Source: Geosiphon pyriformis uo1 (lineage: Eukaryota; Fungi; Glomeromycota). Taken from it: a stretch of 64,000 nucleotides of DNA. The stretch is from the NCBI GenBank assembly GCA_016748015.1, contig JAAOMT010000504.1, positions 106,781 through 170,780 on the forward strand. Direction: 5' to 3'. The notes under the pieces were generated by a model that worked only from the letters and a program-made list of their open reading frames with translations, did not search any database and was not told the DNA's origin. This document shows positions 1-64,000 of the stretch, piece after piece. Within the stretch, counting starts at the first letter, position 1; each line of letters starts with the position of its first letter. A program made the position numbers and the translations under genes.

Positions 1-47
1 CAAATGAGACAAATCTAAAACATCTCAACCCAAAAATATAACAAAAA

Positions 48-1424
48 ATGAATATACAAAAATACCAACAACTCCAATATTATATAGATATTCAACAGTT
101 TAAAGAGAAATTATCTCAAAAAGAACAAAAGAACATAAAACAACAATCAAAATATTTTATCAACCATTAAAATATACTTTATTAGAAGAACAAAAGAAAT
201 TCAGATCAACCAACCAAAGTAATTACAGAACCAGAGAAAGAAACAATATTATTCAATATGCATTCAGATCCAACAGCAGAACATTTTTACAAAAAAGCAA
301 CCATGAAAAGAACCAGAAAAAGATACTATTGGCCATCAATGTATCCAGACATCATCTAATATGTTCAAAATTGTGATGTTTGTCTGAAAAAAAAAGAAAT
401 AAAATCCAGTAAACTATTAAGACCAATCAAAGTGAAGCAACCCTTTAATTGCATTGGAATTGACTTAGTCGGACTATTAACAATCACCAGCAGAGACAAC
501 AGATATATTGCAGTAGTCATGGATTATCTTACTAAATAACCAGAAACAAAAGCCATTCAAAAAGCAGATGCAGAATCTATTGCCAAATTTGTTCATCAAG
601 ACTTGATTTGTCAATACAGATGTCCAAAAAAATTGTTATCTGATCAAAAAACTCACTTTGTGAATAGAACATTAACAAAACTGAGTCAAAGATTTGGAAT
701 AAAAAAACTATTATTATCACCATACCATCCATAAACAAATGGGTTAATTGAACAGTTCAACTAAACATTATGTAAAGCAATAGCCAAGATCAGCCAAAAA
801 AACCAGGATGAATAGGATTTGTTTATATTATCAGTATTATTTGCTTATCAGACAATAAAGCAAGACACTACACAAACAACACTATTTAAATTAGTATATG
901 GTAGAACAGTAATATTACCAGTTAAGATAGAAGTCAAAACATATCCAACAGAACTAATAACAGAAGAAAATTTTCAAAAAACATTGTTGAGAAGAACATA
1001 TGACTTAATAGAAACACTAGAAAACATATGGCAAAAAGCAGCTAATAACATCCAAAAGTTACAAGAAAAACAAAAAGAAAGACATGATAACCAACTATCA
1101 GAGAAACCAGTTAAATTCAAGATTGAAAACAAAGTACTTTTACATTATACCAAAGCGGAAAAACAATGGAGTGGAAAATTCGACCCCAAATGAAATGGAC
1201 CATTTCACATAGAAAAAATTTTAGGAAATAGAGCTTATAAATTAAGGTGAAACAACAAAATTTTAACCAAGGCAGCACATAGTGATCAACTGAAACAATA
1301 TTACCATAAAGCATTATCATCTACCAGTAATATTCCACAATTAGGAATACAGAGAATATTAATTAAACCAAATAAAATTCCACAAGATTTAGAACCAATT
1401 ATAATCATTGAACCAAACACATAA
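48..1424 (+). pseudogene. int: Integrase ORF of element A (decayed)
   Basis: ATG at 48 after RNase H stop at 16-18; includes track ORF 819..1193 (VLFAYQT...FKLVYGR); several stops. Confidence 0.9.
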
Positions 1425-1484
1425 AATCAAACAACCAAAAGAGTATATAAAGACATAATATATGCAACAAAAGACAGCAGAAAA

Positions 1485-2114
1485 ATGGAAATTATTGATG
1501 ACATTCACTTATTAGCACAACAATTCTTTTAATTAATCCAACAACAAGAGATGAAAATTACAATCAACCAACAAATTATCAGATACACATACACCAAAAA
1601 AAAACCATGAGATAAAATACAGAGAAAAACAAAAAACTTTGTTAACAAAATAATTACAAAAGTGAAATTGGCAATAGAAACACAACCAAAAGTCACCCAA
1701 TATCAAAAGTTGACTATGGAAACTTGGAATTGGTGGATACAACAATTTTCAAAAAACTTTTATTACTTTTATTTGGGACAATACTTGAACATTTAAGGCT
1801 TGTACACAGATAAAACAAAACAACTATTTAATACAACAATACTACAACAACTAGAACAATTTGTGAGAAAAAACAATTTGACTACACAAGCAAAAGTCAT
1901 TTATTGGCTATACACTGAATTTCAAGATCGACCAGAAATCTTACTCAATCCAGAAATGAACTTTATTACCATTAATCAAATGGGAAAAATGACCAACTCT
2001 CAATTTGAAGAATTACAGAACAAGATAGCATAAATAATTCTTGAAAAAAAAGTTCAAGAAATACTCAAAGACAAAGAATTAGAATTAGGAGATCTTAATA
2101 GAGCTCAATATTAA
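1485..2114 (+). pseudogene. ORF3 type 1 (~209 codons, unknown function, env position)
   Basis: One frame MEIIDDIHLLAQQ...DLNRAQY* with 4 internal stops; includes track ORF 1800..2033; GAGTATATAAAG at 1441-1452; homologues in B, C, D, G. Confidence 0.8.
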
Positions 2115-2128
2115 AAAGAAGGAAATAA

Positions 2129-2990
2129 TATTACTCATAAAATATAGAAGATATATTAGCATATAAATTAGCCAATCAAAAGTAGCCATAGTAAATGTGA
2201 AATTCCAGGATTTCACTCAAAAAAATTACAGAATTTCAGGAATTTCAGGATTCTTGTACAAAGAATTGCAGGATTCCAGAATTTCAGGATTCCTCTCAAA
2301 GAAATTGCAGAATTTCAGAAATCCTAAAATTCCTGGTATGAAAAATTAAGGAATTGAGGAATCTTAATTATATATATATAGTGGTAATATTAGAAGTAAA
2401 AAAGAGAGACTAAACAGTTTAGATTTGATCTAAGCAATCTTCCAATTCACAAATATTAATAAATAATTATTTGATATTTCAATCCACTCTCCATTATCAA
2501 CACTTTATGTTGATAGTCTTGAATACTTAACTACACTAGAACAATAGCTCTTGATCACAGCTATTGACAGGATACTAACAATTATTGCCTTGGCTTATTT
2601 CTCTTATTTTTTTTTATTTTTTTTTTTTATTTTTTTTGTTTTACTAACTTGATTAAAAAGATTCACACACAGAGATACTAATGTCAGAATATAGCACTGT
2701 TAAAAAACCCATGAATATGAATAGACACTCAGAATTGAGGATATCTTACTAAAAAGATTACCAGCCATCATGCTAAGAAAAAAATTAACAAAACTGCAGT
2801 TTTGGGAAGCTATGGATAAAACAATTAATTAAATTTCTGTTCATTATGCAAAAAACTTCAAATCCAAATCTTCAGATTGATAAAACCTTCAAATAACTAA
2901 AACCTTCAGATATCAACATTATTATATCAATTAAGTACCAAGTTAAAGATTTGTTATTTGCTTTGAGACTTCAAATAATGATCTGTAATA
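2129..2990 (+). repeat. 3' LTR of element A (U3 type 1, GAATTCCAG-like repeats)
   Basis: TATTACTC start (decayed TGTTACTC), TGTAATA end, (TA)n TATA at ~2369-2380, AATAAA at ~2458, homologous to the other LTRs. Confidence 0.95.
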
Positions 2991-5542
2991 ACACAATGCC
3001 AAACTGCTCTAATAAAAGAACTAATTTGTAATACAAAGGCTGACCCAAGATACTAGACATTAGACATTTATCAGATCCATAAAAAGCACTAGGCAAACTG
3101 TTTGCCAAAAATAACTCATTTTCTAAAAATATTTTTATTACTCCAGCCAAAAAATTGTTCATCAGACTAACATGCAACCTGACAGAAAACTGTAAAAAAT
3201 TTAGAAAGAACTATCTCAGAACTTGCAAATCCAAAAATCTATGATCAAACAAATATCCAAAAATACTTTGGCCATTAGAAAATAAAATTAGCAAAGCCAA
3301 TTTCTTTTTTAATTGCACCTGTTTAAAAGATTTCAAACCATACAAGGATAGATGGTACAAAACTTCACTGAAAAAGTCACATGGTAAACCAGTCTTGGTT
3401 CTGAGATTCTTTCTAATTTTTACATCTTATTTACAACACACTTCTAAAGATACAAAACTAAACTGTATATAATAGCTAATTATGAACTGAAAGACTGCCG
3501 AAACCAAGTAGCAAAATTGTTTGTCTGTAATAGTTTTTCTCAACATCACATTAAAAAAAACCTAATATCTGTATGAACTTGAACCAAACTGGGCTTAAAA
3601 AGACTCTTAGTCAACAAAAAAATACCCAAATATTAGTGTAACTCACTTCTTTTAGCATTCAAAATTGGCAAATCATTGATCAATAGTGAAGTATTTTTGA
3701 CACCTTAATTGATAAAAATAGCCACCATCTTATCATTATTAATTGAAATGTTATTAATCTTAAAAAACTCACTTTCAATATTCAAAATATACTGTGTAGA
3801 AGCCTAATAACTTTTGACCCAAATTGTATTATTTACAAAGACACTAGCAGCCAAAAAAAAAGTCTTTCCTCTATCCACCTCAATCCTGCCAGACTTTGCT
3901 ACAAACTTAATGTCTATCCTATATTTATACAAGTATTCATATCTCTTTATCTTATATAAGAATAGATCATAAAAAATCCTCCAAAGAAATGGAAAAAAGA
4001 CTTTTTCTTGATCCAACTCATTATGTACTCTGTAAACTTTTGAGAGCCCAAAGTCTGTCATCACTCTGTTAATTTAATCCTCATGTGTGTTACCAAAAAA
4101 CTGAATAAATTACTTGCATATTTTGATGCAATACAGACTAGCTTTCAAATAATGCTATTCTACTAAGTTATAAGTTTTGTACATGTCTTATAACACCAAT
4201 CAAAGTTCTTTATTTTTTTCCAAGGCATCTTTAACAACAGATCCAATAACAAAAATAGGAGACTGAGTTGAAATGTCTTTTAGTATTGAAAAATTATTAT
4301 CATAAAGAACACCAAATTTGCTACAAACTAAAGATATCTGATCAAAAAAAATTTTAGATAAAATTTTATGTGCTGTATCAACTAATGCAATAGATCTAAT
4401 ATTTATCAAAACACTATTCTATTCATATGGTTTTGGGATCATTGAGACTCATGCTCTTTTTTAGAGAGTTAGAACTGCACTTAGACTTAAACACAAATTC
4501 AACAGCCTTAAAAGACATGCCAACATTTTCTCACTACAGTGTTTTCAAAGTTCATTAGGCATTCTTGACAGCTTAGCTGCTTTATTATTTGGCAAATTAT
4601 CAACAACCAAAGACAACTCTTCCATATTAATTTTTATTATCACACCAAAGAAAGCATCATTTTTCACATAATTCAGAGACATATATTGTCAAGCCCAAAG
4701 ATCAGGCATTTTTGTAAGCACAGATCACTTTCTTGTCTATTTTTTTATAATTTCATCAATCTTGAACTTAATCTTATCAGGTTTAACTACCAGCTTATTA
4801 TCTATTACCAAATGATCTAAAACAACTTTGTAAAATAAACACTCCAAAATGCTTTTAATCATTCATTTTTTATCTAAACAGAAATTTTCTATATAACAGT
4901 CAATTGCTTTTCTGATAGTTGTATCTTCAGTAATCTTAGACTCACAGTACTTAAATTTCCAATATTTTTTTTTTACCACTAATAAATGCTTAACCATATC
5001 CACCAAACTTGCACTATTCAAAACCAGGTTAGAAACTTCGAATGCTTCAACTTTATCAATAGTTGACCAGATTTTAATAAGACAGTTAAAGTTTAGAAGA
5101 TCTCCAGAAATCCAACATTTCACAATTTTTACAATAAACAGCTCCAATTTATAGAATTTTGAAGATTGTTTGTTCTTTAAACAATTGTACTCACTATACC
5201 AAATCTTTAAAAACACTGCATTAATAGCCTGTAACATAACTTCTTCCAGCAGTTTCCATATTGTGTCCAAGTTATTAACATTTTTAGCATTTTTAATCAT
5301 GTTAAATTTAATCAGCAAATCAGTAGAAGATTGTTTCTTGAAATTCAACCACTAACTGTTATCTGCATCCCCCAACTTGAATTTTCACTGGTTTTGGTTG
5401 ATCTGTTTACAAGCACTAAAAAGACAAGCATCCAGAAGCCTACCCAAACCAATCAAAACTGAAACTAATTTATAATCTGTATCAAAAAATCCCAACATAT
5501 TATTGATTTTATGTGATGTAATTGCAGACACTAGATTCTCAC
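2991..5542 (-). mobile_element. LINE-1 ORF2, middle segment (endonuclease C-terminus, RT), between Gypsy A and B
   Basis: Minus-strand RT remnants: IRSIALVDTAHKILSKI, LDQEKVFFPFLWRIFYD (QG-SP region), ASVFVNNTIW (FVDD); APE C-terminal FDTDY (TDH-like). Confidence 0.92.
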
Positions 5543-6393
5543 TGTTACTCATAAAAAGAAAACAAATATAGTAAACCAATAGGAGAGTAGTAGTTAGCAT
5601 GTGAGCACATTGCTTAGCAATGTAGAGCAATGTCAAAAGTTATGGTACATTGCTCAACAATGTGAAGCAATGTTAGAAAATTAGGGCACATTGCTCAAGA
5701 AATCATAGCACATTGCTTAGAAATATGAGCAATCTCATAGAATATTAATTATATATATATAGTAGTAGCATTAGAAAAAAAAAAGACAGATCTCTTAGAT
5801 TAGATTTAATTTAAGCAACCTTTCCATCCACAAATATTAATAAATAATTATTCACTATTTTAATCTATTCTCCACTATTAACACTTCATGTTAATAGTTA
5901 TTGATACATAAATCACACTAGAATAATAACTTTTAATCATGGCTATTGACAAGATACTAGCTTGCAAATTGCTTTGGCTTATTCTTCTTTATATTTTTTT
6001 TTATCTCTTTTATCTTTTTTTCTTTTCCTTGGTTTTGTGTTTACTAATTGATTGAAAATTAAAGTGCTGAATTATTGACATCAAGGATAGCCTGGTAAAA
6101 GACCCAGAAATAAGAGTAAAAATATAGATATATTAACAGAAAGCTTACCAGAAGAACATGACTGCCAGAATAAATCCAGCTGTCAAGCTGAGAAAAAAAT
6201 TGGGCATAATTGCACATCAAAAAAATTACTACAATCACCACTAAATCTCTGTTCATTATAAAAAAAACTCAACCAAAACTTTCAGATAATATTAATAAAC
6301 CAATATTATTAACATTATCCACCATATTAATTACTGAGCACCAAGTTACAGATTTGTTATTTGATTTGAGACTCCAAATAAACATTTGTAACA
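5543..6393 (+). repeat. 5' LTR of B (U3 type 2, CATTGCT-N-AGCAATG palindromes)
   Basis: TGTTACTC...TGTAACA; collinear with 14718-15566. Confidence 0.96.
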
Positions 6394-6395
6394 TT

Positions 6396-6413
6396 TGGTG
6401 CTCTTTGTGGGGT
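6396..6413 (+). promoter_or_regulatory. Primer-binding site of B
   Basis: TGGTGCTCTTTGTGGGGT 2 nt after the LTR; TGG pairs with tRNA CCA; equivalents at 31003-31020 and 54898-54915. Confidence 0.85.
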
Positions 6414-9400
6414 ATAATTTTACAGAGAACCAACACCAACAACAATTATCCAAAAGTGACAAAATCAAAAATAATAAAGACAAACCACTTAAGATTTACT
6501 AAATCTTTGTTTCAACAATATAATCAACAGTTGGACTTAACCAACAACTATTATCCAGCAGAATCAGTCTTTAACTTTTATGTTAACAAGAGAATCACAA
6601 ATTTTCTTAGAAGACCAATCAACATTGAATTAGCAAGAGAAAATTTCTATACAGAATTAATCTAACATACCAATTTATCACAAAATTATAGTTTTGCACC
6701 AATCATTAAAAAAACCAACCAAGAAATTGAAAGATACACTCAACAACAATTCCTCATTATTTATGCAGATAAGAGTAAAGGAAAGCTACAAACACCAGCA
6801 GTAATTCCAAAAGGAATACAATTACCAATGTAGAAAAAGCAAAGAATTTAATCTTTACTATATCCATCATATCATCATATGTCTGGAAGTATTATCAACA
6901 TTTTATCAACAGGCATGTTCACATCAAATGCAACATCAGCATTTGGATGACTACCATTTTAAAGTAAACAAAAAAAAACAGAATTATTAAGAACCTACAG
7001 TGATTACTTTGAAGGATTTAAATTGCAATTGCCAATAGCATCAGGATTTTGATCACCACTATCTCACCCAGATTTCAGAACTGCAAGTTCTTGGGAGATA
7101 ACGGCATCAGAAAAAAAAAAAAAGAGAATCAAGAATTTAATTATCAAAATCTGATTGTAAAAAACTCGAAAGTTGAAGCTGAATATTCAAACCTAACAAA
7201 CTCTGAACAATCCAAATCCTGAGTTAATTAATCAGCCAAACTTATCTCCAGTAATTGTTATTAATCAACAACAAATTAATCCAATTGCTGAACAACTTCA
7301 ACAGCCACCAATATCACCTCAATTACTATCTTTTTAACCACTACAACAACCAAACTTGGATTCAATAGTCTACGCCCCAATAGCAAAACTTGAGAAATTC
7401 ACAGGTGAAAAGAATGATGCACAAGTGTGGCTGAGTAATATGGAAAAAGCCATCATAGCCAATAGATGGAATAATACCAAGGCCATGCAAACCATTCCAT
7501 ATTTCTTTCAGGATATTACCAACTCATGATATCAAAGCTTGGCTAACAAACCTTAAGATTTCAATGCATTTAAGCTTGCATTCCTGCAATATTTCAGCAA
7601 TAATAATAGCATTAACTGATTGGCCAACACTTTCACTACCATCAAGCAAGAAAAAAATGAAGCAGTTACTACTTACTTAGGACACTTTTACAGAAATCTG
7701 TACCAAATTCAGGCCATACAGGCTGATTATTTTACAGCACCACAAATCCTAAACCAATTCATTAGAGGCCTGTGCAGTAGTATCTTTCAACGTGTATTCC
7801 CATTGTATCTTGCAGACTTCCAAGCCACTGTTAAAAATGCCAGAGATTTTGAAGCTGCTAAACTTGAAGCTAATTATGCCCAAGCCATAAATCTAGTAAT
7901 GAACAGATCATTTGACTTGGATTCCAAATTAAAACAATTCAGTGAATCAATCAATCAGAAATTAGAAAAATACTTAGCTAACAACAATCAGGCAATTTAT
8001 CAACCTCCTCAATAATACAATAATCATGAAAACTTCAATAATTTTTAAAATTTATTGCATCTATTATTGTTAACAAATCAACAGTGACAACAGGAAATAT
8101 GTGTTTGCCACTATTGTGGTAAACAAAAACACCTACAGATTGACTGCTGTTATCAATTAAATAACCAATAATTGGGAAATCAATATCAAAACCCTAATCA
8201 CCAGTTTCAAACTTCGAGTTATCAATTCAACTCAGCACCATATCAACTGAATTACATACCTATGATTCAGCAGCCAATCTATTAATCATCAATTTATCAG
8301 CCTTCAATAACTGTAGTTTATTAACAGCAGTCACAACCTATCTATTAGCCACAGCCCCAAGTAATCTATCAACCCTAACAAATTCTAACACCATCATCAA
8401 ACTCAGCTCCAATGACATCAGGGAATTTCAGATTAAGGGTTATCCAAAACTGGAGATTGGCAATGATTGTTCATCAACCAATTCCCAGTTTATTTATCCA
8501 GTCAAGATTACATCAGCAGAGTTCAGGAACTGAGTATACCCAAAATCCAAGTTCCCAGAATTATTTAAGTCTCTTGGTAACTTCAGAAAATGCTTTATTC
8601 AACAACATAGAAAAACAACCACCTACTAGCAACATATCTCTAGCCATCATTACCAATAACAAATCACTAGCAGCAATCTTTCCATTCAAACTCGAGGAAC
8701 TCTTATCCATGCCATTGTTTAATGAAGCCGTGCTTGAAGAAAAACCAATTACTGCCATATATACTAATGCTAAAGTTGATGGCTATTTCATCAAACTCAT
8801 ATTAGATAGCAAGTCAGCAGACAACATTATCACATGACAACTCATAAACCAATTAGGTTGCCAAGTTGATTATGCTGCTAGCACCAGAATTATAACAGCT
8901 GATAGAACGACCAAAACTCCAATTGGCAAGATTGATGATTTTCCCATAAAAGTCAATGGCATTATTGTACTCATTAAAGTATTAATTATGAAAGCCACTC
9001 AGTACCAAGCACTTGTTGGTAAAGACTGGTTGTCCAAAACCAATACAATGCTTGATTGGAACACACAAAAGCTTCAATTTAGCCAAAACAGTTAACACAC
9101 ACAGATACCAGCCATGTGTGGTCATTTCAAATCCATCACCATGCCATTAGCACTCTTTATCAAGTTTGACAATAAAGAAAAAAAACCTACCTGAGAAGTC
9201 TATTAAGTCTTCTGGACCAACATTGACCACAACAAATTACCACCAATACCATTATAAAACAACAAAAAAAAGAAAAGAAGAGAAGAAAAACCTACTTAGA
9301 AAACCAACCAAAGTTATTGGAATAATGATAACAGTACTGAGCTGACACCAACTTAGAAGTAAGGAGAAAATAACAAGAGAAAAGGGAAAGAGAAAGAAAA

Positions 9401-12400
9401 AAAACTAATACCAACTACCACTACTGTCTATATCCCATACACCTATATTCCACTACAACCATCCAACTACCATTGACCAAAACTGGTATGCATTGATTGT
9501 GACAAGAAATTTTCATCAATGGGCACATGCTGTGGTGATGATGAAGAATATTCTATAGCAACCAAATTCTACTGCTGCTCTTGTGTTCTAGAATGTTTTG
9601 GATGACCAAAATAGCAAGAAAAATGGAACAACAAATCTTGACTTGCTTGTGGAAAAACTCTATTAGATGAAGAAATGTGGAATGACATTTTTGGATGAGA
9701 AGAAACATGCAATAAATTGTGTCAATACACAATCCTAATAAGTGACTGGGTAAGAAAAAAGACACCAATAAAAGCAGTATGAAGGAAAGCAGTAAAACAA
9801 TTAGATAGATGTTCACATGACAATGATAAAATCTGGTAAATGGCACTTGCAAAAATTGAAGAAACATCACTAGAAGAAATAAGAATAATCAAAAACAACT
9901 CACTAAAACTCATAGAACTTGACTGGGGCCCAAACTCAGATATTATCCTAAAGCCTATGAATCCAAAACAATTTCACAAGCACTACCAAAAATTAGCACC
10001 CACTTGAAAAGAACAAGAGCAATGGTTGGAAAAAATAAATACCTGACTATGTGACCACTGTTTAATTCCATATGACTTTAAGTATTGTAATGAGTATGAC
10101 CTTATTTACAATTTACCATCATGCATAATTTACACAATTCTAGAGGAAGATAAACCAATCAGCAGCTGTGCATCAGAATTGGAGTCAATTTTCAATTCTG
10201 ATTCAAATTCCAACAATGATAATAATAAAAACAACAGTTCTAGCTCTACTCAATATGACAACAAAAAATATAACAATTTGGACTTCAATTTAAACCCCAA
10301 AACATACATTACACTTTCTGATCTCTCCAAAGAACAGGAACTCAAATGGTTCAATGACAACAATAAAGATATTATGCCAGAATGTGTGCATGATACTAAT
10401 GCCAGATTTGATCTGAAATATCCAAGGAAGGATGCCATTAAATTGAAACCACATTCACACACTTGCATTGATCTTAAAGTAGCACTAGAAATTTTAGCAA
10501 CAACAATAGTTCAACTAGCATCTAAAAGTAGTTTAGTGAAAAAAAGAATCAACATCAGAAGAGAAATAATTAACACAGAATATATAGAAAATATCATTAC
10601 AATGTTACAAAACGACTTAGAAAAGGCCTACATCATAGAGCCAAACAAAAAAATAGCATAAACAATATTCTTGTTTTTGGTTAAAATAGCTCAATTAGTA
10701 TTAGTAAGAAGCAGAAAAAAATTAGAAATTACAGCTAGAGAAATACAGGATTTCAGATCCACAGGTAGAATAGATGTACCAATTAATATGGCAGAGGAAA
10801 AAATTATTGACAAGGAAAAAATTATCTTCATCTGTTAATCAATTTCTATTCCATCATATAATCAGTACATGGTAGTCATAGAAAGAAAAGTAAAGGATCA
10901 AGTTCAAATTTTTGAAACAGAAGCAACACTTTGTGAATCAGAAAAGATTGGATTAGTCAATTTATACATACCAGCCAAGAACCACAGGTACATTAAAATT
11001 CCTATTTACAACAACACGGAAGATACCATTGAGATACCAGAAGGAACTACCATTGGATATTTAACCACCAAAATTAAAAACCAACTGCCAAACACTATTT
11101 CAGACTTTTCACAACTGTGTGAATATGTAGATATTATATCTCAAACAATATACAGACAAGAAAAATGTTATCTGCTTTAACCAGAACAATTGGAACAAAT
11201 AAACTTGGGAAATCTAGACCCACTACAATGTATATAGCTTAAGATGTTACTCAACAACTTCAACAACATTTTTGCTAATGAAAACAAATTCAGCAGAACT
11301 GACATTATTCAATATTAGATAAAAACTGAAGATACAATGCCAATTAAGCAAAAAGCATACAGAATACCACTAGCCAGCCATGAAATTATTTATCAAGAAA
11401 TCAATTGAATACTTAACAATGAGCTAATTCAGCCATCAATAAGTCCATAGTTATTATCAGTGGTACTAGTCCATAAAAAAAATGGAAAAATTCACTTTTG
11501 TGTGAATTACCAAAAACTGAATAAAGTAACAAAGAGAAATAGTTACTCAACACCAAAAATACAAGAGCTGTTCAATGCTTTTGGAGAAAAGAAATAGTTC
11601 TCAACTTTAAACTTAGACAGTGGTTACTGGCAAATAGCCATGAAACCAGAAAATAAAGAGAAAACAGCTTTTACAACTAGAGAAAAAATTTTGAATTTGA
11701 AGTAATACTATTTGGCTTAATAAATACTTCAGTCATATTTTAATGACTCATAGAAATTGTCTATATAAGACTGCTATGGAAATCAGTAATCATATATCTG
11801 GATAACACTAATGTGTTTTTAAAAACATTTGATGATCATTTACATTATTTCTAATAAGTATTCGAAAGACTAAAAAAAGCTGGATTGAAGCTAAATGCCA
11901 CCAAATGCTTTTTCAGAAAAACAGAGCTAAAATTCTTGGGACATGTTGTAAGCAAAGACAAAATTAAGATAGATCCAGACAAAATTGAGATAGTTAAGAA
12001 CTTTCTAGTACCCACCAACTTGACAGAACTACAAGCATTTTTGAGATTTGCTGGATACTACTGCTACTTTATTAAAGACTTTTCCAAAATAGCTCAACCA
12101 CTATACCAACTCCAAACAAAAAACACTAAATACGAATGGACTAAAACCCAGCAAAAAGCTTTTAATAAATTACAAAGAAAGCTTATTCAAGCTCCAGTAC
12201 TGATTTATTCAGATCATAGTAAACCATTCTTAATCACAACTAATACATTGAGTTAAACATTTGGAGCAGTACTATCTCAGAAAGAACCAAATAGACAAGA
12301 ACATCCAGTAGTTTATGCTAGCAGAAGCTTAAGTCCAGCTGAGAAAAATTATGGAATGCTAGCACTAAAACACTTGGCTATCTATTGGACTATCATCAAA

Positions 12401-12598
12401 TAGAAAAAATACTTGAGTCAAAAGTTTGATATGTATACTGATTATAAAGAATTGACTTTAATTCAGAAGTAAAAATTTGGAGATGACTACTATGTCAGAT
12501 AGAAAATAGAACTTTTACTATTAAATTATACAGTACATTACAAAAAAGAAAAAGAAAAAGAAAATGCTGACAGCTTGTCATGAATGAAACAAATTTAA
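6414..12598 (+). pseudogene. gag-pol: Gag-PR-Cys-rich-dUTPase-RT-RNase H polyprotein of B (decayed)
   Basis: Gag core (YAPIAKLEKFTG...NQFIRGL), CHYCGKQKHLQIDC at 8106-8147, ILDS protease site ~8800, dUTPase, RT (SGYWQIAM, YLDN), RNase H ending NADSLS...KQI*. Confidence 0.93.
10374..10767 (+). pseudogene. dut: dUTPase domain within pol of B
   Basis: Across copies: DT(N/D)A-FDL, QLA-RSSLAKKG, GGIID--Y-GN, KIAQ-IF, RG-QGFGS-; matches the five trimeric dUTPase motifs in order. Confidence 0.88.
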
Positions 12599-12632
12599 AA
12601 AAAAACATTTCAATCCAAAAATATAAAAAAAG

Positions 12633-14014
12633 ATGAATATACAAAAATACCAACAACTCCAACATTATAAAATACCCAATTGTTTAAGGAAAAATTATCT
12701 TAAAAAGAACAAAAAAACATAAAACAACAATCAAAATATTTTATCAATCATCAAAATATACTTTACCAGAAGAACAAAAAAAATCCAAATCAACTAACCA
12801 GAGTAATTACAGAACCAGAAAAAGAGACAATATTATTCAACATGCACTCAAATCCAACAGCAAAACATTTTCATAAAGAAGCAACCATAAAAAAAACCAG
12901 GAAAAGATATTATTGGCCATCTATGTATTCAGACATCATCTAATATGTTAAAAATTGTGATGCTTGTTAAAGAAGAGGAGGGACAAAACCCAGTGAGCCA
13001 TTGAAACCAATTAAAGTGGAACAACTATTTGATTACATTGAAATTAACTTAATCAGACCATTAATTATAACCAGCAGAGGCAACAAATATATTGCAGTAG
13101 CCATGGATTATCTCACTAAATGGCCAGAAGCAAAAGTCATTCAAAGAGCAGATGCAGAATCTATTGCCAAATTTGTTTATCAAAACTTGATCTGTCAATA
13201 TGAATGTCCAAAAAAATTGTTATCTGATTAAAAAACTTACTTTATAAATAGAACATTGACAGAATTGAGTCAAAGATTTGGGATAAAAAGACTATTATTA
13301 TTACCATACCATCCACAAACAAATGAGTTAGTTAAGAGATTTAACAGAACATTGTGTGAAGCAATTACTAAAATTAGTCAAGAGAACCAAGACAAATAGA
13401 ATTTGTTTATACTATTGGTATTATTTGCTTATTAGACAATAAAGCAAAACACTACACAAGCAACACTATTCGAATTAATATATGATAGAACAGCAACATT
13501 ACTAGTTGAGATAGAAATCAAAACATATCCAACAAAACCAATAACAGAAGAGAATTTTCAAAGAATATTGTTGAGAAGAACATATGACTTAATAGAAACA
13601 TTAGAAAACACATGATAAAAAGCAGCTGATAACATCCAAAAATCACAAAAAAAACAAAAAAAAAGACATAATAACCAACTACCAGAGAAACCAGTTGAAT
13701 TTAAGATTGAAGACAAAGTACTTTTACATCATACCAAAGCAAAAAAACAATAGAGTAGAAAATTTGATCCCAAATAGGACTGATCATTTCACATAGAAAA
13801 AATTTTAGGAAATGGAACTTATAAATTAAGATTAAACAACAAAATTTTGATTAAATCAGCACAGGGTAATTGACTAAAACCATATTACAATACAACACCA
13901 TTATCTACCAGTAATATTTTACAATTAGGAGTACAAAAAATACTAGTCAAACCAGATGAGATTCCACAAGATCTGGAACCAATCATAGTTATTAAACCAA
14001 ACACGTCAAATTAA
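12633..14014 (+). pseudogene. int: Integrase ORF of B
   Basis: ATG 12633; MHSNPTAKHFH...YYWP...NCDAC, MDYLTKWPEA, ERFN-like motifs; no chromodomain seen. Confidence 0.9.
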
Positions 14015-14070
14015 ACAACCAAAAAGAGTATATAAAGACATAGTATATGTAATAAAAGCAACAAAGAATA

Positions 14071-14704
14071 ATAGAAATACCAGACCATATTCAAACTTTA
14101 GCTTAACAATTGTTTCAGGCTTTAAGTCAACAGCAAATAAACATAGAAATTATTATCAACAACCAAACAATTTGTTATCAAAACACCAAACAAAAAGAGA
14201 AAAGTATACTATACTAGTGACCATAAAAACAATCAATAAACTGGTCAGATAAAATAGTAGAGAAAGTAAAGAACACATTTGGAAAGATAACCATCATGAG
14301 TTCAATAGAAAAACTGGTGAAAAAAAATTAAAACCAATAGTTAAACTAACTTCTAATACCTTACTGCTACTACTAATTGAGACAAAAAGTAGATATTCAG
14401 AAGTTATATCTTAACAAATCCAAGAGAATCTTCAATCAAAAGATAATTTGGAATATTGAAGACATTATTAGAAAAAAAACAAACTTGACACTACACATCA
14501 AGACTATTTATCAACTACACACTATATTTCAAACTACTCAGAAGTATTGTTACATTCTGACATTAAACAATAATTATCAACCAATAAAGAAAAATGAACA
14601 ACTCACAAATTAAAGAGATAAAGAATAGAGTAGAACAGATACTACTTGAAAAAGAAGTATTTGACATAATTCAAAATAAAAATTTTAATGGAGCTCAATA
14701 TTAA
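14071..14704 (+). pseudogene. ORF3 type 2 of B
   Basis: (M)EIPDHIQTLA-QLFQALS...FNGAQY*; TATA-like GAGTATATAAAG at 14026-14037; includes track ORF 14377..14613. Confidence 0.75.
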
Positions 14705-14717
14705 AAGAAGGGGATAA

Positions 14718-15566
14718 TGTTACTTATAAAAAGAAAACAGATATAATAGACCAATAAGAGAATAGTAGTTAGCACATGAACACATTGCTTAGCAATATGA
14801 AGCAATATCAGAAATCACAGCATATTGCTCAGCAATGTGGAGCAATGTCAAAAGTCATGGCACATTGTTTAAGAAATCATAGCTCATTGCTCGGGAATGT
14901 GAGCAATTTTATAAAACATCAATTATATATATATAGCAGTAGCATTAAAAGAAAAAAAAAACAGATCTTTTAGGTTAGATTTAATCTAAGCAATCTTTTC
15001 ATCTACAAATATTAATAAATAATTATTTACTATCTTAATCCATTTTCTACTATCTACATTTCATGTTGATAGTCATTGATATATAAATCATGTTGAAACA
15101 ATAGCTCTTGATCATGACTATTGACAGGATACTAACTTGCAAATTGCCTTGGCTTATTCTTCTTTATATTTTTCTTTATCTCTTTTATCTTTTTTTTTTC
15201 CTTGGTTTTGTGTTTACTAATTAATTGAAAATTAAAGTATTAAATTATTGATGTCAAAGATAGCCTGGTAAAAGACCCAAAAATAAGGGTAAAAATATAG
15301 ATATATTAACAAAAAGCTTACCAGAAGGGCATAACTACTAGAATAAATCTGGCCACCAAGCTGAAAAAAAAATTGAACATAATTGCATTTCAAAAAAACT
15401 ATTACAATCATCACTGAATCTCTGTTCATTATACAAAAGACTCAACCAAAACCTTTAAATAATACCAACAAACCAATATTACCAACATTATTCACCATAT
15501 TAATTACTGAGCACCAAGTTATAGATTTGTTATTTGATTTAAGACCCCAAATAAACATTTGTAACA
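14718..15566 (+). repeat. 3' LTR of B
   Basis: TGTTACTT...TGTAACA directly after the PPT. Confidence 0.96.
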
Positions 15567-18245
15567 CCACTTATAAAGATGAAATCTATCACTTTTTTGA
15601 CCTTTCAAAATTGCTCTAAGTAGGAACTTTCACCAACAAATGTTCATTAAAAGTATTGACCAGGCCCAAATTCAAGCAAAACTTGAAACTAACACTTCTC
15701 TTGAATTTATTTTCATTAAAATTACCACTTAAAACCACAAAAAAACTAAAATTAACCACCTTAGAAATCATAAAATTGATATTAGCAGCTTGGCCAAAAC
15801 AAACACCAATGAATGCACCAACATAAAGACCCAAAATCATAACTGAAAGTTTGTTCTTGAACAGAAAATACACAAAGATCAACCAACCAAGAACTTTCTT
15901 CACTTTAGACATATAACAAACCAAAAAAATGTTCATAATTATGGCAACCCCAGTACCAAGAAAACCTGCATCCAAACCAAAAGTGAAAACCCAAATTCCA
16001 TCAAACTTATTCATGATTCATGGCCTAATGCTAGATCTTAATTTTGTCTTTGTAATAATTGAAACCATATTTCCTGATTTTTTATGCCAACAAATAACAT
16101 CTTCCTGTTTTGCAGGAACATTGATATCCCTAATATTGTATATAATAAATTTTCAAACCAAATTACTTATTGAAAATTAGAGAAAGCTGATGAATCCAAT
16201 CCAGAGTACAAATGATCCAATTTTTTCAAAACTAAATTAATTAATACTTCTAATGCCACTATTTTTGACTCCAAACCACTTACCTTGATGGTCAAAATCT
16301 TAGAACTACTAAAGCTAAAACCAGATACATCATTATTAATACCAAAAAAAAAAAGAACAGATGGCATTAACACATTATCCACAGCCATATCCAAATTCAA
16401 ACCCGAATCCAAAGATGTAGAAGCAACAGAAAAGGAAGTAAGAAATAAAGACACCAAAGACACCAACTCAATAAAGCTTAACTTCCTTAAGATACCAGAA
16501 ACTTAGTCTACCAGAAGCTTCAAAGAGTGCTTCAGAAAAGCCAAATGGTTATGTAAAACAGAGTTACTAAAGGAAGCAAAGATTGCTAAAAAGATTTTAG
16601 CACTAGAAGATGAACCAGCACCAAAAAAAAATAAAAAACCACATAAAAAGAAGAGCTACTAGCAACTTGGGCTCAAGCTTTACCACTAAAAAAAACTAGG
16701 CAGGCAATTGGGGCCTGCTTTTTCTTATATATATTGGCCAAACAGATTTGATCTTAAGCCATTACCACTCACTTACTGTGTACACCAGAATTTCCACTCA
16801 AAAAACAATCACTTGAAATGTGATTAAATTGTTTACACAATGCACAGCAAGCCAAAAAAAGACCAGCCCAATGCAAATTCATGTCTTTGAAAACCAAAAC
16901 AGAGCCAATAGCAGCCAATCTAGATGCCTTACTATCAAAACAAATTACAGTGCATTTATTACAAATATAAAAACCAGAATTATGGCCAATGAAATATGTT
17001 TTTTTATTATATGATTCCAACAAACTAAAATGATTATGAGCAGATATACCAACTGGAAGAGTATAAAGCAAAGCCCAATGCTGATCTCTGAATACTTATA
17101 ATTGTTTATTATTAATAGCCAAAGTCATATGCACAGAATCTTTTTTCATAAAAATCAACCACTTGGATGCAACCAAACTGGTAACATTAAGAGATTCAAA
17201 CTCTACCAAAGCTTTTTGCTATAGGCTAATTAATTGTATTTTAACTGAAATCATCTTATCAAATTTGGAAAAAACAGATTCTACAGCCAATTTGAGAAGA
17301 TTAACTGGAATTTTTTTGATAATTATATCCTAATTTGAATAACTGCTTGCTTTTCTAACATTATTGTTTACTATAATTTTTTTACAAATTGCCAATTTTT
17401 TAGCCTTATTTAGACTCAATTTAAATGTAAAAGAGAATCTGATGATCTCTAAAAATTTTAAGAAAATAAAAGCTCTTCCAAAACTATTGATTTGATAAAA
17501 ATTTTTTTTGATTGAAATTAACTTATTACTACTAGTTTTTTTAAATACAGCAGTTAATTCAACATCCAAAGCAAACAATTTTACTGGCTTGAAGCTTTAT
17601 TTTTTTAGGACAGATGATTTGACAGATGGCAGCTGATTGAAACTATTAAACTTTGGAAATAAAAGACTCAGCACATTTTCATTATCACTTATAATGTCAA
17701 ATATTAAGAGTTTTTAGAGAATTATCTAGTATGTATGTTCAGATACAAGTTTTTTTCAATGTAGCTTTATTTATATTATCATCTTTACCTAATTCTGAAT
17801 AGCTTGTTTCTTCAGCAACCATGTTTGCCATATTCTTAACATCTAAAAGATTATTCACACTGCTAATAACACTGCCAACTTTGCTTTCTTAAGATATTAC
17901 AAGCTTATTGCTAGAAACACCAATATTTTTCAGGGCCAGAGGGCCAATAAACAAGTTAACCAAAACACCACCAGCTTCAAGTTTCTTTAGCTTTTTATAC
18001 AATGCACCATAAGAGTAAACACTTTCTACACACTTTTTTTTGGTATTAGGGCAGATCTCAAACTATTTAAATCCGAATTAGAGCCACCAGCAGAAAAATT
18101 TACTAGTTCTATGACAATAAAAACAAGTATATTAGAAGAAATAATTATGAAAAGACAAAAGAGAAAGAAAAAAAGGAGGTATTAAATCTTCAATAAATTT
18201 TTACTCTTGTTGTGGTCAAGGGATTAATAAGAAAAAGATTGTCAA
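15567..18245 (-). mobile_element. LINE-1 5' part: 5'UTR, ORF1 (18112-16167), ORF2 APE endonuclease N-terminal part (16170-15567)
   Basis: ORF1 with CALCKQFNHISSDC CCHC knuckle and RRM-like segments; ORF2 with NIRDIN, ITKTKL (TETK), GTGVAII, GLYVGA, SGNFNE (GDFN) APE motifs; 5' boundary approximate. Confidence 0.9.
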
Positions 18246-18668
18246 CCAAAATTTATAAAACTTCTTTGGCAAAAAAATTTTAAAATATTAAAAAAAGTTG
18301 TAAAATAATAAATAATTTGGTATTTACTTTATAAGTTTCTATCTATTTACTTTATAATTTTTTAAAATATTCAAGAATTTAAATGTATGCTAAATTATCT
18401 AGTATAAATTTTATTGGTTTTTTATAATAAAGTTTTAAATTTATGGTTAACAAAAATTTATATCAACAATATTAAGATAAAGTATTTTGTTAATTAATTA
18501 TTTTATATTTAAAATAATTAAAGCATAATTGTTTTATTTCAATGTACATTTTATTAAAATCTAAATCAGCTACAACTATAATCTTTTTAAATTTTAACTA
18601 GTATATGTATAATAAAATCTAGCTACTTAAATTAGAATGATAATTACAATATCTATTATAATATTATC

Positions 18669-19352
18669 TGTATAACTATTGTTTTGTAGACCTGAACCCA
18701 ACCTAATAGATCAGTTTGAATTTCTAGTTTTGTAGATTTAATTGGTTCTTGAGTCTTAATAAAGACCCAAACTAATAATACTCAAACTTGAACTTGTAAA
18801 ATAATAATATAAAGCTAATTGGCTGTTTTTTATATAGATTATATCATTTTTATAATACATAAATGTTATAAATTTAAACTAGTTATTTTTTGTTTGTTTT
18901 TATTTTATATTATAAAATTTTTTACATACTGCTTTAAAATAATAATAAATTATTATCAAGTAAAATAGTTTCTAATAGGTAATATATTTTTATTTAAAAA
19001 ATTTATAGCATTAGTAATAATATAATAACCAATAAGCAAAGCAATATAAATAGTAATATGTTTAAGATTATCATAGAGAGAACTAAATGATTAAATATAT
19101 TTATATAAATTATTAAAGTTTAATTGATTTTAATAATAGTTTGTAAGTCTTATGTTTAAAATATTAAGTACATTTCATTAATTGGGTTTCTAATAAATTT
19201 TTAATTATAATTTTGACCAGTTCTGAATCTGGTTTGTGTTTATTTTAGTCAAATCTGGGTCTATTATTAGACTCAAACTGGTTTTCCAGTTTGGATTCAG
19301 TTTTTTGCTAAAACTCGGACCAAACTAGATCATAAAAAACACTAGTTTTACA
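18669..19352. mobile_element. Putative MITE / non-autonomous DNA transposon
   Basis: Ends TGTATAACTATTGTTTT and AAAACACTAGTTTTACA are inverted repeats (15/17); subterminal inverted TTGAGTCT..AATAA..GACCCA on both sides; no clear TSD. Confidence 0.45.
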
Positions 19353-19849
19353 AAAAGTAAATTTTTTTAATATATATATGTACTAAAAAATAATAATAAT
19401 ACATTTAAAATTTTAAATTACATATATATAATCAATAAATTAATCAATTTAAATATTTGAATAGAGAAATTTCATTAAGCAATATCTTTTTATATAATTT
19501 AAATTGTTAAAACTTAAATTAATATACTATTTTTAATATCAATTTCTATAAAAATAAAGAAAATTTATATTAGCTTTCTTAAAAAATTTTTATCAAAACA
19601 ATTGTTCTCATTAAAATATTTAAAAAAAATATATTTTGTTTACATCCAAGTTTTCATATTTGTTTATCAAAAATCGGATCAAATTTATGGAGCTATATTT
19701 ATTTAAATAGAAATATTTTTATGGTTTTCTTAAATGTGTAAACTCAAATTTAATTTATCATTATATTTCTTAATTGCTTATGAATATTATAATAGCAACT
19801 TAATCAATGCCTTGTTTCATTATATTATAAATTTAAATAAATTGCTTTT

Positions 19850-21830
19850 GAATTTTAAAGTTAGAGAAAATAAAATTTAAGTTTATTCACAAATAATAAT
19901 GGCTTAAGAGCTCTAAAAAATAGATTGTTTTGTTATACTATTCTTAGAAATTATAACTCCAATAAAAATTTTTGTTTTATAATAATAGGATGTAGTTATA
20001 CAAACTATGCCAAAAAAATTTTTCTATTCCTAATTTTTTTGGAAAAAGTTGCTTTAGCATTGATTGCTTTAGTTAAAGCATAAACAATTTTTTTTTAAAA
20101 TATTGCACCATAAGAATGCATTCAATATATTAATTCAAATTCTTTAAAAATTTAAATTTTACATTTAATGAGATTATGGATAACATAAACAAAATTAAGA
20201 AAAGTTAATATCTAACACAAATAAATAATGTTAATTTTTTGTTAATTTGAGAAATCATTTCAAAAAAAAACTGATTAATTAAATTTAAATTTTCTAATTG
20301 TTGAATTTTTATCATAAAAAAAAATGTCATAATGCTTTTATTGTAAATATTGCATTTCTAATAAAGATTATAATTCAATTAAAAGTAAATCTAATAGCTT
20401 TTATTTTTTAAATACTTTGAGTTTTATCAGAAAATTTTGGAATTTCTTCTCTTTATTTCTAGTATATTAGTTGTAAACCACAAAAACAAATTTTCATATT
20501 ATTGTCAAATATTTTTTACTTTTAACAAAGTTCAAATTCAAAATTTTTTAAATACATACTTAATTTAAAATATTCAGAAATTATAAAAATTTAAATAATA
20601 GGTTTTCACTATAATCTTTTTTGGTTTTTAACATGCAAAAACTTTAGTTTTTTCATGAACTTTGCTTTCAGATTTTTTTAAAACTTTTTAATAGAGAATA
20701 TCTTAAACAAAAGATATTAAGGCTTCATTTTTCTTGATTTTCAACAGTTAAAATTGATAAAATAAAGCTTATATTTTAATCTGGTTTTTCGATCTTTCAA
20801 ATTTTATATATATATTTTTTTTTAATTTATTTTAAGCATAAATACCAAAGTGACAAGTTAATTTACTTACCGCGAAACAAGCTTTTAATCTATTTTTTGC
20901 AATTTCATATTATCTTTATAATTAACCAATAATCTTGAACTGTTTCAGAATTTTTTATCAGTTATAACTTCATTTTTTTAGCAATAAGAGACAAAATATT
21001 TTTTTGATTGTAAATTGTTATGTTTAATCACTCAATAATAATTATTCTAGCTCCAAATTTTATCATCAACATAATAATTGTAAAATTTTCAATTTTAGTA
21101 ATTAAGCAAATACTAATAATTATCTTAAAACTATTTATTTCATGCTCTATAGGGAAGAAGCATGCATAGGAAATCAATTCAGCAAAAATGTTCTGATATT
21201 TCATGTTTATAAAAAATTTTTATAATTTGGAAACAATTAAAAATACTAATCAAATAAAAACTTTATGATTGGTAATTCAAATATGTGTTTTTCAACATGT
21301 CAATTTTTTTAAAATTGATAAACTATTATTTCAGAATTTATTGAAAAAGTTATAATTAAACAGATTGAATCTCCAATACCTTTTTTATGGCTTTCAATTC
21401 TTACCAATTGTGAAAAAATTACCTAAATAAAAATCTCAGCATTTGCTTTAAGAAAACACAATGAGTTCAAAAATAGTAATAAGTTACAAATACAATTGCT
21501 CTGAATAACTCATGTTCAGAAAATTTATAAAAATTTTCATAATTCAACAGATTTGTTATCAAATAAAAATTATTAGCTAACACAAAAAGCAATTTAAATT
21601 ATCATCATAGATATAGAAAAATATCAGCATTTATGTTGTTTCTTACTTCTACAAATTCACAACTTATTAACAACCAGTACAAGTTCTTTAAAAAATCTAA
21701 TGTCAATTTAATTGATCACTAATAAACTAAACATATTGTTGCTAACACCACACATTTTTTTGGTGACATTACTATTGAAAAACTATTTTACATATTCCAA
21801 TTAACTATTTTTTTTCTTTTTTTCAATTAT
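19850..21830 (-). pseudogene. Heavily decayed, apparently intron-containing coding sequence of unknown family
   Basis: Long minus-strand frame with protein-like stretches (KKMCGVSNNMFSLLV, ESHKKGIGDSICL, FAELISYACFFPIEHE) broken by stops; GTAAGT...AAG intron-like segment 20870-20794; boundaries approximate. Confidence 0.35.
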
Positions 21831-22510
21831 TAAAAAACATATCAAGCCTAAAGTCAATGAGTTTTTATTCTTCCACATCAAAAAAAAATTTTGAATGTGT
21901 TCATCTTAATTTAAAAAAAAATTTTCATAATTTATGCTCATATGTAAAAAATATTACAAATAATCATAAAAACTCTTTTTTTTTCTTTTACTAAATTTAG
22001 AAATAAATTTTAATAATATAATGCTTTTCAATAATCACATTATCCATATATTTTGAAGTTTGTAATTCTATACATACAACATTCATGTATTTAAATATTT
22101 AAGCTACACTAATAAGAAATTTTTTTTGGATTTTCTAAATTTTTTATTGTATTTTCTATTGTGTTGTACAGGTTATATATGAATAATTTAATATTAATAT
22201 TCTTTATTTCTTCTTTTTCAAAATCTTATTGTTTTTTAATTATCATATTCTTGGCTTCAAATTTCATAAATATTTAGAATAATTCTAATATATTCAAGAT
22301 TATTGAACATATTAAGCCATTTTTTCTCTTTAACAAAATTAGTTTTTACTTAAAACCTTAGAGTAAACTATTCAAAGCTTAAGTTATAATTTTTTGTAGC
22401 TTTTTAATCTTAAAAAATTCAAAGCAATGGTAATGACTATAACATATGCATATATTTATTTATTTTAATTATTTATGTTAAATGTTTTTGTAATAAATTT
22501 TTGTTCTTAG

Positions 22511-23352
22511 TATTACAGATAATTATTTGAGATCTTAAAACAAATAACAATCTGTAACTTGGTGCTTAATAGTTTGTTTGATTGGTAGTATTTGAAAATT
22601 TTGTTTGAATTCTTTGTATAATTGATAAAGATTCAAGTATTGTTTCTATCTATAGCTTCTTAGAATTGCAATTTTGTCAAATTTTTTTCTTTAGCATGGT
22701 GGCCAGTTTATTCTGACAGTCGTGCTCTTTTGGTAAGCTATTTTTAATCTTTCAAGTATTCTACTCTTATTTTATGGGTCTTTTACCAGGCTATTCTTAA
22801 CATTAATAACTTAGTGCTTAATTTTTAATTAATTAATATACAACAAACAAAAATAAAAGAAATAAAAGAATATAAAAAAGAAATTTAAGCCAAAGCAATT
22901 TATATTAGTATTCTGTCAATAGCCATAATCAAAAGCTATTGTTCTAGTGTAATTAAGTATTAGATACTATCAACATAAAGTGTTGATAGTAGAGAGAGTG
23001 ATTTGAATAGTAAATAGTTATTTTATTAATATTGATAATTCTAACTAAGATGTTTTTTTCTTTTGGAAAATTTATTTTTTCTACTTTTAATGCTCTTACT
23101 ATATATACATAATTTGGGTTTTATAATATTGCTCATATTTTCAAGTAATGTGCTATCATCTTTTAAATAATACTCTATATTGCTAAGCAATGTGCTATGA
23201 TTTTCTAACAATATTCCATATTGCTGAGCAATATGCCATAATTCTTAACAATGTTTTATATTGTTGAGCAATATGCTCATGTGTTAACTTCTATCCTATT
23301 AGTTTATTTGTTTTTCTTACTATTTTCTTGTATGCTTTTTCTATGAGTAACA
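22511..23352 (-). repeat. 3' LTR of C (U3 type 2)
   Basis: Reverse complement TGTTACTC...TGTAATA; ATTGCT/AGCAAT repeats at ~23125-23280. Confidence 0.94.
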
Positions 23353-26300
23353 TTATCTCCTCCTTTTAATATTAAGTTCTATTAAAATTTTCATTTTAAA
23401 TTAGTTTCATAATTTTTCTTTCTAGTACTGTTTGTTTAACTCTGCTTCTTATATCTTTGATTTGTAAATTGTTCATTCTTTTCCATTGATTAATGATTAT
23501 TGTCTTTATGTTAGAATATAGCAATATTTTTGGGTAGTTCTGAAAAATCATGTATAGTCAATAGATTGTTCTAATATGTAGTGTCAGATTTGTTTTTTTT
23601 CCAATAATATCTTCAATGTTTCATATTATCTTTTGATTGAATATTCTTTTAGATTTGTCAAGATATAACTTCTGAATATCCAACTTTTGTTTTACCTAAT
23701 AGTAGTAGTATGATATTAGAAGTTGTTCTATCTACTGTTTCCAGTTTTTTTTGAAAGTTTCTCTGTTGAGACCATGATGGGTATTTTCCCAAAAGTGTTT
23801 TTTACTTTTTCTATTATTTTATCTGACCAGTGTTTGTTTAGTTCTGTGGTTGCTAATATAGTGTATTCTTTGCTTTTTTTTCTTGTTTGATGTTCTGATA
23901 GCAGATTGTTTAGTGATTAATGACAATTTTCATGTCTAATTGTTGTTGATTTAAGACTTGAAATAATTGTTGAGCTAAGATGTGGATATGATCTAATATT
24001 TCTATTTTTTTTTGTTGCTTTTGTCATGTCTACTATGTTTTTATATACTCTTTTGGTTAATTAAATTGACATGTTTAAATCAATAATTATAATTGGTTCC
24101 AAATCTCATGGAATCTTATCTGATTGGATTAGTGTTTGTTATACTTCTAGTTGTAAAATATTACTGGTAGATAATAATACTATGTTGTGGTATGGTTTTA
24201 GTTAATCTCCATGTGCTGCTTTGGCTAAAATTTTGTTGTTCTATTTTAGTTTATAAGCTCTATTTGCTAGAATTTTTTCTATGTGAAATGATTTGTTCTA
24301 TTTGAAATCAAATTTTTGACTCCATTGTTTTTTTGCTTTGATATAATGTAAAAGTACTTTGTTTTTAATTCTGAATTCAATGGGTTTATCTGATAACTAG
24401 TTATTGTGTTGTTTTTTTTGTTTTGTTTGTGACTTTTGAATATTATTAGCTGCTTTTCATTATTTGTTTTCTAGTGTTTTTATTAAGTCATATGTTTTTC
24501 TTAACAGAGTTTTTTGGAAATTGTCTTTTGTTATTGATTCTGTTGAGTAAGTGTTAATTTTTATCTCAACTGGTAACATTGCTGTTCTTTTATATACTAA
24601 TTCAAATAGTATTGCTTGTGTAGTATCTTGTTTTATTGTCTAATAAGCAAATAATATTAATAATATAAATAAATCCTATTCATTCTGGTTTTTTTGACTG
24701 ATCTTGGCTATTGCTTTACACAATGTTTTATTGAATCTTTCAACCAATCTATTGGTTTATAAATAATATGATAATGATAATAGTTTTTTAATCCCAAATC
24801 TTTGACTTAATTTCATTAATGTTGTATTTACAAAGTGAGTTTTTTGATTTAATTACAATTTTTTTGGACATCTGTGTCGACAAATCAGATTTTGGTGAAT
24901 GAATTTGGCTATGAATTCTGTATCTGCTCTTTAAATTGCTTTTGCCTTAGGTCATTTTGTAAGATAGTCCATGGCTACTGCTATATAACAATTGTCTTTA
25001 CAGATTATTGTTAATGGTTCTACTAAGTCAATTCCTATTCTGTTAAATGATTGTCTCATTTTAATTGGTTTTAATAGTTAATTGGGTTTTGTTTCTCTTC
25101 TTTTTTAACAGGCATTACAATTTTGAACATATTAAATGATGTCTGAATACATTAATGACCAGTAATATTTTTTTTTGGTTCTTTCTATGATTACTTCTTT
25201 ATGAAAATGTCCTGTTGTTAGATTTGAGTGCATGTTGTATAGTATTGTTTCTTTTTCTAATTCTGTAATTATTCTGAATGGTTGATTTGAATTTTTTCTG
25301 TTTTTCTGATATAATATATTTTGGTAAATGATAAAATATTTTGATTGTTGTTTTATGTTGTTTTGTTTTTTTTGAGATAATTTTTTTTTAAACTGTCAAG
25401 TATTAATATAGTTTTAGAGTTATTGATATTTTTGTGTATTCATCTTTTGTTATATTTTTGAATTGAAATATTCTTAGATTTGTTTCATTTGTGATAAACC
25501 ATCAGTGTTTCTGTTTTTTTTTCCCTTTTTATAATATACTGTATATTTGAATAGTGAAAGTTCTATTTTTTATCTGGTATAGTGGTCATCTCCAAATTTT
25601 TGTTTCTGGATTGATGTTAATCCTTTGTGATCAGTATATATATCAAATTTTTGGCTTAAGTATTTTTTTTATTTTATGACTGTCCAATAGATAACTAAGT
25701 ATTCTAGTTCTGGTGTTCCATAATTCTTTTCAGCCAGACTCAAACTTTGGCTAACATATGTTATTGGGTTTTCTCTTCTATTTAGTCTTTTCTGCAATAA
25801 TACTGCTCTCAATGCTTGATCTAATGCATCAGTAGTAATAATAAATGGCTTGCTGTGATTTGAATAGATCAATACTAATGCTTGAATAAGCTTTCTTCTT
25901 AAAGTGTCAAAAGCTTCTTGTTGTTCTTCAGTTTATTTATATTTTACATTCTTGGCTTGAAGTTGGTAGAGTAATTAAGCCAGTTTGAAAAAGTTTTGGA
26001 TAAAGTGGCAATAATATCTAACAAATTCCAAGAATGTTCACAGTTCTGTCAAATTTGTTGGTACTGAAAAGTTTTTGACAATCTCAATTTTGTCTGAATC
26101 TGTCTTGATGTCATCTTTGCTCATAACATGTCTTAAAAATTTCAATTCCATTTTGCCAAAAAAGCACTTGGTTGTATTCAGTTTTAATCTTGTTCTTTTT
26201 AACTTTTTAAACACTTGTTGAAAATAATGTAAATGATCATCAAATGTTCTTGAAAACACATTGGTGTTATCCAAATATATGACTACTGATTTCCATAGCA

Positions 26301-29300
26301 GTCTAATATAAACAATTTTTATAAGTTGTTGAAATGTGGCTGAAGCATTGGTTAAGCCAAATAGCATGACTTCAAATTCGAAATTTTCTTTTCTAGTAGT
26401 AAATGTGATCTTTTTTTTGTCAGCTGGATTCATGGCTACTTGCCAGTAACCACTATCTAAGTTTAATGTAAAGAACCATTTTTTTCTTTCAAAAGCATCA
26501 AATAATTTCTGGATTTGGAAAGTGAGATAGTTGTCTTCATAAGTTACACTATTGAGTTTTTTATAATCCACACAAAAGCAGATTTTTTCATTTTTCTTAT
26601 GGACTAGTACCATTGGTGACAACCATAGACTTATTGATAATTAAATTAATCTGTTGTCCAATATTCTGTTAATTTTTTGTTGGATGATTTTATAGCTGGC
26701 TAGTGGTACTTAGTAGAATTGTTGTTTAATTGGCATAATATCTTTAGTCTTGATTTGGTATTGAATAATGTTAGTTCTGCTGAATTCATTTTCATTGGCA
26801 AAGATATTAGTAAAATTGTTAAGCAATATCTTAAACTGCATTCATTGGGATGGATCTAAGTTTCTTAAGTTTATCTGTTCTAATTGTTCTGGTTAGAGCA
26901 AATAGTATTTTTTTTGTCCATATATTGTTTATAATATGATATCCACATATCCACAAAGTTGTGAAAAATTTGGAATAGTGCTTGGTGGTTGGTTTTTAAC
27001 TTTAATGCTTAAGTATCCAATAATAGTTCTACTTAGTATTTTAATGGTGTCTCTCATTGTGTTGTGAATGAGAATTTTGATATGTTTGTTGTTTTTAGCC
27101 AGTATGTAGAGATTGGTAATAGCAATTTCTCTTAATTCATAAATACTTAGTTTTGCCTTAAAAATTTGGAACTGATCTTTTACTTTCCTTTCTATGATTA
27201 CTAAATACTGATCATATAGTAAAATAGAAATTGATTAATAAGTGGAGATAATTTCTTCTTTGTCAATAACTTCTTCCTCTGCCATATTAACTGGTATGTT
27301 TATTTTACTCATGGATTTGAATCCACTTATTTTTTTTGCTGTTATCTGTAACTCCTCTCTTTTTTTCACTAACACTAATTCAGCTATTTTAACCAAAAGT
27401 AGGAATATTGTCTGTGCTATTTTTTCATTTGGTTAAATAATATACTCTTTTTTTGAGTTATTTTGTAATATTACAATAATATTTTCTAAATATTCTGTGT
27501 TAATTATTTTTCTCTTAATGTTGATTTTCTTCTTTGCTAAACTAGATCTAAATGCTAATTGTACTATGGTTGTTGTCAAAACTTCTAGTGCTATTTTCAG
27601 ATCAATACAGATGTGTGAATATGATTCTAATTTGATGGCATTCTTTCTGAAATATTTCAAATCAAACTCTGCATTAGTATCATATATGTGTTTTGGCATA
27701 ATACTTTTATTATTATCATTGAACCATTTTAGTTCTTGCTTCTTGGAAAGATTAAGGAATACAATATATTGTTTAGGGTTATAATCAAAGTTTAAATCAT
27801 TGTTATTATTATTGTCAATTTGAACAGAGCTGAAACCATTGTTATTGTCATTGTTATTGGAGTTTGAACCAGGATTAAATACTAATTTTAATTCTGATAC
27901 ACAGCTGTTAATTAGTTCTTCTTCTTCTGGAATTGTGTAGATTATGTATGGTAGTGGATTGTAAATAAAGTAACACTTATTGCAATATTGAAAATTACAT
28001 GAAATCAAACAGTAATTACATAGTTAGATGTTTAATTATTCTAAACATTGTTCTTGCTCTTTTCTGGTGGGTGCTAAGTTTTGATAGTGTTCATAAAATT
28101 GTTCTGAGTTCATAGTGTTGAAAACAATATTGGAGTTTGAAGTCCAATTGAGCTCTATGAATTCTGGCAGATTATTTTTAATTTCTCTATTAATGTGCTT
28201 TTAATTTTAGTGAGTGCCATTTATTAGATTTTATCATCATCATGTGGACAACTATTTAAGTGTTTTATAGCTCTTTTTTAGACAGTGTCTATAGACATTC
28301 TTTTTCTTATATAATTACTGATTAAAATTGTGTATTAACATGATTCATTGCATATTTTTTTATGACCAGGAATGTTGTTCCATATTTTTTTGTCTAAAAA
28401 AGTTTTTTTACAAGCCAGACATGGTTTATTGTCTTATTTTTCTTGTCATTTAGGTTATCTAAATTGCTTAAGAACATATAGGCAGCAGTAATACTTAGTT
28501 GCTATCAGCTACTTCTCATCATCATCACAACATGCATCTATTGATAACAATTTCTTGTCACAATCAACACATATTAATTTAGGTCAATGGTAAGTTGAGT
28601 TAGAGCAATTGGTAGTGTATGGTATATAAGTAGAGATTGTTGCTTGGGGTTTTTCTTCTTTTTTTTTTTCTCTTTTTTTTTTTTCTCTCATATAGGCACT
28701 GGTGGTAAGCTATTATAGTTATCATTAGCCCATAAGACTTGGTAGGCTTTCCAAGTAGGTCTTTCTTTCTTTTCTTCCAATTTAATTAAGGGGTTTTGAG
28801 TGGTGTTGGTTGGTTTGAAATGACCAAATATGGCTGGTACTCTAGTGTGCTAACCATTTTGGCTAAGTTGTAATTCTTGAGTGGTTCAGTTAAGCACAGC
28901 ATTTGTCTCAGACAATCAGTCATTACCAATTAGAGCTTGGTACTAAGTAGTTTTTATAATAAGAACTTTAATTGGTATATTGATGCTATTGACTTCAATT
29001 AGAAAGTTGTTGATTTTACCAATTGGAGTTTTGGTGGCTCTATCAGCAGTAATAATTCTGGTACTAACAGTATGATCAATTCAGTGATCTAATTGGTCTA
29101 TGAATTGCTTGGTAATAATGCTGTCTGTTGAACTGCTATTTAAGATCAGTTTGATGAACTGACCATCAATCTTAGCATTGATGTACATTGTGGTAATGGG
29201 TTTTGTGTCTAAAGCAGCTCTACTAAATAATAGATTTATTAACAGTTACTTGGATTCAAAGGAAAAGATTGTGGATAGTGATTCATTATTAGTGATGGTT

Positions 29301-30176
29301 GCTGGAAGTATGTTATTGGTAAGTAGCTTTTGGTTGGTTTTCTGATGATTGGATTGGGTGTCTTCTGGGACAACCAAGAAATTTAAATAGTGTTGGGTGT
29401 TTGGGTTTTGGGCATAGCTAGTTTCCAAATTTTGCTGTCACAATCCAGATTGTTGGGCTGCTAAACTAAGGATCAGTTAGTATATTACTATTGTTGATTG
29501 CCAATTTTGATGAATCTGCATAGTTCTTAGTCTCTGGTTTCTATTTTGGGGTAAGTTCTGTGATGGTGTTGGAATTGGTTAGGGTTAATAAATTAGCTAA
29601 GTTTGAGATGGTTAATAAATTACTGAAGCTGGGTGTTGATAGATTGGTGCTTAATAAATTGGTTACATTATTTAAGAGTAATAAGGCTAATATTAGTATT
29701 GTTAATTTGATAGATTATTGATGTAATTCGGGTTTTGAAATCTGCAATTGGAGTTTTGATATTGAGTTTTTAATTATTAGTTATTTAACCTTAACCAGCA
29801 ATCTATTTTTAGATGTTTTTGTTTACCATAATAGTAGCAAATACATGTTTTCTGCAGCCATGGTTGATTTAATGAAAATGACTGTGACTAATTCTGAAGT
29901 CAATTGGAATTTTCTGAATTTTCATGACATTGTGACAGCTGATAAATAATCTGATTGCTATTATTATTAACTAAGTATCTCTCTAGTTTCTGATTAATCA
30001 AATCACTAAATTGTTTCAACTTAGAATTCAATTCAGATAATCTGTTCATTACTAGGTTTACGACTTGAATTTGTCTGACTTCTAGCTTAACTGATTCAAA
30101 ATCTTTGGTATAAATAACTGTATTTTGTAGCATACCTGAGTGTATTAGCCATATTCATTGTAGAATAGTACTGTAT
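22511..30176 (-). mobile_element. Gypsy element C (3' LTR, ORF3 type 2, integrase, pol, 3' half of gag), cut by D; 5' part missing
   Basis: LTR 22511-23352, PPT 23353-23367, ORF3 24005-23366, integrase 25443-24061, RT track ORF 26038..26622, dUTPase ~27310-27700. Confidence 0.95.
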
Positions 30177-31000
30177 TGTTACTTATAGAATATAAAAATT
30201 ATATTAATATATATATTAGCCAATCAGAAATAGGTGTAGTAAAATATAGAATTTCATAATTCTTTTTAGAGAAATTGCAGAATTCCAGAATTACAGAATT
30301 CTTATATGAAGAATTGCAGGATTCCAGAATTGCAGGATTTTAGGAATTCCAAGATTTTTGGCATAAAGAATTGAGGAATTGAGGAATCTCAATTATGTAT
30401 ATAAAGTGGCAGCATTAAAAACAAAAAAAAACAAACCTCTTAGTTTAGATTCAATTAAAAGCAACTTTCTAAATTACAAATATTAATAAATAATTATTTA
30501 CTATCTTAATCCAATTTCTGCTATCAATACTTCATGTTGATAATAACTGATACTTAACCATACTGGAACAATAGCTTTTGATCATGGCTATTAACAAGAT
30601 ACTAACTTAACTTGCCTTGGCTTAATCTCTTTATTTTTTTTATTTTCTTTATTTTTTTTATTTTCTTTGTTGTTTATTAATTGATTAAAGATTAACATGC
30701 AAAATTATTAATGTTAAAAAGACTGGTAAAAGACCTGTGAAACAAGGATAGAAACTCATAAAATTGAAGATAGCTTACCAGAAAGATTATCAGCCATCAT
30801 GTTAAGAAAAAAATTTAATGGAATTGCAATTTCAAAAAGCTACTAAAAACAATCATTGAATCTCTGTCTATTATATAAAAGACTTTACTCAAAACCTTCA
30901 AATACAGAAAACCTTCAGATATTACCAACCATATTAGCTATTGAGCACCAAGTTATGAGTTTGTTATTTATATTAACATCCCAAATAATTATTTGTAACA
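30177..31000 (+). repeat. 5' LTR of D (U3 type 1)
   Basis: TGTTACTT...TGTAACA followed by PBS. Confidence 0.95.
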
Positions 31001-34000
31001 TTTGGTGCTCTCTTTAAGGTATAATTCTACAAAAAACCAGCACTAATACCAATCAGTCAAAAGTGGTAGAATCAGAAAAAATAAGGACAAACCATTTAAG
31101 ATTCACCAAATTCTTATTTTAATATTACTGTTAACACCTGGAATTAATCAGCAATCACCTATTAGCAGAATTAGCTTTCAATTTCTACATTAACAAGAGA
31201 ATTTTCTATTTTCTAGGAGTACTAGTAAACATTAGATCAGCAAAAAAAAATTTCTACAATGAATTAATTCAAAACACCAGCCTACAGTAAATTACAATTT
31301 TATGTCAATTATCACTAAGATCAATAGAGAAATTGAAAATCACACTCAACAAAGATATTCAATCACCTATGCAAACAAAGACAAAGGAAAACTACAAATA
31401 CCAGCAGTAACACTTCAAAAAATACAACCATCTACTTGAAAAAAAATCAGAATTGAGTCACCAATCAACTTATCATACTGTTATATACCCAGAAGTCCCA
31501 TTAACATTTCATTAACAGACATGTCTACCTTAAATACAAAACTATTATTAGTCTAACTTCTATTTCAAAGTAAACAGAAGAAAGCAAAATTATTGGAAAT
31601 CTATGGTAATTATTTTGAAGAATTTAAATTGCAATTGCCAACACTATTAGGATTTTGATTACTACCACTTCAACCAAATTTCAGAACTGCAAGTCTCTGA
31701 GAAATAACTGAATCAGAAAAAAAGAAAGATAACAATCAGAAATTTAATTATCAAAACCCAATTGTAGAAAATCTAGAAGTCAAAACTCCGAATATTTAAA
31801 CTCAGCAAACTCAAAATGATCAAAACCCTGATTTCATTAATCAGCAAAATTTACCTTCAGTAATCATGATAAATTAATTACCAATTAACCCAATTGCCAA
31901 ATTACTACAGCCAATACCACCACAGCAACAACCACAACAATCATTTTAATAACGACCAGTATAACAGTCACAATCAATTATACCAATGGCATATGCACCC
32001 ATTACCAAGCTTGAGAAATTTACTGGCAAAAAAGATGATACCCAAGTCTGGCTAAATAATGTCACCAAAGCCATAACTGCTAATAATTGAAATGACACTA
32101 GAGTCCTTCAAGCAATTTCATACTTCTTACAAAATACTGTCAACTTGTGGTATCAAAGCCTCATCCAAAAACTTCAAACATTCAATGAATTCAAAATTGT
32201 TTTTTTAAGATATTTCAGCAATAACAACAGCATCAATTATCTAACAACTGCCTTTACCACTATAAAGCAAGGAAAAACTGAAGCCATTACCACTTACTTG
32301 AAACACTTCTATCACAATCTATGCTAAATACAAATTATTAATACTAACTATTTTACTCCATCACAAATTTTAAATCAATTCATTAGAGGCCTGCACAGCA
32401 ACATACTCCAATACATATGTTTATTATATCTGGTAGATCTTCAAGCCATAGTTACCAATGCCAGAGATTTTAAAGCAGCAGAGCTCAAAGTCAACCACAT
32501 TCAAGCTGTGAATTTAGTAATAAATAGATTATCTGACTTAGATTCCAAATTGAAACAATTTAGTAATTCAATTAACCAAAAACTTGAGAGATACTTAGCT
32601 AACAATTAAGCAATTTATCAATCTTCACAATGATGTTATAATCAAGAAAATATGAATCACTTTCAAAATCAGTTGTATCCCTTGTTATCAACAAATTAGC
32701 AGTGACAGCAAAAGATACATATTTTTCACTACTGTGATAAACAAAGACACTTGAAAATTGATTGCCAATTAAGAATAGATAATTAACAATTGGGAAATTA
32801 ATATCAAAACCCCAATTACCAGTTTCAAATTCCAAACTACCACTATCAAGATTAATATCAACCAAATTACCCACCAATAACATAACAATTATACTCACTT
32901 CCAATCTATCAGGCACTAGCACCTGTAATTTATCAACCACCACAGTCCCAAATAATTTATTAGACTCCACCAATTTAAACACTACCATCAAACTCAGCTC
33001 AATTAGTCATTGAAACCCAAAGACCAAGAGTCATCCATACTCAATAAAACTGAAGATCAGTGATAATCATGCACCAACTAATTCTCAGTTTTTCAACCCA
33101 ACCATCAAAATTACGACAACAGAGTTTGGGAACTGGATATATTCAAAATTCGAATTCCCAAAACTATTTAAGCCTTTTAATTAACCCAAAAAATGTTTCA
33201 TCTAACAAATTAGAAACCAACCAAAACTCTTTTATTCACAATATTCTACCAATAATTATTACCAAAGATGAATCATTGGATGCAATATTCTTATTTGAAT
33301 TTAAGAAACTGTTAGTCACACCCTTATTTAATGAAACTGTTCTTAAAAAAAACCTATTATTGCCATATACACTAATGCTAAAATTGATAGCCACTCCATT
33401 AAACTCATATTAAACAGCAGATTAGCAGGCAGCATCATTACACAACAACTCATGAACCAATTAGGTTGCCGAGTTGATTGTGCTGCCAATGCTCAAATTA
33501 TTACTACTAATAGAGCCACAAAGACTCTAATTGACAAAATTGACAACTTTCAATTCAAAATCAATGGCATCACTATATTTATCAAAGTATTGGTGATAGA
33601 AACCACTTAATATCAAGCTCTTGTTGATAATAACTGGCTGATAAAAACCAATGCTGTATTTAATTAGACTATCCAAAAATTGCAACTCAGCCAAAACAGC
33701 CAACATATATAAGTACCAGCCATTTGCAGCCACTTTAAACCAACTATCATGTGACTATTGATAAAATTGAAGGAAAAAAAAAGAAACTTACCTGGGAAGT
33801 CTACCAAATATCCTGGGCTAACAATGACCATAATGAACTGCCACCAATCCTAACTTGAGAAGAAAAGGAAAAAGAAAAAGGCAAGGAAAAAAAAAAAGAG
33901 CCAGCACAAGTCATTACTTTTACATATATACTATACACCTATATACCACAACAACAGCCAAACTATTGCTAACCAAATTTTATATGCATTAATTGTGACA

Positions 34001-37000
34001 AGAAATTTTTATCAATAAGCACATACTGTGATAACAATAAAAAATAGCCAACAGCAAAAAAATTATATTGCCATCCATGCATTCTAGAATGATTTAGATA
34101 ACCAAAAAGACAAGGAAAATGAAATAACAAATCTTGTCTTGTCTGTAAAACCATTTTGCTAAGAAATATGAAATAATATTCTTAAACATAGAAGAATATG
34201 CAACAAAATGTGCCAATATACTATCCTAATAAATGACTGGGTATGCAAAAGAACTCCAATTAACAACACATAAAAAAGAGCATTGTAATAATTGGAAAAA
34301 TATCTTCATAATAAACATGAGATCTGGAGAATGGTAAGTGCAAAAGCAGAAAGTACTACTTTTAATGAACTACTGAAAATTAAAAACAACTCATTATTCT
34401 TTCCTGAACCCAAATATGTCCCAACTTTTGATATCTTTGGCAACATTAAAAATGACTCAGAAGAATTGTACAAGCACTATTAGTGCCTGGCACCAATCAA
34501 AAAAGAGCAAGAATAATGGCTAAAACAATTAAATACATGACTATACAAGCATTGTTTGATTTTTAATAACTTTGAATATTGTAATAAGTGTAATTTTATT
34601 TACAATTCATTACTGCACATAATCTACACAATTCCTGAAAAAGAAGAACCAATTAGCAGTTGTACATCAGAATCAGAATTGATATTCAATCTCGATTCAA
34701 ACTCTGACAATAATGACAATAACAATAGTTCCAGCTTTGTTCAAAATAGTAATAACAATAACAATAATTTAAACTTTGATTCAAACTCAGAACAATATAT
34801 TGCACTCTTTGATCTTTCTAAGAAGCAAGAACTGAAATAATTCAGTGATTACAATAAAAGTATCATGCCAGAATCTATGCATAATACTGATACAAGGTTT
34901 GATCTGAAATATCTAAGAAAAAAAGCCATCAAATTAAAACCATATTTACACACTTGTATTAATCTAAAAATAGCAATAGAAATCTTAGCAACAACAATGG
35001 TTTAATTAACATCTAAAAGTAGTTTAGCAAAAAGGAGAATCAATATATGAGGAGGAATAATTGATACAAGATATATAAAAAATATTATTACAATGCTACA
35101 AAATAATTCAGAAAAAGCTTATATTATAAAGTTTAATGAAAAAATAGCACAGACAATATTTCTGCCTTTGGTTAAAATAGTTCAGTTAGTACTAATGAGA
35201 AATAGAAAAAAATTAGGAATTACAGTTAGAGGGATAAGTAAATTTGGATCCATGAATAGAATAGACATACCAGTTAATATGGCAGAAAAAAAAATTGTTG
35301 ACAAGAGAAAAATTATCTTCACCTGTCAATCAGTTTCTATTTTATTATATAACAAGTATATGTTAGCATTGGAAAAAATAGTGAAGAATTAGGCAGATTT
35401 TTGAAGCTGAACCAACCATTTGTAAATCAGAAAAAATCAGGCTTACCAATCCTTACATACTAGCCAAAAACAAGAACCACATCAAAATTTCTATCTACAA
35501 TACAACAGGAAATGTTATTGAGATACCAAAAAAAACTACCATCAGATATTTAAGCACTGAAGTAGAAAACCAATCACCAAACTTTATTCCAGATTTTCCA
35601 CAACTTTGTGAATATGTGGACATTATATCACAAACAATATACAGACAAAAAGAATATTATCTGCTCCAACCAGAACTATTAGAACAAATAAACTTGAGAA
35701 ATCTAGACCCACTACAATATATGCAGCTTAAGATGTTACTCAATAACTTTAACAACATTTTTGCCAGTAAAAATGAATTTGGCAGAACTGATATCATCTA
35801 GCATTAAATTAAAACTGGAGATACAATGCTAATTAAACAAAGAGCATACTGAGTACTACCAGCAAGCCATGAAATTATTTGAGAGAAAATCAATCAAATA
35901 TTAGACAACAGATTAATTTAACTATTAATGAGTTCATGATTATTATCAATGTTATTTGTTCATAAAAAAAAATGAGAAAATTTGCTTTTGTGTAGATTGC
36001 AAAAAATTCAATAAAGTAATTTGTAGAGACAATTATCTAACTTTACAGATTCAAAAATTATTCAATGTTTTTGAAGAAAAAAAATGGTTCCTGACATTGG
36101 ATTTAAACAGTGGTTACTGGCAAATAGCCATAAATCTAGCTGATAAGAAAAAAATAGCATTCATAACTAGAGAAAGAAATTTCAAATTTGAGATAATGCC
36201 ATTTGGCTTGATGAACACTCCAATTACATTCTAATGGCTCATGAAAATTGTTTATACTGAATTGCTATAAAAATTATTAATCATATATCTGGATAACACT
36301 AATGTATTCTCAAAAACATCTAATGATCATTTTTATTATCTACAACAAGTGTTTGAAAAATTCAGATGTATTAAATTGAAATTAAATGCAAACAAGTGTT
36401 TCTTCAGCAAAACAGAACTGAAATTCTTACAACATATTGTAAGCAAAGACAACATCAAAACAGATTCATACAAAATTAAAATAGTCAAAAACTTTTCAGT
36501 ACCAACCAACTTAACAGAACTCAGAGCATTCTTAAAATTTGCAGATTACTACTGCTGCTTTATTAAAGACTTTTCTAAACTGGCTTAACTACTTTACCAG
36601 CTTCAAACCAAAAATGTTAAATATAAGTGAACAGAAACTTAGCAAAAAGCTTTCAATATATTGTGAAAAAAGCTTATCCAAGCACTAGTACTAATTTATT
36701 TAGATTATAGCAAGCCATTCATTATTATTACTGATGTATCAGGTCAAATATTGGGAGCTGTACTATCTCAGAAAAAACCAGATAGAAGAGAACACCCAGT
36801 AGCATATGCCAGTTAAAGTTTAAGTCTAGCCAAAAAAAACTATAGAATACTAACATTAAAACACTTAACTATTTATTGAGCAGTTATTAAATAAAAAGAA
36901 TACTTAAGCCAGAAGTTTGATGTGTACACTAATTACAAAGAATTGACTTCAATCCAAAAACAAAAACTTGAAGACAATTGCCATACAAGATAGAAAATAG

Positions 37001-39171
37001 AACTTTCACTATTCAAATATACAGTACATTATAAAAAGGGAAAAAACAATGGAAATGCTGATGGTTTGTCAAAATGAGACAAATTTAAGAACATTCCAAC
37101 CCAAAAATATAACAAAAAATGAATACACAAAAATACCAACAACTCCAACACTATATTAATACTCAATTGTTCAAGGAGAAATTATCTCAAAAAGAACAAA
37201 ACAACATAAAACAACAATCAAAATATTTTATCATTCACAAAAATATATTATATTAGAAAAACTAAAAGAATTCAGATCAACTACTTAGAGTAATTTAAAA
37301 CCAGAAAAAAAAACAATATTATACAACATGTATTCAGATCCAACAGCAAAATATTTTCATAAAGAAGCAACTATAAAAAGAACCAGAAAGAGATATAATT
37401 GGCCATTAATATATCTAGACATTATTCAATATATTCAAAATTGTGATGTTTGTCAGAAAAGAGGAGGAATAAGACCCAATAAACCATTAAGACCAATTAA
37501 AGTGAAACAACCATTCAATTAGATTAGAATTGATTTAGTTAGACCATTTACAATAACCAGCAGAAAGAACAGATATATTGCAGTAGCCATGAATTATCTC
37601 ACTAAATAACCAAAAGCAAAAGCAATTCAAAAAGTAGATGCAGAATTCATTGCCAAATTTGTTTATTAAGATTTAATTTGTCAACATAAATGTCCAAAAG
37701 AATTATTATCCAATTAAAAAACTCACTTTGTGAACAGAAAATTGGCAGAATTAAGTCAAAAATTTGGAATTAAAAAACCATTATCATCACCATATTATTC
37801 ACAAACCAATGACTTAGTAAAAAGATTCAACAGAACATTGTATAAAGCAATAGCCAAAATCACCCAAAAAAATCAGAACAAATGAGATTTGTTTATATTA
37901 TTAGTATTATTTGTTTATTAAACAATAAAACAAAACACTATACAAGCAACATTATTTAAATTAGTATATAATAGAACAACAATACTATTAGTTAAAAAAA
38001 AAATCAATACATATTCAATAAAACTAATAACAGAAAACAATTTCCAAGAAACATTGTTGAAAAGAACATATGACTTAATAGAAATACTAGAAAACAAATA
38101 ACAAAAAGCAGCTAATAACATCCAAAAAAAACAAAAAAAATGGTATGATAACTAATTATCAAAGAAACCAGTTGAATTCAAGATTAAAGACAAAGTACTT
38201 CTATATTGTACCAAAGCAGAAAAACAATGGAGTGAAAAATTTGACCCCAAATAAAATAAACCATTTTATGTTGAAGAAATTCTAGAAAATAGAGCTTATA
38301 AATTAAAATAGAACAACAGAATTTTAACCAAAGCAGCACATGGGAATTGACTAAAACCATACCACAATATAGCATTATTATCTACCAATAATATTCCACA
38401 ATTGAAAGTACAAAGAAGACTAATCCAACCAAATGAGATCTCACAAGATTTAGAACCAATAATAATTATTAACACAAATACATCAAAATGAAACATTGGA
38501 ACTCTATATAAAAAATTAGCACATAACAAAATATACTAAAAAAATGGAAATTACTGATGATATTTACTCATTAGAACAACAATTTTTTTAACTAATTCAA
38601 TAACAAAAGATGAAAATTACAATTAATCAACAAACCATTTGATACAAAGATACAAAAAAAAAGAAAAAACCAGAAAACACTATCAACAAGATAATTACAA
38701 AAGTAAAATCAGCAATAGAAACACAAACAAAAGTTATATCATATCAAGAATTGACAATAGAAATTTGGAATTGGTGAATACAACAATTTCCAAAAAACTT
38801 TTGTTATTTCTATTTGGGACAACACCTGAATATTTAGAACTTGTATATGAATAAAACAAACCGATTATTTGATACAACAATACTACAACAACTTGAACAA
38901 TTTGTGAAGAAAAATAATCTAATCATACAAATACAAGCTATATATTAATTACAAGCTGGATTTCAAGACAAACCAGAAATATTACTCAATTCAAAAATGG
39001 ATACAGTTACCACTAATCAAATGGGTAAAATAACTAATGCTAAATTTGAAAAATCACAGATCAAAATAACCCAAATAATTCTCGAAAAAGAAGTTCAAGA
39101 AATAATCAAAGAAGAAAAAGTAAGAGAATTAGAAGATTTCAACAAAACTCAATATTAAAAAAATGGAATAA

Positions 39172-39999
39172 TATTATTTATAAAATATAGAAATCATATT
39201 AGTATATACATTAGCCAATCAGAAATAGGCGTAATAAAATGTGAAATTCCAGAATTCTTTTCAGAAGAATTGCAGGATTTTAGAATTACAAGATTCTCAT
39301 ATAAAGAATTGCAGAATTCCAGAATTTTAGGATTTTTCTCAAAGAATTGCAGAATTCCTGATGTAAAGAATTGAGGAATTGAGGAATTTCAATTATGTAT
39401 ATATAGCAGCAGCATTAAAAGCAGAAAAAAACAGACCTTTTAGTTTAGATTTAATTAAAGCAATTCTTCAAATCACAAATATCAATAAATAATTATTCAC
39501 TATCTTAATCCAATTTCCATTATCAACACTTCATGTTGATAGTAACTGATACTTAACCACACTAGAACAATAGTTCTTGATCATGGCTATTAACAAGATA
39601 TTAACTTTACTTGTCTTAACTTAATCTTTTTATTTTCTTTATTTTCTTTATTTCTTTTATTTTTTTTGTTGTTTACTAATTGATTAAAAATTAATGTATG
39701 AAATTATTGATGTCAAAAGAACCAGTAAAAGACCTATAAAACAAGAGTAGAAAATTCATAGAATTGAGGATAACTTACTAGGAGAATTACTGGTTACTAT
39801 GCTGAAAAAAAATTTGATAGAATTGCAATTTCAGGAGACTACTAAAAACAACTATTAAATCTCTGTTTATTATACAAAGAACTCCACCCAAAACCTTTAG
39901 ATACAGAAAACCTTTAGATATTACCAATCAGATTAGCTATTGAGCATCAAGTTATGAGTTTGTTATTTGTATCAACATGCCAAATAATTATCTGTAATA
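39172..39999 (+). repeat. 3' LTR of D
   Basis: TATTATTT...TGTAATA; shares D-specific AAGTTATGAGTTTGTTATTT with the 5' LTR. Confidence 0.95.
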
Positions 40000-42900
40000 T
40001 TATCTTTTTTTTGTCAAGTTGTTTTTCAAAAATAAACTTTCTGTTTTGATTTTAGAGCTGTATGTTGATGCAACACTGATAGTGTGTTTGTTTTAGACTA
40101 ATGAAATCAACTCCTTAATTACAAAAGCTGTAAACAAATCTTTTTTTATTATCTTAAGTAGTAATTTCAATAAAAATAGTTTCTGTAAGTGTGTTAGTTT
40201 TAAAAAGTGCCTCAGTTTGGGACTAGTCAATTCATTGGTTGAAAGCTTAATTGCAAAAATATCAATGTAGAAAAATTTTAGAAGTATTATGAAAACAATT
40301 AATTATGTGTTTATTTCTTCAAACTTGATTAATATAGTAGTAAATCATGACATTTTAGATGTTGAAAATTATTTCAATACTAATTATCAGGCCATTTCTG
40401 TTTTTGTAGATTTAAGTGGCTTATTAGATGTATGGCTAAATCTTTTGCACAAACAAGCAAATAGAAATTGTTAGAAGTTTAATATTAAAAATGCTAATAA
40501 GATAAAATAAAACATGTTCATGAATGTTATAGCTGCTAATGTAATAATTTTTTTTAATAAGTTTGTTATTTCTAAGAGACTTAAATTTGGATGCAATATG
40601 AGATATTATTCACAAAATAGTGTATCTTTCAGCTAATAAAATATTTAAGAAGAAATAGTTTAAGAACTTTGATAGTGTTTTTACCAAGATTTTTTTTAAA
40701 TTTCATAAATTGAAAATGTTGGTTTCAAGAATTGTTAAGTCTTTATGTAAAAATACTGATGATGAGTTTGGTTTTTTAATAGACTGCTGAGCTTTTTTGG
40801 ACAATAATAAGACTTTAAATATTTAGGCTTTATTGAATTCTGGTACTGGTTTTAAGTGTGTACATTCTGCTTTTTTTAGTATAAAAAAATTATATTATGT
40901 CTGCAAACTGCTGAATCTCTAAAAGCTAAGAAAATAAACATTATGTTTGTTATCAATAAAATAATAGAGAGTTTTATAGTTAATAAGAATTATACTATTA
41001 AAAGTATATTGGAATGCCTTTTTTATAAAGTGGTTTTAGATTATTTAGTTGTAGATAATAAGTTGGTTTTTGATTTAATTGAAGTTAAATCTAAGATTGA
41101 TGTAATAATGAAAGATTAAATAAAGAAAAAATTAGTAATAAATGAGGTTTTTGCTACATGGTATTGTTAATACTTGTCACTGAATTATATTAATAATAAT
41201 GCTTTTTCTGGTATTATAACTGCTATTAATTTCAATAAATTGCAGTGTATGGTAAAAAATCTACTTAACAGAAAGGCCACTGGTTTGTTTAATATTGTTA
41301 ATAAACTTTAAAAACATTATAGCATCTTAGTTTTTATGATGCTTTTGGATCTCTTGAACTCTTGTTTAATATATAAATCTGTGTTTTGCCCATAAAAAGA
41401 AGCTTGGGTGTCAATAATTTCTAAGTCTTATGAGTAGAATAGAGTCTTAATTAATACCAAACCAATTGCCTTAATTGAGACTGCTTGTAAAATTCTCTTT
41501 AAGATACTTTTTGATAGAATTTTATTGGTGTATAATAGATTTGATGTTTTTTGTGGTAACAATTTTTCTGTATTAAGGGGTACTACTATTCAGTTTTCTA
41601 TCTTTGTTGTGAACTCTGTAATTAAAGATGCTTTGGAAAAAGGTTGTAAGTTTTGGCTTGTCTTGTAGGATATGTAAAAAGCCTATGACTCCATTGGATA
41701 ACATTATCTTAGAAATAGTTTAATTTAAATTAAAATGTGTAAGTATTTTGGTAGTATTTACAATAGTAGAATAAACCAAGTTATAACAGATTATGAGCTT
41801 ACTAATGAGTACTACATGCATAATGGTCTGAATCAAAGTGAAATTTTTTTTTTGTTTTGAAGAATCTTTTATAATCCTCTTTTATATAAAGTTAAGAAAC
41901 ATAAAAGCTTTTATAGTTATTGTATTAACATTAAATTTGTTGCCAAAACTGGCAAAATAGAGTTACAAAGTAAATTATTTTCATTTCTAGCAGTTGATGC
42001 TTTTATCAATGACACAATTTGGATGAAAAATAGTTAGACAGCTGTACAATGTATTTTAGATCTTGCTAGTAAATTTTTTAATATTAACAATATTTCAATT
42101 AACAATGAAAAAATGGTGGCTATTTTTATTAACCAGAGAGTTAAGAATGTTTTATTACTGATAAGTAGTTTGCCAATTTTTATTGTATAAAAAAAAAGTT
42201 TCACAGATATTTTGGTATTTTTTTGTCTTCTAAAGACTTATCCAAATTCAGCCTGGCAAAGACTCATTTAAATGTCAAGTTTTTTGCTAATATAGTTTTG
42301 AGGAAGGCTATTTTAAATAAACAATTTCTTTATTTGGTTTTAATAATATTATATCTTATTGTAAGTTATAGAACTCAGTTTTGTTTTGTCTTTAAGAGTA
42401 TATATAATAAGTGGAATACACTAATCAGAAGAGATTTAAGAATGAAGACTGGCTTGTCTAAAGACTTTTCCAATAAAGTCTTTTATTATTTGTCTTTGTA
42501 TAGTCTGAAATTTTTTGAGTAGATGCAAGCTGAAAGTAAGTTGGCTTCAGTATTGTATTTTTCAAATGCTTTTGGTATTTTTGGTTGTTTGTTTAGCCAT
42601 AAATATTTTAATTTACAAGTTTCAAGTTGGTCTTTAGTATATTTTTTACAGTTCTCTGTTAGAATAAGGATCAGTCCAGTTAACAACTTTCTAGCTGGTA
42701 TGATAAAGATTTTTTTGGATTATAATATGTTTCTTAACAACAATATTTCTTCTGTATTTTGGTTTTCAAAAGGCATTTCAATATGTTTTGGGAAAATTAG
42801 CATTCTATAATGTTTTCAGATCACTTAAAAGATTTAGTATTGTTTTTGTTAAATAATTGTATGATAAAAAAAGTTTAATTTTTGATTGAAAAAGTTTTTG

Positions 42901-44506
42901 TTAATGAAAAAAACTCAATTTTAAGGGCCCTGTTTCTGTGTAGTTTAAATTGGCATGTAAGTATTTGGTTAACTTTTTCTGTTGTTTTGTTGTATAGTCT
43001 TTTATTAATAACATCCAATGTTTAAACATTTTTGATTTTAATGGTTTTTTTATAGTATAATAGTGTCTTTTTAAAGCTGATTTAAATATCATCAATGTTT
43101 ACATAAATAAATCTTTAAAAAACTTAAATATATACAAGATAAGATATGATGTGACTGTATTTTTTGGATTTGAATTTGGGCATTGGTGTCAAGATCAATA
43201 GTTTGGTTTCTTTCATGATAGTTGAATTACAGACAATTGCTCTGGTTTTGAAATATGTTCTTGTAGATAATAGCATTGTAGTACATTTGAACAGTCAGGC
43301 TGCTCTAGATGCTTGTAATCTTGAGTTAAGATTGGCTCTATTAGATTTCCACAATTGGTATTGGATAGAAAGGCATAATGTGATAAACTTTATTAAGGAT
43401 AAGAGGCTTAATGTATCTTGGTCTAAGATTAAAAGCCATTCAAAGCTCTCAGGCAATAAGCATGCTAATAAATTGGCTGACTTATCTTTATGCTCGAATT
43501 TAATACTTTCTGTTTTTGTTAAAAAAAGTTATATTAGGGCTGGTAGAGTGAAAGTGTTTGATAATATTTGTTATTTTGTGTATAGTGTCTTTAGGGCTAT
43601 TTATTGAACTTACTGAAAGATAAGATTTGGATTTAATGTTATTGATGCAAATATGATTAAAAATGTGAATTGGATTAGAATTTTTTTGGTGTGGTATTTT
43701 AACTTACATATAGTGTTTGGCTTTACAAGTAAACTTACTGCCAATTTGCACTCATATTTTATGAAGGCTTTGTATTGTTGTTTACTAGTTGCTGTCAGAA
43801 AGCACTTGTATGATAGAACTTATTTCAGTGTATTGTGTCTTTATTGCAGCAAGATGAAACTTCTTAATTACTTATTTATATATATAATAAACTCTGCTAC
43901 TTATACAAAATTGCTTAATTCTCATATAATTTAGTAGGTCTTTATGTTAGAATTGAGTCTGTTTTTATTTTATGTCATGCAATTGCTTTCTATATATGCT
44001 TCTGATTTTGGAATGTATATTGCTTTGTACAAGAGTTTTGTTTTTAAAAATTGTTAATTGAAGACTTTGTCCGTTTTTGGATGTGCTAAAATTGCTGGCA
44101 AAATAATTATTAAATTGGTAAAAAGTTTGGAAATAGTTTATTAAACAGAGATGTGAATAATAAAAGCCAAGTTTAAAGTGATTATAGAAAAAAGGATTTG
44201 ATTGTAGGCAATAATTCAGTACTTTCAGGGATCTATAGGTTTTTATTATTGTTTTCTGTTAAAGTTGTTAAATTATTTAGTATTGTGAAGATGCATAATA
44301 TTGGTTTTGGTTTTTGCAAGTCTTGCAGTTTTTTTTTGGTATTAATTATACAATGTCTATTAGAATAAATCTATAATGTTGCTTTAATTGGCCTAAATAG
44401 TTAGTTATATATAGAAAGTACATAATTTGCACCTAATTTATATTACATAATTTGATGTATTGTATTAAGTAATATTTGGATCTTATTTGTAAAATGTTAA
44501 TAATAA
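40000..44506 (+). mobile_element. LINE-2: ORF2 from mid-endonuclease through RT, RNase H, C-terminal Cys/His motif and 3'UTR
   Basis: KTINYVFIS and NTNY (IDY/TDH), DM-KAYDS, AFINDTIW, RNase H remnants ELQTIALVL, NSQAAL, KIKSHSKLSGNKHANKLA, CLYC motif; stop 44374-44376; 3'UTR matches 48972-49106. Confidence 0.92.
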
Positions 44507-46644
44507 ATTAAATGACAAAATTAATAACTTATTTAGTAAAATAAAACATTATATAAAATATTAATAATAGAAATTTAAAAAAATAATTAAGAATACATAC
44601 ATATTTTAAAAATTAATAAAAATTATTTAAAGCTTGAAAAAAAAAAATATATATATATAAAATAATTAACTGTTTATTATAAAACAAAAAAAAATTGATA
44701 TAATATAAAACTAATACTTTTTTTAATTTATAGAAAACTGTATATATAGCTAAATTACATAAAATCTATATATTATATTAAGACTACTTAAAATATATTA
44801 ATTATTTATATATATTTAATTACTTAATTCAATTGTAAACTTAATTAATATGTTATTTTTTTGGAAGTAAATAATTTAAATAATAAGATTTAAATGGTTA
44901 AATTTAAAATTATAATTATATATTATTAATATTAATTATGTTTATAATCAATATAATTAGACATAGATTAATTAATTAGATTTTTTGATAATTATTTTGG
45001 ATAGTAATTACAGATCTGAAATATTATATTGTATAAATAAGAATATATAAGCATCTTAAAGCATATCAAAATCTGTTGTTATTAAATTATATATAACAAT
45101 TTTTAATTTTTATTGGTGTTTTTAGTTTGCCAAGATTTTTTTGTATTTAATTTAATTAAACAATTAGATTGTAATAAATCTTTTTGTTATTATTAAGCTG
45201 ATTATTGATTTTTTTTTTTATTTGCTAACTAATTTGTTAATTAAATTTGATAATATAGATTTTTTTTACATGATTTTAATAATAATTTTTTTAGTATATT
45301 GTTGTAATTTTTGCATTAAAAATCATGTAAATTTTTGGTAATATTAAAAAACAATTATAATATAATATACTAATAAAAAACTTTTTTTTTGCTAATATTG
45401 TATTTTTAGAATATAATAAAAAAAATACTAATAAATTTATGTTTTTGTAATAACTAAAAAATTATATTAAAATATGTAATATTTTCTTAATATTAAAAAA
45501 TATAAAAAAACTTTTTGTTATTTATCTAAATAATATAAAAAAACAGCTATTTTTTTTACAAAAAATAATGGGGTTTTTTTTATCTGTAACAACAAAAAAA
45601 AATAGTTATTACTTAAATTTATTTTATATATTAAAGTATTATAATAAGATTAAAATATTTAGATATGATGTTTATTGTTTTTTAATTATAAGCAATTATA
45701 TTTATTTTTGTTATTCTATTTATAATACATATTTTTTAATACTTTATTAATTGTATTACACAAAAAAAACCAAATATTCAAGATAATAAAAATAATCAGT
45801 TAAATAAAAATAATCTACTAATTTAATTAATAATTTTTTTGTTAATTTTAAACAAATATTAATTTTATAAAATTATAAAATATTTTTAAAAAGAAAATAA
45901 GAAAACAACCTAATTTTTTATGATCTGAAATCTTAAAAAGTTTTATAATTAAGAAATAAAAAAAAAATTATAGTTTAATATATAAATTAAATTATTTAAT
46001 TGACTAATAAATTATGTATTATTTAAAATTATATAATGTTGATATTTTTATATTTTAATTGATTAATAAAAATCCAAAATTACATGCCATATAAAATCAT
46101 ATAAAACATGAGATTTTGAGTTTTTTTCTTTTTTTCTTTTATAATAACATAATATATATTTGTTTTCTTAGTTAATTTAGTTTTTAATTATAATAATCTA
46201 ATTGTAATTATATAAAAAGTAATTATATTAAGTAAATTTATTTTTGTAAATCCAATATAATTTAATTTTAACTAACTTAATTGGTTAATTATATGTAAAT
46301 AAAGTATAAATTATTTTTAATTTAAAATATTTTAATATTATATTGTATTAAACTATGTTTTATTAAAACATAAAAAAAAATATACTGTTTGTTTTTTTAT
46401 AAAAAATATTGCATTTATGTATTTTAATTAATGTTTTACAATTATTTTATTTATAATAACTTTATAATTATTGTTAATCTTAAATATTTTTAATTGTTAA
46501 ACTAAATTTTACTTTTACCACATTATGCAAAAAAATAGTTTACAAGCAAAAAATTAACACTTAAATCTGTTTATTATTAAATGATTAAAGTAAATTGGCC
46601 ATAACCCTATTATATATGATGTTTTTGAAATATAATGTTTTTTG

Positions 46645-48243
46645 TTATATTTCCAATGTATTTTCAGGCAAGTGATAATCTTTATGAAATTGTTGAACTT
46701 CAGCACCAAACTTTTCTAACCATTTCTCTTCATCAGTTATTTTCCATCTACTCGCATCCTCAACAGATGCAACAAATTGTTTCAGCCCTCCCTCCAATTT
46801 ATCTATTAACTCTAACAACGACATTTTCCTTCCAACCTTGATAATTGCAATGATTTGACACAATTCGATGTAGTCCTGAATAATTGCTTGACATGAATCG
46901 AATCGAAGTTGCAGCATAGTTGCAAGGCCAAAATCAATAAAATAGAAACGTTCATTTCTTCGTATAATGTTCCGAATAGCGACATCCCCATGTGCATAAC
47001 AATTGGAGTGAATCTGTTTCAGACACGACCATAAGTCCAGAATGATTTGAAAAAGTGTGTAATCATTTATATCACCGTTATCGGAAATCCAAGATTCCAG
47101 AGGTTGTCCCACGAAGTCTGTTATTATTGCCTGAAATCCTCCCATTGTATGGCCTTCAAAGAGAATTTTGGGAACACAAGAAAGATTGCTTAATGCATGC
47201 AATGCCGATATTTCTTGATAGATTTGAGAAAATTCAGAGTTTTTGCGGACCTCAATCTTCAATCAAAAAAAATTAGTTGATCGATATGATAAGTTTAATA
47301 TACAGATATGGGAATTAATTTACCTTCAGAACAGCCTCCTTTATTCCATAATCCAGTACTTGTACCAAAAATACTAGACTCTCTTTTCCAGTTCCGAGGT
47401 GGGATATAACTTGTACATGAATATCATTTCCAGAGTCTAATTTGATAATAAAACCTTTTTTGATGAAAGAAGCCAAGAGACTTTCAGGAGTCAATGATAA
47501 TTTAAGAAACATATAAGCCTTATCATTATTTGGAGAATCTTTTTTTTCGCCAGATGCTTTCATCAAGTATTCACCATAATAATGATTGATTAAGCCAGCG
47601 ATAAGTGAAGCCGTTTGAGTATTCCATATATACAGTTGACTTTCTCCCATTGCCAATTTGTTTCGGGCTTCATTTATGGTGACTTTCATAAATTGCCAAT
47701 GGTTTCCGTCAGTTAAACATCCATAGAAGACTGATGTTAAAGGAACATTTGCTGTAAGGTATATACTAGCGTACTTTACTATCTGTCCTTTCCCTGTTTT
47801 TCCTTTTCTCTGATCGATTATATCATTTTTGACTTCCCAACCTAATCCCTTTGATAAATCGGGTGGATTATTCGTCAATTGACTATAGTATTGATTTAAA
47901 CCAATTATGATATCAGGATAAACTTCATCTTCTTTTCTATAACTGGTATCTCCAAGTACAAGTAAGTCTTTCAAACTCAAACATTTTACTGTTTCATCCA
48001 CAACCTTTTTGCAAAATGGCTGGTGTTGCTTTACTTCATCTGATCCTTTAGTAGGAGGAGAAGGTAGTTTTTTAAATGTTTGTTCACCAATCCGTGGTAG
48101 TCTCTGTATCTCATTTTCCATCTTCCACATTTTTACCCAATTATTTTGTCTCATATATCTGTACACAGAGGAGGAATTTTTTGATTTGCCTGTCTCAAGT
48201 TGTAATATCACTGATCGCAGGCCTGCAACTTGGTCTCTAGATT
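46645..48243 (-). CDS. Intact spliced gene: PD-(D/E)xK nuclease-like domain fused to a compact protein kinase (Crinkler-like / FunK1-like); exons ~48243-47324 and 47256-46645; true start uncertain
   Basis: YPDIIIG...WEVK...GQIVKYA...YGCLTDGNHWQF; kinase HLGTGKESLV, EAVLK|IE, QEISAL, HGDVAIRN, IDFG; phase-0 GTAAAT...CTAAT...AG intron 47323-47257 joins the two track ORFs; no stops; CpG retained. Confidence 0.88.
47257..47323 (-). other. 67-nt spliceosomal intron in the kinase gene
   Basis: AAG|GTAAAT...CTAAT...GAAG|ATT; removal joins the kinase beta3 Lys to the alphaC Glu in frame. Confidence 0.88.
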
Positions 48244-48908
48244 CTTGTGAATGAAATAATGATAGTGAGGCACAAGTTAAAAAAATGACAGCGAGAAAAG
48301 CAGTGTAGATGGGATGCAAAATTTAAAATAAAATTAGAGCATTGACATAAGAATATCTAAAAAGAATCATCGATCATAATATCAGAAAACCCTATTACTG
48401 TGTCTACTCTATCCTACGGAGGTAAAAAGGAGAGAACGACGTACCTGAAATATGGACCCAGTTGATGGAATGAAACAGGGCGTACGCGAATAGAGGACAG
48501 CAATAAGTTCACGAGTTAGTCAACATCGAAAACATTCCCATGAACGGATGAATAAACGAGGCAGAAGTGATGCATGGAAAATAAATGCCTACCTTCGTCT
48601 AACAAGATAGGTTTGACAACAGAAAATAAGAGATGAAAAAGAGAAATAACCACTTGTTAGTCAGCTATCGGTCAATAACAGAGACGCATAAACATGAACC
48701 AAAGAACACACGTTGAATGGAAGGAAAAAGCAGTACAGGTAGATATGTGAACACAGTCGTTCAGAAAGTGCATTACACAAAAGAGAGGAGAATAAGACAC
48801 AGACAGCAAAAAAAAGAAACGTCGTTAGTTGTCATAAACTCTACTCTATATACGCTGTCTACTCTAACCTAGTACATACTACTCTACCACCCCAACACCT
48901 AAGCAACA

Positions 48909-48928
48909 NNNNNNNNNNNNNNNNNNNN
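48909..48928. other. Assembly gap (20 N)
   Basis: Run of N. Confidence 1.
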
Positions 48929-48971
48929 TACAATATTAATAATATTAAAAAACTCACTAATTATGTTTAAA

Positions 48972-49147
48972 TTTTTTTTATTAACCCATTTAATGAGTGC
49001 AGTCCAATTGCTATCTAGTACATAGAACCAAACTAAGTGGCTCAAACTAAATGCAGCTCACGCTTTTACTACATGTGGCCAGCCACTCAGATCAGACAAG
49101 ACAACACTACACATCTATATTAACACAAGCATCTCCATCCAAACCAC
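48972..49147 (-). mobile_element. Short 5'-truncated LINE 3' end (last codons of ORF2, 3'UTR, A tail)
   Basis: GLDGDACVNIDV* then a UTR collinear with LINE-2 44377-44503, ending TTAATAAAAAAAA. Confidence 0.8.
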
Positions 49148-49683
49148 ATTTTTTATTATTATAAAATAGACTTTAATATATTATAAATAAAATAATTTTA
49201 AATTAATTATTGTATATTTTAAATATTTAATTTATATGTTATTGTAAAAATTTATGCAATATTAAATTTAAAACAAAAATTTAATTATTTTTAAAACATA
49301 ATGTTTTTAACAATTTTATTATTATTTTTAATAATAATAATAATAATAAAGTTATTAATATTTTTATACTTTTTTATATTTATTTATAAAAAATATATTA
49401 TATTTATAGTAATAATAGTATTTATTTTATTAAAACAATTTTATAATAGTATTATTTTTAATAATAAATTTAAAAAAATTAATAAATTTTATATTATAAG
49501 TATTGTTATCAGTGGAATTTTAGTTATTAATTAGCATAAAATTACTCTTATAATTTCTATTATTAATTAGTATATATTAATATTATTTCAATTATTATTT
49601 ATTATTTAATCAAATTATTAAATATTACTATTTAATTAATAATCTGATTTGTACAATAAAAATTAAGATGAAAATTAAAAAAA

Positions 49684-49841
49684 TTCTCTTTTGTTAATCT
49701 CTTATTCATGATAAAAGCAAAAATTTTTCATAAAAATAGCTTTTTCTTTTTTCTACTTTAGTTATTTCTTTTAATATATCTTCTTTTGTTACAATAAAAC
49801 TGGTGGACTTATCTGCTAGTGGTTTTAATTCTGGCTTAACT
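49684..49841 (+). mobile_element. LINE 5' stub (5'UTR and first ~16 codons of ORF1)
   Basis: Collinear with reverse complement of ~18065-18240; (M)KLVDLSASGFNSGL vs LINE-1 (M)ELVNFSAGGSNSDL. Confidence 0.7.
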
Positions 49842-50684
49842 CATATTAAATGAAGTTGGAACCATTATTGTTATTATTGTTAGAATCTGAATTGAGATTG
49901 AATTTCAATTCTGATTCCACTACACACTTGTTAATTGGCTCTTTTTCTTTAGAAATTGAATAGATTATTTATGGTAATAAATTGTAAATGAGATCACACT
50001 TATTACAATACTTAAAGTCACATAATATTAAACAATAGTCACATAGTCAGGTGTTTAACTCTTCTAACTATTGCTCCTGTTTTTTTTTAGTGAATGCCAA
50101 TTCTTAATAGTGTTTGTAAAATTGTTCTGAATTCATAATGTTGAAGATAATATTGGAATTTGGAATCTAAATAATTTTTTTGAATTCTGGTGAGTTGTTT
50201 TTGATTGTTTTTATTTCTTCTAATATCATGTCTTTGATTTTGGTAATTGTTATTTTCCAGATTTTGTTGTTATTATATGGACAATTATCCAAATATTTTA
50301 TAGCTTTTTGTTAAGCAGCATCTATTGGCATTTTTTTCTTACTCAATTGTTGATTAAAATTATATATTAACATAATTTATTGTATATTTTTCTATAACCA
50401 AGAATGTTGTTTCATATTTTTTTATCTAAGAAAGTTTTTTCACATGCAAAACATGATTTGTTGTTCCATTTTTCTTGTTTTTTTGGTTATTTAAAACATT
50501 CAAAAATGCATAGGCAATAGTAATATTTTGTTACTGTTGGCTATTTCTTATTATTATCATAACATATATCTATTGTTAATAATTTTTTGTCACAATTAAT
50601 ACAAATTAGTTTGAGTTGACAATAGTTTGGTTAATATTGAGTGATAATGATGTATAATATATATATAGAGATAGTTGCTTGAAA

Positions 50685-50834
<150 letters not shown>

Positions 50835-51119
50835 CCCATATAGATACTGGTGATAAGTTGTTATGGTCATTATCTGTCTAGAAGACTTAATAAGCTTCTC
50901 AAGTGGGTTTCTTTTTTTTCTTTTCAAACTTGATCAGTGACTGCTTATTTTTAGTAGTTTTGAAATGTCTACAAGTGGCTAATATCTGAATATTCTAACT
51001 ATTCTGACTCAGTTGTAATTTCTGAATGTTCTAATTGAGTATAATATTGATTTTGAACAATCAGTTATTATTAACTAGAGCTTAGTACTGTATGGCTTTC
51101 ATTATCAACACTTTAATGA

Positions 51120-51976
51120 TGTTATTTATAGAATATAAGAAGTATATTAGCACATAAATTAGCTAATTAGAGGTAGATGTAGTAAAATGTAAAATTCTAG
51201 GATTCCAGAAATTTCAGAATTCTTGTATAAAAAATTGTAAGATTTCAGAATTCCAGAATTCTTCTTAAAAGAATTGCAGAATTTCAGGAATTCCAGGATT
51301 CTTGGTGTGAAAAATTTAAAAATTGAGGAATCTCAATTAAATATATATAGCAGTAGCATTAGAAGTAGAAAAGACAAATCTCTTAGTTTAGATTTTATTT
51401 AAACAATCTTCTAATTCACAAATATTAATAAATAATTATTTACTATTTCAATCTATTTTTCACTATTAACACTTTATGTTAATAGCAACTGATACTTAAA
51501 CACTTTGAAACAATAGCTCTTGATTATGGCTATTGATAAAATACTAATATTTATCATCTTGGCTTATTTTTCTATATTTTTTTTATTTTATTTCTTTTCT
51601 TTTGTTATTTTTTGTTGTTACTAATTGATTAAAGATTAAGTACTGAGTTACTGATGTCACAGATAGCCTAATAAAAGACCCAGAAATAAGGATAACATCA
51701 TATATATATTAATAGATAGCTTATCAGAAGAGCATAACTGCCAGAATAAAACCAGCCACCAAGCTGAAAAAAAAATTGGATGGAATTGTAATTCTGGAAA
51801 GCTACCAAACACTCATAACTAAATCTTTGTCTATTATACAAAAGACTCAACCAAAATCTTCAGACCATAGAAACCTTTAAAGACAAAATTATTAAAGACT
51901 TATATCATTAAATCAATTAAGCACTAAGTTACAAGTTTGTTATTTGATTTGAGACTTCAAATAATCATTTATAACA
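51120..51976 (+). mobile_element. Solo LTR F (U3 type 1) in the protease of E
   Basis: TGTTATTT...TATAACA, perfect ATGA/ATGA TSD (51116-51119, 51977-51980); removal restores IIIFIKVLIMKAIQY. Confidence 0.96.
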
Positions 51977-54010
51977 ATGAATATGATAATGTTATTGACT
52001 TTAAAAAAAAAGTCGTTAATTTTACCAATAGGCATTTTTATTGCTTTATCAGTAATAATAATCTTGATGCTAGTAGCATGATTAATTTGACAACCTAATT
52101 GGTCCATAAGTTGTTATGTGATAATGTTACTAGCTAATTTACTATCTAGAATTAGTTTGATGAACTGATTATTAACTTTAACATTAGTATATATTGCAGT
52201 AATAAGTTTTGATTTAAATGCAACTTCACTAAATAAGAGTGTTTCAACTGTTTTTTTAAGTTTAAAAAAAAAGATGGTGGTAAATGATTTGTTTTTGGTA
52301 ATTGTTATTGATAGAATATTGTTGAGAGGTATTTGAGTTTGATTAAATTTTAATGAGTTAGATGTGTTAATTTCAGAAGATACTAAAAGGCTTAAATAGT
52401 GTTGAGCATTGGAATTTTAAATATAGCTAGTTTCCAAATTTTGCTGTTAAGATCCAGTTTGCTGGACTGCTAAACTAGAAATCAGTTGGTGTATTACCAT
52501 TGCTGATTGCCAATTCTAACAGATCTGAGTAGTTTTTAGTCTTTGGTTTCTGTTTTGAAATAAGTTTTGCAACTGATTCTGATTTGGTTAAGACTAATAA
52601 ATAATTTGGAGCTGAAATGGTTGATAAATTATTGGTGTTGGTGATTAATAGATAAGTGGTAATGTGGTTGATATTGGTATTATTTAAGTAATTGATTATT
52701 GATGTAATTCTGAGTTTAAAATCAGCGATTGTGGTTTTAATACTGATTTTCTAATTGTTGATTGCTTAAATATTTGTAATATTCAAATTGCAAATATCTT
52801 TGTTTATCACAATAGTAATAATTACATATTTCTTGTCACTATTGTTGATTGATTAATGATAATAGACATAATTGATTTTGGAAACTATTTGGGTTTTCTG
52901 AATTATTGTGGCATTGTAGTAGTTAATAAATTGCCTGATTATTAACTAAGTATTCTTCTAATTTTTGATTAATAGAATTACTAAATTGTTTTAATTTGAA
53001 GTCCAATTCAGATAATTTATTTATTAGTAGATTAACAGCTTGGACATAATTAGCTTTTAGCTTGGCTAATTCAAAATTTTGAACATAAGTAACTACATCT
53101 TAAAGAGTTTATAAATGCATTGGATATATATATTGTAGAATGCTGTTATATAGCCCACAAATGAACTGGTTTAAAATCTGTGATACTGTAAAATAATTTG
53201 TGTCAATTGCTTGTATTTGGTGCAGGTTTCTATGGAAGCATTCTAGATAAGTAATAACAGCTTCAATATCTTTTTGTTTAATAATTGTGAAAGTATTTGC
53301 TAGATAATTGATGTTATTATTATTACTAAAATATCTTAAAAATTTCAGTTTAAATGCATAGAAGTTTTGGAGTTTCTGGATTAAGTTTTGATACCATAAA
53401 TTAGCAGTATCTTGAAAAAAATATAGGATTGCCTATAATGCTCTGGCATTGTCCTATCTATTGGCTGTAATGGTTTTTTCTATATTGTTGAGCCATACTT
53501 GGATATCATTTTCTTTGTTAGTGAATTTTTTGAGTTTTGTGATTGGAACATAAGTTATCAGTGCTAATAGTAGTTATTGTTGTTGTAATTGTGATTACTG
53601 TTAAAGTTGTTGCTAAGGTAGTGGTTGTGACTGTTGTTGTTGCTGTTCAGCAATTAGAGCAACTAATGAATTTATTATGATTACTGGAAATAAGTATTGG
53701 GAAACAATGAGAGCAAAATTTGGATTGTTCAGATTTGGCTGGGTTTAAACAATTAGAGTCTGAATTTCTGGGTTTTTTGAGATCAGATTTTGGATATTAA
53801 TTTCCTAATTGCTATCTTCTTTTTCTTCAGAGTCTGTTATTTCTTAAAGACTGATAGCTTCAAAATCTGGTGGTAGTAATGGTGATCAAAATTTTAATAA
53901 TATTATTAACCATAAATTAAATCTCTCAAAATAATTATTATAGATTTTTAATAACTTAGCTTTTTCTTGTTTACTTTGGAATGATATTTTGGCTAATGGT
54001 GTTTTTGTAT

Positions 54011-54895
54011 TGTTACTCATAAAATATAAGAAGTATATTAGCATATAAATTAGCCAATCAGAAATAGCCATAGTAAATATAGAATTCTAGGATTCCTCTC
54101 AAAGGAATTACAGAATTTCAGAAATTTCAGAAATCTCATACAAGGAATTGCAAGATTCCAAAATTCCAAGATTCTTTTCAGAAAAATTGCAGGATTCCAA
54201 GAATTCCAGGATTCCTGGTGTAAAAAATTGAGGAATTGAGGAATCTCAATTATGTATATATAGCAGTAACATTAGAAGTAAAAAAAACAGACCTCTTAGT
54301 TTAGATTTGATCTAAGCAACCTTCTTCTCCACAAATATCAATAAATAATTATTCACTATCTCAATCTACTTTCTACTATCAACACTTTATGTTGATAATA
54401 ATTAATACTTAACCACACTAGAACAATAGCTCTTGATCATAGTTATTGATGGAATATTAACATTTATTGCCTTGACTTATGTCTTTATTTTTTTTTTATT
54501 TTTTTATTTTTATTTTTATTTTATTTTTTTTGTGATTTCTTTTGTTTACTAATTGATTAAAAAATTAAAAACACTAAATTATTGACATCAAAAATAGTCT
54601 GGTAAAAGACCCAGAAATAAGAGTAGAATTACATATATATTAATAGATAACTTACTAAAAAGACATAACTGCCAGAATAAATCCAGCTGCCAAGCTGAGA
54701 AAAAAATTGGGCAAAATTGCAATTCCAAAAGACTACTAAGAAGACAACAATTAAATCTCTGTCTATTATACAAAAAACTCCACAACAAAACCTTCAGATC
54801 ACTTAAAACTTCAGATATTAACATCATTCATCAATTGAGCACCAAGTTACAGGTTTTGTTATTTGATTTGAGACCCCAAATAATTACTTGTAATA
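54011..54895 (+). repeat. 5' LTR of G (U3 type 1)
   Basis: TGTTACTC...TGTAATA followed by PBS. Confidence 0.95.
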
Positions 54896-54915
54896 TTTGG
54901 TGCTCTCTGTGAGGT

Positions 54916-57900
54916 ATAATCCTACAGAGAACCAGTACCAACAACAATTATCCAAAAGTGGCAGAATCAGAAATCATAGGAACAAACTATTTAGAATTCA
55001 CCAAATTCTTGTTTCAACAATACAGTCAACAATTAGAATTAAACAATAACCATTTTCCAGCAAAATCAGCCTTCAATTTTTACATCAACAATAAAATTAC
55101 AGACTGTTTAGGAGGAACAGTTAACATTAAATCTGCAAGAGAAAATTTTTATACAGAATTGTTTTAATATACCAGCTTACCAAAAAACTACAATTTTGCA
55201 CCAATCATTAGGGAAATCAATCAAACCATTGAAAGATACACCCAACAACAATTTCCCATCATCTATGTAGACAAAGACAAAGAAAGATTGCAAACACCAG
55301 CAATAATACCCAAAAATATACAACCACCCACTTAGAAAAAAACCAGAGTTGAATTATCAACTAATCTATCATACTATTATATACCAAGAAGTGCTATCAA
55401 TATCTTCTCAACAGACATGTTTACATCAAATGTGACATCAACTTTTGGATAATTCCTATTTTAAAGTAAACAAAAAAAAGCAGAATTATTAGGACTATAT
55501 GGTGAATATTTTGAAGGATTTAAATTACGATTACCAATGCCATTAAGATTTTGATCACTGCCATCTCAACCAGATTTTGGAACTGTAAGTTTGTGGGAAG
55601 TAACAGAATCAGAAGAAGAAAAAAGTAAGGATCAAGAAGTTACTTATCAAAACCTGATCCTAAAAAATATGGAAATTGAAACTCCAAAATTTTAAACTTC
55701 TTCAAATCTGAACAATCCAAACCCCAAAACAATTAATTAGCAAAACTTACCTCCAATAATTGTCATCAATCAGCCACTAATTGAACCAATTATTAAACCA
55801 ATTCAACAGCAGCCACTTCAACAACCACAACAACAACCAATGGTCTATGCTCCAATTGCCAAAATAGAAAAATTTACTGGTGAAGAGAACAATGCCCAAG
55901 TATGATTCAACAACATAGAAAAAGTTATTATAGTCAATGGATGGAATAACAACAGAGCCCTTCAAATAATTTTCTATTTTCTGCAAGATACCACCAACTT
56001 GTGATATTAAAGTTTAGTTGCCAAATCTTAAATGTTCCAGAAATTCAAAATTGCATTCTTGGGATATTTTAGTAATAATAACAGTATTAATCACTTAGCT
56101 AACACCTTTATCACAATCAAACAGAGAGAAACTGAAGCTATTACTACTTACTTGGAATGCTTTCACAAGAACTTGCACCAAATCCAAGCAATTCAAGCTG
56201 ACTATTTTACAGCACCACAGATTCTGAATTAGTTTATCCATGGTCTGTGCAGTAATCTTCTCCAACACATATGACCATTACACCCAGCAACACTTCAAGA
56301 TGCAGTTACACAGGCTAGGAACTTTGAGTCAGCTGAATTAAAGGCTAACTACATCCAAGCCATGAATCTAGTAATAAATAAATCATCTGAATTGGATTCC
56401 AAATTGAAGCAATTTAGTGATTCTATTAATCAGAAATTGAAAGGATACTTAGCTAACACCAATCAGGCAATCTATCAACCACTACAATGATGCAGCAACC
56501 AAGGAAACTCTAATCATTTTCAAAATCAACTATGTCTGGCACCATTAACCAATCAACAATGACAACAAAAAATGCATGCTTGCCACTATTGTGGTAGACA
56601 GGGATACTTACAAATAGACTGCCACTAATGTTTAAATAATCAACAATTGAGAAATCAATATCAAAACTCTAATTGCCAGTTTCAAACTCTAACTTATCAA
56701 TTAAACTCAACTTCATATTAACCAACTTATCTGTCATTAATGCAACAGTCAATGTATCAACCACTTGTATATCAACCGCCAATTTATCAACCACAGTCAC
56801 AAGCCATGTATTAACTACAGCCACAAATAATTTATCAAATTCTAATACTGCCATTAAACTCAGCTCAGATGACATCAGAAAATTCCAGATCAAGAATCAC
56901 CCAAAACTAGAAATCAGTAATAATTGTTCACCAACCAATTCTCAGTTCATCTAATCAGCTGTCAGGATCATGCCAGCAGAGTTCAGGAACTGAGTATACC
57001 CAAAACCCAAGTTCTTAGAATTATTTAAGTCTCTTGGTTATTTTAGAAGACGCCTTATCCAACAACTTGGAAATAAACCAGAAATCACTTACCAGCAACA
57101 TACCACCAGCCACTGTTATAGAAAATGAATCACTTACAGCTATATTCCCCTTCAAAATTGAGGAACTGTCAAAAACATCTTTGTTCAGTGGAGCCACACT
57201 CAAGGAAAAACTCATTATGGCAATATACACTAATACCAAAATTGATGGTTATTTTATCAAACTAATTCTAAATAGTAGATCAGCTGACAGCATTATCACA
57301 AAACAGCTCATAGACTAATTAGGTCATCAAGTTGATTGAGCTGCCAATGCAAGGATAATTACTGCTAATAGAGCCACCAAGACTCCAATTGGTAAAATAA
57401 ATAACTTATCTATCAAAGTTAATATCATTGTATTAATCAAGGTATTAGTTATAGAAGCCACTCAGTACCAAGTATTCATTGGCAATAACTGGCTGTCCAA
57501 ATTCAATACAACACTTGATTAAAACATCCAAAAGCTTTAACTTAGCCAGAACAGTCGACACACATGTGTACCAGCCACATGTGGCCACTTTAAGTCTATT
57601 ATTATGCCATCAGCACCACTCATTGAGTTTGAAGAAGAATAAAGAAAATTTACCTGGGAGGCATATTAAATTTCTTGGGCCAATAACGATCACAATAAGC
57701 TATCACCGATTCTACATTGGGGAGAAAAAAACAAAGAAAAAAAGAAAAAAAAAAGAAGACATACATAAAGAGAACCAGAACAACGCAGAAATTAGCAGTT
57801 GAAAAAATTTTTACTCCACAAATACCAGGCCAGAACCACCTTATATTTCACTCAGGTATAAAGACTACAAGAAAAAATTATTCTCCATGGGAGCTTGGGT

Positions 57901-60900
57901 TGCACCAAATGAAAATTACTGGATGTGAACCCACTATTACTGCAAGTCATATCACCAAGAACAGTATAACTATCCAAAACAACAAGACAAGTGGGACAAC
58001 AAACCATGTCTCACTTGTGGAGAACAGTTGCTTGATAAAGGAATATGGAATAACATTTCTAGTCAAGAAAGAACATGTGACACTTTGTACCAGTACATGA
58101 TCCTTATAAATGACTGGATAAGCTGTGGCACTTCCATTACAGCAGTCTGGCACTGAGCAATAACTTGCTTAGATGATTATCCACATAATGAAGACAAGAT
58201 TTGGAGAATGATAAATACCAAAATAGAAGGAGCCATGTCTAGTAAAATCTTAGAAATTAAAAATAATCCCCCAGAACCAGTTGACATCATTTTCATCCCA
58301 AACCCAGATGCTTTTTTCAACATAGAGACAGGCCCAGAAGAGTTTCATGAGCACTATTAAAACTTGGCACCAACAAGAGAAGAGTAAGAACAATGGTTGG
58401 AAGAAATAAACACAAAACTATGTGACCATTGTTTGATTCCATATGACTTTTAGTATTGTAATAAGTGTGATCTCATTTACAATCCACCACTACACATGAT
58501 TTACACAATCCCAGAGGAAAAAAAACCAATCAGCAGCTGCACATCAGAATTGGAATTAATTTTCAATCTCAATTCAAACTTCGACAATAATGATGATAAA
58601 AATAATGGTTCCAGTTCTACTTAAAATGACAATGAAAACAATAACAATTTAGACTCTAATTCAAACCCCAAAACATACATCACACTTCCTGATCTTACCA
58701 AAAAACAAGAACTGAAATGGTTTAGTGATAATGATGAAGATATTATATCAGAACAAGTGCATGATACTAATGTAGAGTTTGATCTAAGATATCTGGAAAA
58801 AGATGCCATCAAATTGGAACCATATATACACACCTGCATTGATCTCAAAATAACACTAGAAATTTTAGCAACAACAATAGTCCAACTAGCATTTAGGAGT
58901 AGTTTAGCAAAAAAAGGAATCAATATCAAAGAAGAAATAACTGATGCAGAATATGTGGGAAATATCATTATTATGTTACAAAATGACTCAGAAAAGGCCT
59001 ATATCATAGAGCCAAACAAAAAGATAGCATATGTAATATTCCTGTTTCTGGTTAAAATAGCTCAATTAGTATAAGTGAGAAACAGAGAAGAATTAGGAAT
59101 TACAGCAAAAGGAATACAGGGATTTGGATTCACAGATAGAATAAATATATTAGTCAATATGGCAGAAGAAGAGGTTATTGACAAAAAAGAAATTATCTCC
59201 ACCTGTCAACTAATCTCTATTCTATCATATAACCAATACATAGTAGTCATAGAGAGAAAAGTGAAAGACCAGGTCCAGATTTTTGAAGCAAAAGCAACCC
59301 TTTGTGAATCAGAAAAAATTGGATTAGTTAATCTACACATACCAGCCAAGAACCACAATCACATTAAAATTCCCATTTACAACAACACAAAAGACATCAT
59401 TGAGATATCTGAAGGGACCATCATTGGATACTTAACCACTGAAATTGAAGACCAATTGTCAAACACCATTCCAGACTTTCCACAACTGTGTGAATACATG
59501 GATATTATATCATAAACAATATATGGATGAGAAGAATATTATCTGCTCTAACCAAAACAATTGGAACAGATGAACTTGAGAAACTTAGACCCACTTCAAC
59601 AAATGCAACTCAAGATATTACTCAACAAATTCAATAACATCTTTGCCAGTGAAAATAAATTTGGCCATACTGATATCATCCAGCATCAAATCAAGACTAG
59701 GGATGCAATGCCAATAAAACAATGAGCATACAGAGTACCACCAACCAGTTATAAAATTATTTGTTAAGAAATCAATCAGATGCTTGACAATAGGTTAATT
59801 CAATTATCAATGAGCCCATAGTCATCACCAGTGATACTAGTCCATAAAAAGAATGGAAAAATTTGTTTTTGTGTAGACTACCAGAAACTGAATGGAGTAA
59901 TAAAGAGAGATAGCTATTCAACTCCAAAAATCCAAGAACTGTTCAATGCATTTAGAGGAAAGAAATAATTCTTAACTTTAGACTTAGACAATGATTACTG
60001 GCAAGTAGCCATAAAACCGGAAGATAAAAAAAAGACAGTTTTTACAATGCAAAAAAGAAATTTCGAATTTGAAGTAATGCCATTTGGCTTAATGAATGCT
60101 CCAGCCACATTCCAATGGCTTATAGAAATTGTTTATAACAAACTATTATAGAAATCAGTAGTCATATATTTAGATGACATCAATGTGTTTTCAAAAACAT
60201 TTGATAATCATCTGTATTATTTTCAACAAGTATTTGAAAAACTCAGATGAGCAGGATTGAAATTAAATGCAAACAAATGTTTCTTTGGCAAAACAGAACT
60301 CAAGTTCTTGGGGCATGTTGTGAGAAAGATGACATCAAAATAGATCTGAACAAAATTGCAATAGTAAAGAACTTTTTAGTACTAACTAACTTGACAGAAT
60401 TAAAAGCATTTTTGGAATTTGCAGACTATTATTGCTGCTTTATCAAAGACTTTTCTAAACTGGCTCAGCCATTCCATCATTTACAAACCAAAAATAAGAA
60501 GTATGAATGGACAGAAGCTAAACAAAAAGCATTTGACACATTAAGAAGAAAGCTTATTCAAGTTTCAGTATTGATATATCCAAATCATAGCAAACCATTC
60601 ATCATCATCACCAATGTATCAGACCAAGCATTGGAAGCAGTATTATTACAAAGAAGACTGGATGGAAGAGAACATCTAGTAGTATATGCCAACCAAAATT
60701 TGAGTTCAGCTGAAAAAAATTATAGTACACCAGCATTGGAACACTTAGCAATCTATTGGACAGTCACAAAATAGAAGGAATACTTGAGCCAAAAGTTTGA
60801 TGTGTATACTGACCACAAAAGATTAACTTCAATCTAGAAACAAAAATTTGGGGATGATTGTCATGTAAAATAGAAAATAGCACTATTACTATATATATTT

Positions 60901-60969
60901 ACAGTACATTATAAAAAGGAAAAAGACAATGGAAATGCTGACAGTTTGTCGCAAATAAGACAAATCTAA
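54916..60969 (+). pseudogene. gag-pol: Gag-pol polyprotein of G (best-preserved copy)
   Basis: Same frame from the leader through Gag ATG 55840, CCHC-like 56581-56622 and protease; dUTPase ~58746-59140 (GIQGFGFT); RT YLDD at ~60165; RNase H stop 60967-60969. Confidence 0.93.
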
Positions 60970-61001
60970 AAACATTTAAACCCAAAAAATATAACAAAAA
61001 G

Positions 61002-62375
61002 ATGAATATACAAAAATACCAACATTATATAAATATCCAATTATTCAAGAAAAAATTATCTCAAAAAAAACAAAACAACATAAAACAACAATCAAAATAT
61101 TTTATTAACCATTAAAATATACTTTACCAAAAAAACAGAAAGAATTCAGATCAATCAATCAAAGTAATTACAGAACCAGAGAAAGAGACAATATTATTTA
61201 ACATGCACTCAAATCCAACAGCAGGACATTTTCATAAAGAAGCAACTATAGAAAAAACCAAAAAGAGATACTATTGGCCATCAATGTATCTAGACATCAT
61301 CCAATATGTTCAAAATTGTGATGCTTATCAGAGAAGAGGAGGAGCAAAACCCAGTGAACCATTGAGACCAATCAAAGTGAGACAACTATTTAATCACATT
61401 GGAATTGACTTAGTTGGACTATTAATCATAACCAGCAGAGGCAATAGATATATTGTAGTAGTCATGGATTATTTTACTAAATGACCAGAAGCAAAAACCA
61501 TTCAAAGAACAAATGCAGAATCTGTTGCCAAATTCATTCATCCAAATTTGATCTGTCAACATGAATGTCCAAAAGAACTACTATCAGATCAAGGAACTCA
61601 CTTTGTGAATAAAACATTGGCAGAATTAAGTCAAAGATTTAGAATAAAAAGACCATTATTATCACCATATCATTCACAAACTAATGGGCTAATAGAAAGA
61701 TTTAATAAAACACTGTGTGAAGCAATTGCTAAAATCAGCCAAAAAAACCAGGATGAATGAAATTTGTTCATACCATCAGTACTATTTGCTTATCAGACAA
61801 TAAAGCAAGATACAACACAGACAACATCATTTGAATTAGTATATAGTAGAACAGCAATATTATCAGTAGAGATAAAAGTACAAACATATCCAACAGAACT
61901 AATAACAGAAGAAAATTTTCAAAGAACATTATTGAAAAGAACATATAACTTGATGGAAACTTTAGAAAACAAATGGTGAAAAGCAGCTGATAACATTCAA
62001 AAGTCACAAAAAAAACAAAAAGAAAGACATGATAACCAACTATTATATAAACCAGTTGAATTCAAGATTGGAGACAAAGTACTTTTATATTATACTAAAG
62101 CAGAAAAACAATGGAGTAGAAAATTTGACCCCAAATGGAATGAATCATTTCACATAGAAAAAATTCTAAAAAATAGAGCTTATAAATTAAGATAGAACAA
62201 CAAAATCTTAGCCAAAGCAGTACATGGCAATTGACTGAAACTATATTATCATATAGTATTATTATTTACCAATAACATTCTACAACTGAGAATACAACAA
62301 ATACTAGTCTAACCAGATGAAATTTCACAAGATCTGGAACCAATAATAATTATTGAACTAAATACGTCAAATTGA
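61002..62375 (+). pseudogene. int: Integrase ORF of G
   Basis: MHSNPTAGHFH...YYWP...NCDA, GIDLVG, LSDQGTHF, ERFNKTL in track ORFs 61203-61979. Confidence 0.92.
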
Positions 62376-62429
62376 ACAAATAAAAAAATATAAAAAGACA
62401 TAGTAAACATGATAAAAGATATTAGAAAA

Positions 62430-63060
62430 ATGGAAATTACTGATGACATTTACTTACTAGCACAACAACTCTTCCAACTAATTCAAAAACAGGATATGAA
62501 AATTATCATTAATTAACAAACCATTAGATACAAAGATACTAGGAAAATACCTCAATACAAAGTACAGAAGAAACCAGAAAACACTGTTAAAAAAATAATT
62601 CTAAAAGTAAAATTGGCAATAGAAAAGCCAACAAATGTCACCACAGATCAAAAAGTAACTAAAAAAAACTTGAATATAGTGAATACAACAATTTCCAAGA
62701 AACTTTTGCTACTTTCACTTGGGACAACATCTGAATATTCAGAACTTATATACAAATAAAACAAGATAATTATTCAATACAACAATACTACAACAACTTG
62801 AAAAATTTGTGGGAAAAAACAATCTAACAACACAAGCAAGAGCCATTTACAAATTGTATGTTGGATTTCAAGATCAATCAGAAATCTTACTTAATCTGGT
62901 AATAGATACCATCACTATTAACCAGATGAGAAAAATAACCAATGTCCAATTTGAAGAATTACAGAACAAGATAACACAAATAATTCTTGAAAAAGAAATT
63001 GAAAAAATACTTAACAACAGAAAATTAGAATTAAGAGATCTTAACAAAGCTTAATATTAA
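62430..63060 (+). pseudogene. ORF3 type 1 of G
   Basis: MEITDDIYLLAQQLFQLIQ...ARAIYKLYVGFQD...DLNKA; includes track ORF 62809..63054. Confidence 0.8.
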
Positions 63061-63073
63061 AAGAAAAAAATAA

Positions 63074-63936
63074 TATTACTTATAAAATATAAGAAGTATA
63101 TTAGCATATAAATTAGCTAACCAGAAATAGCCATAGTAAATGTGGAATTCTAGAATTTTTTTCAAAAGAATTGCAGAATTTTAGGAATTTCAGAATTCTC
63201 ATACAAAAAATCACAGAATTCCAGAATTCCAGGATTCTTCTTAAAAGAATTGCAGGATTCCAGGAATTCCAGGCTTCCTGGTGTAAAAAATTGAGAAATT
63301 GAGGAATCTCAATTATGTATATATAGTGGTAACATTAGAAGTAAAAAAGACAGATCTTTCAGTTTAGATTTGATCTAAACAACCCTCTTTTTCACAAATA
63401 TCAATAAATAATTATTCATTATCTCAATCTACTCTCTACTATTAAAATTTATGTTGATAGTAATTAATACTTAACCACACTGAAACAATAGCTTTTAATC
63501 ATGGTTATTGATGGAATACTAACATTTATTGTCTTGACTTATGTTTTTATTTTTCTTTTTTTTATTTTCTTTGTGATTTTTTTTGTTTACTAATTGATTA
63601 AAAGATTAAAAGCACTGAGTTATTGATGTCAAGGATAGCTTAGTAAAAGATCCAGAAATAAGGGTAAAATTACATATATATTAATGGATAGCTTACCAGA
63701 AGAGCACAACTGCCAGAATAAATCCAGCCATCAAGCTGAGAAAAAAATTGGGCAAAATTGCAATTCTGGAAGACTACTGAGAAGACAACAATTAAATCTT
63801 TGTCTATTATACAAAGAACTCCACAACAAAATCTTCAGATTACCCAAAACTTCAGATATCAATATCATTTATCAATTAAGCACTAAGTTACAGATTTTGT
63901 TATTTGATTTGAGACCCCAAATAATCACTTGTAACA
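63074..63936 (+). repeat. 3' LTR of G
   Basis: TATTACTT...TGTAACA after a purine tract. Confidence 0.95.
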
Positions 63937-64000
63937 GCATTTAATGTAAATGCACTTGTTAATGTTATGTTGATGATACTTCTAAGTATGTAATAGTATG
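63937..64000 (-). mobile_element. Continuation of element E (gag N-terminal extension)
   Basis: YYYILRSIINITLTSAFTLN matches the leader of B, D, G (YHY-PGS-INIS). Confidence 0.85.

Follow-up and report, generated by a model that had tools for sequence, protein, structure and literature searches.

The 64,000-nt stretch of Geosiphon pyriformis DNA analyzed here (the window) is AT-rich, with a CpG observed/expected ratio of 0.09, and contains one LTR element in several copies, all of them decayed. Near its beginning lies the 3′ part of such a copy on the forward strand, comprising a decayed integrase frame with its own Met (48–1427; Pfam Integrase_H2C2, rve, and SH3_Tf2-1), the position of the integrase stop codon (1428–1430), a spacer (1431–1484), an open reading frame that we call ORF3 (1485–2114), a polypurine tract located from the sequence (2113–2125), and a 3′ LTR of type 1 (2129–2990). 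An array of GAATTYCAG-like units (2196–2340), which are candidate ORF3 binding sites, occupies the type-1 U3 upstream of the LTR TATA box at 2371. A full-length element at 54012–63935 encodes gag, protease, dUTPase, RT, RNase H, and integrase in that order (Pfam, with Ty3_capsid and SH3_Tf2-1 included), and because of this domain order, with integrase last, it was assigned to Ty3/gypsy. Its two LTRs are 86% identical, with TGG after the 5′ LTR and a purine tract before the 3′ LTR. ORF3 is therefore placed after the integrase and before the 3′ LTR in a Ty3/gypsy retrotransposon that carries a dUTPase. Long stretches also separate the protease, dUTPase, and RT of the full-length element (57600–58700 and 59075–59700), and the segment just before RT matches Spuma_A9PTase (E 0.0002, 22.1 bits, cut-off 21).

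In this copy ORF3 runs from an ATG at 1485 to a TAA at 2112–2114 (209 codons) with no frameshift, and four in-frame stop codons, at codons 16, 42, 104, and 183, mark it as decayed. The first-pass annotation, made from the letters alone, had described a frame of about 630 nt between integrase and polypurine tract that ends in AQY and a stop at the tract; such a frame was indeed present in all five element copies with a 3′ end (1485+, 14071+, 24005−, 38544+, and 62430+), the stop of the A-Q-Y terminus overlapping the tract, and a six-frame profile search of the window found no copy beyond these five. Stops or frameshifts occur in every one, leaving 0/5 intact. The other two type-1 copies lie at 38544–39158 (+; six stops and an 18-nt deletion) and at 62430–63060 (+; a frameshift, inside the full-length element), and the two type-2 copies, both frameshifted and both with a type-2 U3 downstream, lie at 14071–14704 (+; palindromic repeats ATTGCTCAGCAAT in the U3) and 23366–24005 (−). 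The protein motifs quoted in the annotation do exist, as a mixture drawn from different copies: ARAIYKLY belongs to the 62 kb copy, with AKVIYWLY standing in its place here, and the YFYLGQ core, present in type 1, is limited to that type.

Open versions of the gene were found among the proteins fetched, as automatic gene models with introns as annotated: eight near-full models of type 1 and 21 full models of another lineage. Many ORF3 models begin at an upstream M-V-D, which corresponds to a minority letter in run X1 (G at 1457, 21% of depth), a status that CpG decay likely explains. Fused ORF3 forms among the profile-search matches resemble chimeric gene models. At the other end of the gene, types 1, 2, and 4 stop at A-Q-Y/F and other lineages read through the tract into the LTR. 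The DNA word just 5′ of the purine tract (window 2101–2135; 3086–3148 in L001, a near-intact metagenome element) is common to distant lineages in differing frames, so that the AQY end is partly a DNA-level signal.

In Ty3/gypsy elements a single open pol frame usually covers RT, RNase H, and integrase, and a split pol is unusual. Here the integrase Met lies 8–10 codons past the RNase H stop in all five window copies and in L001, so that a single pol frame was not found in these elements. At the start of the window the RNase H stop (16–18) is followed by the integrase Met at 48, pol being split in 5/5 window copies, and the same arrangement occurs at 772–799 of L001. A literature search for a split-off integrase frame in Ty3/gypsy yielded no such case among the results listed.

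The boundary between integrase and ORF3 bears on whether the latter is a gene of its own. An extension of Pol was first suspected, since the codons at the junction look like decay products of CGA: they read CAA (this copy), TGA, TGA, TAA, and TAA. The stop in four of the five copies nevertheless favors a separate gene. In run X1, possibly the source sample and not independent, position 1428 is T in 69,120 of 83,830 depth (82%), which also favors a separate gene; the C that is left in 18% of depth would suit an extension, and 1429 is G in 57% (letters unphased). As a Pol extension, ORF3 would form a C-terminal addition to the integrase where other elements have a chromodomain, translated directly or by reading through the stop, and the TATA-like box would be merely the codons V-Y-K. 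ORF3 is in frame with the integrase in two of the five copies (1485 and 62430), as such an extension would have it, but both type-2 copies are out of frame, and the 18-codon spacer is without coding constraint (pN/pS 1.08 vs. a null of 0.72, with 909 of 1000 permutations at or below the observed value) and has frame-shifting indels in three of the five copies. L001 has an open 230-codon relative of ORF3 that begins 316 nt past the integrase stop in another frame, and in a second metagenome element, L002, about 700 nt plus an extra ORF intervene; the start Met of ORF3 is homologous in all lineages. Pfam returned no chromodomain match for ORF3 as an integrase tail. Because a stop and an unconstrained spacer precede ORF3, and because L001 has it in a different frame, we are confident that it is separate from pol. 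The unconstrained spacer, the frame of type 2, and the layouts of L001 and L002 led us to reject the integrase extension, a reading already largely refuted and now very improbable. The extra ORF of L002 (425–811, 128 residues) had no Pfam match, and a TATA-like box lies at 314 of that element.

The coding status of ORF3 was assessed from its substitutions. The annotation had named a lack of purifying selection between types 1 and 2 as the outcome that would count against an accessory protein; purifying selection was found, with a GY94 omega of 0.23 (205 codons, five copies) and of 0.29 for type 1 alone. Shifting the ORF3 frame gave omegas of 1.49 and 1.65, and the comparison regions gave 0.43 (integrase) and 0.91–1.07 (three LTR frames). 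The observed pN/pS was reached by none of 1000 column permutations, for all five copies as well as for type 1 and for type 2, and all five indels that divide the two types within the ORF3 frame are multiples of 3. Constraint was concentrated in codons 1–36 (the N-terminal part) and 76–165 (the helical core); the linker and the C-terminal helix, each taken alone, showed no significant constraint (99 and 283 of 1000). A McDonald–Kreitman-style contrast of terminal vs. between-type changes was not significant (P = 0.38), because the copies come from already diverged sublineages. ORF3 is almost certainly a real gene that was formerly under purifying selection.

Every relative of the protein with a named source is from G. 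pyriformis, a glomeromycete fungus. A search with the read-through ORF3 sequence returned 92 matches (of 183 candidates), all labelled G. pyriformis, and profile searching across 1.84 billion representatives also gave 92 matches, with eight of the 10 clusters looked up being Geosiphon; P0175, a low-complexity profile match, looks spurious. Later searches gave 49 matches (48 Geosiphon) and then 218, of which 117 were Geosiphon among the 120 matches listed. These sequences form at least seven lineages, 23–48% identical. The two largest of the other lineages escaped the type-1 profile, so that the spread of the family found here is a lower bound. One motif set is retained throughout, with conserved residues (P0003 numbering) I7, Q12, L14, Y92, Y94, G98, G128, K129, N131, A138, R141, F146, L153, N164, G167, and I181. 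We found no description of the protein in the literature, although it may be mentioned in the Geosiphon genome papers or their supplements.

The position between pol and the polypurine tract is the sole point in favor of a diverged Env. Judged by hydropathy, the one test applied here for signal peptides and transmembrane segments, none of 11 proteins has a signal peptide or membrane helix (highest 19-residue Kyte–Doolittle mean 0.27–1.29), and with 0–3 cysteines and about 210–240 residues the family has next to no chance of being Env, an identity that we rejected on hydropathy and that the first-pass annotation had likewise doubted. What that annotation had called an accessory protein in the env position thus proved to be real, selected, non-Env, and separate from pol. 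The same position, together with the retention of ORF3 in every lineage seen and its long C-terminal helix, could also suit a particle protein, structural or for movement, that aids spread within the coenocytic hypha; the family has no membrane segment or signal and no capsid-like fold match, and we think such a role improbable.

No confident match to a described domain, the other outcome that would have spoken against a new accessory protein, was obtained in any search. Pfam matched the core of no ORF3 member above cut-off, PDB sequence searches gave 0, 0, and one match (E 0.94), no PHROGs family was matched by more than one of 11 members, phage tblastn gave just two matches (E 8), and no ORF3 relative was found in the viral contigs scanned. 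The whole-protein model (pLDDT 74) is uncertain in its N-terminal part, and its best structural match (Z 5.6) reflects generic helices; a model of the 136-residue core (pLDDT 83) is almost wholly helical. Foldseek returned no match at E ≤ 0.001, and an additional structural comparison none at Z ≥ 2. With one protein, Atlas placed a cluster of 98 unnamed, mostly Mucoromycota proteins at the top (0.94). The ORF3 protein is a member of an unnamed family, soluble and helical, with no clear fold match.

A function in exporting, protecting, or packaging element RNA, with ORF3 as an RNA-binding accessory protein like CERV of Cer1 or retroviral Rev, would fit a small, soluble, and mostly basic helical protein (pI 7.7–9.7 in the Geosiphon versions, with two acidic metagenome versions at 5.4 and 5.9). 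The two best rows in the structural comparison of the core are ribosomal chains (Z 4.4 and 3.9), a closterovirus coat-protein cluster came up in Atlas at 0.93, and the element may have to handle its RNA in additional ways because integrase occupies a separate frame. The coat-protein row, however, shares 156 of 256 features, below the tool's mark of 170, and the fold searches returned no coat protein. On this view the U3 repeats would have their role at the RNA level or no connection with ORF3, and type-specific palindromes 5′ of the LTR TATA box are not among its predictions; we consider it unlikely.

Before testing, we had presumed a likeness of ORF3 to DUF1016_N (PF17761) and to helix-turn-helix domains of ParB type. 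DUF1016_N was matched below threshold by seven of 95 members (best E 0.004) in the register expected, all located matches coming from two related ORF3 lineages; the match of P0243 reached 15 bits against a Pfam cut-off of 32.8. A profile–profile test (hhalign) against a shallow, 13-sequence DUF1016_N alignment gave a probability of 1% in the wrong register, with a score of 16.8 that falls within those of block shuffles (up to 19.8), and a reverse HMM test gave at best 11.9 bits vs. 8.8 for reversed sequences. Among the 50 weak structural matches listed were the DNA-binding domains of SopB (Z 3.2, rmsd 4.9, 90 aligned), Spo0J (Z 3.0, rmsd 4.6, 89), and KorB (Z 2.8, rmsd 2.8, 52). The motif and helix run of ORF3 resemble those of DUF1016_N and the ParB-type domains, all below cut-offs, but ORF3 has neither a nuclease nor a ParB N-terminal domain. 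Because these Z-scores are under the tool's own background, with ribosomal chains in the top two rows, and hhalign failed, we treat the helix-turn-helix as a lead.

Upstream of ORF3, a TATA-like box (1444–1451, TATATAAA) is a candidate internal promoter. The annotation had placed such a box about 40 nt before the start in most copies, and it was borne out: TATATAAA occurs in four of the five copies, the fifth having TATAAAAA, and TATAWAW lies 37–42 nt 5′ of the ORF3 start in 5/5 copies, which share descent, including the 38 kb copy with its diverged flanks. In shuffled spacers TATATAAA arose in 41 of 2000 and TATAWAW in 277 of 2000. Seven of the eight TATA columns are invariant vs. 17 of 31 other A/T columns of the spacer (P = 0.10, not significant), and TATAWAW occurs 7–12 times per 8 kb of element interior. 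Since 62% of shuffled L001 and L002 spacers contain TATAWAW, the single occurrence in each is at chance level, as is a 10-nt match around their TATA boxes (805 of 1000 shuffles reach 10). A CCAAT at 1395–1399 (+), 88–92 nt 5′ of the ORF3 start in 5/5 copies, overlaps E-P-I codons of the integrase tail and hence may be kept for the protein. From these positions we lean slightly toward a promoter belonging to ORF3 itself, with a positionally kept TATA box.

The two element types differ over one segment, which extends between the start of ORF3 and the TATA box of the LTR. Integrase similarity is 0.82–0.83 between types and 0.78–0.85 within them, and R-U5 is shared, while ORF3 similarity is 0.57–0.63 between and 0.74–0.80 within, and the U3 differs too. 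The type-1 motif occurs 5–10 times in each of six type-1 U3 regions and in 0/3 of type 2, and the type-2 palindrome (the type-2 unit contains a 13-nt palindrome) 4–6 times in each of three type-2 U3 regions and in 0/6 of type 1, in a comparison of just two types whose motifs were defined from these same LTRs. The exchange between element types has involved ORF3 and the U3 repeat array jointly; because the two adjoin, one recombination event suffices to explain it. What is new here is that ORF3 and the U3 array differ together between types while integrase and R-U5 are common to both, and that in L001 a single 7-mer is found 5′ of ORF3 as well as in the U3.

Our tentative reading, which we hold at somewhat less than even chances, is that ORF3 encodes a regulator, driven by an internal promoter, that binds the LTR of its element in the manner of foamy-virus Tas. 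The TATA box about 40 nt upstream would drive transcription of ORF3 from a small internal promoter; the helix-turn-helix-like core, with a conserved G-K-x-N turn followed by A-x-x-R on the next helix, would bind the type-specific U3 repeats; and the bound protein would activate the LTR or protect it from methylation. The 7-mer TTGCCCT has two occurrences 5′ of the spacer TATA box of L001, three in its U3, and none in 2139 nt of pol, and one of 3000 spacer shuffles scored as high (with all 20 LTR-repeated 7-mers allowed); this shared 7-mer could instead be the site of a host factor. The shared-site pattern is confined to L001: none of the five window copies has its type-specific U3 motif within the 354 nt that precede ORF3, and the part of L002 examined lacked the pattern as well. 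A basic pI, as in the Geosiphon versions, fits DNA binding, and the acidic pI of the two metagenome versions speaks against it.

The annotation had offered an anti-silencing factor as an example of what ORF3 might be. A protein that acts through host methylation or small-RNA proteins, with no sequence-specific binding of its own, would suit the heavy decay of elements in this host, with its low CpG ratio, and lineages as little alike as 23–48% identity on one scaffold are as expected in an arms race. Against such a protein, Pfam gave no enzyme motif or known partner domain, and the omega of ORF3 gave no sign of positive selection; we regard it as quite unlikely. A regulator that pairs with the repeats of its own LTR is favored by the data over anti-silencing in itself. 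The fuller proposal, of a fungal LTR lineage with a Tas-like transactivator circuit that combines an internal promoter, a new helix-turn-helix-like family, a protein and sites swapped as a cassette, and a separate integrase, is rather doubtful when taken as a whole.

Extra ORFs after pol are a known class in LTR retrotransposons, mostly without function, in the passages of PMC7264820 and PMC5408684 that describe them. The sense-oriented additional ORFs treated there resemble ORF3 in being separate, family-wide, and in the env position, and three bdelloid lineages that have them carry dUTPase, as does the ORF3 host element. ORF3 differs from those described in these passages in being fungal, in matching no Env, GDSL esterase, or DEDDy nuclease in Pfam, and in belonging to an unnamed family that goes with a type-specific array in U3. 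Foamy-virus Tas (Bel1), in the part of PMC3798896 that deals with it, is likewise a small gene just 5′ of the 3′ LTR with a TATA box just upstream, and has sites in both the internal promoter and U3, for which the candidate shared sites of L001 would be the counterpart. The ORF3 element, however, lacks env, the likeness is one of analogy and not descent, and the promoter and binding of ORF3 are putative; Tas was not among the matches listed in Pfam and BFVD searches with ORF3. CERV of Caenorhabditis elegans Cer1 is another novel non-Env accessory protein of a Ty3/gypsy-type element, but according to PMC10309623 it is made from a spliced mRNA and exports genomic RNA, and we found no homology to ORF3. 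Gene23 of maize Grande, as summarized in PMC7264820, is an accessory gene with its own promoter that encodes a nuclear protein; it is antisense and from a plant, whereas ORF3 is sense and fungal, with a candidate promoter.

LTR elements make up 41.2% of the G. pyriformis genome, as given in the part of PMC11952901 consulted. If the proposal is true, the expansion of the family under heavy methylation would be explained by a regulator encoded in the element itself and the sites that match it, and this would bear directly on the open question of what role non-Env extra ORFs play. Several hundred "hypothetical" Geosiphon gene models are also identified as transposon pieces.

The window holds further material around these elements. 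Two long open frames lie outside them at 46645–48322 (−), one kinase-like (Pkinase E 5e-7, under cut-off) and one of 335 residues with no Pfam match, and they are likely one host gene. A run of 20 N at 48909–48928 is an assembly gap. Segments at 4863–5351, 15616–17095, and 42169–43934 resemble, by eye, decayed pieces of another retroelement (endonuclease- and RNase H-like), and further LTR copies and gag pieces are found at 51120 and 49841–53977, respectively. The 38 kb element (30178–39998) starts where the 5′ part of a reverse-strand type-2 element (28654–30173) breaks off, an arrangement that suggests a nested insertion.

What the first reader, a model, noticed from the sequence alone, without database searches (positions are those of the whole stretch)
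46645..48243. Intact nuclease-kinase fusion gene isolated in dead retroelements
Seen: PD...EVK...GQ-KY...LTDG-W-F nuclease-like motifs with putative catalytic D, E and K intact, joined to a kinase with Gly loop, Lys, Glu, HGD-x4-N and DFG but a very short C-lobe without an APE motif. Established: REase-plus-kinase architectures occur in Crinkler-type effectors and FunK1-like families. Inference: a conflict/effector or anti-TE toxin kept functional in a repeat compartment; no Crinkler header is visible, but it could be in or beyond the gap.
Basis: partly seen in the sequence, partly recalled or inferred. Interest (0 to 1): 0.72.

Follow-up and report, generated by a model that had tools for sequence, protein, structure and literature searches.

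The report
Live Crinkler-type nuclease–kinase gene, mycorrhizal lineage
This is an intact, spliced fungal gene among decayed retrotransposons that joins a predicted restriction-enzyme-like DNA cutter to a kinase, a known Crinkler-type layout; the kinase likely keeps the cutter in check so that the protein would harm mainly cells or nuclei that lack the gene.

Summary
Observation confirmed, gene model refined. The minus-strand gene has two stop-free exons split by a 67-nt intron that is spliced out in a contig of one public run. That contig continues into sequence absent from the window, so a header exon probably lies in the assembly gap. The product matches an NCBI protein named Geosiphon pyriformis G9A89_015511. 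The N-domain folds like the type IIG restriction enzyme BpuSI (Z 12.4) with D, E, K and QxxxY intact; the kinase keeps K, E, D, N and D. The same module occurs across Glomeromycotina behind interchangeable headers, including the Pfam Crinkler header in its nearest full-length relatives. It is therefore a new member of the known Crinkler-RHS (CR) REase+kinase class, not FunK1 and not a new architecture. The gene is a CpG island (o/e 0.67 against 0.05), which suggests long escape from methylation. Across homologues the kinase catalytic residues are almost invariant, while the nuclease glutamate is lost repeatedly. That asymmetry fits a Spok-like self-protected toxin, but counter-examples exist and nothing was assayed. 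No evidence supports an anti-transposon role. Interest 0.4.

The parts
46645..47256 (-). Last coding exon: kinase from the end of strand beta-3 through alphaC, the catalytic loop, DFG, a short C-lobe and the stop
47257..47323 (-). 67-nt GT..AG phase-0 intron right after the kinase beta-3 lysine; same position in metagenome locus L001
   Evidence: spliced joint in run X1; L001
47324..48243 (-). Main coding exon: helical lead-in, nuclease domain, linker and start of the kinase N-lobe
   Evidence: the 40 codons upstream of the annotated Met align with homologues
47567..48082 (-). PD-(D/E)xK nuclease domain of HsdR/type IIG kind (P0001 residues 14-185) with D70, E96, K98 and QxxxY
   Evidence: AlphaFold model pLDDT about 90 here; BpuSI Z 12.4, rmsd 3.3, 146 aligned; Atlas HSDR_N for homologue P0020
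46648..47413 (-). Kinase domain (intron included), non-RD, short activation segment, no APE
48244..48592 (-). Inferred intron (GT..AG, 349 nt); its 3' end resembles the matching intron of L001
   Evidence: contig match stops at 48246 with a loose end
48593..48598 (-). Candidate 6-nt micro-exon between phase-1 introns; L001 has a 15-nt micro-exon at the same place
   Evidence: start of the loose end matches here, flanked by AG and GT; too short for a joint call, so inferred
48599..48908 (-). Inferred upstream intron, CpG-rich, running into the gap
48909..48928 (.). Assembly gap (20 N); likely holds the header exon and promoter
   Evidence: the rest of the loose end has no match of 10 nt or more anywhere in the window
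46561..48908 (.). CpG-retaining island: 48 CpG, o/e 0.67, against 59 CpG and o/e 0.053 in the rest of the window

Best explanation
The gene is an intact, spliced member of the Crinkler-RHS (CR) REase+kinase class in a Glomeromycotina fungus; it likely acts as a self-guarded DNA-damaging conflict protein whose predicted nuclease would cut DNA and whose kinase would restrain that nuclease in the producing cell. Shown: two stop-free exons, splicing in one run, intact catalytic motifs, family membership, header swapping among relatives, CpG retention. Predicted: the HsdR/type IIG nuclease fold. Inferred: (1) Mg-dependent DNA cleavage by D70/E96/K98; (2) the kinase, lacking a normal activation segment, phosphorylates the protein itself or a small target and so holds toxicity down; (3) the missing header sets localisation; (4) toxicity falls on nuclei or cells that receive the protein without making it, such as fusing non-self hyphae, competitors or resident bacteria. 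The target was not identified.
For: Fold: BpuSI nuclease domain, Z 12.4 over residues 14-185. Atlas: 19 of 30 named-cluster hits for homologue P0020 fall in the HSDR_N set (top score 0.93, family on 22% of that cluster). Headers: PF20147 above cut-off in 6 of 23 homologues scanned (23 picked from 77), SAM above cut-off in 1 and below it in 2. The window gene sits in a starred 5-row clade with Crinkler-headed P0036 and P0037. Selection: end branch 0.069 against 0.23 for its decayed paralogue P0002; dN/dS against L001 is 0.24 for the kinase exon and 0.66 for the nuclease part (one pair). Asymmetry: kinase K/E/D/N/D kept in 236 of 238 cells, nuclease D/E/K in 127 of 141 (cells, not events). E96 is Lys in 7 of 36 tree rows, needing 4-5 changes. 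Three homologues have header plus kinase without the nuclease (P0040, P0064, P0067). Precedent: in SPOK3 an HsdR-like QxxxY nuclease kills and the kinase protects (PMC6660238 passages); CR kinases are proposed to regulate the REase (PMC5289972 section 11).
Against: No activity was measured. Nuclease-whole, kinase-broken relatives exist: P0013 and P0021 (possibly gene-model errors) and L002, which by eye has a frameshift between the domains. In Phytophthora CRN8 the kinase does not restrain killing: the D470N kinase-dead mutant still kills and phosphorylated serines are needed for death (PMC3426532 passages). RiCRN1, a REase-type CRN of a mycorrhizal fungus, causes no cell death (PMC6131194 abstract). 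Glu-to-Lys occurs at similar rates at non-catalytic columns (5 of 47, 7 of 41, 8 of 50), and D70 is kept in 47 of 49, so E96K may be tolerated or a mutation hot spot. The kinase half of the model has low pLDDT. This gene's header is unseen.
Confidence: 0.55

Rival explanations
1. Symbiosis effector: a Crinkler-headed protein delivered to the partner (the Nostoc cells in Geosiphon, plant nuclei in mycorrhizal relatives), where the kinase activates or tunes DNA binding or cutting, as in CRN8 and RiCRN1.
For: Nearest full-length relatives carry PF20147. RiCRN1 acts in arbuscule development and localises to plant nuclear bodies (PMC6131194 abstract). RiCRN3 is listed as CR-Ubl1+CR-REase8 with an out-of-frame kinase (supplement file 2). 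CRN8 needs phosphorylation for death.
Against: Many relatives have SAM-like or helical headers. Both Crinkler-headed nearest relatives have lost E96. The few in-frame codons of the loose end, read by hand, do not show the HxxVxxP ending seen in P0036 and P0037. The hydrophobic stretch at 48244-48322 that looks like a signal peptide is intron.
Confidence: 0.2
2. Domesticated signalling protein: the kinase is the selected function and the nuclease domain serves as a DNA-binding or scaffold module.
For: The kinase is far more constrained than the nuclease; nuclease-less and E96K relatives exist; SAM headers are signalling-type modules (established knowledge).
Against: D70, K98, QxxxY and D138 stay conserved in most homologues from nine named genera, and the window gene keeps all of them. 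Relatives decay often, as expected of a high-turnover conflict family.
Confidence: 0.15
3. Anti-transposon nuclease, or a gene that is itself a recently inserted mobile element.
For: It is the only long reading frame in a window of retroelement relics. CpG retention could also mean recent arrival. CR proteins are argued to derive from transposons.
Against: No transposase or RT domain. Only AT-rich repeats of chance type flank it (the upstream end is hidden by the gap). Two Geosiphon-named copies among 76 hits. Introns are conserved with L001. The short branch since the split from P0002 suggests long retention. Nothing links the nuclease to TE DNA.
Confidence: 0.1

Closest known systems
Crinkler-RHS (CR) REase+kinase proteins (Zhang et al. 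2016, seen only through the review PMC5289972 section 11 and PMC6131194 passages and supplement; e.g. CRN8, RiCRN3 = CR-Ubl1+CR-REase8 with a kinase out of frame)
   Same: Header - REase - kinase order; swappable Ubl and helical headers; PF20147 on close homologues; TE-rich location.
   Different: This gene's header is not visible. The kinase is non-RD (HGD), whereas CRN8 is an RD kinase. The numbered CR-REase family could not be assigned. Named hits are confined to Glomeromycotina.
Podospora and Fusarium Spok spore killers (PMC6660238, PMC9972908 passages; bioRxiv 10.64898/2026.10.04.756499 abstract)
   Same: HsdR-like PD-(D/E)xK nuclease with QxxxY followed by an ELK-like kinase in one chain; naturally occurring nuclease-impaired alleles.
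   Different: No cysteine cluster before the kinase; no ascomycete among named hits; variable headers rather than the Spok coiled coil and domain 1; no drive, killing or resistance shown.
Type IIG restriction enzyme BpuSI (3s1s) and the HsdR N-terminal nuclease
   Same: Predicted fold and catalytic motif of the N-domain.
   Different: No methyltransferase, specificity or helicase part; partnered with a kinase; 18% identity.
FunK1 fungal kinases (PF17667)
   Same: Kinase often near a nuclease-like domain (recalled); one weak Atlas row at 0.83 with PF17667 on 10% of members.
   Different: No PF17667 hit for this protein or the 22 homologues scanned.

Membership tests
CR REase+kinase | Restriction-endonuclease-fold domain with catalytic D..(D/E)xK | tested here: met
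   prediction only, and a truncated second model gave only Z 3.9, still with BpuSI first
CR REase+kinase | Protein-kinase-fold domain C-terminal to the REase | tested here: met
CR REase+kinase | N-terminal header (CR-Ubl PF20147 or helical) on this gene | tested here: inconclusive
   transcript continues into sequence absent from the window
CR REase+kinase | Same C-terminal module found behind CR headers, with header exchange | tested here: met
   PF20147 in 6 of 23 homologues scanned, SAM and helical headers in others
CR REase+kinase | Match to a numbered CR-REase family profile | not testable with these tools
   Zhang 2016 not held
CRN effector (strict sense) | Secretion and delivery to a host nucleus | not testable with these tools
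   needs the header and experiments
FunK1 | PF17667 Pkinase_fungal match | tested here: not met
   none at E<=1 for the kinase exon or at E<=0.01 for 23 proteins
Spok | HsdR-like nuclease with QxxxY upstream of a kinase | tested here: met
   against PMC6660238
Spok | Cys/His cluster upstream of the kinase | tested here: not met
   the linker of P0001 (about 190-236) holds no cysteine
Spok | Sequence homology to SPOK proteins | tested here: inconclusive
   no ascomycete among named hits; no SPOK sequence was compared directly; top Atlas clusters are unnamed Basidiomycota and Ascomycota proteins
Spok | Nuclease kills, kinase confers resistance | not testable with these tools
   only the conservation asymmetry, with counter-cases
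Autonomous transposon | Transposase or RT and terminal repeats | tested here: inconclusive
   none found, but the upstream end lies in the gap

The most novel reading that the evidence does not exclude
A Spok-like single-gene poison-antidote element in the coenocytic Glomeromycotina: the nuclease damages nuclei or fusing hyphae that lack the gene and the kinase protects carriers. This would bias nuclear inheritance in a shared cytoplasm without meiosis, and resistant-only alleles (E96K, nuclease deletions) would arise repeatedly.
Probability: 0.15. Interest if true: 0.85.

Novelty: new member of a known kind. Interest (0 to 1): 0.4.

Why it matters
As a family assignment it is ordinary: one more CR REase+kinase gene, here with a truncated public gene model. 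Its value is as a test case. It is intact, transcribed and apparently low-copy, and the published E. coli and yeast Spok assay could show whether CR kinases act as built-in antidotes. If they do, Crinkler effectors and fungal gene drivers share a mechanism, and mycorrhizal fungi would have a candidate for competition between nuclei and for non-self rejection at hyphal fusion. Spok killing through hyphal fusion is reported in Fusarium (bioRxiv 10.64898/2026.10.04.756499, abstract only). One whole-word search for Spok with Glomeromycotina found 0 papers, and CR-REase with kinase found 1; the library lacks most subscription papers.

Tried and rejected
No genome is held, so paralogues were counted only from named protein hits. 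No RNA holder is listed on record: the single run X1 has no library description, and its RNA nature is inferred from spliced joints. Its lack of cover over 48247-48900 is not used as evidence of absence. Pfam and PDB sequence searches do not recognise the nuclease; PADLOC gave only a 21-residue PD_DExK match at E 0.0016. The second fold, of the nuclease alone, was cut short of its last strands (pLDDT 52.8); Foldseek found nothing at E<=0.001 and VIA gave a best Z of 3.9. Foldseek on the full model listed only kinases. No relatives were confirmed in prokaryote genomes (0 of 10 pattern matches) or viral contigs (0 of 135); 2 of 54 were confirmed in metagenomes. HMMER over 1.84 billion representatives gave 38 hits and no bridge to distant families. 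The search for longer forms gave 6 known proteins and no fusion to a transposase. Zhang 2016 could not be read, and its supplements may already list this family. Three look-ups of earlier scan findings were empty. Rejected: a signal peptide at 48244-48322 (intron); the annotated Met at 48119-48121 as the true start (40 conserved codons and the contig run upstream of it).

Full report
Gene structure. The region holds two stop-free minus-strand frames. A 67-nt GT..AG intron at 47257-47323 joins them, and the spliced product from the Met at 48119-48121 is identical to stored protein P0001, which NCBI names hypothetical protein G9A89_015511 of Geosiphon pyriformis. The one public run that holds the stretch (X1, library not on record, flagged as possibly DNA) gave four contigs covering 46738-48246. 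One skips the intron exactly, so the run is most simply RNA and the gene is transcribed and spliced (one run, one study). The last contig leaves the window sequence at 48246 with a 33-letter loose end. Its first letters match a 6-nt stretch at 48593-48598 flanked by AG and GT; the rest has no match of 10 or more letters in the window. Metagenome locus L001 shows the same plan: a 63-codon header exon ending in phase 1, a 15-nt micro-exon, the nuclease exon and the kinase intron at the same site. I infer that the header exon lies in the 20-N gap at 48909-48928 and that the public gene model is 5'-truncated.

Context. Ten of 16 chosen fragments elsewhere in the window match gag, dUTPase, RT, RNase H or integrase, all broken into frames of 204 aa or less. 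The gene with its upstream introns has 48 CpG (o/e 0.67); the other 61.6 kb have 59 (o/e 0.053). Loss of CpG by deamination of methylcytosine is established knowledge, and CpG methylation of repeats is reported in Rhizophagus (PMC8647823 passages). The island therefore suggests long escape from methylation. Recent insertion is the alternative, but no terminal repeats were seen, introns are conserved, and the gene has a short branch (0.069) beside its decayed paralogue P0002 (0.23).

Domains. Pfam and PDB sequence searches miss the N-domain. The AlphaFold model from 31 sequences has pLDDT near 90 over residues 11-190 and low values over much of the kinase. Against 48,161 chains, residues 14-185 match BpuSI at Z 12.4, rmsd 3.3, 146 aligned, the only non-kinase among the 50 rows. 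The Atlas, run on homologue P0020, returns unnamed fungal clusters and then HSDR_N. A poorer truncated model gave Z 3.9, again with BpuSI first. D70, E96, K98, Q113-x3-Y117 and D138 are intact. The kinase passes Pfam Pkinase and keeps K266, E281, D357, N362 and D374. It is non-RD, has no APE, and has an invariant D394 (48 of 48) only 20 residues after DFG; this is the layout of eukaryotic-like kinases (recalled). PF17667 FunK1 was not hit.

Family. Searches gave 31 hits, 76 by profile, 38 among cluster representatives and 6 longer forms. Every hit with a species name is Glomeromycotina, from nine genera, and two are Geosiphon. None was confirmed in prokaryote or viral contigs. Of 23 homologues scanned, 6 carry the Crinkler header PF20147 and 3 a SAM match (1 above cut-off); others have a helical header. 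On a 36-row tree the window gene groups, with starred support, with P0002, P0007 and the Crinkler-headed P0036 and P0037 (quick method, midpoint root; rows covering under 60% of the nuclease or lacking E/K at 96 were left out). This is the header-REase-kinase layout that makes up about one sixth of CR C-termini (PMC5289972 section 11). A documented mycorrhizal example is RiCRN3 (PMC6131194 supplement file 2). The primary paper was not available.

Mechanism. Two tested proteins share the layout and disagree. In SPOK3 an HsdR-like QxxxY nuclease kills and the kinase protects in cis and in trans (PMC6660238 passages), and killing works through DNA damage in E. coli and yeast (PMC9972908 passages). 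In CRN8 one kinase-dead mutant still kills and phosphorylation promotes death (PMC3426532 passages). The comparative data lean to the Spok logic. Kinase catalytic residues are kept in 236 of 238 cells against 127 of 141 for the nuclease (Fisher p 3.5e-5, not corrected for relatedness). E96 is lysine in 7 of 36 rows, needing 4-5 changes. Three relatives have dropped the nuclease but kept header and kinase. Pairwise dN/dS is 0.24 for the kinase exon and 0.66 for the nuclease part. Against: P0013, P0021 and L002 keep the nuclease motifs with a broken kinase. Glu-to-Lys is as frequent at several non-catalytic columns while D70 is kept in 47 of 49. The same asymmetry would arise if only the kinase mattered. 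I put the self-guarded DNA toxin at 0.55, a delivered symbiosis effector at 0.2, domesticated signalling at 0.15 and anti-TE or mobile at 0.1. The family assignment itself is much safer, about 0.85.

Verdict. Real, intact and expressed; a new member of a known class, with a testable Spok-like reading. Papers seen: PMC5289972 (section 11 and passages), PMC6131194 (abstract, passages, supplement rows), PMC6660238, PMC9972908, PMC3426532 and PMC8647823 (passages), bioRxiv 10.64898/2026.10.04.756499 (abstract and outline). Zhang 2016 was seen only through others' accounts. That Geosiphon lives with Nostoc and is coenocytic is recalled.

Noticed in passing
window 47683-47782: One contig of run X1 skips these 100 nt with non-canonical ends and has 3 other letters: a minor splice form, a near-identical second copy or an artefact. 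It would remove the QxxxY helix and shift the frame.
   Followed up: partly
window 47047, 47135, 47758, 47819: Run X1 differs from the window at four places, all non-synonymous (Q336H, F307Y, L122F, I101M): alleles, a second copy or editing. A matched DNA run is needed.
   Followed up: partly
window 48244-48449 and 48599-48908: The two upstream intron halves are weakly alike (score 57, shuffle maximum 49 of 200), and a spare donor-like site lies near 48449. Possibly a duplicated micro-exon cassette at the header junction.
   Followed up: partly
window 44300-46600 and 48930-49700: Both flanks fall to about 10% GC with no CpG, far below the 25-35% of the retroelement relics; unexplained extreme decay beside an unmethylated island.
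   Followed up: no
window 58625-59071 (similar fragments at 10047-10658, 27436-28023, 35051-35389): The LTR-retroelement relics carry a dUTPase domain upstream of RT (for the first; the others by eye).
   Followed up: partly
window 46969-46992: The catalytic loop has Arg before Asn and no Lys two residues after the Asp, resembling the tyrosine-kinase pattern (pattern recalled; not tested).
   Followed up: no
window 50685-50835: Run of about 150 T, possibly a LINE poly(A) tail or an assembly artefact.
   Followed up: no
L002 490-520 and 720-800: Metagenome relative with whole nuclease motifs but, by eye, a frameshift before the kinase and a deletion at the kinase intron acceptor.
   Followed up: partly
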